Program-made: the position numbers and the translations under genes
Source of the DNA: Caecitellus pseudoparvulus
Taxonomy: Eukaryota > Protista > Bigyra: Bicosoecida
Length of the DNA: 64,000 nt
NCBI GenBank assembly: GCA_965644315.1
Contig: CBFFRQ010000069.1
Coordinates: 620,001 to 684,000, forward strand
Direction: 5' to 3'
The notes under the pieces: generated by a model
What the model saw: only the letters and a program-made list of their open reading frames with translations
What the model was told of the DNA's origin: nothing
Databases searched by the model: none
Shown here: one piece after another, positions 1 to 64,000 of the stretch
Layout of the letters: the number at the start of each line of letters is the position of its first letter
Numbering within the stretch: position 1 is the stretch's first letter

Positions 1-201
1 GGCGGCTGGCGCCGCGCCGCCGACACCGGTCTCCAGCGCACCTGTCAGTGATGCAGAAGGGCCCCGCAGGCAATTCAATTCCAATGCACTGCATGTCGTG
101 TTTCTCGGCTCCAGGAACCCCCTGGCACACGCCCTGAACGCTCCAGTGGAGGCCATAGCTCGCTCCCAGCGCCAGCCTGCGGAAATTGCGAGCGGGCCGC
201 C

Positions 202-3200
202 ATGGCATCCGCAGACAACGCCGTAGTGCCTGTCAGCCGCCTCCAGCACAGGGAGGAGTATCAGCGCGTGGAATATTTGCTTCAGGTGTGTGCATGCACC
301 GCTGCGCAGCGCTGGGCTGCTGTACCTGCGCGTTTCAGACTGCACCCTGAAACGCGTCTGCAACCAAGGCAGCATGGCAAACTGGCACAGCGGCATGCCC
401 ATTCCACCGCTCGCCGCACAGCTCTGCCTCCGACACACTGGTGTGCGGGATTTGAAAGTCTGGAGGGTGGAGAACCCCCACTTGACGCTGCAGTTCGACC
501 GCAGCGCTGGCAGCCTGCTGTGCCTGGAGTCGTGGGTGAATGTCGGCGCGCTGCCGAGCTACAACAAGATCCAGGATGTCTGCAGCAGGGGCTTCTACCT
601 CCCCGAAGACGGCGGGGGGCTGTCCTTCAAGACTGGCCATGTGACGCTGGATTGTCCACCGGCAGGTGCGTGTGCGAGGCGAGCCGCGGCACATCCCGCG
701 GCGCGTGCAGCCAATTTCCGCACGAGCACCCGCGGCTCTCACCACAGAAGGCGGCATCCACCAGCTGCTCCTGAGCAAAGTTGGCGTCGGGCGCTCATTC
801 GTGCTGGAGGATGCCTCTGAAGCCGGCCCTGGTGGCCGAAGCCTGCCGGGTGGCTACAACAGCTTCTACGTGCACGGGGAGAGCGGGTCCTACAGCCACG
901 AGTATGTCGTGCCTGACCCCGCCCAGGCACTGCCACAGTACATCGTGCACTTCACCCTGGACACCCGCGTCACGATGCCACCCCCGTCTGCCACTGACAT
1001 GGCCGCCCGCAAGAAGCACTTCCGCGCCCACATGGCCACGGTGAAGGAGCGCGTGCTGGAGGCGCTGGCGCAGCTAGGCCCGGCGGCCGGTGACCAGACG
1101 GAGGTGCTGTTGGCAGAGATTGCCGAGAAGTACGAGCAGGCCCTGACGGCGTCGTGCCAGGAGGACCCCCTGCTGGACGAGCGCAAGCGCAGCATCGACA
1201 AGGCCGTGGCGGCAATTTCCGCAAAGGTGGAGGCGGTGCAGGCCAACCACAAGGCCACAGAGGACGCCATCTACGCCCAGATGCAGCGCGTGCTGCAGCA
1301 GCTGAACTCCGCCACAGAAGCCAAGATCGCGGTGCTGCTGGCAGAGGAGCTGGAGCTGCGCCGTCAGAAGGAGCAAATCGACTGGACGGAGTCCTTCGTC
1401 GGCGTGCTGGCGGACACGCTGCCGCCCATGTCCTTCATCAGCGCCTGGGACAAGCACACCGCCATGCGGTCCACCCTGTACACTCAGGCTGGCGGCGGCG
1501 CTGCGTATGCGGCGGCCAGTGACATCCTGGACTCCGTCGCGGCGGACTCGCGGCTGGAGGGCAGTCTGCGAGTGACGTCAGGCGCCGACACCCCAGCTGG
1601 CGCCACCTCCCTCTCGGGTGGGCACAGTCCACGCCAGGCGCCCTACTCGGCCGCCTCCGCAGCCCTGCCGCCCTATGACGCCCACTTCTCGTCCACCCCC
1701 GCCACCCTCGCCTCCACGCTGCCCCCCCACCCAGCCATACACACCCAGCGTCCACTTCGCCCCCTCGCCCCCCGCCACGTACAGCACACCAGCGCTGCCG
1801 CCGGCACCCGCCAGCACAGCCATGGTGCCGGCAGCGGCGCCTGAGCCGGCCACTGTGCAGCAGGCCCAAGCTGCCGTACACGCAGCCCACGAGGAGCTGG
1901 CCAGCACCACCCGCCTGGCCGCCAGCATGCCCAGCAGCCAGGCCAAGGCGGCGCACGACATGGTGGCAGCCGCCACGGCCAAGCTGCAGGCCGCCCAGGC
2001 CACGCATGCGGGCATGGTGCAGGCAGAGGCCTACAAGAGCCTCGCTGCCGCCGGCACGCCGCTGGCGCAGGGGGGCAGTGCAGCCGTCCCCCGCCCGCGC
2101 CCACCTGCGGCAGCCCCCCCCTCCCCCGCCCTGGACGGCTTCGCGGCACTGTCTCCCGATGGGCGGGAGGGGCACGGCGCAGGGGGCGCTGCCGCCCGGT
2201 CGCCGCCCACACGCAGTGTCAAGGCGCTCGTCGAGCGGCACTCCCTGTCAGCGTACGTGGAGAGCAGGAAGCGGGGGCTGGGTGACGCCGTCATGATGCA
2301 GATCACGCCGGATAAGATGTTCCCTGACTCCCGTGTGCTCACCTCCGCCGACGCTTCCATGCGGGTGTTCCTGTGCCTGCCCTTTGAGAGCGGTGCCATG
2401 GGGGGCACCTTTGGGGGGGGCTTCGGCAGCACTGGCAGCCACAGCGCCCCACCCACCACTCGGAAGATCTTCAGCTCCGCTGACGCCTACCCCCCTGGTT
2501 TGGCCGAGTTCCCCGCCCACTACACTTCCTGGGTGACCACCAACGGCTCGCCAGTGGGCACAGTCGTGCTGGTCAAGTCAGGGGGGCACCTCTTCGGAGG
2601 GTACACGCCAGAGCCATGGCGCTTCGATGGCAACTTCCACGGCTCTCCCAAAGCCTTCTTGTTCTCCCTGACGCGGGACTGCAAGGTGCCGTACACGGGG
2701 CGCAAGCCGGGCCCTGCTCAGGATGCCGACCGCGTCATGCGGGCAGAGCACGAGGAGCAGAACATCAACATCCAAATCAACTTTGAGCAGGCCCGCCAGG
2801 CGGAAATCGACCGCCTGCTCATGGAAGGCGTGTCCTTCGACGAGGTGGGCAACGTCATGTCCAACCCACGCGGCGCAGATGTGTCGAAGCTGGACATCCC
2901 CCCGCCCCGCAAGCGGCCCTGGTTCAGGGTGGACGCCCAGCGCTCCACGCCAGACACACTGCAGTTTGGCGTCGGGGATTTGGTGCTGGCTGGTGACCTG
3001 TCAGAGTGCACGACACAGCTGGAGAGCAGCTTCGGCATCGGCTTGCAGCCAGGCTCTGTGGAGACGCGCACATTCTTCGGCGGGGCGGCAGATGGCGTGT
3101 TCAAGGCCGACGTTGTAGAGGTCTGGGCTGTCCAGCATGAGGGCGCTGGGTACGGTGGCTTCGGTGGTGACTTTGGGGGCAGCAGCGGCGCTGCGTTTGG

Positions 3201-3240
3201 AGAGGAGCCAGCGTATGATGACGAGGATGCTGGCTACTAG
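202..3240 (+). CDS. PARP-like (ADP-ribosyltransferase fold, probably inactive) + coiled-coil + TLDc domain protein, ~939 aa
   Basis: Exons 202-285, 422-665 and 748-3240. Introns 286-421 (GTGTGT..CAG, phase 0) and 666-747 (GTGCGT..CAG, phase 1) join ORFs 202/290/666 in frame. N-terminal motifs VWRVENPHL..QF, IQDVCSRGF, LLLSKVGVGRS, PGGYNS and HEYVV..P.QALPQYIVHF follow the PARP catalytic fold. A heptad-rich helical region follows. C-terminal VVLVKSGGHLFGGYT..PW, FHGSPKAFLFSL and FKADVVEVW are TLDc motifs. One frame break remains near the C7 run at 1722-1728. Confidence 0.72.
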
Positions 3241-3395
3241 CCCTTGCATGGCAAATTCCTCACATCTCACTGACCCTTTGTGTTTGTGGCCGCCCCTCAT
3301 CTCAATGCATTCCCAGCATAGCAGCACCTGAGGCGTCCAGCCCACCAGAAATTCCATCTGTGTAGACGCACCGCCCCCCCCACCGAAAAGTCGTG

Positions 3396-6300
3396 CTACT
3401 GTGACTGGACAAGGGCGTAGCTCTTGTTCAGCACGCCTGCCCGGATCAACAGCGTTCGCACGGCAGGGATGGCTTCAAGAGATGCCGCTGGAATGTACAG
3501 CAGTGTGCCTCGTGAAAGCTTCACTTCTTCGTCCAGACGCTTGATGCGTGGCATCTGCACAACAAAGTAGCCGAGGAGGAGTGCCCCCGCCACCCCCAGC
3601 GTCGCGAGGAGCTGTTCCCGCAAGAACTTGTCCATGGTCGCAGCTGTTTTCTGACTGCCAGCCTGGCTGGAAGCATAGAAGGCATCTTGGAGCGGCTTCT
3701 GGGCAAAGGCACGGATGTCCAGCAGTCCCTGGTTGCGCAGGCGCTCCTCACGAGGCGCGGGGCGACCAGCTTGGATGCTACTGAGTCGCTCCACCAGGAG
3801 CAAGCGGGCCTCTGTGACATACTTCTCCACACCAGCCTGGATGCCATTCCTCAGCACACCCGCGTACAAGGAGGAACACAAGCCCGCATTCTCACCGTCC
3901 ACACAGCCGTTGCGCAGTTGCAAGTTCAGCCGATTCTCAGAGCTTCGCGCAGGCAAGATGCCAGCCTGCTTGTCGCCATACAGCAGTGCCTCTTGGATCC
4001 ATAGCAACTCACGGGAGAGGGCCAGACCCTGCTCGGCCAAAGTGCTTGCCTCCTGGACGTCGTCCGTCTGCATGGCCCGTTGTGTTGCAGCAAGCAGCTG
4101 CATGGACACTACCTCCCGTTGGTAGCCCCACATGGACGTGTGGCCTGTGCCTTGAATGTCGGCCGACGTGGCATTTGACCACAGCAGCGTGGCAATGTAG
4201 TAGGCTGAAGCAAGCAAGAGGGGCGAGGAAAACACAATGAGTGTCCAGACCAGCTCCCCCACCTGCATGCGCAGGCGGCGCTTGCTGTCCACTTTGAATC
4301 GCACGTTTGACAAGCGGCCCCAGTTCTCCAATTCACCCTCCAGCTCCTCCTCACGTTCTGGCTCCTCGATACCAGCTGCCTCAGCTGTGAAAGTAGCAGC
4401 CTTGGCTTGGCTGTTGGCCTGGAAAGCTTGGACCAGGCGCCTGGGCAAGTTGAACAGCAGCTGCCACATGCGATTTCGAGTGTTCAGCGCGATGAACGTC
4501 ATGGGCAGCAGGATGAACGCAGCAACAACAGCGAGCACCCCCATCGAGCACCAGAACAGGATTGTACGGGAAACCTCGGCTTCTGCACCCTGTTTTAAGA
4601 AGGTCACGTCGGCTTGGACCGTCGTCGCATTCAGTTGTGGGATGAGGGCGTCCCGCATATTGGCCTCCAACCAACGCAAGTGCCCCCCCTCTGCAGCCAG
4701 CACCTGCGTGTAATCTTGCTGCCCCAGTACCCTCATGTGGGCCATGAACTCCAGCGTCGCATCGAGCAAGTTCACTTTGTAGCTGAAGCTGTCGTCGTGC
4801 TGGTCTGCTTGCAGTGTCAGCTCGGTTTCAATGTGCAACTCCCTTTGCCCGTCGCCTTGCAGCGTGTCAATCGCGGCGAACACTTGCCTGTTTCGGCGCT
4901 CAAAGTCTGCGAGGGAGCGCTGTATCAGTCGCTGGTTGATGTTGTACTCTTCCTCGGCAACCTCAAACTCAGGCGTGCCAGGGACTGTGATGTCCAGCAC
5001 ATTTGCAAGGAGTACCTGGTCCTCCGCTGCCAGTTGCAGTGTTTGGGCGCGCAGCTGGCGCTCAGCCGTTTCTTCCAAGAGATTCAATGTCAGAGCATAC
5101 TCGTGAAAGAGGACGTTGATCAGCACTGTCGTGGTCGTCATGAGCGCCAGGGTGAGGAGTAGCGTGCCGAGTACCGACGACCGGAGTGCAACGACGGCTT
5201 GCTCAGGCTTGCGATTCCGGGCACTCACGATGCCTCGAACGGTGCTGCCGAGGGTGGAGCGAGACTCTGCGCTATTCAAGCTTCCCGATCGCGCAACTGA
5301 GCCCTCCAGCGCTGCATCCTGATGAGGGCCATCGCTTGCGTCAACCTGGAGCGCTGTCGACTGCTCGCCCACCAGAGATCCAGGCCGCGACACCTGCCCA
5401 TGGATATCCATGGACACGGTCTTGACAACTTGGGCTGAGGGCGGATCTAGCGTGCCTGCTGATTGAACGGCAGTTGCTACCGACTGTGCCGAGCCCGCTG
5501 CTCGTGGCCCTGCCTTGGCATCCTTTGGCTGGCCTACGTCCGGAGCCCGCTTCAGGATGCCAGGCAGTCCCTGGTCTGCCACTGGCCCTGCCTGTGAGCG
5601 TGCGGACTCTTCCACGTACGGGCGGACACTTTCCCCCTCTGAGCTGCTGTCCAGCAGGGACGACAAGTCATCGGAATGGTCCGAAGCTGCACCATGATCG
5701 ACGTCGGCAAGGCGAGCTGGGGTGGTCGCCACGCCGGGCGCCTTCATGGGTGACACGGACGGAATGGATGGCAGCATGTTCACCCCCATACCAACACCAC
5801 TGCCAGTTGGAGATACGACAGAGGAGATCTTGGGAAGCTCTGCCACTTCCCACATGAGAACGGACAACCTGTCGCCCGGAAGTGCGTTTGGGAGATCGCC
5901 GGCGCCAATGGACGTCGTCTGCATGCGGAGCCAGACGCGAAGAGCCAGATGCTTGGGCTTCCTTGTGCGCCCCTTGCCTCCACCTCCACGCCGTGTAGCC
6001 AACGTGGACGCCTGAGAAACTGCCGCTGGGAAGTGCCTCGACACCTTCTGCAAAGTGGCGAGGAGGCCGCCTCTCAGGCGGTCCACCGCCAAGCCAAGCT
6101 CTCGGGCAGCCATCTCAACTTCAACAAGTGACGTATCTTGGTCATCAAACTGCTTCACATCCCCCAGCTGTTCACACAGGGCCCGGGCGCTGTTGAAGTG
6201 TGGAAGGAATGCCGAGAGATTCAAGTTGCAGGCGTTTACATCTTCAGCTGTGTGCCCCAGCATGCTCAGGCTCGTCTTGCAAGCAGATGAGATGGTGCCT

Positions 6301-8722
6301 GAGTTTGATAAGAACAAAATGAAGTTGTGCTGCGTTGCCATCGGCTGCATGAGGGCCCCAAAGCCGTGCTTCAACGAACGCGCTGAAAGGAGCATTGGAA
6401 AAATGTGCCCTGCTGAGTGCACGCCCAGCACCATTCGGACCGTGTTCATCATGGACCCCCGGCCTGTGGACAGGTACGCCCGCATGAACTTGTTGTGTAA
6501 GGAGGCGATGGGTTCAGGCATGAGGGAGTTGATGGACTTGTTCAGCATTTCGCGCTTGCTGTACCCGAACGTGCCGAGAGCGGCCGCGTTCACCTCAGTG
6601 ATCATGCCCAAGCTGCGCTCCTGGTCTGAGCAAGACAGCACGGCCATGTTCTCGGCGCTGGAATCAAGAGTGTTGACACAACCCAAGAATTGGAATGTTG
6701 CCCGCTTGCTCTGGTGTTCTTGGGACAGCTCTTCTTCGAGAGCGTCTGCTTCCTGCAGCATGCCAGTGGCCTGACGGGGGTCATTCATCACTGCGTCCAA
6801 AAAGGCTGCGTAGCCCCGCATCACAGTGACACTACGCTTGTTGATGCTCAGCACTCCCAAGTACGCTTCCTCGGCCGACTCTGAGCTTTTCTCGATGCGC
6901 TCAGCCAGGTCCACCAGCTTGACCACAGTTGCACTTCGGGAGGCCAGGGCGGACCAGAAAGCTGCGATGAGCCCGCGCGCAGTCGTCTCGTGCATGCGGG
7001 CCTCAGCTCTGAACTCTTCAAACTGCACACGCTCCTGAATGCGCAAGTGCTCCTCGTCGTGCTTCTTGGCCAGGGCCTCCAGCTGGTGTGACCGAACGCG
7101 GGCCCTGTACGCCTCGTCGCTCGCAGGGTGCTTGGCTGACAATGCCTCCAGGTGACTTGTCTCAACATGCGTATTCCCGCGCCACATGCGCACAAACGTT
7201 GCCGCGGCAACGTGCATGAAGCTGCTTGAGGGGAACTGGGTCAGCCCCATGGCGAGGATGGCTTCGGCTTGGGCCAAAGTGGCGGTGAGTGGACCACGCA
7301 CTCCCAAGCCATGGAAGCCCATGGGAATCTCTTGGCTGCTGTCTTCCATGCCCCGTACAGTTGCCCGCATGGCTTCGTCCATGCACCGCTCTGCGAACCG
7401 CTTGGAACGCTGCACAAGAGACCGAACCTTCAGCTCCAGCAAGTACGCAGAGCCAGGCTCGGATAGCGACGTGTGCAGGTGCTGGAAGCGCTCCTGCACA
7501 CCTATGAACACGACGAGTACCACCAAAGGGGTGACAAACACAAGCAAGTGGGAGCTGTTAGCCGTAAGCCCACCCTCGGCGATTGCGACAAGCGCGCACA
7601 AGCATGCCCAAACACCAGCTGCACCAGCTGCAGCTCGGGTGCAGTTCAAGGCCATGTTAATATTCGGCATGTACCTGGCCCACAGGTACCCTTCAAGGCC
7701 GGTGCTGACCAGCGTTGCAGAAATTATGAACCACGGTGCCAGCCCGTGATGCATCGCCTGCAGCGCCGTGATACACGCTTGTATCACGAGAGCGGCTGCA
7801 TGGACCCGGCCATGGGCCGCAGCCTCCGCGCAAGTCACATCAGTTTGCACGTGCAGCAGCGATACGTACACTGTCAACGCGAGAAACCCCGCGAGAGCAA
7901 ATGTGCATGCTGTGACACCTGCCAAGTGCGCGGGGGACCAGCACTGCACGCCGTCCAGCCAGGTTGCATCGGCATCCTGCCCCACACACACCAGTGGGGA
8001 GGTGAGCACGGAGCACGTTGGCAGGAAGCCAAACGTCGTGCTGGTCACAACAGCGTGGTGGATGAACGATACCAGCAACTTGGGCTTGAAAACTCTCTCG
8101 CGGGGACGCCGTGGTTTTGTGATGCTGTGGCCCAGGAAGCAGAGCACTACAAATGAACAGGCCCACAGCACACACACGAAGACCAGCGCCGAAGTCGAGT
8201 ACCCCTCGCTTATCGCGCTCTGTGGTCGCACCAGCAGGGTGCTTCCCAAGGTGCTGAGGGCTGTCGATGCGCGGGCATCGTGCCAGGGCAAGTAGTCGGA
8301 GGCGTGAATGGAAAGGGCAGCAACCTGAAACGCAGAAACGCTACAATGATGCTGCACGCCAACCTCCATGCCCGCACTTTGAACGCACCTGAGCTCCAAC
8401 CAGCAAAGTCTGGGTCATGGTCCACAAGTCTGAGACGGAGCTGGACATTCCGAGGCTCTCTTCCACACAAGCCTCAACCCAACTGCGGACAGCTGTGAGA
8501 GCGTTTGCTACCCACCCAGCCTGCGCTTCGCCCTCAACCTCCGCAACCACGGGCACGCTTGCCACGGCAGAAATGCGATCTGGCTTAGATTGGTTAGCGA
8601 TACTGGACCCTGAGCCATCCGGGCTGACCTGCAGGCGCAACACAGCGGTGGCTTGGTAGTGAAGTGAAGAGAAGTCCACGCGGCGGTGACTCCCTTACCT
8701 TTGAGCTGCGCTGGCGCATCAT
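3396..8722 (-). CDS. TmcB/TmcC-like (tiny macrocysts family) multi-pass membrane protein with PAS domain, ~1730 aa
   Basis: Exons 8722-8699 (MMRQRSSK), 8628-8389 and 8324-3396. Introns 8698-8629 (GTAAGG..CAG) and 8388-8325 (GTGCGT..CAG) are both phase 0. The protein has N-terminal TM helices with the motif C.....WLDGVQCWSPAH, a helical TPR-like region (YAAFLDAVMND), and a PAS domain at ~6380-6650 (ITEVNAAALGTFGYSKREMLNKSINSLMPEPIASLHNKFMRAYLSTG..GVHSAGHIFP). Two C-terminal TM-loop-TM modules end in LLFNLP and LLYIP. Confidence 0.8.
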
Positions 8723-9227
8723 CCTGGCACTTTCCTGAAACTAAGGCTCTAAGAGGAAGCTGTGGGAAGACGGCTCAAGACAGAAGCTTGATCCTGCATG
8801 CCGGAGGCTGCGCCGGGAATACAGTGAGACCTCGCAGCGCGAGTAATTTAGTCGAGGGCGACAAGTGTGCCAGTCCACCCGAGATGGCTCGAGGATGCGA
8901 GTGCAGCCGCTGAACCAGCTCACTTCCTATGTCCGGGAGCTCCCTGCATCTTGGTTGGCCCCCGCTCGCACCTCTTACGCCGCATGCTGCGTCGGACGCA
9001 ACAGTCTGCACACAGGTCGAGATCAAGGAACTGAAAGCCGACCCGCGTTCCACTTCCACCCGCCGACGTTTTTGGTCACTGCATTGCACAAGGTTTGCCG
9101 TGGACTGCGAAGTGAGCTCTGCTGCACTTGGAAGGGGAGCTGGGGCCTGAGTGGGTCTCACACCCAGCGCCACCTCCAGGAGCAAACTTGACACTCTCCC
9201 CGCAGGCCGCTGCGATGGGGTGGTTGC

Positions 9228-12200
9228 TCAACTCCAGCCACTGGCCAGGGCTGCGTTTGCCATACCCGTGCCAGTGTCATCTCCGTCGATGGCCACACAG
9301 TTGTGTGCGGCAAAGAGGATACGCTGCCGCAGCAGTTCCTTGCTGGAGTACTCTGGCAGGTCCAGGGTGTTGTAGCAGGTGTGTGCCACAGGGAAGGAGT
9401 CTTTTGGACTGCGGCGGTCAATCTGGAAGCGCCTGCCGAAGGAAGCTTTGTTGCGGCCGATGGTGGGGCGCCCAGAGATGAAGCGCAGGACAGCCGCCAC
9501 GTCATCCGGACTTGCTTCTCGGAGCACGTCAAAGTACCACTGAATGACAGTGTCGCCTCGGGACCACCCGCTAAAGTCAGTCATCTCTGCCAGCAAGTCA
9601 ATATCAATGTCCCCTGTGAGCCCACACACCAGGCGCTGGAACTGCCGTGCAGAGAAGAGGGCGAGGGGGGCGATGGGCACCATGGTGGCCAAGCCGGCTC
9701 GCACGGCTTCCACCTGCCGAGACACCTGCTGAAGCTGAGTGCGGGTGACAGCTGCGACATACTCCTCGCGATTTGCCCACGTGAGCAGCTTGTTGGCTCC
9801 GCCAGCCACCACCTCCACGGTGCGCCCAGACCAAAGCTGGGTAGTGAAGGTCTGCTCCCCAACGATGTCGGCGAAGGTCTCTTCCGTGAGAGAGGGGTCG
9901 TTGGCAAGCTCTGTCAGTGCCTTGTGAGAGACGAGGTCCACTTCCTTCAGCGCCTGGGGTCCTGGTGAGCCGCCGGACAGCAAGCACCACAGGAAGGGGG
10001 GCAGGCGCAGGGAGAGGTACTCCTCGTTGCGCAGGGCCATGCCCATGACCTTGCCCAGGAAATTGAACATGCTGAGGGCAGTGGCAGAGGTGGCCTCGGG
10101 GTTGAACACCCAGCAGTCCCGGTTGGCGCCTGAGTTGTTGCGCTCAGTGTGGTTTGGCACACGCACGAAGAGGTCCATCTGGTCGCTCTGCAGGGCCGTG
10201 CTGAACTCCGCGAAGCACTCGCGGTAGGGGCCGCCGTCATCGTGGGAGCGCTCCCCTGCGAACTGCGCAGTCCACAGCTTGGCCCTGCGGCGCAGGCGAG
10301 CCGGAGGCATCGCCCTCATGTAGCGCCAAGCCTGGGAAAACAAGGTGAATCGCCCCTCCGTGTCCACGCCGCCCGAGGCTGCGAAGCGGTACGCGCGGGG
10401 ACGAGACAGCACCAGCTCGAACTTTGAGCCGCTCGTGGAAACCGTGCGCTGCAGGCCATCGCGCAACAGCGGCTCCTTCACCACCGCCAGCACCCAGTGT
10501 GCAGCTCCGGGCAGCAGAGACGCGATGCTGCCCTGGGCAGACACAAGCGTGAGGTCCACCCACGGCAAGCTGCTGCACAGCAGCGAGTTGAACGTCGTGA
10601 TGAGCTTGTACCGCGCCGCAAGGCGTGTGGACCGCTCAGCTGGCGAGAAGGCCGACAGGTGGGGGTACCGCACCAGCAGCGCCTCCTCCTTGCTCTCAGC
10701 GGAGCTGGGCACAGCCGCGAGGGCTGCCGACCACACATCGTCCCAAGCCTTGGTGGGGACTTGGGCCACGGTCCACGAACGCTCTTCAAACACGCGGTCC
10801 ACGAGGGTCACCAGCTCCTCGTCGGCAGCGGGGCCCCATCCAGACGTCACGTCGTGGATGAAGTGAGCGTACACGTCCTGCAAGTACGCCACAGCGTCCG
10901 TCACCTCCACAGAGCCAACGCCTGCCACCTGCGTGATGCGGCGGCTGAGGGTGGGCGCCGCAGGCACTGCGAGCCGCACGTCCTCCGCAGGGCGGGCTGC
11001 ATCTCCGGCTGCAGCACCGCCGGCGCTGCCAGCGCCAGTGGCGACTCCGCTGGCCGCTGCCTTGATCTCCGCAAGGCGGCGGGGAAGCTCGGCCATGAAG
11101 GTGGGGGAGAGGGCGAGGTCCAAGGCCCTCGAGTCCAGCTCTGGGCACACGGCCATGCGTGCGCCCCAGTCAGCCGGAACAGGCCCGCTTGAAGCAGAAA
11201 TCGCAGCAGAGCCCACCACTGCAGCAGTGCCGAGCACTGGCAGAGCTGCAGCGGGCGCGTACAGCACAACGCCAGAGGAGCCTGGCCCCGCCTCCGTCGC
11301 GTGGATGCCTGGGGCCTCCATCGTGGGCTGCAAGGTGTGGCTGAAGTCAAGGAGAGCAACCTGCACGCCTGGCCCGCTGCCAACGCACACTGCAGGAGCA
11401 AGAGGTGTGCCTGGCGGAATGTCGCGCAAGGTGACGCCGATGGGCGTCGTATTCACCTCGAAGCTCACCGTGCCAGCATCGGCATCGTACTTCACTTTCA
11501 CGACGTCACCATCGCTGATGCCGCCCGAGTGTTGGCCTGGCACTTCACTGCCGTTGGCAAAGCCCTTGCCGGTCTTGGCGTCCAGCAAGTACATGCCGCT
11601 GGACGTGAGGTGCGATGATGGCTTCTCAGAGGTGGGCATGGCGTAGGCGCCCAGCCCCACCTTCCGGGAGCTGGGCAGCTCCAGCACCATGTACATCCAC
11701 TCGCACGTGCCGGAGGTCAGGGCAGCACCTGCGATGCCCACACCAGCACTGCCGCCGGCGCCTTCCGTGTACAGCGTGGTGTGTTCGTTGGCAAACTTGA
11801 CAGCACCGGCACTGGCTCCCTCGCCAAGGTGAGAATGGGCGAACACCACGCGCTCCGTCGAGGCGGTGACAGGGAAGGAGGCTTCGGGGCGGGGTGCCTC
11901 CGCATCTTGCTGGCCAGAACCGGCCCAGGAGGCGCCAACAGACAACACGTACTCCGTCCCAGGCTCCAGGTTGCCAATGCTGGCAGTGCCTGCCGTGGTG
12001 TGGCCCACCACGCGTGGTTCTTGTCCGCTCTTGGCTGCTGTGATGGTGAACACGGTGCGAGGGGAGTTCAGGCTAGCAGCAGGAGCCGCGTCTGGGCGGA
12101 AGCGAGGCCACTTTAGCACAACGTGCACGGGAGAAGCACTCTGCACAGCCACGCCGCCGGGTGCAGTGGGCAGGGACTCGTCAGGGGACACGACCTTGGC

Positions 12201-15200
12201 CTCCACGCCGCCTGACACCAGCTGCTTACCCTCGGCTTCAGAGGCGTGCTTGAAGAGGATGCTAATGCTAGCAGCATTGCCACGCACACGCAGCCCATCT
12301 TCGGCCGCCTCCAGGCTCTCCTCGGCAGGGATGGCAGGAGCAGGGGCGCTCGCACCACCGCCGGTCGCGCCGACCAGACGCAGGTGGTAGTTGCCGCTCG
12401 TGTCAGGGTACGGGTACACATTGGAGCTGCCGTCGTGGTCCCACTTGACGCGAATCCAGTTCTCGGAGTCACCAGGGCCATCAACGGTGCCCTCACACCC
12501 TGCACCACCGTCTTGCTGGCCCCAGTCCCAGTGCTCGGGGTCGCGCACAACACGGTCGCCAGGCTTCAACGGCGGGTGCGGGTCGACTGGAGCGGAAGGC
12601 GCGTCCACCTTGGTTGTTGCAGCCGCGCTGGACTTGAACACGTGGTCGCCACCTGCAAGGGAGGTGATGTCGCCTTCGTACATGTACGCAGCGGGGATGG
12701 TGCCAGCGGTGGTGCTGGACGCATCGCCGATGACGACGATGTCACCTTCGCCCCCTTCCAGCGCAGCGGGCGCGGCGACAGTGAGCACTTCCCCAGGTTG
12801 CAGGGACGTGGCTGAATCCATGACCACGCGCAGGGCAGAGGCGCCAGGCACCACCACCTTCGATTTCCACAAGCCGGGTCCGTCTGTGGCTGGGTGACAC
12901 GTCTCCACGACCTTGGTGTGCGTGCTCGCGAAGTGCGCGGCAAACAGGCCACGCAAGAGGGAGTGTGGGGGCATGCCTGACGCAAGCTCGCGCGCGATGC
13001 CGGCCACACGGGCCAAGTGGTCAAACCACGGGGCCTTGGACAGCAGCGCCGCTGCGCTGCCGCGGTCAGCTGTGCCCGCTCCAGTCAGGAATGTGCTCAG
13101 GCCGTCCCCAGCGCCCAGCAGCTTGCTTGTCGCGCCGTCCTCTGCGGCCGACCCTGACCCCGCAGTGGCCCCGCTGATGCTGCGCTGCAGCATGAGGGGC
13201 GCAGGGCCAGGCATGGCAGGCAGGGCTGTGACCGTGGCGCGCACGAACACACTGTCGGTCACGGCGCCCAGCCACACGGCAGGGTACACTTCAGTGACCT
13301 CCAGGGGCGCTCCAGCGTTGCCGTACAGCAGCCCCTCGTCAGATGCCAGCGGCGCTTCCTCGCCAGCCTCCCCAGAGAGGATGGGGGGCAGGGGTGTCCC
13401 GTTGCAGGACAAAATCAAGCGCCTGCGGGGCGTGTCCAGGGTGATCCCAACCAGATCCCCCTCACACACTTGCCGGCCCACGTCCACACTGGCGGCAGGC
13501 GTGAGGCTGGCAGCACCGTGCACATCGAAAATGTGCACGGTGCTGCCCTTCCACACGATGGCAGGCATGGCGTGCCCGGCACTGTCCCGACGCACGAGGC
13601 CCACTGCAACACTGCCTTCCTCCGCAGCCTTGAGCACGTGCAGGCGCACAGCAGCAACAGGGTCGGCCAGGCTGTCCCGCAGGTACATCGGCTCGTCCAC
13701 CATGGCGAGGAAGCCCACCGTCCAAACTGCTGGGTGCACGCTGGAGGACAGCTGCCCCACATGGGACAGGCTCTCGTCAGCTGTGGGCAGCATGCCACGG
13801 CAAACCACCGCCGTGCCATCTTCCACCACGTCCACCTGTGGAGGCAACGCCTCTGCATCGAAGAAAAGCGGCTTCTTGGACTTGCCAGCAGCTGAGGGGG
13901 GAGCCAACGGGGGCAGGGAGCTGCCACCTTGCGCGGGAGGGTCGGAGGGTGTGCCACCAGTCTTGTGCTTGCGGCGCAGGGCGGCGACCCGGGTGGCGAA
14001 GGCAGCAATGGAGGCAAATGGAGCGACGGCCTTGAGGCTGTCCAGGAGGGAAATGGCAGTCTCGGCCATAGCCTGGTCGGCAGGGTCGAACTGCTTGTCC
14101 ACACTCGCGCCGGCCTCCGCCTCAGCCAAGGCGCCACCACAGGCCGTCAGCATGAACTGCGTCTCAGAGATGAGCGTCAGCAGGTTCTTGCCCTTCAAAA
14201 AGTCAGGTGTGGCGGTGGCGGAGAGTGCAGTGGCTGAGCGCGCTTCATGGCCGAGCAGGCCAACCATCGCTCCGATCGTGTTGCGCATGACTGACTTCAG
14301 GGATCGGAAGTACTGCTTCATCGCTGCAGGCACTGACGCAGAGGACGGGGGTGCAACACGCCCCACCATGGGGCTCTCCGCAATGCTGGACATGAACAGC
14401 CCCCGCAAAGTCTTGAACGTGCGTGGGCTGAGCAGGGCACCCAGCAGCTCGCTGCGGGTGGCGCCAGCCGCCAGCTGGCGGCCGGTGTTGGACAGAGAGC
14501 GCAGCAGCCAGCATGCCGCCGCCACAGCTGCAAGGGATGGCAACTGCTGCACATTCCACTCCTCCTCACCTGCAGCTGCGCCTGCGCCAGCAGAGCTTGC
14601 TGAGATGCCGGCGCCACCAGCGTTGAGCAGAGTCACCACGGCCCTTGCCACGGCATCCACGCCGAACTGCGAGCCTGCTCCGTGGGCAACCATGTTGTGC
14701 AGCTGGTTTGCCAAGGGCGCAGCGGTACCTGTAGGCACAGCCAGCACGCCAGGTGCGACGGCACCCATGGAGTCGATTCGGGCGACAACGAGGCGCTCGA
14801 ATGCGGAGAGCAAGAAACCCACGAGGCGGCTGCGGCGCGCCGCCTGCTCTTCAGGAGTTGCCGAGCTGGAAACAGCCATGGCCGCCATGGAGGCGTCCTG
14901 AGCCAGGCGGCCCTCCAGGCTTCCCAATGCAGCCAGAGTGAACAGGGAGCCACGCGCTCCCACCCAGCCCTGTAGGGGGTGTGTGCTGCCAGCACCCCCC
15001 TCAACAGGCGTGTCCTCTGCCGCACCATCCTGCACGCGGAATGCGGGGTGCTTGTATGCAGCGGAGGCCTTTGGCGCGCCTGACTGGTCTGACAGGGGGG
15101 CAATGCTCACATCTGCAGTGCGCTGGTACCACTCGGCGTCCACCACAGCTGGCAAGCCGCCCGCTGTCGTGCTGCCTTGCACGGCCGTTGCACCACGCTG

Positions 15201-18200
15201 GACGGAGATTGGGGTGGCAGCCCCTGCCACGGACGAAGACGTGGCCGCTTGCCCGGCGGCATCCTTGGCACGCACGAGCGCAAAAGCCACCGCCTGCTCC
15301 AGAGCAGCCGCATCCATGCGAGAGAGCGCGTACACAAGGGTGCCCTCTGCTTCTTCCTTCTTGCGGGCAGGCTCTTGCAGGAGGCTGGAGCCAGCTGCGG
15401 ACATGATGGCCGACAGGGCCGACGACAGACCGCTCTTGGCGTCGGCGGCGAGCTTCAGCAACAGGTCGCTGTCGCTCTGCAGCAGCTTGACCATCACGCG
15501 CAGGATGCGCACTCGAAGCAGCGCAGAGCTCAGCTGATCCGGGGTCACCTCGTGTGACAACATGTCTGCCTTGTGCAGCGCCTCACCAGACGCAGGCAGG
15601 ACAGTCGGGATGGAGTTGGGAATGACGACAGCCTCGCTGCGGGTGTCCAGCAGGACCCTGACCAGGTCAAACAGCGCCCGCATGGCGCCGCTGGCACCAC
15701 CGGAGGAGCTGAGCCCCACAGCATCCAAGGCCTTCAGCGTGACTGAGGCTGGCGTAGGAACAGGCGTCAGCTTCGACAGGGCGGTGTACGGCAGCACGGT
15801 GCCATCAGAGGCAGTGACGATGGCAAACACTCCTTGCCCGGCGTCTTTCGGCGCGCCCCCAGACGCTGCGAGGACCGCACCTTCTGCCGCCAGCGGCACC
15901 TGAGCAGTGACCACTGCCTCCACACCGCCGAGACTGCTCCCGGCGTCAGACGACAGCACGACAGAGCCGGGCGCCACGCCGTCCATGGAGCCTCCCAACA
16001 CAGCCAGGGCTGCGCCGAGAGTGGCAGGTTGAGACATGCCTGCCTCCAGGGCCGCTTGCAAGGCCGTAGCGGCGCCAGCCTTCCAGGCAGCCCCGAACAC
16101 TGCGTCTTCGGCAGGCGTCAACAGGCTCTGCACCAGGCGAACAATGCGAGTGCCCACCGCAGCGGTGAAGGAACCGGGGCGCTGAAGCGGTGCCTTGACA
16201 CCGTCCCGTACCGTGGCTGGGCTGGTGTCCACTGGCGTGCTGGCAGGGTGCAGTGCCGCACCGGCGTACTTCAACAGTGCTCCAACCACAACTGTGCACG
16301 AGCCTACATCACCTGGCGTGGCATCCGCCACCTCTGCACCACCGCTTCCATCTTCTGCTGACCCCAGGGAAAGGGAAGCCGCTGAGCCGGGTCGGGGAGT
16401 GGCTGCGCCATCCATGCCTCGCGCGACAGTGCGCTGCAAGCCCGAGATGGCGGCATCAGGCTTGGTGCCTGGGAGGATGTCCTCCAATAAAGCAACAGCC
16501 TCCATTGCGGACACCAGGGAGCTGCCCACCACCAACTGCAGCAAGGCCCCCACAACAGCAGCGTCTGACACCTCGTTCTGCCCGAACGCTGACTTGGACA
16601 CCTCGGTGACGAGGGAGAGAGCAGTCGCGACACTCGCACCAGTCAACTGCAAGAAACGGGTGCCCTCGCCGGCCGCAATGGGCACCTTCTGCAGCGGGCA
16701 CAGCGGATGGCTCTCCTCTGCCAGCGTCTGCGCCGTGACGCGAGGCAGGGAGGCAAAGGGTGCGATCTGCACACCAGACACGAAGGCACCAGCTGCCACC
16801 ATGTCCCCGGGGTTGGCACCGCCGCCCAAAGGCGCAAGGGGTGGGGGAAGCATGTCCACCTCTGGAGCTCCTGGAGCCCTGGATGCAGCGTCAGCCAACA
16901 GCTGCCTCACTGCCAAGGGCTCAGAGTTCAAGACGAGGGGGGCGCCGAACACCAGCGGCGCCGAGTTTACCACCACGTCCTCCAGGTTGGACAAAGTGCT
17001 GGACACCTCCTCGCCACCCGCAGCGCCTCGGCGGAGGGCTTGGATACGCTTGGACATAGACGCCTTCAACGTTTCAGCTGCGTCCTTCATGGCCTTGGCC
17101 TTCATGGCCTTGGCCTTCACGTCATCGGCCACGACGCTGCCAAGGGCAGAGGCGCCTGCCGGCAAGGGGTACTTCAAGTCATCACCAAGGCCGCCTCCGA
17201 ACGCATACTTGACCTTGGTGCTGCTGTTGCCACACACGCCTGGGCGCATGCCGCCGGAGAAGTCGATGCCTGTGAAAGCGAGGCCCATGGGCGCAGCCCA
17301 CTTGCCGTCGAGAGAGAAGGACATGGTCCTTTCATCCAGGTCGACAAGGCAGCCCACGACGCTGTTGGAGCTCCAGGAGGCACCCCAAGTAGTAGAGCCG
17401 TTGTGCCACTTCTTCACACGGTCGCCATCATATGCCCACGAGTGAGCACAGTCCCCGACACCAGCACCGCCGCTACTGTTTCCGCTGTACAGGTCATCGA
17501 TCCAGCCCACCTGGATGCAGCGCGAAGCACCCTCCAGCAGCGTCGCCTCGTAGTACCACTTGCCAGATGTCACACGCAAAGAGTCCAGCGTGACGGTGGG
17601 GAAGCCTCGGGAAACGGAGAATGTCAGGCCGTCCATATCAAGCTCCGCAGAGCCTGTCGTGCACTTCATGGGAGCGTGCAGGGAAGGCACGACCTTGTCG
17701 GAGTCGGTGGCTGATGGGTACTTGGGTGTGGCAGTGGCCCACCATCCCTGCTCCGTGCCAGACCCGTCAGTGTACCAGTACAGGGAGAAGGAAGACGCCG
17801 GGATGAGCAGGGGCGGGTTGTCGTTCATGCCCGGGAACTTGGTGCCCGTGTACATCTCTTCCCCGAAGTAGTCTTGCTTATCCTCGCCTGTGCCTCGCAG
17901 GAATCGCACGTAGTCATAGCGCTCCTCAGTCTTGCTGCGTGGGTCGAAGGTAATCTCGATCGCCAGAGCACCTGGGAACTCGACGTGGGTGGTTTCGCGG
18001 GTGTTGTTCTCGTACGGGTGCTTGCTCTCCAAAGTCCGAGGGGGTGCCTGCTTCACCGCGGAGACGGTGGGCGGCTGCCACATAGACTCAGGCAGCGGCC
18101 GGGCAGCGACCAGTTCGCCATTGATGAACAGTCGCGCAGACAACAAGTCCTGCGTGAGGGTGACGTGGCTCCACGTGTCAGGGGGCAGGGCCTTGAAAGA

Positions 18201-21200
18201 CAGCATGCGGAAAGTGGCGTCAGAGACACCCGTCCCTTCGCTGTCGGCACCTGCCTCCTCGCGGAACGACAGCTCGTACACCAGCTGGCGGTTGTTTGCC
18301 ATGCGCATGGCCAGGCGCTGCAATGGGAAGAGGGCCTCGCCACCGCCCACCAGCGGTGCAGAGTACCCCTTGCTCCACAGCAGGCCACCGACAGAGGTTC
18401 GCTCAACTGGGGCAGTGGAGACATCCACGCCGCCGCCCCGCACGGACGAAGAGGCCATGGGCTGCCCGTGAACCAGGTTCACGGCGCGCACTTCAGGCGA
18501 GTGACTGGCTTCCTTGCTGCTGAAGCCCACGGCAAACTGCACGATGGAGGTGGGAGTGACAGGCACACAGTCATGCACGACGCCAAAGCTCGTCTCCCCG
18601 ACCTTGTACGCAAAACGCAGTGCAAGGCCTGACGGGCCAGCAGGCACGACTTCCACGCCCAAGCGCACGCGGCGCTTCACCACCACGACAGTCGGCGCTG
18701 CTGCTGCGCCGCCCCCGCCGGCTTCAGGAACCGTTTCCAGCTCCTCCAACACTGCGTTCCACCCCGACTGCTCAGGGAAATCCACGTGGCAGTCAGTGGA
18801 CCCAGACATGTCGCGAATTGTGCCGACGGAGGAATGCTTCACGCTGCCCCATCCATACCTGGGGCTAGACACCTCTGCCCTCACACGCACCTTGTCGCCA
18901 ACACGCAGGGCGCTGCCCGTCCTCACTGGCTCGACGACGGGGGCTGCTGCTGCGGCAGAGCCAGCGGACATGCCAGCGCCCAGCACTGCAACGTCGTCCT
19001 TCCTGCCATCAGCCTTGACCACGTACACTGCCGTGTCTTTCAAGCGCACCATGTACGCATCTCCATTCACAGTCACACCGAAGGACACCTCACCCTCCTC
19101 CGACGGGGGTGGCCCCACGACGAACTCAGCGACTGAAGCGCCGCTCAGAGGCAGAGGCTCCTCCAGCACGGCAAGGGCACCGGGTTGTTTGGGTGCCGGC
19201 TGCTTCTGCCGCACAGTCACCTTGTCGTCGTCCACTGCCAGCTTGGCATCCACCTGCCAGACGGTGGGCAGCGCAACTGGGTGCTCCAGCAGTGTCTCCG
19301 TTGGGGACACGATGACAGGAGGCAGGGCAGCAATGGGGCCTTCAGGCTCGTCGCCGTCGGCAGCAGCATCGCCAGCAGCAGCGCCACCCGCGTCTGCAGA
19401 AAGCTTCGGCTTGATCTCGTCCGTCTCGAAGTACACCATCTCCGCGACGCCTCCTGGTCCGTACGTGAAGACGGCAGGGTAGTAAGTCTCGACAGGCAAA
19501 TCCCCTGGAGCCACGAGGACGTGCGTGCCGCGAGGGTTGGTGTATGTAATGCTGCGGGCATCGCAGTCCAAGGTGAAGGTGGCCTCCTCGTCCGAGTGCA
19601 GCTTCAACGCCTCGCCACTCAGGCGCGCCTGCTTGCGACCCTTGTGGTGCACGACGCCGTTGTAGCACCGCACCAGGTACGCGCCACAGGCAGCGAGGTC
19701 GTAGTTCTCGTTGCCGATGGTTCGCTTGCTGAAGCCGAGAACGAGCCCCTCGTTGCCGACTGTCTGGTCTCGTGTCACAAACTTCACCACCATGCGTCCT
19801 GACTTGATGCCCTTGTTGAAGCGCACACAGGAGCGCTTGTCGCCCTTGACGGTCGTGCTGCTCAGCACTTGCATCGCCTTGCGGGTGGTGGAGGAGTCCC
19901 ACTCAGCACCAGCATCAATGGCTGCCTGCATGCCAGGTGCGACCCCAGTTGGTGCTGCCTCCACCTCGAAAGGGGTGTACTCCAACTTCGTCAGCTTCAC
20001 CGAGCAGCCGTTAGAGTATACCAGAGCACAAGGGAACAGCTCCTGTCCCGCCTTCAAGCTGCGGGAGGTGGTCAGCTCCCAGCTTCCACGGGGGTTGGTG
20101 TACACAAGCTTGGGCTTGCTGCTGCCGTCACCGCACTCCAGCTTGAACGACACCACCTCGTCGGGGTGGAACTTCATCTCTGTGCGAGTGACATGGGCAC
20201 TGCCATGCTGGTACAGCGCACCGTTGTACGCCCGCACGACCAGCGGGGCACTGGAGGAGCTGTCATAGTCAGCGCTGCGCATGTCGGCGACACACACGCC
20301 CAGCAGGCCGTGCTCATTGCGAACGCTGTCGTCCTCGATGCGCACGCTCCACTCCAGGGTGCCCGTCGAAATGCCATGGTTCAGGAGAATGCCGCTGGTG
20401 TCCCGTGCCTTCACGTGCAGCTTGCTGCCGCCCACCATGTCCCAGGAGCCCTTTGCACCGGAAATGTTCCACTCAGCACTGGCGAGGCTGATGCTGCCAG
20501 AGCTGGCCACCTCCACTTCCTCTGCGTCAGCATCGTCGCCGAAGGCAGCAGCCAGGCGCGCCGCACGGTCTGCAGACCCAGCAGCGCCAAGCTGCACCCC
20601 TTCCAACTTGGCATCGTCAGAAGCCACCATGGACACAATGGTGGCCTCAGCACTGCCCCCCGTGTAAAAGTGCACGGCGGGGAAAAGGGGGCCTTCCAGT
20701 CCAGTGAACAAGGTCATGTGCTCGCCCCCCGGCGCCAGAGCCATGGTGAGCGTGCCGCCTGCGCCGCCTTCAGGCAGTGTCAGGGTAAACTCGCGCGTGC
20801 ACGCCTCGGGCATCTTACGCGCACTTTCATCCCCGCGGCTCTGAGCCTGGCCAGAGGCGACCAGCTTGCCGTCAAAGCCTCGCACAGCCCACACCTTGCA
20901 GCTGCGGTTGAGAAGCTTGGCGCTGCCCATCGTGGCCTCCGCCACGCCCAAGCTCACAGTCTGGCGACCTTCACTCTTCACCTTCACTTGCCATGTCAGG
21001 GAGCCGCTGGCAAGCCCAGCGTTGGTGTGGACACAGCCTTCGCGAGAAGCAGATGTTGCCACACGGGGCTTAGCGGGGGTCGTCGTCAAGACGCCGGTGG
21101 CGGCACCTGCGTCCCACGCCACGGCGCGCATGAGGCCAGAAGTCAAGGGTGCCGCTGTCTCCAGCACGGCATCGCCACGGGAACGCTTGGGCATGGGCAC

Positions 21201-24200
21201 AGTGGGGGCGTACACCCACATGGACATGGTGTATGTGTCGCTCACGACCGCACCAGGCGCGACACGAGGGGCGCCCTCCAGGAACACGGGCACAGCCGTG
21301 TCCCCACCGAGGAAAGTGAGGGTGCCTGGGGAGGCAACGGGCGGCATGGGGGCCGTGGGCACAAGCTCCACGTCGTCGCCTTCACCGGCCAGACCCTCCA
21401 TGCCCAGCAGCTGCAGGCTGCGGGCATCGGCCGCGCCAAGCAGGGCTTCACGCGCGATGTGTACGAGGGAGCGCTGCATGTTCGTGGACATACGCGCGGG
21501 CGTGGAGGCGGCGGTGGCCACCGCGATGGCAGTCTGCTGCCCCTCCAAGCCCACCAGGCGGGCAAGCAGCACACGCAGAATCGCATCAGCCATCATGCGG
21601 GGGCTGCACAACTCCTGGATGGCCGTGGCGTCGCTGGACAAGTCGTCCTCTGCGCCAACCAGCACCTCTTCGCCACCCTTGCTCTCACTGGCGCCCGCGC
21701 CAGCTGCTGCAGGGGCAGGGGGGGCGCTGCCAGTCGCAAGGAGGCGGCGCAGAAGGGGCAAGAGGGCGATGTCCTGCAGCATGCTGATGTCGCCGACGTT
21801 GTAGTCCTGTGCCAGGACCAGAAGGGCCACCTGCTTCGACGCCGTGTGCGCGGAAGCGTCAGAGGCGACGCGGATGGCGTGCTGCAGCACCTCCTTGCAC
21901 GCAGCCAGCACCTGTGCGACGGCAGCAGGGGACGCGCCCTCCAAGTTGGTGAGCATGTGCACACTTGTGGAGGCAGCAGCCAAGTCGCTGTCGGCCTGGT
22001 CTTGCGAGGGAGCCTTGCCGCGCCGCAGACCACGCAGCAGCCACTTGAACACGTTTGCCGCAGCTTGGGGGCTGGTGCAGCCGCCCAACAGGCTGGATGC
22101 GAGGCGGAAGCCGTCAGCACGGGCTTGGGCCGCCGTGGAGCGCGAGTCCAGTGCCCGACGCACACACTCAGTGAGGGCATCTTGCCCAGCCTCCAAACGG
22201 TCGGCCATGAGGGCCTCCGCGGACGCCACCTGGCACACAAAGCGGTTGACTTGGGCGGACACAGCGGCGTGCGACGAGGTGACCGCACCCCGTGAGCCTG
22301 ACTTGGCATCCTGTCGCTTCGAGTGCACAGCATCGCCGATTGCTTTCTGGAAGCTGAGCATGGTGCGCAGCTCGGCAGCTGCTGTGGCCTGGGTGACCAC
22401 TGCGTCGAACGCGTCGGATTCACCCTCTGCTTCGGGGCTTGCCGCCCCCGCCGCCGCAGCGAGGCGCTTCATGCTCGTGCCAAGTTGAGCCCACCGCTTG
22501 GCAGCCGTGGACGGTGTGACAACACGGGTTGTCAGCAGCAGGGCGGCGCGCTGGCGCACCGACTCCGCTGCAGCCAGGACAGCAAGCTCGCCCTTAGCCT
22601 CTGTCTCAAGCATGGCTTCCAGACGGGCGGTCGCGGCTTCAGGGTCATTGCCAAAGTCCTCAGCGTCCTTGCTCTCCTTGCTCTCCAAACCGCCCTCTCC
22701 TTCCTTGCTCTCAGTATCCAAGGCAGGGTGGGCAGCGGCGGCAGCAAGCAGTGCCTCATGGCTGACCCGGGCCGCTCCTTCGCGGGTGATCCACGTGCGC
22801 ACCTTTTGGGCATCACTCCACACCTTGCGCAAGGCGAATGAAGCCTTGACAGGCCCCGAGCTGGTGCCAGCTGCCTTGGCTGCCAGTGCTGCAGCGAGCT
22901 TGCGTGCTTCTCCTCCCAAGTGCGCATGACGAAGAGCTGCTGCGATCACGGTACGCACAGCCTTGTTGAGCTCTGCAAGCTTGCCGCGTGCGCCAGGCGT
23001 CTTCTTTCGCATGAAGGCGTTCATGGCTGCAGCACCCTGCTCGTCAGAGTTCTCCACAAGTGCGGCCAGGAAGGCGTCAATGTCCTCTGGGCGCTGGGAG
23101 GCGGCAGACGCCGGGCGAGTGTCTGCGCCAACACCGCCAGCCACCAGCGGATTGCTGATGGCCTTGGAAATGACCTCTGGCACGGCAGCACCAGTGCTGC
23201 CCCCGACGAGGGCCTGAATGAGCCAGCCAATGGAGTTTGCCGTGGCATTTGCCATGGCCACAGTGCGTGATGGGGCCTTCTCCGTGTGGAATTTGGGGAT
23301 GTGCCCGGTGGCTGTGAGCTCCCAGCCCCACTCTGTCCCAGACCCATCTGTGACGAAGTGCAGCCAGGCTCGCTCACCGGGAATCTCAAGAGGGGGCAGG
23401 CCAGAGCCTGGCCATGACCGCCCCGAGTACTTCGACCCGAATTGCTGGCTAGACGAGCTCTGCGATTCATGAATCTGCACCCAGTCGTACCCAGTCTCGG
23501 TGTGAGTCCGGGTGTCGAACACAACCGTCATCTTGCTTGCGCCAGGCACGTGAATCTCCTTCCACAGATCCGTACTGTTCTCGTACGGGTGCTTGGAGGC
23601 GAGAGATACCACTGCCGTGACTTCATCGCGCACTTCAACCTCGACCGAGCGGCGCTCCTCTGGCTCCAAGGCAACCAGCTCCTGCAGAGCACCATGCAAG
23701 CCGACGACTGCAGCCGTCAGCCCTGGCATCCCCGCGATGGCCTCGGGGTTGCTGGAACCCAGCGCGGTCAGCACTGTGTTCACGGAGCCCACGAGGGGCT
23801 GGATGTAGTCGATGATAGCCTTCACCCCCAGTCCAGTCAGAGACGAGCTTGAGCAGGAGACAGTGCCACACATCATGCTGCCAGCCTCTGCAGCTGGGAC
23901 CAGAACACGGGCTAGGGAGGCCTTGGAAGCATCCAGCATAGCCTGGGCCTGGAAGCCGCTGGCATCCTCAGCGGCCCTGGACAGGGCTGATGCATGCATG
24001 ACCACGACACGGAACAGCGCTGCGACGACCTTAGCAGCATGGAAGGAGTCTGACGCCATCTGTCCTGTGACAACCCTGTCGGCCTGCTGAGCAGCCACGG
24101 CCAGCAGCAACGAGAACAGGCTGTTGGGGCTGCTGCTTGCAGAGTCTGGGCTCGGGCCAGTCCATGGCAGCGATGCCACTGCTGGGCTCCACGCCAGGCT

Positions 24201-27200
24201 CTTTGGGTCACTCATGGGTGGCAGCAGCCCGCTGCCAACGGCCATAGTCGTCAATGCCGTGTTGTCTGCGACACTGCTCATCAGCTTCTGCAGCTGCACT
24301 TCATGAGCGTACTCAACAGCCCCACCTGCACTTGCATCCAGCTTGCCTTGAAGAGCCACACACAGCGCCGCCGCGCGGTCTTCTGGGCTTACACAGAACA
24401 CGTCGTTTGCTGATGCGAGCACGGCAGATGCCAGGGAGCGGAGAGGCGCAGGACCTGCGCCTCCGGCGATTGCTCGCAGTGCGTCACGAGCATTCTGCAC
24501 CCAAGCCACTGCTTTGCCAGACTCGGCGTCAACGCACAGCGTGGAAATGCGAGTGGCCCGCTCCGCGCCACTGCCTGCAACGATTTGCTGCAGGTGCGCA
24601 TGCAACAGGCGCAGGCTCTGCGCCGTGACAGCAAACTTGCCTGCACTGTGCGAGTTTGCCGCCATGTCCCCTAGGATACCCAGGGTAGTTGGCTCCAAGC
24701 TGATGGCTAGAGGAGCCGAGAGCACCGCGATGGCAGCGATAGCGGCGGAGGGGCCAGCCAAGTGGCCAGACAGTGGCACAGCATCTGGCTGGGGTGCCAG
24801 CAGGCTTGCCTTGTCGGCCATACGCGACAGGATGCCCAAAGCGGCACCTGACGCAGTGCCTTGAGCTGCGCCTGACGACGCGAGGGCTTGGATGAGCGAC
24901 AGCTTCACAGAGGACGGGGACAGGGCATGGTTCGCGCGGGCCTTCACCGCTGCACCTTCCACAGACAGCACCAGGTTTGAAGGGAAGTCCAGAGTCAAGG
25001 CGGAAATGGGGTCCTTCACGACCCCAGTCAAAGCCGCTGCTCCCTCCAGCTTCACCTGCTTGCTTGCTACGCCTGTATCCTGCACTGCCCGCAAGGTGGC
25101 TTGAGCGAGAGCATACCCCGTCTTGCTGGGACCGTCTTGTCCCCCTCGCCCTGGCATCGTGTACCGTGCCGAGGTGGAGCCCACAAGCAGGACACCGTCT
25201 CCGGCACAGGCAAAAGCGAGGGATCGCTGGGCGTCGTTGATGTGCAGCTCAGGCGTGGAGATGGTGGCGAAACCCGCGACGGGGGAATCAGCGGCGGAGC
25301 CACCAGCCGACAGCAAAGCACTGCTTCCGTGCACCAGTGCGAATCGCACTTCTGATGCACTGGCGTGCACTGGTACAAATAGGAATGTGCCGTTGAAGCC
25401 GAGTCCTGTCGGCAGAGCATTAGCACCAGATGGCGTAGGGATGGTGAGGGAGCCGGGCGTGGCAGAGCCACAGAGGGGAAGCAAGTGCAAAGTCGTGCTG
25501 CGAGCACCAGGTGCAGCGAGTGCGCGCACCACGAGCGTTTCACCCACCAAGGCAATGCCAGCTGCGACGACACCACTCGGAAGCTGAATGGTGGAGGGGC
25601 CAGAGGGCTCCGCGGAGCTGGAATCCGTGAGGGACAGGCCCGCCGCCTCGATCTCCGCGGCAGCCGACTTGGCCTGGGAGTCAAGAAGGACCTTGAGAGG
25701 GTCGGGCTTTCCTGAAGCAGCAGCACCCCCGCCAGCCTCCTCGGCCGACTTCTTCTTGTCCTTGCTGGGGCTGGAAAGCGAAGAGAGGGGCAGGGCGACG
25801 ACGGAGGAGCCGTCGGGCGCCGCGACAACCAGAGTCTTGCCGTCGGAAGTTACGCCGCCGTGGCCGCTCTTGCCTGACCCAGTGGGAAAGGATGCCGTGT
25901 CCACGGCAAGGGGCGCCACAGACAACGCCGTGCTGTGGATTCCCACCGTCACAGGCACGTCGTCCCCACCCGCAGCGGGGGTGGCGTTGTCCAGGCCAAT
26001 GGGTGGTGGGGACGACAGCTCAGTGCCGACAGCTTTCCCCGTCCGGGTGATGCCCTCCAGCACTGGCACTTGGGCATTGCTCGGAGCTTCTGTCAGCTTC
26101 ACCTGCATGGAGGCCTTGTACCCAGGCCACTCGACATCGCGGGGAGGGCAGGGGGCGTCCGTTGGCTTGCTGAAGATGACACCGGGGATCTGGCCAGAGG
26201 ACCGGTCCGTGCCGTTGTTCGAGCCATTCGTGGAAGACCACTTGAACTGCACACCCTTTTCCGAAGTCTCGCTCTGGCCGTTCTTGCCCTTCCACCCGTT
26301 CCCGGAGGAGCGCGTCTTCTGCACCAAGCTGTACTTGACGCCCGCCTTGAGCAGGATGCCACGCTCGAAATAAGCAGGGCGAGGGGCTGCATGTCCAGCT
26401 CCGTCATACTCCACCCCACCCCGAACAAGCGGTGTGCTGCTCCAGTCGCTGTCGCTGGAGCCGTCGCTTTCGTGGATCTCCACGGTCAGCGTGTACGTGT
26501 TGCCGCTGCGGCCACCGTACGCGGTCAGACCCCACACGATGATGGGCTTGTCCACAATCATGCAGATGGAGTCCTTGGAGGGGGACCCGAATCCCCAGCT
26601 GCCGTTGCTGTCATCCGTGGAGTACCGGTTCACAGTGTACACAGGCAGAGAGGTGCCAGCACCAGGCAGAAGCATGGCCGCTCCCAGTGCCTGAGCGACT
26701 GGGTCGGACATGGGGAACTTCAGTGAGCTTGACAGGCGGTCCATGAGAGGCTGCATGGCGTCGGCCAGCTGCCCCACGGGTGCGTCCATCGTGCTGAGTC
26801 CTTGCAGCGACTGCAGCAAGCGGGGCATGTTGCCTTGGGCAACTGACAGAGCCAACTTCAAGAAGTGCGCATGGAGGGCGACTGCAGCAAGCGGGGCAAG
26901 AGGCGAAACGATGATTCACGTGGAGCGTTTGCCAGGAGCGCTTGCGGGGTCTCACCTTCCGGGTCTCCAGCTGCCCCGACCACTGCATCTGCAGTGCGGG
27001 CCAGCGTGTCGATGAGCGAAGCGGTGCTGGCGTCAGCAGCGCCACCAGACAAGTCTGCCCGGGCAAGGACGCCCAGCAGATTCACGGCACAGGCCTTGAA
27101 GAGCGATGGGTCTGTGGCACGGAAAGCGGGCGGTGGGGAGGGGCGTGCTTGCGGGCGCGTGTGTGTGTGTGTGTGTGGCGGGTTGGCGTGGTGGGCATGC

Positions 27201-27737
27201 AGTGCCAGCCCGTTCTGCGCACGCACTGGAGGAGGAGAAGGCTTCAATGACTGCAAGAGCAGTGGAGGTCGCCGTGAGAATCGCAAACTCGTTGGCTGTC
27301 AACAGCTTGCCCTCGTCGCCGGCAGCAGGCGCCGCGGAGGACGCGGCTTGAGCAACTGCAGCCAGAGCCTCTTTCACTGCCTCGGCCGCCTTGCTTGAGT
27401 CGCGCGCAGTGCTGGCAGAAGACCCTTGCAGCGCCATGACAGCGACGCTGACATAGCGCTCCAAGGACTCTGGGACATCTGGGATGCTCACGAGCGGCTC
27501 CAGGCCGGACACGTCGGTGGTGAGGCCAGAGCTGGAGCTCGTCTCTCCTCCAGGCACCTTGGCAGTGAGGCGCCAGTGCGTGCTTGTCAATGGCACAGCT
27601 TCTGCATGTGCCGGCTTGAGGAGCTTGACATCATCACCTTGGCTGCTGCTCGGGCCCAGGACCGCGTCCAGGACCTCTGGCGAGTCCAGCGTGTGCAGTG
27701 GCACATCGGCTGCCGCCACTTTGCGGCGGGAACTCAT
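9228..27737 (-). CDS. Giant HECT-type E3 ubiquitin ligase (PHR, CUB-like x3, SPRY/B30.2-like x~7, LamG-like, HERC2/KEG SH3-like, MIB-HERC2, FN3, HECT), ~6106 aa
   Basis: Exons 27737-27227, 27111-26956 and 26881-9228. Introns 27226-27112 (GTGCGT..CAG) and 26955-26882 (GTGAGA..CAG) are both phase 1 and join three ORFs in frame. HECT domain at ~9290-10420 (FAGERSHDDGGPYRE, FLGKVMGMALR, LRFISGR, FPVAHTCYNTLDLPEYSS), catalytic Cys codon 9377-9375. PHR domain at ~26170-26640 (SWGFG..DSICMIVDK..NNGTD..GQIPGVIF). MIB-HERC2 at ~12380-12570 (GDRVVR..WDWGQQDGG..WIRVKWD). SH3-like repeat at ~18735-18910 (GDKVRV..PRYGWG..VDFPEQSGW). Confidence 0.92.
27159..27176. repeat. (GT)9 microsatellite inside intron 1 of the HECT gene
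   Basis: gtgtgtgtgtgtgtgtgt seen directly, within predicted intron 27226-27112. Confidence 0.9.
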
Positions 27738-28055
27738 GTTGATCTGCTCCGGAACTGATGCCTTGCGCAGGGACCCACTCCCACACAAGCAACAGCAAGG
27801 ATGCTGTCAACACAAGCTTGGACTGGTGTGGCGCAGGGGAGCATGTCGTGTGACATGCCGGAGTTGAGGAAATGGCGTGGTGGGCCGAGTGCGCTGTATT
27901 CGTGGCCTTGGGCTGGAGTTGGGTGCATTCCACCAGGCGCTTGTACCAGGCGGGGAATGTCAGGCGCCTGGAGCAACGACCAGGTTGCTGTTCCCGGACG
28001 AAGCACCTGGGGCAGCAAGCACAGTCGGCCGTCAGACACCCCAGTCGCGCTCTGC

Positions 28056-31000
28056 TCAAAGCTGCGAGCCAATACGCTTCAAGCTGCCAGGCCGGACCAG
28101 TCCACTGCCACTGCGCGGGATGCCCATGCCGGCCGTGAAGCTGCCTCGAGCTGAACCAGTGCGAGGCGTGTGGCGTCCCGCTGCCTGAGACATGGATGCG
28201 ACGCGCTGGAAGGAACTGCCTCGGGAGGGCGCCGCTCGCGCCGATGGCTCCCGCAGCGCCTCCTTCATGTCGCGGGAGCCGGCAGAGACGGCTGCCATGG
28301 AGCGATACAGCTCCTGGCCGCACACCATGAAGTGCTTGTTCAAGGCTGCAAGCACATCCGGGGAGGTGGTGTCCGCGAAAGACGCATCTCCTTCGCGCAG
28401 CACGGCCAAGGCGTAGTTCAGGATGCTGTACAGCTGCACCGTGTGGTCCAGCAGCTCAGCTTTCACGTACAGCGTGAGGGGGTCTGTGCCAGCGGAAGGG
28501 TCAATGAAAATGGCGCCCCGGAAGACATGGTCTGCAGGGGCCTTGCGGGGGAATGCCGCCGCCGCCTCCACCTTCACCGTGGGCACGCGCCCACCCCGTG
28601 GGCCCTGCAGTGCAGCGTGCTCGGGGGCCATGCCAACAGCCATGACGATGGCCCTCGCGAAGCGCAGCCTGACGCGGCGGCGATGCGTGAGGCCTTGCTC
28701 TGGAAGCGGCACCAACACATCGCTGGTGCTGCCTGCACCACGACTGGAGGGCAGCGAGGATGGCAGTGCAGAGGCGGCCACAGCCAGCATGCCGCCGTGC
28801 GCGTCTGCGTCCCCGACGTCAGATCGCGCAGACGCCAAGCCTGACGACGCCGATGTGCCTTGCACAGCCGCACTGCGCTGGAGCAAGTCTTGCATGGCGG
28901 CCTCCACAGCTGCGATGCGGGCGCCGATTGATGCCAGGTCCGCACCCTTCTGATTGTAGGCGGCAGCAGCGGCAGCCAGCCCTGCTGGAAGGCTGCTGCC
29001 TGTCTGGCTTTCCTGTGCGCTGTCGGAGTGGGGCGCCTCTCCAGAAGCAGGTGGGCGGTCGACCCGTGACGCCTCCTCGCTGGGGCGGCGAGGCGTCAGG
29101 CGGGCCATGGAGGCCATGGACCGGCGGGCAGCCCGGTTGGCCAGCGCAGACATGGTGCGCTGCATGTTCCCGTGGACAGTGCTGACGACTGACGCGCGCT
29201 GCTGGCGCGCTGACTCCTCGAACGCAGCCCGGTCGCTCTCCATCTGCCGCTGCAGTGCCAGCTGCTTCTTGCGGCGGCGTTTGGCGAGACGGGCCCGCAT
29301 CTGAGAGTCTTGTCGTTCACGCTCGGATGCCAAGGCTGCCTTGCGGCGGGAGGCATCCTGCTTGTACGTCTCCATGATGCGCGCACGCTCTTCTTCTGAC
29401 AGGCCACTGGCTGACGCTTCGGCAGCCGCTGCCCGCGCCTGCTCCTCTGCCAGCTCCTTGGCCTCCTGGATGCCACGCTGGCGCCGCGCCTCGGCCTCTT
29501 GCTCCGCGGCGATCTTGGCCTGCTCCTCCTCCAGGGCACGCATAGCGGCCTGCTGCTCTTGCTCCCACGCTGCCTTGGCGGCCGCCTGCCTGGCCTCCAG
29601 CTCTGCCAGGCGCCGCTCCTTCTCGCGCTCCATCTCGGCCTGGAAGTCTGCCAGTTCAGCGGCCTCAGCGGCCGCGGTCTCCATCTCATGCCGCCGCAAG
29701 ATGTCTTCTGGCGCCAGGGAGGAGAAAGCATCCGACACCTCTGCCAACTGGCGCTGGCGCAACTCGATCACCTGCCGGGCATGCTCAGCCTCCATTTCTC
29801 GCCCCAGCTCGGCACCCTCTGCGGCCGCGCGGCCTTCGAACTCCTGCTGCAGACCCGCGATGAGCTCGTCCACTTCGGCGTCGCTGGCGCCACCTTCCCG
29901 CGCCTCCTCCACTGCCTCCGCGATGATGCCACGCTTTTCTTCGTATAGAGTCTCCAACATCGCCTTGCGGCGGGCTTGGCGCTCAGCATACTGCGCTGCC
30001 AGCAGCTCGGCAGTTTCACGTGCGTGCCGCTCACCCAGCACCGCCTCGATGGCGTCTGCCTTGCGCTCAGGAGGAATGCTGCCGTCCTCCAAGATCTTCT
30101 TCAAGGCGGCCTTCTCTGCATCCTGAGCAGCCATCGCAGCTGCGGATGCCGCCGCGCGCGCATGGGCACCCTCGGCGTCCTTGCGTTCCAACGCCTGCTT
30201 CCTGGCCAGGGCCTTGGCCTTGCGTGCCCGTCTGGCTTCAAGCTTGGCCTCCAGCTTGCGCTGCTGTGCCGCCTTGGAGGCTTCCAACGTCTTGGAGTAC
30301 TCCGCCAGCTCGGCAGCGTGTTCCTCTTTCATGCGAGCGACAGCGGCTTGGTCACCAGAGGCGGCCTGCAGCGCAGCTTGTTGCGCGGCACGCTTGTCAG
30401 CCAGCAGCCGCTCCATTTCCTCAGCTGACTTGCGGGCAGCTTCGATGCGCGCCGCCTGAGCACGCTCTTCCTCTGCTGCCGTCGCCCGAGCCTGCTCTTC
30501 TGCTTGCTCCTTGGCCAGCCGTTCCGCCTCTGCCGCTGCCTCTGCCTTGACCCGCGCCATCTCCGCCTCGCTGCGTGCGCTGGCGCCTACCGACGTGCTG
30601 GCGCTTTGCACCTTTGACAGCAGGTCGGAGGTCCAGGTGGAGGCTTCCGCTGCCTGCGCACCCAGGCGGGCTTCAAGTGCCCCAGCCTGACTAGACCTCT
30701 CTTTGTCGATGGCCTGTCGCTGGGCCTCAGCCTGCACGGTAATGTTGCGCAGCTGGCGGATGCGTTTGTCCCGCAGCCGCGCACGAGCCGCCTCCGCCGC
30801 TTCTTGTGCCTCAGTGCGCACGCCAGCCATGGCTGCCGCGATGTCTGCTTCAGACTGCAGCTTGATGGCTTCGATGTCGTCGTCCAGGGATGCACGCAGC
30901 AGCTTGATCTTGGCTGCCGCTTCGCGGTCAGATGCCGCCAGCTTGGCTGCAAGGATCTCCTGCTCGTGCACCCGCTCAGCCTCCAGCTGCTGTGTAAATG

Positions 31001-34000
31001 CCTGCAGCTCTCGCTCAGCGGCCGCTCGAGCAGCGGACAAGCGCTCAGGGTCTCCACCCGCCGCCTCCACTTCGCCCTGCAGCTTGGCAGTCACCATGGC
31101 AGTCTTGCGATCCGTCTTCTCCCTCAGCTTGTCCTCGATGGCAGCTTCAGCAGCCTCCCGTGCTGCGGCTGCCGCCTGCCGGACGGCGGCGATCTCGCCT
31201 TGCGCCTTGGCCGTCGCAGCGGCAATCTTGGACTCCGTGTTCAGAACTGCACGCATGACGCCGGCGTTGGCCTCGTCAGCTGCCTCTGCCGCCTCGTCTG
31301 CTCGGGCGTCCTCCTCTTGCAGCCCCTGCGCCTCAGCCGCGTGCACGGCCTCAGAGCTTGCGAGGATGCCCTCCGCTCGAGCCACGTCACCATCTGCGGC
31401 TGCCTGGCGTGCAGACTCCTCTGCTTCCGCCCTCTCCCGGGCGTGCTTCTCCGCCAAGGCCTGCGCGCGGCGTTTCTTGCGCTCTGCCAGGCGCTGCCGC
31501 AACCCGGCGCTCTGCTGTGCGCGCGCCTCCGCCAAGCGCTCAGTGACTGCCTGCACGTCACGCTCGTGGGCAGCAAAGAGGGCCTCGCGCTCAGAGCCGA
31601 TGGTCTCTGCGGCCTTCTCCAGACGGGCCTGCAGCGAGGCTTGCTCCTCCTCCTCCTTCTCGGCCAACTCAGCCTCCATGGCTTCGCGCTCCGCAGCGTG
31701 TCCAGCCAGCAGAGACTCGCGCTCGGCAGCTGTCGTCGCGCTCTCCAACTCCTTGGAGTGCTTGGCGTGCATGGCGGAAGTGGCAGCCTCCCGCTCAGCC
31801 TCCAGGCGCTTCCGCAGCCCTGTCAACTCCTCCTCTCGCTCCTTGTCATGCTTCGCTTGCATGGCCTCCAAAGCCGCATGGTGCTGCTCCCGCAAAGCGT
31901 CCATCTGCGCCTCTGCGTCGCGCTGCAGAGACTGCACTTGGGCGTGGGCTGTCTTCAGCGCCTCCTCGCGCTCCTTAGCGGCCTGCAGAGCGGCAGCCTT
32001 GGCTGCAGCGGCCTCGGCCGCTTCAATGCTCTCCTGCTCCCCCGCAACAGCGGCAGCTTGCGCAGCCGCGATGGCTTCCAGCAGCTCCCGCTCCTGACGC
32101 TCAAACTTCGCTGCTTCCGCTGCTTCCAGCGCGGCTGCTTCCTCCTCCACTTCCGCCAACTGCACTGCGTACGCCTCCCGTTCGCTGGCACGCTCAGCGT
32201 CGTGGCTGTCGGCAATGTCTGCTGCCTTGGCTGCCACTGATGCCTCCATCTCGGCCACGACGCCCGCCTCTGCAGCCCGCACCTTCTGCTCAGCGCCCCT
32301 GCGGCGCTCTTCACGAAGCTGAAGCTCGATGTCTGCCTTGGCTTGCTCGGCTTCTTGCTCAAGGGCGGCTGCCATAGCCTCCGCATCGGCTGCTGCAGCT
32401 GCAGACAACTTGGCCTTTGTCGAGTCATCCAGCTGCAGCGCTGAGCTGAGACGCTCCACGTCTTCAGCAGCTTGGGCGGAAATGTCAGCCTTGCGCTCCT
32501 CGGCAGTGGCACCCTGCTCAGACTCCACCTTTGACACCTCTTCCAGCACTGCTGCCTTCTGCTTCTCTGCGTCAGCGTCCATCTGGGCCTCAACGGCAGC
32601 CGAGACAGCCTGGACTGCAGCAGCGTGCGTGGACACGGCACTGCCCGCAGAGTCACTGCGCGCACGCGCATCCGGCTTGGAATCGCCAGCCTCGTCGCCC
32701 GCCTCCTCCTCGTGCGCTGCCTCTTCCTCAGCCTCCAACGTGCCTCGCACAGCAATGGAAGCAGTCAAGGGATCTACAGGCACGCCTCCCTTTTCCTTGA
32801 CCAGGGCGCCCAGGCGGGACATGAGCGCGCTGACCTCGGAAGCGTTGATGCTGGCACCTGAAGCCTTGTTGTCGCGCTCATCGTCGACGCGATCCTTCAC
32901 AGTGTCAAGGTACTGCGCCACTTCGTTGTACACCGCGTCACGAGCAGCGCTCAAGCCGACACGGTGCTCTTCCGCAGAGGCTTTCAAGTTTGGCACCTGG
33001 CTTTGAATGATGGACAGCACCTTCACAAGGTCCCCCACTGCCACCTCCACTCGGCGGCGGGCGTCTGAGGACGCAGTGTTCACAGCCTCCACGTACGCTG
33101 ACTTGGACAACCACTCCTCAGGCCCCACTGCACTTCCCACCATTGGGCCAGACTCCACGTCGTCAAGAAGCGGCAGGCGCCCAGCAGCCACACCACCAGC
33201 AGAGCCTTCCTCGTCACTGTACTCCCCCAGGAGTGGCTCTTCTGAGTCCGCGGAGTACTCGGAGCTCGAGGAGCGCCGGAGGGCACGGCGCTTGCCACTC
33301 TTGCCCCCTTGCATGTCCTGCAAAGCCTCCAGAGACGGAACTCGCGTTGAGTACGCGAGGACACTGCCAGTTTCCACCACGGTTGCGCCAAGCTCCGCAT
33401 GGACGCCAGGGGCCACGGCAGCAAACGACTCCAGTGCCTCCAGCAAGCGGTTCACGGCGGATGTGACCGCGTCTTCTTCAGTCTTGGCATCAGTGAGCAG
33501 GCCTGCCACGCCACCCTCGTGGCGGGCATCGGCAGCGGCATCCTCGTCCACAATGCCCAGATCGCCAGCGGCCTTCCACACAGGCACCGAGCTGCCACGG
33601 CGGGCCTGCTCCTCCGCCAAGAGGCTGGCAGCCTTGTCCATGGCGCCTTGCAGCGCCACCACGCGCTCCCCTATGTCGCCCAACGTGCTCTCAGGCACGA
33701 CATCCACAACTGGCACAAGGGGTGGGCCTTCTGGTCCATGAGGGCCTTCAATGCGGAATACGATCGACTCCTCATCATCTGGGGACACCTCAGCTAGCAC
33801 CTGGGCCGTGCCAGCTCGCAGCTCCTGCGTGGCTCGATCAGCCACCTGCGCCTCCCCCCCACGCAGGGCATCTGTCAGGGCAAACAAATTGGAGATGAGG
33901 TCGGCTTCGACTTCAGCGAGGGACTTGTCTGTCGCGGCACGCTTCGTCAGCTCTGTCAGCACCTCTTCGCCTGCTGCGACCTTCGCCGCGTCTTCTTCGT

Positions 34001-37000
34001 GGGCAGCGCCTGCTCCGCCCATCTTCAGCACGCGCTGCTCGTACGCAGCTCGACGAAGGATGCGCTTGATGCTCTCCGCTTCGTCCCGCAACGTGGACAC
34101 CAACGCCCCCATGGACTCCAACCTGTTGCCAAAGGTGGCAGTGGTGCTGCTCGCGTGCTCCTTCACCCGCTCGAGCACCTCAGACAGCTCCAAGTCATCA
34201 ACATCCCATCCCCCCGCGCTGGAGCCGCCAGACATGAGCGCCGCAACGACTGCGTCGTCCACCTGGCCGACCGCCCGGCCCTCCACGATGTCGGCGATGG
34301 CATCCCGCAGCTCCTCGTCCTCAGCTTCCTCCTCAGAGTCGGCTTCGAACACGGTCTCAAGTGCCCCTGGTCCCAGAGGCTTCACCATGCTGGAGCCCCT
34401 CGCGAAAGAAACCAGGGCAGTGCTGGCCACGTCCTCCTTGGCCTCCGCAGGCTTGGCGCCGCTGTCAGCAACCTGCACAATCTCGGTATTCTGACCCTTC
34501 TGGTGCATGAGGAGAAGGTTGGCGCGTGTGCCCTTACGACGGTACGCCACCCGCCTGCTCGCACGCCCCTTGGCCCACGGGCTGTAGTGGCAGTAGCAGA
34601 AGCCCAGCACGACGAGGCTGACGGACAGGACAAACAGCACGACAGTCCACGCAACAAACACCCAGTCCACGTCCAGAACAAGCTCATCGTTGCGCCGCGC
34701 CCCCACCTCGATGAGGGTTGCGAGGTTCATCGGCACAATGGGCCCATCGGTGGGGCAGCTGCTGCCAGCTGATGCCACCGTGACCAGCATGCTTGCATCG
34801 GGGTTGTTCGACATGGTGAAGGCGTACACACCTGCGTCCCGGAAGGTGAAAGCAAACAGCGTCACATTACCGTACGCGCGCTGAGTGGCAGCCAACTGCT
34901 CAAACTGGCCGTAGTCAAAGTCCGGGTTGGAATTGAGGAGGGAGTCACGCACGTACACCGGAAAGCCACCTCCCTCGCGCAGATCCCACATCAGCGTGTC
35001 ACCCAAGGACAGGCAAACCATGGGCTGCTGAATGCTGGGTGCTTCAGCTTCAATGTCGGCACGGCTGGGGCCCGAGCTGGCCTGCAAGCGTCGTGCTGCA
35101 CCCGTCTGGTGATCCGCCACAAGAATGTGGGCGTGCAGCATGTCGTGGCTCACGTGCACATGCCGCCCCAGCATAGCGCGGGCCTGCTCGTTCACCTCGG
35201 CGCCCCGGCGAATGCCCAAGCTAGCCAGCGCGCCCGACTCTGCTGCTGAGACGCCAAAGAGAGGGGTCAAGAGGCGGCTGCCGGAAGCAGTCGAGTTGTT
35301 GAAGGTGAGGGGGATCGTGACGCCAGACTGCACCGTGCTGCGCACCGGTGCTGGCACGCCGTACTGCCCAAAGAAACCATCGCTGCCTGACACGACAGAG
35401 CGCACGCTGCAGACAGTAGCTGTAGCGCCGTTGCTGCGGGCAGTGGCCAGTGTGTCAGCTGTGATGGCCACTGAGTCCCCCACTGCACCTTCTCCCGACT
35501 GTCCATCCTGCAAGCCAGGCAGACAAGCCACATCACCGGCCAGCAACCCGGGCACTGCGTCCAAAGGAAGCAGCGTCGTGTTGAAGGAGCCGAAAGAGGC
35601 ACTGGTCGTGTCAGTGTCCAGCGTGTCGATGCGGAGCAAGCCGGTGGCAGCATCGATGCTGACGCGGGGCACCTGACTCTGGCACACCGGCCCGCACACC
35701 TCCAGGATGTCTGGCAGCTCGTCACACTCGCAGATTCCGGTGCTAGCATCGTACGTCCCGGAGCCAGAAGGGCAACGGCCGCTGGCGCAGAGGGAGTTGT
35801 CCCCAAGCGGCTTGCACTTGCCTGTTGCGGCATCCCTTGTCTGGGAGCTGTCACAGATCTCGTAAATGATGGGTTCGCAAGCAGCTGAGCCGTCCTGGGT
35901 GCTGATGTCCTTCCCGTCAGCGTCAGTGAATGCGTGGAAGGTATCGCACACACACGTCGCTGTGGCGGCCAAGTAGCGGCGATTGCGCCCAGCACACTGG
36001 CAGTTTGTGGCACCCCGGTTGGAGTCACTAGTGAAGCCACAAGGCCTGCATGCTGTGGCTGCTGCCTCAGGCTGGTACTGGCCAGCTGGGCACGGCTGGC
36101 AGGCTGTAGCGTTCGCGGCGCCTTGGTCAGGGTTGACACTGCCAGGTGGGCAAGGCACCTCCTCTGCTGAGCCCTCTGGGCAGTACCTGCCTTCGCGGCA
36201 AATGTAACCGTTGTGCAGGTCAGGGTCGGTGGGAGTCGCCGTGGGAGTGCCGCCAAGGCATACGAAGCCTGGCGAGCAAGGCGAGCAAGAGGCCTGCCCA
36301 GGCCTATCTGAGTAGGAACCGGCAGGGCACAGCTGGCACGCGACATCGCCTCGCTGGCGCACATCCCGCGACACGTCAGGTAAGCCGTAGAAACCCACGT
36401 TGCACTGGGATGGTGAGATGGAACCTGCTGGGCAGTACAGCGACTTGGGGCACACAACAGGGGTGACGGTCGAGTTCGTAGGGCAGTAATGCCCCGCAGG
36501 GCACACTTGCGGTGCGACAGCTCCAGACCCACAGAACGTCCCGGCGGGGCAGGCAACCGGCTCCACTGTGCCAGCTCCGCACGTGAAGCCGGCGGGGCAG
36601 GTGACAGGTGCCAGCATGCCAGTGTCAGCGCAGACGTGCCCCGCGGGACACGTGTGGCAGTCCGCAACGGAGGCCCCCGCCTCCTCGCCGCGGTAAGTGC
36701 CGGCGGGGCACTGTGCGGGGACAGCACAGCCAGGTCCCGAACAGGAATTCTCGCAGTACGAGCCAGCGGGGCAAGCATGTGGGTCCAGAATGGACAGCGC
36801 AGGCACATTGCAAATGTAGCCGTCTGGGCAGGGCCTGCAGTCTGAAAGGGCATCTGAGCCCGCATCAGGGTTGTATGTACCGGCAGGACATGCGATCATG
36901 TCAGCTCCCAGGGCACAGTAGAACCCTGGCTCACATAGCGTGGCGACATTGCGTTCACAGCGGAAACCAGCGGGGCAGTCTGTGCAATCCGACGGCTCGT

Positions 37001-40000
37001 CGCTGCCAGCCACGCTCACGGTGTCGTTTGCGCAGATGGTGGGAATGGCTGACCCTGCAGGGCAGTAGAAGCCGCCAGGGCACAGCTCGCCGGTCACACT
37101 TGCCGCGCCAGAGGTGCAGAAGTAGCCAGCAGCGCATGGAAGGAGGGCACCGCCCACACATGCCAGGCCTGGAGGGCAGGCTGTGCACTGGCCAGCCGTC
37201 GCAAGGCCAGTGTTGTTGCTGTACGTGCCGTCCGGGCAGGTAACCTCGTCCGCGGAGGCGCCCGCACAGTACCCGCCAGCATCGCACACCGCTGGGTCCA
37301 CAGTGCCGACAGAGCACTCGAAGCCGAAGGGGCACGCGTCGCAGGCAGTGGCATTGTATCCACGCCCATACCTGCCGGCAGCACATGGGGCTGGCGACGT
37401 GGCACCAGCGGCGCAAACTGTCCCCGGTCCACACGGGTTCCCGGCAGAGTAAGTCAAGGAGGGCTGAGGCGTGCCCGAACCCGCGCCACACTGAAAGCCG
37501 GGCAGGCACTGGCCACCTGAAGTGCCATCCACGGGGGTTGCAGTTGTGGCGTTTCTGAGACAGAAGTGCCCTGCAGCACACGGCCCAGCGGGGGTCGTGC
37601 GGCCTGTCGTGTCACAGTACTGCCCTTGCCCACACTGCTCGCACTGGCTGGTGTTGGTCAGACCCACGCGGGAGCTGAAGGTGCCCAGCGGGCAAGAGAG
37701 GTCAGCGCCGCTGCTCTGGGCTGGCCCACACACGCGTCCCGCCGGGCAGTCCTGTGGCTCTGTGAGGCCTGTGGAAGGGCAGAAGTTACCTTCCAAGCAG
37801 GGAGTGCACGTGGGCTCCGACTGGTTGTGGCTCTTCTCAAAGCTGCCCACTGGGCAGGGAGTGGGTGCTGACGAGCCCTCAGGACAGTACGATCCAGCAG
37901 TGCAGTTCAACGAGGGTGTGATTGTGCCAGGCTCGCAGTAAAACCCAGCGGGGCATGCAAACTCAGCAGTCACATTCGTCATGCCTGCGAGCGGGCAGAA
38001 CGCCCCGGCGGGGCAAAGCAAGCAATCAGTTGAAGCCTGCAAGCCAGTTGTCGTGGGCGCAGTGTAACGGCCCGGGGGGCACAGCTGCGGCGCTGGTGTG
38101 CCCGCTGGGCAGTACGCGCCAGCAGGGCAGACGTTGCCCGTGACGCCGTCCGTGGGCATGGCGGACACGGCAGACGCATTGCAGTAGAAACCAGCTGCGC
38201 ATGTGCCGTCGGGCGCTGTGGCCCCTGTGGAGGCACAGAATGACCCAGCAGGACAGTCAGTACACTCGTCAGCTGTAGCCAGCCCTGTCGAATTGCCGAT
38301 GGTGCCGGCTGGGCATGGCTGCAGGGTCCCAGAGCTCTGGCCGGGGCCGCAAAAGTACCCGGCTGGGCACTGCACCGGCTCTTCCAGGCCACTGGCGGAG
38401 AACGGGCAGTAGTGGCGGTCTGGACACCCGACACACGAGGCTGCACCCTTCACAGGGCCGTACGTCCCTGCCGCGCAAGGGCTCGGCGACGGCACCCCAG
38501 CACCGCAGAAGTGGCCAGCGGGACACGTTTCGTTGGGGTAAATGGTTCCCTGCGGGCAAAAGAAGCCAGCTAAGCAAGGAAGCAAGGCGGGATCCGTTGC
38601 CGCTGCGTTGGGACAGTACACGCCGGCAGGGCAGGGTGTGCAGTCGTCCACAGAGTCCATGCCAGTGTCGTTGCGGTGGGTGCCAGGCGGGCACGCGACG
38701 GGTGATGAGATGCCAGACGGGCAATAGTAGCCACGAGGGCAAATGGAGCCCGTGTGGGTCCCATTCTGGGACTGCCCAGGCTGTGATGAGGCGCACGTGT
38801 ACCCAGGCGGGCAATCGCTGTCTGTGGGGTCGCTCTGGCTGGCAGCGCCGATGCAGAAATGCCCCCCGTCACAAACTGGTCCAGGAGCAGTCATGGCAGC
38901 TGCGCTGCAGTACTTGCCAGGCGGGCAGGCTTCACACTGCGCTGCCTGCCACGCTCCAGCGATGTCGCTGAATGTTCCTGCAGGACAGGGGTTGGCGATT
39001 GCCGATGTGGAGCCTGCAGGGCACCAGTACCCCGCAGAGCACTGTACGGGGTCCACTGTACCTGCCCCACAGGCGAAGCCTGGTGGGCACTGCTTGCAGG
39101 TGGCTTGCCCCGTTTCATTCTGGAACAATCCAGGGGAGCAAGCGGTGGGAGTGGAGGCGCCCTCGGGGCAAAAGTGACCACTCCAGCAGAGGAGCAGAGG
39201 GGACGTCGTGCCAAGGGGACAGTAGAAGCCTTCAGGGCAGGACAGCGTGGCCAGCACAGTCCCAGTCCTGGGACAGTACATGCCTGCGGGGCACGCTTCG
39301 CAGTCGTCCACCGAGTCTTGGGCAGTGGCGTTGTTGTACGTGCCGTTGGGGCACACCTGCGGACGCGTGCTGCCCGAGGGGCAGAAGTGCCCTGCAGGGC
39401 AAACGTCTCCAATTACACCCACACCAAAGCGCTGCTCTTCGCCCGCGGGCGTGGCGGTCCATGAACCACTCTGGCAGTAGTAGCCGCCAGCACAGGGCCC
39501 GTCAGGGGACGAGCTGGTGCGTTGAGCACCAGGGCAAAACGCCCCCGCCGTGCATGGGACGGGGGAAACACTACCCTCTGGGCAGTACTCGCCGGGGACA
39601 CACGGGCCCCCCGTGCCGTCGCTGGCATCCGCCACTGTAGATGAGCCATTGCAGTAAAAGCCTGCGCTGCAGGCTCCAGTGGGAACGACGTTGCCAGTCC
39701 CAGCGCAAAAACTGCCTGCGGGGCACGGACTGCAGTCGTCCAGTGCAGTACCGCCGGTGGCGTTCCGGTACGTCCCAGCAGGGCAAGGTGACCCTGTACC
39801 AGACGTGGAACCCGCGGGGCAGAAGTGGCCAGCTGGGCACACACCTGACTCGGCTGTCCCCGTGAAGGCGGTGCTGTTGCCGGTGCAAAAGAAGCCTTCG
39901 GGGCAAACTGTGCACGGGGTGGTGGTTCCAGGCTGAGCAGAGTACCGACCTGCAGCACACCCAGTCGGCGAAATCGAGCCTGCGGGACACCACGTGCCAG

Positions 40001-43000
40001 GTGGGCAGATGTCACCCCCGACATCACCATGCGGTGGCACATCCTCGACTCCCGTTGAAGGGCGGGACGACTGGACTCCCTGGACACAGTAGAAGCCCGC
40101 GTCGCAAGGCCCTTCTGGCAGCGGCAAGCCGGCCACGCTGCAGAACTGCCCCGCATCGCAGAGCTGGCAGTCTGCTTCGCTCTGAGCCGCAGTGCCATTC
40201 AAGTAGGTGCCGGGTGGGCAAAGGGTTGGGAATGCGGAGCCAAGCGGGCAGAAGGAGCCCTCGGGGCACGGCAGGTTTGTCGTGTTTGACGCGCCATCGC
40301 CTCCCCGACTGCTAATCGCACCGCCTAGGCAGTAGTACCCAGCGTCACAGTCCCCTGACGGCATCTGCAGATCGGAACTGGCGCAGTACTTGCCAGCATC
40401 GCAAGGCAGGCAATCCGTCTCATCCACAGTGCCAGTTAGGGGCTGGTAGGTGCCTGCAGGGCAGCTCACAGCACCAGTCATGCCGGTGACGTTGCAGTAC
40501 CCCCCTGCTGGACACGGCGTTGGGATCTCTGTGCCGGTGCCACTGCAAATCGTGCCAATGGGGCACGGGTCGCATTGCACTCTGCCTGTTGTGTTTGCGT
40601 AGCGCCCTGCAGGGCAGGCCGTCGGAGAGGAGGAGTTGGTGGGGCAGCTTGACCCTGCCGGACACACGCCGCCCAGAGCGGGAACTGCTCCACTGGGCGT
40701 GGAGCTCTCCGTGCTTCCGGCACAGAAGAAGCCCTCGCGGCATTCCTGGGGGAGGATGCTGCCAGTGGGGCACGCAAAGCCCGGTGGGCAGGCTGTGCAC
40801 GCGGTGGGGGAGCCGGCCAAGGTGCCGGGCTGATAGCGCCCGGCAGGGCATGGGTCACCCACAACGGACCCTGCTTCGCAGTACTGGCCGGGTGGGCACT
40901 CCAACCCTGCCGGGTTGCGCACTTCTTGACCAGGTGGACAGTAGTACCCCGCATCGCAAGGGCCAGAGGGCGCCGTCAGCCCGTTCGTGCCACAGTATGA
41001 CCCTGCCCTGCAGAGAAGACACTCCTCCTCTGAGCGCACGCCTTGCTCTGCGGAGTACCGCCCTAGGGGGCACAGAGTGTCCGTCTCATTGCCCGGGGGG
41101 CAGAAGCTGCCAGCGGGGCACACCGTGGGCTCAGTCATGCCGAGCACGGGGCAGAAGAAGCCGGCAGGGCAGGGCTGGCACACGGCTTGCTTGCGCAGGG
41201 GGTTATAGGTGCCTGGTAGGCACTGCAGCGGGGCAGACGAGCCTTCGGGCGCATACGTGCCTGCCGGGGCCTCGAATTGGAACGGGTTCTCGGCGCCACC
41301 AGTGCAGAAGTACCCCGCAGAGCAGTTGCCAGTGGGTGCAGGCAAAGTGCTGCCAGAGCAGTAGGTGCCTGCGTCACACTGCTGGCAGTCGTCGCTGGAC
41401 GCCTGACCCTGACTTTGGAGGTAAGTGCCCTTGGGGCACGGCTGTGGATCCCAGCTCCCCGCGGGGCAGTAGGAGCCTGCTGGGCAGATGCCACCATACG
41501 AGCCCTCGCCCACGCCGGCTGTCAAGCCGCCTTTGTCCCAGTCAACAGGCTCAGACAGCTCCGGCTGCGCAGTTGCGCTGCCCTGCACGCAGAAGAAGCC
41601 AGGGTCGCACAGGCCCCGCGGGGCGGACATGCCGACTTCATCACAATAGTAGCCAGGCAGGCACAAGCGGCAGTGCCCCTCAGAGGAAAGGCCAGTGCCG
41701 TTGCCGAAACGGCCTTTGGGGCAGGGAACGGGGTACTCGGTGCTGGCGGGGCAGTACGATCCAGGCGGGCACAGCTCAGGCAAGGCAGCGCCCTCCACGC
41801 AGAATCCGCCTTCAGGGCAGGCCAGGCAGTCTCCTTGGCTGGCAGCACCAGTTGTGTCCCGGTACGAGCCCCCTGCGCAGTGCACTTGCGTCGGGGAAGT
41901 GGAGCCGATGGGGCAGTAGTACCCCCAACCGCAAGGGCCAGAAGGGTTGATGGAGCCCTCCAGGCAGTAGCTGCCGGCCGGGCAGGGGTCGCAAGTTCCA
42001 TGCCCAGGGGCGTCCGCGAATGTACCTGGGGGGCAGGGAACGGGGTACGGCTCCCGACTGCCAACGCCATCTTCACCTCCGCCCTCTGGGCACTGAAAGC
42101 CCACGGGGCAGTCATCCGCTGGCGACACGGGCACGTGGTCCATGCCCGTGGGGCAGAAGGCGCCCGCTGCACATCGCCGGTTTGTGCGCATGTCGGTCCA
42201 CGACACAGACACCGCATCGCAATGGTGCCCGAACAGGCAGGGGCTGCAGGTTGCCTCGCCGTCGTCGGAATACCGACCCAGCCCACACGGCACTGGGTCG
42301 GATGTGCCGGGCGGGCACTCGAACCCACCCGGACAAACTGGGCATTCAGCTGGGTGGCTGCCGCCGGTGCGCTGGGGCGCCTGTGCGCCCACAGCGCTGG
42401 AGTATGAACCCCCTTCGCAGGGCACCGGATACACCGTGCCTTCAAGGCAGTAATGTCCCACTGGGCACAAGTCACAGTCTGTGCTGGCTTGGGCGTTCAG
42501 GGCGATGCGGTACCTTCCTGCCGGGCATGGGAACTCAGTGCTAGCAGTGGTGCCAGCGGGGCAATAGTGCCCTGCAGGACAGTCGTCGGTAACGGTGTCC
42601 TCACCACCCTCGCAATAGAAGCCAGCGTCACACTCAGTGCACTGCAGGGCGCTTTCGGCGGAGGTGGTGGGTGTGTACCGCCCCTTGGGGCAGGCAAACT
42701 CCCGCTGGCGCTGCGTGCCGGCGGGGCAGTAGTGCCCCTTAGCGCAGGGAATTGGCTGCTCAGACGCCACGCCTGTCCTGCGGGGGCAAGCGAAGCCTGC
42801 CGGGCACTGGAGGCAGTCGTCTTCGCTGGTGGCGTTGACATAGGGCATGTACGTGCCGGCCGGGCACTGGTACTCAGTGCAGATGGCCGTGCCAGAAGGG
42901 CAGTAGAAGCCCTTGCAGCAGTCCCGGTTGCTTGCTGACAGACCACTGCCATCACAGACTCGCCCCGCCTCGCAGGGCAGGCAGCCATCTGCAAAGCCGA

Positions 43001-46000
43001 CGTTGACTGTCGGGTTGTACGTCCCTGACCGGCAGGGGATGGGTGAGTTGGAGGCGTCCGGGCAGTAGTGGCCCAGCGGGCACGTCACGCAGTCGCCCGG
43101 CGCAGTCAGGCCGGTGTTGTTGGAGTACGTGCCAGCTGCACATGGGTACTGTGTGTCGATGCCTGTGCCTGCTTCACAGAAGAAGCCCTCCTCACAGGGC
43201 ACTGGTGCCACGGCACCCTCCATGCAGTAGGAGCCCGCTGGACACTCGATGCACGCCGTGAGCAAGCTCTGCCCCGTCGCGCCATTGTACCTGCCGACAG
43301 GACAAGGGTACTCTGTGCGGAAGGCGGTGCCTGTGGGGCAAATGTGCCCCGCGGGGCAGGTGTCGCGGTACTCATCTGTCGCTGCAGAGGAGGCGTACTG
43401 CTCGCAGTACTCTCCGGCTGGGCAGATCGTGCAGGCTGCCTGGAAACTGCCGGCGCAGGTGGCTCCAGAGGCATGGTAGCCTGCTGGGCACGGCGTCAGC
43501 AGCTGCCCCAGCGTGGGGGGCAGCGCATCCTCATACGGATTGAACCAAAAGCCTTCTGGGACGTTGCACGCTCCAGCGTCGTTGTCCGCTGTGGTGGCCC
43601 CCGCGCCACATAGAACACCCGGGTCGCAGTACTGACACTGCACAGCTGTTGCAGAGCTGGCAAAGGTCCCGATGGGGCACTGGATGGGAGCCAAGGTTCC
43701 TTCATCCGGACAGTAGTTCCCTGCACCGCAATCTGTGCAGGTCGTCTGAGATGCGGGGGAGTACCGGCCGGGGGGACACACCTCTGGGTCTCGCCCGACA
43801 TTGGGGCAGGCATATCCTGCAGGGCAGGGCACGCACACAGCGTGGTGCTGGTTTGGGTCGGCTGAGGCCACCAGCTCGACGAGCCAATCCGTGCGAAAGG
43901 TGCCCGCCGTGCAAGCGGTGGTGGTCACGCCTGTCCCGGCGCCATTCACCGCACATGAGCTGCCGAAGGGGCATGTGCGGCAGGCTGCGTCTCCCCTGAA
44001 AGAGTACTGGTTGTTCGAAGGCAAGCAGTAGCCAGCTGGACGCGCGGCGCCCTCGTCAGGGCAAAACTGACCTGACGGACACTGCGAGCACAGGGCCGAG
44101 CCTGCAGGGGAGTAGGACCCAGCTGGACACTTGACGTTGCCTGAGATGCTGCTCTGGGAAGGGCAGGTGTACCCTGCGGGGCACTGCTGGCACACCGTGG
44201 CCCGCTCCAGGGCGTACGTGCCACCAGGACATGCCACAGGGCTGCCCCTGGGGTCTGGACAGTAGCTGCCCGCTGGGCAATCCACGCACGCGTCCAAGCC
44301 TGCGTTCACCGTGGTGCCTAGTGGGCAAGGGATGGGGGCGTCCAAGGCAGGGTAAGGGCAGATGTGCCCCGCCGGGCAGACGATGCAGGAAGTCATGCCA
44401 GGCCGGGAGTACTCGCCCGTCCCACAGGCCACGGGCGCCACAGCTGGGTCAGCGCATGAGGAGCCCGCTGGGCACTCCGTGCAGGTGGTGGCTGTCGCAG
44501 CGGAGTAGCTGCCAGCCGTGCAGCGCTCAGGGGGCGCTGACGTGGAGGGGCAAGCCGAGCCAGCCGGGCAGTCTGTGCAAGTGGTGGCAGCCTGCACTGC
44601 AGCATACCGGCCAGCAGTGCAGGCAGTCGCTTGCACTGGCCCGCTGGTGCTGCCACACTCAAACCCGACAGGGCACGCGACGCACTCGCCGCCGCTGGCA
44701 GACACGAAGTAGCCCGTGGGGCACGGCACAGGCTCTGTGCTGGGGTCCTGGCACGCATTGTCAGTGGGGCACACGGCACATGCGGTGCGGGAGGCAGTGG
44801 CGATGGACGGCGAACTGTACCTGCCTGGGGGGCACTCTGTCGGCAGCTCTGCAGCACTCGGGCATGCGTAGCCGTTGGGACACACCAAGCACACAGTGTA
44901 GCCTGCTGGGGAGTAACGCCCAGCAGCGCAGGCCACTGGTGCGACGGCCGGGTCCGTGCAGGCAGACCCCGCGGGGCACTCTGTGCAGCTGGTTGCCTGG
45001 GCAGCGTCTTGGTACGTGCCCACGGGGCATGGCTGAGGCAGCTCTGCGGGGGAGGGGCAGAAGAACCCCGCCCCACAGTCGTCACACCCCTGGCCGTCCC
45101 TGCCAGTCTGCGACGTAGTGCCCGCCGGGCAGGCCACCGGCTCCACAGCAGGGTCTGTGCAGTCGAAGCCGGGAGGGCACTCCACGCACAAGTCGCCGCC
45201 TGCTGCCGCCCAAGTGCCCGCGTCACACGCAGCGCAAGCGGCCTCCCCGCCCACCGACGTCTGGCCGGCGGGACAAGGGGTGGGCGCCGCACTTGCAGAG
45301 GCGCACGCGTGCCCTGCAGGGCACAGGGTGCAGCTGGCCGAGCCAGCGGTGTCGGCGTACGTGCCTGCTGCACAGGCGGTGCAGCCCTCCTCGCCATCGA
45401 CTGAAAAGGTGCCCGCAGCACAGGCCACAGGCGTCACTGCCTGGTCAGAGCAGTCGTAGCCTGCTGGGCACGGCTCGCAAGCTTCAGACCCAGCTTTGTC
45501 AGTGTACGTGCCTTCAGCGCAGGCGATGCAGGAGGCTTGGCCGGTAGGGGAGTATGTGCCTGCAGTGCACGGGGTGGGAGCAGCAGTACTGCTCGCACAA
45601 CTGTGCCCGGCAGGACACGGCACACAGAAGCCAGCGTTGCCCTGCTGGTACCTCCCAGTGGGGCAGTCTTCATCCACTGCAAAGGGCGCGGGGCACGCCT
45701 CACCACTTGGACAAGCAGTGCACGACGTCCTACCTGTGTCGCCTTCGGTGTATCTCCCTGCAGGGCACCTTGTAGGGGCAGTGTTGGCCGTACCGGGGCA
45801 GAGGAAGCCTTCCGGACACTCGATGCAGGCAGCCATGCCAGTGTAGGGCCCATACTCTCCAGCGACGCAGTCTGTGCAGTCCGCCACGCCCGCCCCCGAG
45901 GCTGTGCCAGCGGCACACAGTGTTGGCGTGGCACTGGCCGTGGAGCAGTCCATGCCAGCGGGACACTCTGTGCAGGCTGCGGCACCTGTACTGTCCGAGT

Positions 46001-47268
46001 ATCGGCCGGAGGCACAGGCGGCACAGTCTCCAGGCGCGTCCCCCCCGGTGGAAGGGTTCGCCGTGCCCGCCGAGCAAGGAGTCGGGAGGACTGTGCAGTC
46101 ACCGCCCAAGCAGTAGTGCCCTGCAGGGCAGGGGATGCACACCCCGCCAGACGTGCCGTCGGTCGCATTGCCTGCATAGGTACCTGCAGCGCAGGTAACC
46201 GTGCTGCTGCAAGCGGCTGTCGCGTCATTGTCGAAGATCTGCACGGTGATGATGTTGGACGGACGGGCTGGGACGCCATTGTACCCGCCGTCGGCCGAGG
46301 TGACGGCGTGTGTGAGCGTGCGGGAAAACACGCCCTCCACGCCATTGTCCACACCGTCGTCTGTGATGGTTACCGTCACGGTTTGGGGCGTGTTCCAGTT
46401 GCCAGTCGTGAAGGTGAGGGAGCCAGGTGCAGCAGCCAGCGTGCCGTCTTGTGGCGTGACGCTGACATCCACATCTGCAGTGGGAAGCGTGCCCAGCACG
46501 ACATTGTAAGTCACAGCTGACCCGCCCTCTGCGGCGATGAGGCTGCCGTTGGACAGCTCGACTGTGAATGGAACGAAGGTGGGCAGCAGTCAGGAGCGGC
46601 GTTTCGCGTTCGTCGCTGAGCGACCAAGGCATCCGAAAAGCAGCTCCGGCAGCACACCGAGGCACATGGCGAGCAGCGTTTAAGTCGCTCGCACAATGTC
46701 TATGTGCAGACATTGATGTAGGCCCACTCCTTGCACCCTGCTCAGCTTGCTCGACACACGTGAAGCGAGTGACGGCAGCAGGCGAGGCGAGGCGAAGTGC
46801 CCAGCTCAGGCCTTGGCAAAGAACCCCTGCATGCGTGCGGGGGCATCCACTCACCAATGGAGTCACGGCAGCTGCCCGAGACGAACAGGTCATGGGGAGC
46901 CAAGCAGACGCAGTCGGTTCGGCCGCCGTTGGACTGGGCATCTGTTGGGCACGCCAGGCAGTCTGCAGGGTCGTCGCCAATCCCCGCCTTGTACCTGTGC
47001 TCACAGCCAGGCGCAGAGGTGCAGTTGGTCCGTGAAGGCAGGGGGGCGCGGCAAGTGCCTGCACGTACGTGTACTGAGGGCACGCTGTGCAGGCGGAGGA
47101 GTCGTCCAGGTATAGCCCGGCGGCACACTGGGCAGCGGCAAACCCCGCACTGCCCAGGACAAGCAGTGCGGCCCTGCACAAGGATGGGGGCGAGGAGGGG
47201 GTGCAACGCGGGTGCAAGGGCTTGTTCATACACGTGTTCTTCCATCCGCACCATAAAACCGAGCGCAT
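28056..47268 (-). CDS. Giant type-I membrane protein: signal peptide, Calx-beta/cadherin-like domain, ~3500 aa of ephrin-receptor-like (GCC2/GCC3-type) Cys-rich repeats, single TM, ~2200-aa largely coiled-coil cytoplasmic tail; ~6255 aa
   Basis: Exons 47268-47252, 47173-47069, 46994-46855 and 46561-28056. Introns are 47251-47174, 47068-46995 and 46854-46562, all GT..CAG with compatible phases. The spliced N-terminus MRSVLWAALLVLGSAGFAAA-QC is a clear signal peptide. TYNVVL..PTADVDV..LTFTTGNWNTPQTVTV is a beta-sandwich pattern. CPAG.YC..G...P..C..G.Y recurs over ~46215-35690. TM segment WVFVAWTVVLFVLSVSLVVLGFCYC lies at ~34590-34665, followed by a basic stop-transfer stretch and an E/A/R/K/Q-rich helical tail. 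Confidence 0.88.
35690..46215 (-). repeat. Coding tandem array of Cys-rich (ephrin_rec_like / TNFR-like) repeats
   Basis: Many dozens of diverged CPxGxYC/CxxCPxG units over ~10.5 kb. On the plus strand they appear as recurring gggca / cagta / gcagaa motifs. Confidence 0.9.
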
Positions 47269-47642
47269 GGTCGGCCAGGGAGGCAGCTCAATACGTAACG
47301 GCGTGCTGCCGAGCCTGGCAGCTCAGGCTGGAGCCGTCGACTGCGAGACCTCCTGACACTGGGAGGGAGGTTGACTTTGCTAGAAGGAGGGCTGCATACA
47401 AGTCGCACGAGGAGGCAACGTCATGTAGCTCTCGGAATGGTTGGTTTCGTGCTGCAAATTTTGATTCTGGGCCAGCTGTGCTCCTGCTCGAAGAAGTGCA
47501 GCGTGTGTGATCACCGATGCACACACATGGCGCGTCTTGAACAAATGACAACACAACCCCATGCTGCAGTGATCCCCATGTGGCGCACGTTTCTAAATGG
47601 GACCTCTGCGGTACAGCCGCGCAGGCGAGCAAGTCAGGGGCC
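47269..47642. promoter_or_regulatory. Putative bidirectional promoter between the giant Cys-rich gene and the LRR-like ORF
   Basis: 374-nt spacer between divergent starts, containing the AT-rich island AAATTTTGA at 47456-47464. Confidence 0.4.
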
Positions 47643-49568
47643 ATGGCGAAGCACGCACTTGACTTGGCTGAAGACGTGCTGGTGGGGCCAGATGGCAGGC
47701 ACACGCTGGTGATTGTGGTGGGCTGCCCGAACAGAGAGCAGGCTGCTGACGAGCACTCCATCCTGAATTGCCCGCATGACGTCGTGCGGTGCGGCCTGCA
47801 CGTGTGGCATGCGGTGACAGCGGCCAGGGCCCAGGCCGCTGGGAGTGTTGGCGGGTTGAGGGTGGGTGGCGTTTCTGGCGAGCCCCTTGACAGCTATACT
47901 CTGCCGCAGCACCTGGACAGCATGGAGGACGCCATCATGAACGAGGCGAAAACGGGCACTTGGGGTGATGTTACTGACCTGGTCCTGTGTGCGGCGTGGC
48001 CTTGGCACACCATCCCACTCCCGCTGCAGCCTTCACCCGCCTCTGGCTCGCGCACCTGGGTGCCAAACGTTACTTCCTGGCAAGCTGCTTCCGCACAGGG
48101 CTGGTGCATGGCAGGCTTCCTGTACCGACTCACACTGCACATGCCCATGGTGCAGAGGCTATCCGTGGAGTTCTGCCGCGGGTTCCGCGGGGCGCCAGCT
48201 CTGCCGGGCGCTTGTCCGCCTGGCTTCGCGACCTGGCGAGAAGAAGTGGACCAGCACCTCTTCACAGCGCTGCCTTCTGCCGTGCCAGCGCACTGGCGAG
48301 ATCCTCTTAGGCCTGGTGCTGTGCGCTGGCTGGGCGACCAGGGTGACAGCGCTGGCGCGGGGTACGACGCGATGCGCGAGGCAGCGCCTGGGCGGCAAGC
48401 GGCAGGCCAGGCTGCCACGCTGCCACATGCAGTGGCAGCAGCAGCACACGGCTCAACTGGGAGCTGTCACCACGCCCAGCCAGCATGGCACACCAGCGCT
48501 ACCGTGGAGGAGGTGTCTGAGATGCCCGGCGCTTTCGCCGGCCCCCACGCCCCAGCCGAGCTGGCGTCAGCAGCGGAGGGCACGAACGGGCTCTGGCGCG
48601 AGCTTTGCCTGACAGGGTGGCTGCCGCCAGCTCCCCCGCTTGGCTCCCTGGGCCACCGTCTGCGCGAGGTGAACCTGTGGCACGTGCGCCTGACCAGCCG
48701 GGACGTGGCGAGCCTGCCACACATCGCCCCAAACCTGCACTGCGCGTCGCTGTACTACTGCCGCGGCTACTCACGGCTCAGCGTGGACTTCACAGGGCAG
48801 CACTTTGCCCCTGAGCTGCGCTTGAACATGTACCAGTCATCGCCTGGAGACCAGTTTGCCCGCTACATGAAGTACCGGACACCGTGCGGCCCGCCCACCG
48901 CTGTGCATGACGTGTGGTGGGGGCCCGGCCGACAGCGCCGTCTGAAGCCGCTGCGAAGGCGGTGGCACACTGGCTTGAGGCGGCGTGCCGTCCTGCTGCG
49001 CCACGCGGAGCGAGCAGGGGGCACACAAGCGGTGCCTGACGCCAGTGCGCCACCGCCCACCCTCCAGTGCGCCAAGCCGGTGGACGGGCTGGTGGTGGCG
49101 CTGGCAGTGCTGAGCAGTGCGTGGATTGCAGAGAGTCCTGATAGACAGGACTCGGGTGACGCCATTTGCATTAGCCCTTGGCGGCACTGCCTGACCCAGG
49201 AGTGCCCAGACATCGGCAGGGAGGAGGGCGACAGCATCCCCCCCCGGCTGGGGCGTGCCTTGGACACCCTACGCCGCGCCTGCGCCAATGTGGACATGCT
49301 GCACTGCCTGGCCTGGAGCCCGCCACCAGGTTTGCCTGACCGCAGCATCCAAGAGGCCCTCGTAGCCGTAGGGAGGCGCCTGCTGCGCCGCCCAGACACG
49401 TGGAACTGCCTGGCCTACCCGGCCATGACCCATGACCGGGACGAGATCAGCGGGTATGGCTGGCACATGTACGACGACGGGCAGAGGAAAGGAGACAACG
49501 TGCTGGCCCCACTGCAGGAGGTGCAGATCGAAATGCGCTGGTCGCAGTTCTGGGCAGACACCTCTTGA
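47643..49568 (+). CDS. Hypothetical protein with weak leucine-rich-repeat-like segments, ~641 aa
   Basis: Long uninterrupted ORF filling the gap between two well-supported genes. The first ATG (gccATGg) is at 47643. Segments MPMVQRLSVEFC, WRELCLTGW and LREVNLWHVRLTSRDVASLPHIAPNLHCASLYYC resemble FBXL-type LRRs. No firm family assignment. Confidence 0.6.
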   Translation: MAKHALDLAEDVLVGPDGRHTLVIVVGCPNREQAADEHSILNCPHDVVRCGLHVWHAVTAARAQAAGSVGGLRVGGVSGEPLDSYTLPQHLDSMEDAIMNEAKTGTWGDVTDLVLCAAWPWHTIPLPLQPSPASGSRTWVPNVTSWQAASAQGWCMAGFLYRLTLHMPMVQRLSVEFCRGFRGAPALPGACPPGFATWREEVDQHLFTALPSAVPAHWRDPLRPGAVRWLGDQGDSAGAGYDAMREAAPGRQAAGQAATLPHAVAAAAHGSTGSCHHAQPAWHTSATVEEVSEMPGAFAGPHAPAELASAAEGTNGLWRELCLTGWLPPAPPLGSLGHRLREVNLWHVRLTSRDVASLPHIAPNLHCASLYYCRGYSRLSVDFTGQHFAPELRLNMYQSSPGDQFARYMKYRTPCGPPTAVHDVWWGPGRQRRLKPLRRRWHTGLRRRAVLLRHAERAGGTQAVPDASAPPPTLQCAKPVDGLVVALAVLSSAWIAESPDRQDSGDAICISPWRHCLTQECPDIGREEGDSIPPRLGRALDTLRRACANVDMLHCLAWSPPPGLPDRSIQEALVAVGRRLLRRPDTWNCLAYPAMTHDRDEISGYGWHMYDDGQRKGDNVLAPLQEVQIEMRWSQFWADTS

Positions 49569-49596
49569 TGGCACACCGCGCAGGCGGCAGCCGCCC

Positions 49597-51606
49597 TCAG
49601 CTGAGCTGCTGCCGCCGCACCATGTCCGCGTACAGGCCATTGGCGGCCACGAGCTCCTCGTGCGTGCCCTGCTCCGCCACGGCGCCGTCCTTCAGGAACA
49701 GGATCTTGTCCGCACGCTTGACCGTGGCCAGGCGGTGCGCGATGATAATGCACGTCTTGCTGGCGGCGACGGCGGCAAGGGCCGCCTGCAGCGTCTCCTC
49801 CGTCGCCGCGTCCTGCGCCGAGGTGAACTCGTCCAGGCACAGCAGCACTGGCTCCCGCAGCAGGGCCCGGGCGATGGCGAGGCGCTGGCGCTGGCCGCCG
49901 GACAGAGCCACGCCGCGTTCCGCGATGCGCGTGTGGCGGCCCTGGGGCAGGGAGTCCACGAAGCCGCAGTCTGCGGCGGCGAGGGCGGCCTGCACGTCCG
50001 CGTGCGTCGCGCCGGGGTTGCCGTACCGCACGTTCTCCTCGATGGTCAGCTCGCCGAAGAGGGTGGGGGACTGCGGCACGACGGCAGTGCGTCCGCGCAG
50101 CCACTGCATGTCCACGTGGGACAGCTCCCGCCCATCCACCGTGATGCTGCCTGCGTCAGGCGCGTAGAAGCGCTGCAGCATGGACAGCACAGTGCTCTTG
50201 CCGGCGCCGGAGCTGCCGACGAGGGCCACCGTGGACCCTGCCGGCACGGTGAAGGACATGCCCTGCAGGACAGGCACAGCTGCCCGGGTGGGGTAGGTGA
50301 AGTGCACGTCGTGGAAGGTGAGGTCCCCCCGCAGGGGTTTCCAGGTCGCGCCTCCGGGGGCGTTCACGATGGGGCGGTCCTCCAGTGCCTCCGCGATGCG
50401 GTGGGCAGACCCCATGGCCTTGGCCACCCGCGTGCCCATGGCGGACAGGTGGCTGATGCTGCTCTGCAGGCGCACCGCTTGCATCATGTAGGCGCCCAGG
50501 TCGGAGGGGGACAGGGCCCCCGCCTGCACCAGGGACTGCCCCCCTGCCAGCAGGCCCCCCAGGATGCCGTACACGCCTAGCCCGACGCTGCCCTGGAACA
50601 GCCCTGCCGCCCGGGACAGCCACAGGCTCTTCTCCGCGGCGTCCTGCACCTTGGCAGCATACCGATCGAACTCCTCCCCCTCTGCCGTGCAGGCACGCAC
50701 CGTGCGGATGTTGCCCAGCGCCTCCGCCGCCTGCGCATCGGCGGCGGCGTGGGCGGCATGGACGTCCCGGGAGAGGACACGCAGGTGGGAGCCCAGGACG
50801 TTGGCCAGGGCGACGGCGGGCAGCAGGATGCCGCCCAGCCCCACCGTCAGCTGCGGCGACAGCCAGAACAGCGACGCGAGGCCACCGGCCGCCTGGGCTG
50901 CTGCCACAATGCCCGAGTCCACCACACGGCGCAGGGTGGATTTGAGCTCCCGCACCTCGCCGGCCACGCGGGCGATGGTCTCGGCAGAGGAGGAGGCGCC
51001 GTCGAAGGCGGCCATGTCCCGGGCCAGCAGCGCGGCGAAGACGGCCTGGCGCCAGGACGCCTGCACGTCCTCCAGGCTGGCTGACAGGCACCAGGTGGAG
51101 GCGATGCGGGCGAGGAAGCCGCCCAGCACCACCGCGCCCAGCTTCAGCAGCAGCGTCCAGCCCTGGCCAGAGGCGCCCATGCTGCCCAGCAGCTTCCCCG
51201 CCAGGACAGGGATGGCCACGCCGGTCAAGGCGGCTGCGGCAGCCAGGCCTGCGGCGGCGACGAGCAGGAGCGCGTCGCGCCAGGAAATGTACTTGGCCAG
51301 CGTCCGCAGGGTAGCCCACCAGGACCGGGACACTTCGACTTCTGGGTCAGATGTGGCTTGGGTCGCTTCCGCTGCTTCTGGCGCCGCCTTGGCGGCGGGC
51401 TTGGGAGTCGAGTCCACGGCGGCTGGAACTGCGGAAATCGCAGCAGCACCAGCCAGGCGGGGCAACAGAGCGGCCTGCCGCAACCTCCGGAGCAGTGCCA
51501 AGGGGCTGCTGCGTAGTGCGTGCTGTGATGTGCCCATTCCCGCGGCAAGGACAGGCAGTTCCCTCACGAGGCCTCGCCAGGCGACGGCACAGTGTGGCGC
51601 AGCCAT
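49597..51606 (-). CDS. ABC transporter B-family half transporter, probably mitochondrial (ABCB8/ABCB10/Mdl1-like), ~669 aa
   Basis: Arg/Ala/Leu-rich presequence, then a TMD (EALGNIRTVRA). NBD motifs: FTYPTR, Walker A GSSGAGKST, Q-loop VPQSP, signature LSGGQRQRLAIARA, Walker B LCLDE, H-loop IIAHRL. ATG 51606 is preferred over 51732, which would read through a C15 tract only 9 nt from the upstream stop codon. Confidence 0.92.
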   Translation of the reverse strand: MAAPHCAVAWRGLVRELPVLAAGMGTSQHALRSSPLALLRRLRQAALLPRLAGAAAISAVPAAVDSTPKPAAKAAPEAAEATQATSDPEVEVSRSWWATLRTLAKYISWRDALLLVAAAGLAAAAALTGVAIPVLAGKLLGSMGASGQGWTLLLKLGAVVLGGFLARIASTWCLSASLEDVQASWRQAVFAALLARDMAAFDGASSSAETIARVAGEVRELKSTLRRVVDSGIVAAAQAAGGLASLFWLSPQLTVGLGGILLPAVALANVLGSHLRVLSRDVHAAHAAADAQAAEALGNIRTVRACTAEGEEFDRYAAKVQDAAEKSLWLSRAAGLFQGSVGLGVYGILGGLLAGGQSLVQAGALSPSDLGAYMMQAVRLQSSISHLSAMGTRVAKAMGSAHRIAEALEDRPIVNAPGGATWKPLRGDLTFHDVHFTYPTRAAVPVLQGMSFTVPAGSTVALVGSSGAGKSTVLSMLQRFYAPDAGSITVDGRELSHVDMQWLRGRTAVVPQSPTLFGELTIEENVRYGNPGATHADVQAALAAADCGFVDSLPQGRHTRIAERGVALSGGQRQRLAIARALLREPVLLCLDEFTSAQDAATEETLQAALAAVAASKTCIIIAHRLATVKRADKILFLKDGAVAEQGTHEELVAANGLYADMVRRQQLS

Positions 51607-51670
51607 GGCGCTGGCTCCACTGTCTGTCTGCGGTACGCTGAGCGAACAGCATGCATTACAATGGCACAGA

Positions 51671-51685
51671 GGGGGGGGGGGGGGG
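51671..51685. repeat. G15 homopolymer in the 134-nt spacer between the Wee1-like stop and the ABCB start
   Basis: Seen directly. Confidence 0.85.
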
Positions 51686-51740
51686 CGCCGAGCAGCTTGG
51701 TTCACACCATGCTGCAGGGTGCCTGTGTACATCCCCGTTT

Positions 51741-54700
51741 CTAATTTGCCCAGTGGTACTTCCCCAGCGTGCCCTGCGCCAGGGGCGTGGCGTAGCCGTC
51801 CACCTCCGGACTGGGCGTGTGCAGGGCTGCCGCGGCAGCAGCCGAGGACGGCGTGGGGATGCGCAGCGCGCTGACGGTGAAGCCCCCCGCTGCCAACTGC
51901 GCCGCCACGTTGGAGTTCAGGCTGTCCAGGGAGCTGCGGGAGCCTGCCCGTGAGGTGGTGGAGGTGGGCCCCCCATCCCCCCCACTCCCTGAGGCAGAGG
52001 CGGCGGTCGAGGCAGGCCCTGGCTGCGCATGGGCGGTGTCGATGTGGAGGCCCCTGTCCCCAGCGCCGTCGTGGGCCAACGACACGTCATCCTCGGACGT
52101 GTCCAGAGGCGGGGCCTGTTCCTGGAACAGACTCGCCGCCACTCGGGCGGTCGGCGGGTGCGACGTGTACATGTGGGCGCTGCCTCGCTTACGCCCGGTG
52201 GAGGGCGGCGGCGAGGGGGGTGCAGGGGGGGCCTGCGTCGTCACCGGCACCGACTGGCGTGGGGGCATGACCCCCCTGTTCACCGCCACGAACTTGTCCT
52301 CCGCCGCCGCCGTCAGCTCCATGAGGGCCATGCGCTTGGCGGCGCTCTCCACCATACCGTCGCCGTCCGCGCTGTCGTCGAGGGGCGGCGTCAGGCAGCC
52401 AGACGTGCGGGCGCGCGTCTTGCGGCTGGCGCCCGGCGCCCGCGTGAAGGGCGTCACGCCCGGCCCCAGCAGCTCTGTGGGGGAGGAGCCGTCCCCCGCC
52501 GCGATGGGCGACGGCGCTGCCAGGGGCGGCGTCGTGTCACAGCTGCCCCACGAGTGGTCGGCGCTGGGGCGGCCAGGGCTGGCACTGGCGCTGACACTGC
52601 GGGCGCGGGACAGGGTGGAGCCACAGGCACTGCTGCGGCGCCGGGCGGGGGTGAAGCCCTCCTCCCGCTCCTCCTCCACGATGCCTGACAGGCGCCGGGC
52701 GGGGGTGGGGGCACCCCCCCACCCCCGCCCCGCGCGCCCCGTGCTTGGGGTGGGTGGGGCCAAGCACCCGCCACCCGGCGTCACAGCCGTGAACCGCAGC
52801 GGCCCAGCCACCGCCGCCATGGGCGTGTCAGCGGTGGCGGAGATGCTGATGGGCCCACCCCCCCTGGGCGCACCAGGCTCCACCGGCTGGCTGGGGCGGT
52901 GGCGAGCCGGCGTGGGCGGCACGGGGCCCGCCGCCGGCTGCACTGCACGTTGGATGGTGGGGGTGGGCACGCCCGTGCCCTGGCGCGTGGAGGTGCCGTG
53001 CAAGGGGAAGGGGAGGGGGGTGGGCGGGACGACCTCTCCCCCCCTTGTCCGGAGGTATCCCCGCGCGCGAGGGGGGGGGCGGGCCGGGGCCCCCCCCGCA
53101 TCGCACTCGGCAGCCCCCCCCACACCCCCCATGGGCACCTTGAAGGGTGTGGTAGTCAGGGAAGCAGACACACCCGACACTGGCACTGGCACTGGCTCCG
53201 CTGCCGCTGGCGGCGGTGGTTGCGCACTCTGTGCCAGCTCTTGATTAATGCGCAGCGCTTCGGCCCCCGTGAGGGAGGCGGAGCGCCCCAGCTGGGCGCG
53301 GTCGCACGGCTCACCGTCCTCCGACGTGTCCCCTGGCGCCTTCACCGCGTCGAACACGGCCAGGAAGGGGTCATCTGTCGTGCAGTCTGCCACGGCGGCC
53401 TGGGGCATGCTGGCCACAGCTGCCGCCGACGGGCGCTGCTGGGGGTCGGGGGACAGCAGTGACGTCACGAGCTGCACCAGGGCAGGGGACCTCCCCGCTG
53501 CTGGGGGTGGCGGCGGCACCTGACCCCGGCGCAGGGCGTGCCAGGTGGGCCCAGACCGGGGCAGGGTCATGCCCCACCCCAGCTGCAGCAGGGACATGCC
53601 CAGGGAGAAGAGGTCCGCGGGGGGCTGGTGTCCCCCGCGCTGCAGCAGCTCGGGGGCCATGTACTGCACGTCCCCCTCCTCGTCGTCACTGTCCACGAAG
53701 CCGGTCCCGCCCGCCGCAGCGGCGTCGTCAGGGGCTTGCCTGGGGGGTGACTCCACACCTGTCGCGCCGAGGGCGGCGGCGGAGAGGTCGGTGGGGGGCG
53801 TGGCGCCACTGTCGCCCCCGTCAAAGCCCAGTCGGCGAGAGGCAGCCGACCCGCCCTGCCGAGGCGCCGGCGCGGCCTGTGACGGCACAGCACAGGGCGC
53901 GGCCTGCCTGGCCGCCTGTCTCGTGAAGGGGCTCGCCAGCCCGAAGTCGCCCAGCTTCACCTGCCCGCGCCGCGTCACGAGGGCGTTGGCGGGCTTCACG
54001 TCCAGGTACAAGTACCCTGCCTCGTGCATGTGCTGCAGGGCGCGGGCGACGCCCCCTGCAAAGCGCCACAGCAGGGATTCCGGCAGGTACCCTGCCCGCA
54101 CGGTGGCGGCGAAGGAGCCCCACCGTGCCAGGCGCCGCCTTGTCTGGCCTGAGTGCGGGTTGCTTGCCAAGGCGTGCCGCTGCTCCGCGAGCTTCTCCAC
54201 CAGGCGCTGCATGCTGCCACGATCAACCAGCTCCAACTGCATCCACAGGTAGCCGTTCTCCTGCCACGCGCGGTGGTACCGCACGATGTGTGGGTGTTGA
54301 CCGACTGCTGATGCAGCGTGAAACTCCTTCAGCAGGACAGCCCGCTCACCACGGGAGCGCAGGACTTCCCGGCTACGCTTGATGGCATAGAAAGTCTGAT
54401 CGTCCTTGCTCTTTGCCTGCAGGGGGAGGGGCAGCGACGGCTGAGTGAGCGGGGAGCAGGCACGGGAATTGCGCGTTGTGAGGCAGTTTCACGGCGAACG
54501 TTAGCGCAGGCGCCGGCTTCGAAGCGGCACGCAGGCTCCAGGAAGGCACAGCGCAGGGAGGGCACCAGCAGCACGCACTTGAAAGGCAATTGAAAAGCTG
54601 CCTTGCCCGATGATGCTCCAGTGATCGAAGCGGTCGTGGAAGCACGCTTCCTCGCCTGGCGGGGATTCGCCGCCAGTTTCAACGCCAGAAACGCTGTCCA

Positions 54701-55217
54701 CGGCAGACACGAGAACCTTGCTGTCCTTGAGGCTGTTCTGGCGCACGAGCCGCCCAGCAGGGGCTACAGCGGGGGTCCGGGTTGGCGTGGGAGGGCAAGG
54801 CAGAGTGTCAGCCACGGAGTCGTCCAAGCACTGGTCGTCGTCGTCATCTTGGAAGGCACTCAAGTCAGGTGCTGGGAGCTTGCTTGCCGCCAGGTCCCCG
54901 ACAGACAGCCGGTCCGCAGAGTGGTCCACATCCACACCCTCAAAGTCGTCCGAAATGAAGCCATAGTTAAACCCTGGGGAGGCAGGTGCGCTGCCCGTGC
55001 AGCCGTCCAGCGTCGCCAGGAAATCTGAGTGGTCCTTGCTGCCGTAGCCCTCCTCAGAGCCAGCAGTGGCAGTGGAGGCAGTGGCACCACTGGCCTTGAA
55101 CAAGGATCGTGATACACTGGACGCTCCAGGTGTCCCCATGCGCCGGTGGGGCTTCACAGCCGAGGGGGGCGGCTGTTGCCACCCCCTAACGGCCGTTGCG
55201 GAATTTGTCACCTCCAT
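51741..55217 (-). CDS. WEE1: Wee1/Myt1-family CDK-inhibitory protein kinase, ~1104 aa
   Basis: Exons 55217-54579 and 54416-51741, with intron 54578-54417 (GTGCGT..CTGCAG, phase 0). Spliced kinase motifs: IGQGSFSIAF, YAIKRS, HPHIVRYHRAWQE, YLDVKPAN, KLGDFG, EEGDVQYMAPELL (the EGD motif is Wee-family diagnostic), ADLFSLG, LPRSGPTWHALRRG. N-terminal CPPTP..RQNSL and a TP/SP-rich disordered C-terminal tail. Confidence 0.88.
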
Positions 55218-55240
55218 CCCGCGGCAAGCCACGCGCAGCA

Positions 55241-55270
55241 CACGGCAGTGCACGGCAGTGCACGGCAGCA
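55241..55270. repeat. Three tandem copies of a 10-nt unit (CACGGCAGTG, last copy CACGGCAGCA) just upstream of the Wee1-like ATG
   Basis: cacggcagtg cacggcagtg cacggcagca seen directly. Confidence 0.8.
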
Positions 55271-55404
55271 GGAGCCTCAGATGGAGTTCCGTAAGCTATG
55301 CCAACTGGGTGCAAGTGTGCACGACAGGGGGAGGTGAATTTTGAGCCGCCTCCACGCACTGCACACACTTCACTGGACGCCTGGCTCGCTCTGCGCTGAC
55401 ACAG

Positions 55405-57348
55405 CTACACGGCAGCAGCGGCGGCCTGCGCGGCACTGCTGCGCTGGCGACTGGCACTTGAGCTCAATGCCGCATGGTCCCCTTCCTCCCCACTGGCTGC
55501 CTGGTCTGGCATGGTGGCGGTGTTGGCTGGCTCCGTGGCCTGAGCGCCGGCACGCGCGCCGTGCTCAGGCCCCTTGCGCGAGGCCGGCTTGGACAGGTGC
55601 ACCACCTGCCCTGCCACGCCACGCGGGAGGAAGCAGGGGTGGCACGCCAGTCCCCCCACATCCGCCTGTCGCAGCGCCTCCACCAGCGGCACGGGGTCCA
55701 CCCCCCCCTCCTCCAGCCAGCTCCTCCACTCGGCTGAGCAGGTGTTCATGTGCGACATCATGTCCCCTGCAGACATGGCCAGCAGGCGGGGCTTGATGGC
55801 AGCAGCCAGGGCAGCGATGGTGCCCATGGGCACTGGCGCCTGCCACGCCACACCCCTGGAAGCCCCCTTGTCGGCACACCACATGAACCGACACACCCGC
55901 ACCACTGCTCCCCGTGCAGCTGGGGTGCAAATCCCCGGATCACAGACCCCCCCAGGGGAGGGGCGGGAGGGCGGAGGCGGTGGCAGCTCAGAGTCGGACC
56001 CCGGCGTCGCGCTGGGCGTGGCTGCCGCCGAGGTGGGGTCCGGCGGCGGCATGCCAGGCAACTGCACCGCGCCAGGCCCCGTGGGTGGCGCCAAGCCCAG
56101 CGCCGCCGCGAGGGCCGTGCTGCGCTCCAACTTGGAGTACTTGCGGTAGGCGTGCCCCACCACCTCGTCGTCGGAGAAGGTGGGGGAGTCCCCTGATCCG
56201 CCCAGCAGGGGGGAGTCCTCCTCCACATCCACACCCTCCTCCTCCCCTCCCCCAGGCGCCACCGCATCCCCGCCGGCACCGGCGCCTGCCCCCTCTGCCT
56301 GCGCTGCAGCCGCTGCCGCGGCAGCCTTGAGCTTGTCCTTGGTGGTGAGCCCCTCTGCCAGCAGTTGCCAGTGGTATCCAGCCAGCGCCCCCAGAGCAAT
56401 GCCCAGCGGAATGAACAGTGGCAAGCCGACCAGGTAAGGGAACATGGCGTACCCTGCAGGACTCCACTCGCAGACCGCGGCGGAGAGGGAGCCGGCAGCC
56501 ACGGCGCTGAGCAGGCCGTTCACTGCGGTGCGGGCGGGTCCGAAGAACACGGAACGCAAGCCGACGCCAAGTGGGATGCAGGCAAGGGCGATGCCGAACC
56601 ACTTCATCACACGCGGCTCGACAAGGCTGCCGTACTGCCCGCCGGCCTCGCTGGCGCTGAGGAGGGCGAAGGCCACCACGGCGGTGGACGCCACGGCCGC
56701 CGCGATGGATGCGGCACTGCCCAGCGTGATGAGCCACACGAACAGACGGCGGTTGCCGCCGCCGATGACCTGCCCCAGCACGCCGCAGAAGTGGTCAAAG
56801 CCTTCGATGCAGCAGCACGTCGCGCTGCTGTGGCTCACGCCGGGGCCCTTGAACATCATGCACGTGGGGCAGTAGCGCAGGGTGAGCTGGCGCTCCCCCC
56901 ACTGCGCGCTGCTCTCGGGGTTCAGCTTCAGCGTCACGGACTGGGGCATGATGGCATGCAGCGCCTCCTGCAGGTCCCTGTCTCCAGACAGCGCCAGCGC
57001 GTGGCGCGGAGCTGTGCCGGGGTCCGACACCCAAATGGTGATGCCGACCAGCACTGCGGAAATCGACCCTGCCACCGCGATGCCGATGAGCGCCCCCAAC
57101 CACGCAGGCGTCTCGTGGCTGAAGACCCAGGACAGCAGAGCAGCGCAACCGCCCGGCATGACCAGAAAAAACAGCGCTCCGCCCGTCACCCACGCCAGCA
57201 ACTCAGCCTCGGCCGGGCCTCGCACGCCTCGCCCACCACACCAAAACCGCAAACCTTTCGCGCGGGGCACATGCTCCGGAGTGTCGCTGTGAGCCAGGTG
57301 CCACACCTTCCACAGTGCCGGAAACTGGTCCCCCAACTCCCCTGCCAT
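55405..57348 (-). CDS. DHHC-family S-palmitoyltransferase (DHFC variant), ~647 aa
   Basis: Erf2-like N-terminus (LRFWCGGR), two TMs, SDPG motif, Cys-rich domain YCPTCMMFKGPGVSHSSATCCCIEGFDHFCGVLGQVIGGGNRRLF, further TMs, and YHWQLLAEGLTTKD (TTxE-like motif). First plausible ATG is 57348. Confidence 0.88.
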   Translation of the reverse strand: MAGELGDQFPALWKVWHLAHSDTPEHVPRAKGLRFWCGGRGVRGPAEAELLAWVTGGALFFLVMPGGCAALLSWVFSHETPAWLGALIGIAVAGSISAVLVGITIWVSDPGTAPRHALALSGDRDLQEALHAIMPQSVTLKLNPESSAQWGERQLTLRYCPTCMMFKGPGVSHSSATCCCIEGFDHFCGVLGQVIGGGNRRLFVWLITLGSAASIAAAVASTAVVAFALLSASEAGGQYGSLVEPRVMKWFGIALACIPLGVGLRSVFFGPARTAVNGLLSAVAAGSLSAAVCEWSPAGYAMFPYLVGLPLFIPLGIALGALAGYHWQLLAEGLTTKDKLKAAAAAAAAQAEGAGAGAGGDAVAPGGGEEEGVDVEEDSPLLGGSGDSPTFSDDEVVGHAYRKYSKLERSTALAAALGLAPPTGPGAVQLPGMPPPDPTSAAATPSATPGSDSELPPPPPSRPSPGGVCDPGICTPAARGAVVRVCRFMWCADKGASRGVAWQAPVPMGTIAALAAAIKPRLLAMSAGDMMSHMNTCSAEWRSWLEEGGVDPVPLVEALRQADVGGLACHPCFLPRGVAGQVVHLSKPASRKGPEHGARAGAQATEPANTATMPDQAASGEEGDHAALSSSASRQRSSAAQAAAAAV

Positions 57349-57812
57349 GCTTGCTGTCGCTGCGTGATCCCTGCGCTTGGACAACTGCAAGCTCCGCGCT
57401 CGCTGCGGATGTCGCGGAAGTTGACGTGCTCGAGCGCCCTGCCGGAAGCAGGTCACTGCGTAAGCACGCGAGTTGAATGCATGCGGAGGGCAGCAGCCAT
57501 GCGTGCGGGTTGGGTTGTGCACGCTGCGAGATAGTGTTGCGTCAACAAATGCAAAGTGCATGGAGGTTAGCCCGCAAAAGAAGCCGCGCATCCTCTGGCG
57601 CTTGGAGAGAAGGAGCAAGCTGGCGAGCTGATCACCTTAGTTTGCTTCAACTTGAGCTACACCTGCTTGCCTTCCCACTTCTCGCCCCGGGCCGGGACCC
57701 AGGTCATGCCCACAGCGACTGCATTCACGCACGGAGATAGGAGCGGGCAGCACTCCGACGCCACAAGCGGTCAGGCTTGCAGCAAAACGCAGGGGGAGAA
57801 CAAGTCAACGCA

Positions 57813-58811
57813 TCATCCATCACGCTCAAGCAGCTCTCCTTTTTTGCGCAAGTTGCTGCGCTTGCCCTCCCACGAGCTGGATGACCCGCCTCCCGTAGGA
57901 GACCCCCCCCCAGTGCTGGTGCTGCCTGAGTGGTGTCCGGTTGTGGTTGGCGTGGTGTGGTGTCCGGTTGTCGTTGGCGTGGTGTGGTGTCCGGTTGTCG
58001 TGGGTGTTCCGCCCCCTCCATGGCTGTGGGTGGAGGTGGTGCTCGAGTTGCCACAAGGCAGCCCGGAGAAGTCCAAGGCCTGGAAGGAGATGATAGTGAA
58101 CGCCGGGTCGGGTTCACACTTGGTCCACTCGACGCTGCCGTCTGGGCGTCGGTGAAGGCCCTTGTGGGCCCTAGAGCCAGGTCGGACCCGCAGCGCGTGA
58201 CCGTTCTTGTCCAGAGACACACAGGCATCAATGTTGATTTCAGCGCTCAAGCCCTGACGGTCCCCATCGAGCTGAAGGCCCAAGTTCACGCCCGCCTCAC
58301 CAAGCCCCCAGATGTCAATGCTCAATCCAGGCACGGGAATGGTCTCCGACGTGGAGAACGTATCACTCCATGAAAAGCCTGCGTCTTCTTCACCAATAGA
58401 GAAGGACACGCTGATCGGGGACGAGCAAACCTGAAGAAACCGCGTGGCCGGGTGAAGTGGGTGATCCTTTCCCGCATTATCGAAGCGCTTGGAAAGGTGG
58501 GCGCGCTGGTCGACTCACGTTAAGGGAAGCGTTGACCAGAATGGTATCAAGGTCAAGTAGGTCAATTGAGCAGCCGAAGGAAGTGCAGTCAGCAAAGAGG
58601 GAGCACTCTGGGAGCAGGAAGAAGTGCTGCTGTGTGATTACAGTGTTGTTGTGGCATGCGCTTGCGACATGCGGCTCCCACCTGAAGGCAGATAGCTGGC
58701 GATTTCCTGGCACAGGCTGTCGTCCACAGCATCATGTGGAACGAGCGCCTTGGCCTGCACTGCGTGCAGCGCTACGCCTGCAGCCAGCAGGACACCCAAC
58801 TTGTGTAGCAT
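57813..58811 (-). CDS. Small secreted Cys-containing protein with a His/Thr/Gly-rich C-terminal repeat tail, ~278 aa
   Basis: Not given as one ORF in the track. Exons 58811-58682, 58607-58519 and 58430-57813. Introns are 58681-58608 (GTGGGA..CAG, phase 1) and 58518-58431 (GTGAGT..CAG, phase 0). The N-terminus MLHKLGVLLAAGVALHAVQA is a signal peptide. Eight Cys lie in a beta-rich domain. Confidence 0.75.
57931..58005 (-). repeat. 27-nt coding tandem repeat (~3 copies) encoding TPTTTGHHT
   Basis: tggtgtccggttgt(g/c)gttggcgtggtg repeated on the plus strand. Confidence 0.9.
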
Positions 58812-59092
58812 TGTCGCCGCAGAAGCCGGTCAAGTAACAAGTTGTGGCACAACAGGACAGGGCTGTCACAGCTCAGAGTTGGCGCACAAGCAGGAGCACG
58901 TGAGCTTCGGCAATGTCGTTTCGTAGTGGTGCAATTGTTTGAGGAGCATTGTCTTGAAGTTGACTCGCGGGGGGTTATGCGGGCTCAACCGAAGCCTCCG
59001 TCGAGGTCGTGATACAGCACAGCAAGCGGCAGGCACCAAGCTAGGCAAAAACCTGCTGCCCAGAGCTGAGCCCCATGGGCAGTCGTTGCTGC

Positions 59093-60748
59093 TCAATGCC
59101 CTTCTGGGGCCGGGATCGCAGGCTCCGTGTCAGACTCGGCAGATTCTGACTCATCTTCGTCAGAGTCAAGTACGGAGAAGAGCTCCACGATATCACCGCC
59201 GAAATTGGTTGCCAAGTCAAGCAGCACATCAGACCTGGAAATGGCAACAGTGGGGCCCGGTGCGGGCTCCCAAAACCTGGCGACTGTATCTATGCCTGCC
59301 GTGACAAGCATGGGCAGACCGTGCGGATGAGGCTCCACCACATTGCACGGGCCGGCCTCATCGGCCCGGGCCACCATGGCAAGGTTCAAGTGCTTGCGAG
59401 ACCAGAAGAAAATGGACCCCGAATCACACCCAGACACGATGTACTGCTGTCGGTCTCCCCAGTAGCTGACACCCTTCACTGTCATCATGTTGCACCGGCC
59501 GCTATACGCCGCTCGAAAGCCGCTGCCGACCTCGCCTGCTACGGCATCGAAATGCTCCAAGGCAGGCCTTTCTGTGGAGGTTTGGGACTGTGTAGGGAAG
59601 TTCACCACCAGCGAACAACGCGGGGACAAATCGACGGTGTCCTGCTCTGCGTCAAAGTAGCCCGGGGGCCCTGGTGACTGCAAGCTTGGTTCTGTACTTG
59701 TCCAGTTGCTTGGCCACTGCACGGGCACGCTGCGCCATGCCCAAGGCGTACTAGACACGCCCCCACGGCCTATGCTGGAAGAGGCTGACGAGGGTAAGTG
59801 CCTCCGACTTCCCCGTCCCCCTTTCGTTCGTGTTGCCGGTTTTGAGGCACTCGCGGCGGCCGCGGTTTGCGGTGGGCGTGCAGCCTGCTGCACGTCGTGC
59901 ACGTCGAACTCGTACACATGCTCGCTACCGTAGTTGGCCACAATGCTCAAGCCATCGGTGCTCCACTGGGCGCTCGTGACGGAGATGTCGAAGTCCCCTG
60001 CTGCCCGAAGGTGGGCTGGGCACAGGTGCGTGACGGCTCCAGCTTCCAGACGACGCAGGTCAAGCACTGACACCCATGGGCCAGCACCACAAACGAGGGT
60101 TAAGTTGGGGTCGACTGGGCACTGTGCAACAGTGTAGAGGCAGGTTCTACAATCAGCGATGGCTTGCAGCTTGGTTTCCAGGGGTGGCCGGGAGCAGCGC
60201 AGGTCGAAAGCCACCACCCGGCCAAGCTCTCCGCAACTCAAGAACGTGCCCTCTTGCCCTGGCGCGGCGCTGACGCAGTACGTGCTGCTTGCTTCATTGT
60301 GCGGGGTGAAAGACGCGCTGTCCTCTCTGCCGATCGCTGTGACTCGCACCAGCCCGTCGTAGGAGGCCGTCGCCAGCAAGGAGCCGTCTCGAGGAGCAAG
60401 GGAAAGGCTGGCGACGCTGAGGATGTTGGCAGTGTGGACAGTGCGGAGTAAATGCATGAAGCAGCCCTGCCCATCCCACATCCCAATTTGGGTGTCATCT
60501 GAGCCTGTGAATAGTACGCGGCCGTCTGCTGCCCAACACGCAGTGTTGATGCAGCCACTATGTCCTTCCAGCACGCCTCGTGGCTTCAAGCTGCAAGAGC
60601 AGGGGTATCTGAAGTTTCCAGGCACACTCAGCACAGGAAGAGCTACAAGCAAAACACACCTCATCAGGTGCTCAGTGGGGTGCCTCCTTCTCCGCTGGGG
60701 GTCCCACTTCGGCAGCCAGCCAGCCCTGGCGTTTCGCGAGGGTTTCAT
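59093..60748 (-). CDS. WD40 protein of the DCAF8/DCAF6/WDTC1 group (putative CUL4-DDB1 substrate receptor), ~528 aa
   Basis: Motifs LEGHSGCINTACW..LFTGSDDTQIGMWD, HTANILSV, YSGRCNMMTVKGVSYWG..YIVSGCDSGSIFFW and CNVVEPHP..LVTAGIDTVARFWEP, plus an acidic C-terminal tail. Probable in-frame 69-nt intron at 60659-60591 (GTGTGT..TTGCAG). First ATG is 60748. Confidence 0.85.
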   Translation of the reverse strand: MKPSRNARAGWLPKWDPQRRRRHPTEHLMRCVLLVALPVLSVPGNFRYPCSCSLKPRGVLEGHSGCINTACWAADGRVLFTGSDDTQIGMWDGQGCFMHLLRTVHTANILSVASLSLAPRDGSLLATASYDGLVRVTAIGREDSASFTPHNEASSTYCVSAAPGQEGTFLSCGELGRVVAFDLRCSRPPLETKLQAIADCRTCLYTVAQCPVDPNLTLVCGAGPWVSVLDLRRLEAGAVTHLCPAHLRAAGDFDISVTSAQWSTDGLSIVANYGSEHVYEFDVHDVQQAARPPQTAAAASASKPATRTKGGRGSRRHLPSSASSSIGRGGVSSTPWAWRSVPVQWPSNWTSTEPSLQSPGPPGYFDAEQDTVDLSPRCSLVVNFPTQSQTSTERPALEHFDAVAGEVGSGFRAAYSGRCNMMTVKGVSYWGDRQQYIVSGCDSGSIFFWSRKHLNLAMVARADEAGPCNVVEPHPHGLPMLVTAGIDTVARFWEPAPGPTVAISRSDVLLDLATNFGGDIVELFSVLDSDEDESESAESDTEPAIPAPEGH

Positions 60749-60932
60749 CGCATGCGCAGCTCTGCAGCGTTGCACACAGGCACGAACGTGAGCAGCAAGT
60801 GTGGCACTTTCTCAAAATCTCAACGCGTTCAAAAAGAAGCTGCTTATCATTTTTGAACTCCTTGCGGCCTTGCCACTGTGAACGCGACCAGCGCGGTCCT
60901 CACCTCGCTCGAAGCAGCGCCTCGCACCAAGC
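60749..60932. promoter_or_regulatory. Putative bidirectional promoter with a 9-bp inverted repeat
   Basis: 184-nt spacer between divergent ATGs (60748 minus, 60933 plus), AT-richer than its flanks. GTTCAAAAA (60827-60835) and TTTTTGAAC (60850-60858) are perfect reverse complements. Confidence 0.55.
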
Positions 60933-61372
60933 ATGTCTCAAACTTCCCTGGCTCAGAAGCTGCCCACAGGCAGTACACACGTCGCGTACACTATGGCAGG
61001 TGGGTCATGGGTGCAACTTCCACCCCTGGGTTTGGCGCCACGCACAGGCACCCCAGGGTCCCCCTCTCAGGCATCCTGGCGCTGGGAGGCGTCGTCGGCT
61101 ATGCTAAGTCCAAGTCTGTGCCCAGCCTGGTTGCAGGCCTGGGCTTCGCATCTCTGTACGGCGCTGCGGGCGTCATGATTGGTCGGGGCCAGTGCAAGGA
61201 GGGGCACGCCACTGCTGCTCTGACGTCAGCGGTGCTGGCCGCCGTCATGGGCCGGCGCTTCGCAGCCAGCAAGGCTCTCTTCCCCGCTGGGCTCCTGGCA
61301 GGCATCGCAGTGCCCGCAGGCGCTTACGATGCATACAAGGCCCGCCAATGGTACATTGCGGATCTGGACTAG
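60933..61372 (+). CDS. TMEM14: TMEM14 family small membrane protein, ~122 aa
   Basis: Exons 60933-60999 and 61071-61372, with intron 61000-61070 (GTGGGT..CTCAG, phase 1). The spliced product reads HVAYTMAGILALGGVVGYAKSKSVPSLVAGLGF...MGRRFAASKALFPAG, matching the TMEM14 signature (GG..GY.K..S..SL.AG; M..RF..S.K..PAG). Confidence 0.9.
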
Positions 61373-64000
61373 GCGCTGGCTTGCCCTGCCGATTCACTGG
61401 CTTTCAGCAGTTGCTGCAGGAAGATGCGCAGGGAGGCGGTGAAGCCTCCGTGCAGTTGCTGGGGCAAAATGCAACGCAGCGCGTCCGTCTCCTCGCTGCA
61501 GTCCGTGACAGGGATGGCAGACTCGGAGCTCGCGCTGGTCTGTGGCACAGGCTCCCCCACGAGGCCACCCAGCACTTTGACGGCACGCGGGGTCACGGCC
61601 TGAGCATGCGCACGCAGCACGCCTTCCAAACCTTGCAAGGGGCTGCTTAGCATGGCCAGCAGGGACTGCAGGGAGATGCAAATGGAGTTCTGGTTGTACA
61701 GCTTTGCACTGGCACCTGATTCCCGTTCCTTGCGGAACCGCGCATAGCCTGCTTCTTGGAAGTACGGCAGGTCGCACAGAACGAGGCCTTGCAAGGACGT
61801 GACCACCTGCAGCAGTGTGGAGGTCGCCTGCCAGCCCTCGCCCTCTTCCTGTGCCTCCCACGTTCCCAGCAGGCTTAAGCACACCTTCCCGTCCGCGTAC
61901 AGGTTGGGGGAGGCTTGGCGCTCGGTGAAGCTGTGCACGTGCACAGCAGGCGGTTCGGCGGGGAAGCCGGGGCCCAAGAAGGCGTCGAATACCCACGGCA
62001 CGTAGGCAAAGGGGGTGCCTGGAGGGCCCACGATGAGGAAGCGGCAGACTGCAGGCGCATCGGCGAAGGTCATGGCCAGCGTGCCCTGGGGCAAGCCGCT
62101 GGCCAGTTGCTTGTGGGCCGCGCGCACCGCCTTCATCCAGGCACGGGAGGGGCGGGCGAGGCCCTTCATGGCCTGTTGCAAGGGAACGGACTTCTTGGCG
62201 TCGGGGAGCCTGACGCAGAAGTCCCCTGGCGCAGGGCCCTGCACTGTGACGTGCACGCCCCCATCCGGCAAGGCATCTGACACGGCGAGGTCAGCCTGAC
62301 CCGCCAGTGCCGCCCGCCACACGTCGGTCATGCGGCCCAGCAGAGCCGACGTGCCGGCGATCGCCGGTGCCCCGGGCAGGTCCTCCTCCTCCTCTTCCTC
62401 CTCGTCCTCCCCTGCGCCTGCCGCGGCGGCGGGCACCTGCTGGGAGTTCATGCCGCCCGTCATGGAGTGCGACCACGCTGCCAGCACCTCGGCGTCGTCT
62501 TCTGCAACGCCCAGCAGGCCGGGCCCCGCCGCAGGGCGCAGGGCAGCTGCTCGGAGCATGGCCGTGGCCTGTGTGACGAGGCCGTGGGGGAGCCTCGGGG
62601 CCAGGGTCAGGAACACAGGTCCGAAGGAGCCCTGGGCTCGCTGCCTGCGCACCAGTGCGATGTAGCCACCTAAGTCAGTCACAAGAGACGGGCGCGCCCC
62701 ACCAGGTCGTTGCATCATGTCCACGACGCCAGACGTGTCACTCTCCTCGGTGTCCACGCTGCCCAGTGAAATGCTGTCGGCGGTGGCCACGCTCACCTCA
62801 TCGCCATGCAGCACAGGCATGCCGTCTGAGTCCAGCCCATCGCTGTGTGCGTCGCTGTCATTATCTTCGTCCTCCGACGCCACGTCAGAGCCGCTGCTCT
62901 CCACTTCGCCGCTGCCCCCGCCCGTGACGACTGAGTCGTCCCCTGCTGAGAAGCTGCCGGCGGAGCCATCCGAGTCGGACTCGTAGGAAGAGTCCATCTC
63001 ATCCTCATCCATCTTCACCAGGCCGGCTGCGTCCTCCAGCGTGATTGCCCCATTCAGCCACCGCACGGCCAGCCGCCCAGTCACCAGGTCGGTGCACACC
63101 ACCTCCCCCACCAGCTCAGCACCGGGCACTCGCACAACGTCTTCGCTCCCGAGACTCGCACTGTCGGGGAATGGGCCCACCGCCGGTGTGCCAGGGGCCC
63201 GCGTGACGAAGTCCCGAGCCCAGAACTGCAGGGACGGGTGGTCGTCGATGTCCACGGCGCTGACGTCCTCCACATGACCCACTTGCTCCCCCCAACTGGC
63301 AGGCACCTCTGCGGGGCTGAAGGCCACAGCCCGTGCCGAGGTGGTCTGGGACGCTGGGCCCACTTCCCCTCCACGCCACGCGGATACGGCAATCGCGGCG
63401 TGCGGGTGGTCCGTGCCTGGCGCTGCGATGCGGGAACACCAGCAGTCGTACCGCAGTTGCTCCCGTGCTCGGGAAGCAGCCTGCTCCTCCGGGGACGCCA
63501 ACGGGTCTTCAGGAGTTCGCTGTGGCTGGGGGACGCCTAGAGACACATCGCTGGCGCAGGGCAGGGCAGCGCTTGGCTCCTGCACCTGTGCTTGCGGCAC
63601 GCCACTCTCTGCCAGGCGCTTCACAGCCTCCCACCACTTGTGCAAGTACGCCACCCGCGCACCCGCCCCAGCGAGCAGAGTTTTGGCGTACTGGCACACG
63701 TGCTCAGGCGCCGGCAGGGCCTGGGGTGCGCTTGAGTCGCTGGGCAGCCACCGCACCCGCACGGTGCCGGCAGCCTTGTCGGCGCTGAGCACGACGCCGC
63801 GCTGCCGCCGAAGCGTGCCCCCCTGGGAGCCCGGTACAATGGAGGTGGCGAGGGGGCTGCCGGGCGTGGCGCACACTTCCTCCCCTGGGAAGAACAGGCT
63901 CACCATTTGCGTGGTGGTGGTGCCCAGGCACACCCCGGGCACCCGGCTGATGCTGCCGTCTTCCCACTGCACGTCGTGCATCGTGCTGGTGAGCAGGACA
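61369..64000 (-). CDS. UBE2O: UBE2O/UBC23/PHO2-like E2-E3 hybrid ubiquitin-conjugating enzyme (5' end beyond the window)
   Basis: C-terminal UBC domain FLIVGPPGTPF..FDAFL..FPAEPPAVH..SPNLYADGKVCLSLLGTW..STLLQVVTSLQGLVL..PYFQEAGY, with catalytic Cys codon 61881-61879. Upstream DVQWEDG, GVVLSAD..VRVRW and VGEV..VRWLNG are UBE2O-type beta-barrel motifs, followed by an acidic linker. The frame is open to the window edge. Confidence 0.88.
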   Translation of the reverse strand, partial: VLLTSTMHDVQWEDGSISRVPGVCLGTTTTQMVSLFFPGEEVCATPGSPLATSIVPGSQGGTLRRQRGVVLSADKAAGTVRVRWLPSDSSAPQALPAPEHVCQYAKTLLAGAGARVAYLHKWWEAVKRLAESGVPQAQVQEPSAALPCASDVSLGVPQPQRTPEDPLASPEEQAASRAREQLRYDCWCSRIAAPGTDHPHAAIAVSAWRGGEVGPASQTTSARAVAFSPAEVPASWGEQVGHVEDVSAVDIDDHPSLQFWARDFVTRAPGTPAVGPFPDSASLGSEDVVRVPGAELVGEVVCTDLVTGRLAVRWLNGAITLEDAAGLVKMDEDEMDSSYESDSDGSAGSFSAGDDSVVTGGGSGEVESSGSDVASEDEDNDSDAHSDGLDSDGMPVLHGDEVSVATADSISLGSVDTEESDTSGVVDMMQRPGGARPSLVTDLGGYIALVRRQRAQGSFGPVFLTLAPRLPHGLVTQATAMLRAAALRPAAGPGLLGVAEDDAEVLAAWSHSMTGGMNSQQVPAAAAGAGEDEEEEEEEDLPGAPAIAGTSALLGRMTDVWRAALAGQADLAVSDALPDGGVHVTVQGPAPGDFCVRLPDAKKSVPLQQAMKGLARPSRAWMKAVRAAHKQLASGLPQGTLAMTFADAPAVCRFLIVGPPGTPFAYVPWVFDAFLGPGFPAEPPAVHVHSFTERQASPNLYADGKVCLSLLGTWEAQEEGEGWQATSTLLQVVTSLQGLVLCDLPYFQEAGYARFRKERESGASAKLYNQNSICISLQSLLAMLSSPLQGLEGVLRAHAQAVTPRAVKVLGGLVGEPVPQTSASSESAIPVTDCSEETDALRCILPQQLHGGFTASLRIFLQQLLKASESAGQASA

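What the first reader, a model, noticed from the sequence alone, without database searches (positions are those of the whole stretch)
28056..47268. 6,250-aa receptor-like protein: very long Cys-repeat stalk outside, ~2,200-aa coiled-coil tail inside, no enzymatic output domain
Seen: signal peptide (only after splicing three 5' introns), one beta-sandwich, ~3500 aa of Cys-rich repeats, a globular juxtamembrane domain, one TM and a very long helical tail. Known: ephrin_rec_like/GCC2-GCC3 repeats occur in apicomplexan and ciliate CRMPs (exocytosis triggering), but those are multi-pass. Related Cys-rich repeats occur in the Chlamydomonas mastigoneme protein MST1. Inference: this is a long extracellular tether or contact sensor mechanically coupled to a cytoskeletal or ciliary scaffold, for example in prey capture, adhesion or extrusome triggering. 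I recall similar uncharacterised giants in other flagellated eukaryotes, but I cannot verify that here.
Basis: partly seen in the sequence, partly recalled or inferred. Interest (0 to 1): 0.8.

Follow-up and report, generated by a model that had tools for sequence, protein, structure and literature searches.

The report
Giant single-pass surface tether protein
This is a real 6,255-residue gene for a cell-surface protein of a marine flagellate, with a very long cysteine-rich rod outside, one membrane span and a 2,177-residue helical tail inside. It belongs to an unstudied family of such giants found across very distant eukaryotes.

Summary
One minus-strand reading frame (28056-46514) runs 6,152 codons without a stop. 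Three short 5' introns add a start codon and a signal peptide, giving 6,255 residues. An RNA contig shows intron 1 directly.

The parts in order:
- a weak Calx-beta-like sandwich;
- about 3,500 residues of Ephrin_rec_like cysteine repeats (396 Cys);
- a conserved membrane-proximal cassette;
- one membrane span;
- a cysteine-free, charged, alanine-rich tail with no Pfam domain.

New here:
- The genome has five paralogs with this architecture.
- A profile of the juxtamembrane domain finds 933 cluster representatives. Named ones come from oomycetes, a thraustochytrid, Incisomonas, Vitrella, Bodo, Diplonema, Kipferlia, Barthelona, Fabomonas and Chromosphaera, and none is characterised.
- The juxtamembrane domain models as a cupredoxin-like sandwich without copper ligands.
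- A dibasic-Leu motif just before it is conserved across the family, which suggests a processing site.
- The tail carries one conserved, roughly 390-residue five-helix module.
- The tail shows no canonical heptad pattern, so "coiled coil" is not shown.

It is not a CRMP, because those are multi-pass. The function (a transmembrane tether or contact sensor) is still inference. The scan had already noted one paralog elsewhere in this genome.

The parts
47252..47268 (-). Exon 1: start codon and first 17 nt (MRSVL, first two bases of W)
   Evidence: gene model. An RNA contig covers 47251-47450 and joins to 47172.
47174..47251 (-). Intron 1, 78 nt, GT..AG
   Evidence: Joint 47172->47251 in metatranscriptome run X1, with ends CT..AC on the + strand, cut +1. 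Sequence read.
47069..47173 (-). Exon 2: rest of the signal peptide (cleavage about AAQ|C) and the first CxxC module
46995..47068 (-). Intron 2, 74 nt, GTACGT..CACAG (inferred, no RNA evidence)
   Evidence: Frame continuity and splice consensus.
46855..46994 (-). Exon 3: second Cys-rich module
46562..46854 (-). Intron 3, 293 nt, GTGAGT..CACAG
   Evidence: X1 contig ends its match at 46562 with a 10-letter loose end. Its last 7 letters equal the end of exon 3.
28056..46561 (-). Exon 4: 18.5-kb intron-free exon, including the stop codon at 28056-28058
   Evidence: ORF of 6,152 codons. Collinear ortholog P0002.
46224..46475 (-). N-terminal beta-sandwich, Calx-beta-like (below the Pfam cut-off)
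   Evidence: PF03160 at E 0.0032, 17.9 bits against a cut-off of 27. The same domain repeats 2-5 times in some family members.
35715..46172 (-). About 3,500 aa of Cys-rich Ephrin_rec_like/CxxC repeats. Cys spacing is 13-3-6-10 at first, then 17-3-6-(10-12)-6-(10-12).
   Evidence: PF07699 at E 1.8e-39, 4.6e-8 and 1.5e-11 in three thirds. Cys spacing.
35091..35687 (-). Pre-juxtamembrane cassette (ORF aa 3610-3808), conserved family-wide, ending in GF.G.Y..P and a linker
   Evidence: Alignments A1 and A5. No strain differences in aa 3601-3824.
35082..35099 (-). AARRLQ: dibasic-Leu motif, candidate processing site, 16 aa before the juxtamembrane domain
   Evidence: [RK]R.{0,1}L occurs within 35 aa upstream of the domain in 44 of 73 family members, against 0-5 of 73 in control windows. 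The Arg column is at least 90% conserved in A5.
34680..35042 (-). Juxtamembrane domain (ORF aa 3825-3945): cupredoxin-like beta-sandwich without copper ligands
   Evidence: Profile search found 933 representatives. AF2 core pLDDT 85-92. Plastocyanin Z 7.0 and pseudoazurin Z 6.7, with nine of the ten top rows cupredoxin-type copper proteins or domains. Foldseek lists amicyanin and plastocyanin.
34590..34661 (-). Single transmembrane helix (ORF aa 3952-3975), followed by a basic stretch
   Evidence: Hydropathy scan finds only one segment. Modelled as a helix. Sequence.
32715..34589 (-). Proximal tail (ORF aa 3976-4600): acidic, 25-29% hydrophobic, conserved only among near relatives
30312..32714 (-). 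Ala/Glu/Arg/Lys-rich tail region (ORF aa 4601-5401), no Cys, no canonical heptads
   Evidence: Ala 23-35%, charged residues 31-39%. Best-register a/d score 2.8 of 8.
29136..30311 (-). Tail module C (ORF aa 5402-5793): family-wide conserved five-helix module with a near-invariant RH..E, flanked by basic RL..RR..K motifs
   Evidence: One dominant copy per protein in 97 of about 157 sequences; reversed-sequence control gave 0 hits. A4 alignment. AF2 pLDDT 89.7. No Pfam family. No specific PDB fold.
28059..29135 (-). C-terminal region (ORF aa 5794-6152) with a hydrophobic, probably globular stretch at about aa 5940-6075; conserved only in near relatives
   Evidence: No Pfam or Atlas lead.

Best explanation
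The gene encodes a 638-kDa type I membrane glycoprotein and is one of five paralogs in this genome. It belongs to an old, undescribed eukaryotic family.

Shown:
- A signal peptide sends about 4,030 residues outside the cell. Most of this is a disulfide-laddered stack of Ephrin_rec_like/CxxC modules.
- A conserved membrane-proximal cassette follows: a pre-domain, a dibasic-Leu motif, a copper-less cupredoxin-like sandwich and one membrane span.
- The 2,177-residue cytoplasmic tail is cysteine-free, charged and alanine-rich. Near its end it carries one conserved module of about 390 residues, modelled as five long helices.

Inferred:
- The ectodomain is a stiff filament about 0.2 micrometre long that contacts other surfaces (substrate, prey, other cells or the cell's own coat).
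- It is probably cut at the dibasic site during secretion, as Notch, dystroglycan and other large adhesion receptors are, so that pulling could separate or strain the two pieces.
- The long tail acts as a spacer or scaffold, and its conserved module docks onto a cortical or cytoskeletal partner.
- Taken together, it is a mechanical transmembrane tether or contact sensor without enzymatic output.
For: - Gene and topology.
- Purifying selection and collinear ortholog.
- Five paralogs with the same plan.
- Family of 933 representatives sharing a Cys-rich (~10%) ectodomain, juxtamembrane domain, one span and a charged tail of 1,500-4,000 aa.
- Deep taxonomic spread. The tree groups the window paralogs with stramenopiles and Bodo with Diplonema, so inheritance looks at least partly vertical.
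- Juxtamembrane fold.
- Dibasic motif enrichment. Lys is 0.5% and Arg 2.7% of the ectodomain, so the motif is not a composition effect.
- Tail module.
- No catalytic Pfam family anywhere.
- Disulfide-ladder spacing of about 11 Angstrom in related modules of MST1: PMC10602792.
Against: - There are no localisation, partner or phenotype data for any family member.
- Cleavage is untested, and no P-domain (kexin/furin-type) convertase was found in the genome. Only eight subtilase hits were found.
- In this protein the family-aligned motif column reads SRL. The true dibasic RRLQ lies after a lineage-specific insert of about 70 aa.
- A test of whether the two would-be cleavage products bind gave no answer.
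- The tail may fold back on itself as hairpins rather than extend as a spacer.
- Continuity of the transcript across the membrane span rests on the open frame and on conservation, not on reads.
Confidence: 0.5

Rival explanations
1. Notch-like signalling receptor. The ectodomain is cut at the dibasic site and shed under load or on ligand binding. The membrane stub is then cleaved within the membrane, and the tail, which carries several KRRRKK-type basic clusters, is released to act in the nucleus or cytoplasm.
For: - A conserved dibasic motif lies just outside a small conserved juxtamembrane domain.
- Basic clusters such as RLAERKKRR, KLEARRARK and RLAKRRRKK recur in the tail and in all five paralogs.
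Against: - A 231-kDa acidic helical tail (pI 5.05) is an unlikely nuclear effector.
- No DNA-binding or other signalling domain was found.
- The basic motifs sit at conserved positions flanking the helical module and may be structural.
- Nothing here tests intramembrane cleavage.
Confidence: 0.1
2. Anchor or structural subunit of a flagellar or cell-surface appendage (hairs, scales, glycocalyx filaments). The rod forms or holds the appendage, and the tail fixes it to the axoneme or cortex.
For: - Related Cys-rich modules build the Chlamydomonas mastigoneme filament (PMC10602792).
- To my knowledge, every named organism with a family member has a flagellate stage.
- Weak fold rows for the tail module include ciliary long-helix proteins.
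Against: - Only about 17 of the 933 representatives could be named, so co-occurrence with cilia is not established.
- The family occurs in lineages with very different surface appendages.
- The ciliary fold rows are at chance level for long helices (E of 1 or more; Z below 13).
Confidence: 0.2
3. Cell-cell recognition or adhesion molecule used in mating, aggregation or prey and host contact. Paralogs would provide different specificities, and the tail would serve only as an inert anchor.
For: - Each genome holds several diverged paralogs. There are five here, and the ectodomains are 33-48% identical.
- Ectodomain strain differences run at 0.83 per 100 aa, against none in the juxtamembrane domain or module C.
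Against: - The tail is as long and as conserved as the ectodomain and has a family-wide module. This argues against an inert anchor.
- No ligand-binding head domain was recognised beyond a weak Calx-beta-like fold.
Confidence: 0.15
4. Artefact: a chance open frame in GC-rich DNA, or two adjacent genes (a secreted Cys-rich protein and a cytoplasmic helical protein) read as one.
For: - The DNA is 65% GC, so it is poor in stop codons.
- Public databases hold 2,600-2,900-aa calls that start just before the juxtamembrane domain.
Against: - There are 6,152 codons without a stop.
- The same continuous plan occurs in four paralogs (5,417-6,346 codons) and in proteins of 5,000-7,800 aa from unrelated eukaryotes, including transcriptome-derived ones (Fabomonas, Incisomonas).
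- Strain differences are biased to the third codon position.
- The short calls still begin outside the membrane, upstream of the juxtamembrane domain, so they are truncations and not a separate tail gene.
Confidence: 0.03

Closest known systems
Apicomplexan and ciliate CRMPs (cysteine repeat modular proteins; TgCRMPa/b, TtCRMP1/2)
   Same: Very large surface proteins of protists with EGFR/ephrin-receptor-type Cys-rich repeats. CRMPs are proposed to be contact sensors.
   Different: - CRMPs are multi-pass, with 5 predicted spans in Tetrahymena and 9 in Toxoplasma and Plasmodium. They also carry Kringle, MAR or GAIN-like parts (PMC9670195).
- This protein has one span and none of those domains.
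- It has a 2,177-aa tail that CRMPs lack.
Chlamydomonas mastigoneme protein MST1
   Same: Tandem Cys-rich modules like the ephrin-receptor Cys-rich domain, forming a disulfide ladder with about 11 Angstrom spacing in a stiff extracellular filament (PMC10602792).
   Different: - According to that paper, MST1 has nine Ig-like and six Sushi domains plus a polyproline helix, and it polymerises.
- No anchor or tail of its own is described there.
- No sequence comparison was made here.
Metazoan giant linker proteins usherin (USH2A) and ADGRV1 (from my own knowledge, not tested)
   Same: Proteins of 5,000-6,300 aa that form long extracellular fibres between membranes at cilia and stereocilia. They contain Cys-rich laminin-EGF or Calx-beta repeats and have no enzymatic output.
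   Different: - Different repeat types.
- Short cytoplasmic tails with PDZ-binding ends. The SQL end of this protein is not conserved.
- ADGRV1 is a 7-TM protein.
Cupredoxins (plastocyanin, amicyanin, pseudoazurin)
   Same: Best structural neighbours of the juxtamembrane domain: Z 7.0 over 79 aligned residues (rmsd 2.9) and Z 6.7 over 84 aligned residues (rmsd 3.4). Foldseek TM by target is 0.5-0.6.
   Different: - No His, Cys-loop or Met ligand set is conserved. The invariant residues are C10, P28, Y30, N37, F42, D43, F47, F67, G71 and C96.
- There is no Pfam Copper-bind match.
- The Z score lies within the range that unrelated sandwiches reach.
Receptors processed by furin-type cleavage (Notch S1, dystroglycan, Fat cadherins) (from my own knowledge)
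   Same: A basic motif sits in a linker just outside a small membrane-proximal domain of a very large ectodomain.
   Different: - Cleavage is not shown here.
- No P-domain convertase was detected in this genome.
- There is no sequence relationship.
Giardia VSP and high-cysteine membrane proteins (from my own knowledge)
   Same: Type I proteins whose ectodomain consists of CxxC-rich repeats.
   Different: Those proteins are far smaller and have a five-residue tail. They have no juxtamembrane domain of this kind. Not compared by sequence.

Membership tests
Ephrin_rec_like (PF07699) repeat proteins | Pfam PF07699 matches above the gathering score | tested here: met
   133.7, 33.2 and 44.3 bits against a cut-off of 23.1 in the three thirds of the ectodomain.
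CRMP (cysteine repeat modular proteins) | Several C-terminal membrane spans (5 to 9) | tested here: not met
   One hydrophobic segment in 6,152 aa, and one in each paralog. CRMP span numbers from PMC9670195.
CRMP (cysteine repeat modular proteins) | Kringle, MAR or GAIN-like accessory domains | tested here: not met
   No such Pfam family at E up to 0.01 over the whole protein.
Type 1 copper proteins (cupredoxins) | Cupredoxin Greek-key sandwich fold | tested here: inconclusive
   Nine of the ten best VIA rows are cupredoxin-type copper proteins or domains (Z 5.0-7.0). Foldseek E is 6e-3 to 5e-2. The scores are middling.
Type 1 copper proteins (cupredoxins) | Conserved His / Cys / His / Met copper ligands | tested here: not met
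   There is no conserved His or Met among the invariant or near-invariant columns of 54 sequences. No Copper-bind Pfam match.
Calx-beta domain (PF03160) | Pfam score above the gathering cut-off | tested here: not met
   17.9 bits against a cut-off of 27, E 0.0032. This is a resemblance only.
Canonical long coiled-coil proteins | Heptad periodicity with hydrophobic a/d positions | tested here: not met
   - No significant 3.5-residue periodicity: 14 of 15 windows of up to 150 aa have z between -1.1 and 1.7. One window inside tail module C reaches 2.6, and all windows of the Ala/Glu-rich stretch are at most 0.5.
- Mean best-register occupancy is 2.8 of 8 in the Ala/Glu-rich stretch, and no window there reaches 6.
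- This is a home-made test, not COILS or MARCOIL.
The undescribed giant family defined here (Cys-rich rod, juxtamembrane domain, one span, long charged tail) | Juxtamembrane domain directly followed by the only membrane span | tested here: met
   Profiles A2 and A3: 260 bits for this protein. The same arrangement is seen in all hits inspected.
The undescribed giant family defined here | Single copy of tail module C with RH..E near the C-terminus | tested here: met
   287.5 bits at aa 5402-5793 against 7 bits for the next-best stretch. H96 and E99 are at least 90% conserved.
The undescribed giant family defined here | Dibasic-Leu motif 6-19 aa before the juxtamembrane domain | tested here: met
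   AARRLQ at ORF aa 3806-3811. Present in 44 of 73 members.
Substrates of kexin/furin-type convertases | Actual cleavage at the basic site by a P-domain convertase | not testable with these tools
   The motif is conserved. PF01483 finds nothing in the genome, and eight PF00082 subtilase hits exist.
MST1-type mastigoneme proteins | Nine Ig-like and six Sushi domains, a polyproline-II tail, and a filament-forming secreted protein | not tested
   The features come from PMC10602792. No MST1 sequence was available to compare. No Ig or Sushi Pfam match here.

The most novel reading that the evidence does not exclude
This is a member of an undescribed family of giant transmembrane linkers that dates back to the last eukaryotic common ancestor. 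The family is defined by three conserved elements with no Pfam model: a processed membrane-proximal cassette with a copper-less cupredoxin-like domain, a single span, and a tail ending in a five-helix docking module. It would be a basic piece of protist cell-surface mechanics, coupling a roughly 0.2-micrometre extracellular filament to the cortex or flagellar apparatus, that animals, fungi and plants may have lost.
Probability: 0.4. Interest if true: 0.8.

Novelty: new variant of a known kind. Interest (0 to 1): 0.65.

Why it matters
Giant surface proteins are among the least understood genes of free-living protists. This one anchors a family that is easy to recognise once its two unannotated modules are used as probes. 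The family spans stramenopiles, alveolates, euglenozoans, metamonads, ancyromonads and an animal relative. All of its members are currently labelled hypothetical or carry misleading automatic names, such as "SVEP1", "cytadherence high molecular weight protein 2" and "FAZ protein 1".

The two profiles (A3 for the juxtamembrane domain and A4 for the tail module) would allow three things:
- correct annotation of the family;
- phylogenetic profiling against cilia, phagotrophy or sex;
- the choice of tractable species, such as Phytophthora or Diplonema, for knock-outs.

The conserved dibasic site gives a simple biochemical prediction to test.

Tried and rejected
- **Pfam at E up to 10:** nothing for the juxtamembrane region, four tail pieces or 35 copies of module C.
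- **PDB sequence search with the juxtamembrane profile:** only chance rows.
- **ESM Atlas feature search of the C-terminal 253 aa:** scores of 0.76 or less, no lead.
- **First word-based protein search (region 3560-4010):** only the protein itself and one ortholog, probably because Cys-repeat words swamped it.
- **Narrower word-based searches from P0086 and the Bodo protein:** these added taxa, but no characterised homolog and no trypanosomatid. This is a weak test.
- **The look-up of encoding contigs:** For two shorter members it gave no organism names.
- **Complex prediction, pre-juxtamembrane cassette against juxtamembrane domain:** no answer, score 0.00. This counts neither for nor against binding.
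- **Fold searches of tail module C:** only generic long-helix hairpins (flounder antifreeze Z 11.8, PLC-beta C-terminal domain about Z 9, BAR domains about Z 8). All are below the level that means anything for helical models.
- **C-terminal S-Q-L as a PDZ-binding motif:** rejected, because it is not conserved in the ortholog or the paralogs.
- **Canonical coiled coil:** rejected on periodicity tests.
- **CRMP membership:** rejected on the number of membrane spans.
- **Literature searches for a description of the family:** nothing found.
- **P-domain convertase in the genome:** none found.

Full report
**What is in the sequence**

The window is 64 kb of about 65% GC eukaryotic DNA. It is contig C69:620001-684000 of a 30.6-Mb assembly. 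On the minus strand an open frame runs from 46514 to 28056, 6,152 codons without a stop.

Composition splits the frame into three parts:
- Residues 1-3600 are 10-12% Cys.
- Residues 3600-3950 have few Cys.
- Residues from 3976 on hold a single Cys and are rich in Ala, Glu, Arg and Lys.

A hydropathy scan finds only one membrane-span candidate, ORF aa 3952-3975. A basic stretch (RRVAYRRKGTR) follows it.

**The 5' end**

Upstream of the big frame, two other frames carry a Met at 47268, a hydrophobic stretch and further CxxC modules. Three GT..AG introns of 78, 74 and 293 nt join them in frame. The result is 6,255 aa (638 kDa), beginning MRSVLWAALLVLGSAGFAAAQ|C, which is a typical signal peptide.

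I laid contigs of three public runs on 41901-47800 (5,900 letters, within the operators' limit). Contigs of a marine metatranscriptome (X1) cover much of the stretch.
- One contig carries a 78-nt joint with GT..AG ends on the minus strand, exactly intron 1.
- Another contig stops matching at 46562, the first base of the big exon. It continues with letters whose last seven equal the end of exon 3.
- Intron 2 has no RNA support.

The spliced protein was computed only in a local script, to check frame and length.

**Is it one real gene?**

- An ortholog from another assembly (P0002, 6,231 aa) is collinear and 42-74% identical in every 300-aa tile, tail included.
- A near-identical strain copy (P0001) has the same length and 45 differences. 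None lies in aa 3601-3975 or in tail module C.
- Of 39 listed nucleotide differences inside the exon, 31 are at codon position 3 (p = 4e-9).
- I did not lay reads across the membrane span. Continuity there rests on the open frame and on conservation of the same plan elsewhere.

**Paralogs and family**

A six-frame search of the genome finds exactly five copies of the membrane-proximal domain. Each lies inside an open frame of 5,417-6,346 codons. All five have the same plan and one span each.

A profile of the juxtamembrane domain plus span (A2) was searched against 1.84 billion cluster representatives. It found 933 proteins at E of 0.001 or better and 202 at 1e-30 or better. Among the 150 listed:
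- The ectodomain is about 10% Cys.
- The domain is followed at once by the only span.
- The tail is 1,500-4,000 aa long with 30-43% charged residues and almost no Cys.

Named members come from the following:
- Phytophthora (three species)
- Achlya
- Hondaea
- Incisomonas
- Vitrella (two proteins)
- Bodo saltans (7,807 aa)
- Diplonema
- Kipferlia
- Barthelona
- Fabomonas (7,499 aa)
- Chromosphaera (7,076 aa)

All are "hypothetical" or carry automatic names. A tree of the juxtamembrane domain plus tail module (98 rows) places the window's paralogs in a well-supported clade with the stramenopiles. Elsewhere Bodo groups with Diplonema, the two Vitrella proteins pair, and the oomycetes cluster. This fits old, mostly vertical inheritance with lineage-specific duplications. 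It also suggests that the window's organism is a stramenopile flagellate.

**The ectodomain**

Pfam recognises only Ephrin_rec_like (E 1.8e-39 in the first third) and a sub-threshold Calx-beta-like sandwich at the N-terminus.

The 396 Cys follow two spacing rules. The first is 13-3-6-10, up to about residue 1100. The second is 17-3-6-(10-12)-6-(10-12). There are 37 N-glycosylation sequons.

The MST1 paper reports that related modules form a disulfide ladder with about 11 Angstrom spacing (PMC10602792). If the roughly 190 disulfides here stack in the same way, the rod would be about 0.2 micrometre long. That figure is an extrapolation.

**The membrane-proximal cassette**

Alignment of 41 family members shows a conserved pre-domain (CIC.PGY.FY, DCQPIVY.RC, C.(L/V)HS(I/V), GF.G.Y..P). 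A short Ser/Thr-rich linker follows, holding RRL or RRRL, and then the juxtamembrane domain.

The pattern [RK]R.{0,1}L lies 6-19 aa before the domain in 44 of 73 members. In six control windows further upstream it occurs in 0-5 of 73. Lys and Arg are rare in the ectodomain.

Four caveats apply:
- This protein and its nearest relatives have an insert of about 70 aa, and the real dibasic (AARRLQ) comes after it.
- No P-domain convertase was found in the genome; only subtilases were.
- Cleavage itself is untested.
- A test of whether the two would-be products bind gave no answer.

The juxtamembrane domain, modelled with 54 sequences, is a seven-strand sandwich with one helix (core pLDDT 85-92), followed by the membrane helix. 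Two independent structure searches rank cupredoxin-type copper proteins first: plastocyanin Z 7.0 and pseudoazurin Z 6.7, with nine of the ten best rows of that type, and amicyanin and plastocyanin in Foldseek. The scores are middling, and no copper ligands are conserved. It is best described as a cupredoxin-like fold used as a structural or binding domain.

**The tail**

No Pfam family matches any part of it. The stretch aa 4600-5776 is 23-35% Ala and 31-43% charged, with only 13-22% bulky hydrophobic residues.

It shows no significant 3.5-residue periodicity. On average only 2.8 of 8 a/d positions are filled, and no window reaches 6. I therefore do not call it a coiled coil.

One part is conserved across the whole family: aa 5402-5793, which I call module C.
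- An iterated local profile finds one dominant full-length copy near the C-terminus in 97 of about 157 sequences.
- Reversed sequences give no hit.
- Second-best stretches score about ten times lower or less.
- AlphaFold2 models it with pLDDT 89.7 as five long helices joined by tight turns.
- Fold searches return only generic antiparallel helix hairpins.
- Paralog P3, which has a short tail, lacks the module.

**What it most likely is and does**

Shown: a giant type I surface protein of an old, widespread and undescribed family. It has conserved extracellular and cytoplasmic modules on either side of a single span and no recognisable catalytic domain.

Inferred: a stiff extracellular filament, probably processed near the membrane, is tied through the span to a long helical scaffold. 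The conserved end module of that scaffold docks on a cortical or cytoskeletal partner. This would make the protein a mechanical tether or contact sensor.

Three rivals remain open: a Notch-like releasable tail, an anchor for flagellar or surface appendages, and a recognition or adhesion molecule. An artefact or a two-gene reading is very unlikely.

**Comparison and novelty**

- It shares its repeat type with CRMPs, MST1, SVEP1 and the like.
- It fails the defining CRMP feature, which is several membrane spans (PMC9670195).
- Five literature searches found no description of the family.
- I rate it a new variant of a known kind, namely giant single-pass adhesion or tether proteins.
- There is a fair chance that it is an undescribed family dating back to the last eukaryotic common ancestor.

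Noticed in passing
G000 C69:1115765-1134802 (+), C66:533989-550239 (+), C69:806077-824532 (+), C66:144050-162514 (-); loci L006-L017: Four paralogs of 6,346, 5,417, 6,152 and 6,155 codons share the same plan. The 5,417-codon one (P3) has a Cys-poor first 500 aa, a short tail and no module C.
   Followed up: partly
Proteins P0003 and P0006 (public databases): Public collections hold this genome's paralogs P2 and P5 only as truncated calls of 2,627 and 2,871 aa that start just before the juxtamembrane domain. Family sizes and lengths in databases are therefore understated.
   Followed up: partly
window 41901-47800: Run X3 (2025, organism A) carries a 19.9-kb contig that differs from the window at 139 positions in 5,900, so a second strain or close species has been sequenced. 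RNA contig X1 reaches 47450, so the 5' UTR is at least 182 nt long.
   Followed up: partly
window 35100-35400 (ORF aa ~3705-3805): This protein and its nearest relatives (P0002, P0004) have an insert of about 70 aa between the family's R(R)L column (here GSRLL) and a second RRLQ site. P0004 has RRLQ at both sites.
   Followed up: partly
Juxtamembrane model mee70d9dd8d6d (window 34530-35042): The nearest ESM Atlas structure cluster (TM 0.62 over 120 residues) is an unnamed 187-aa eukaryotic protein family recorded mostly from Chordata. It may be a short animal relative of the juxtamembrane domain plus span.
   Followed up: no
window 29260-31525: Basic clusters of the form (R/K)L..R(R/K).(R/K)(R/K) recur one to four times in the tails of all five paralogs and of the ortholog. 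Two of them flank module C at conserved positions.
   Followed up: partly
That would leave about 320 nt between it and the stop codon of this gene.
   Followed up: no
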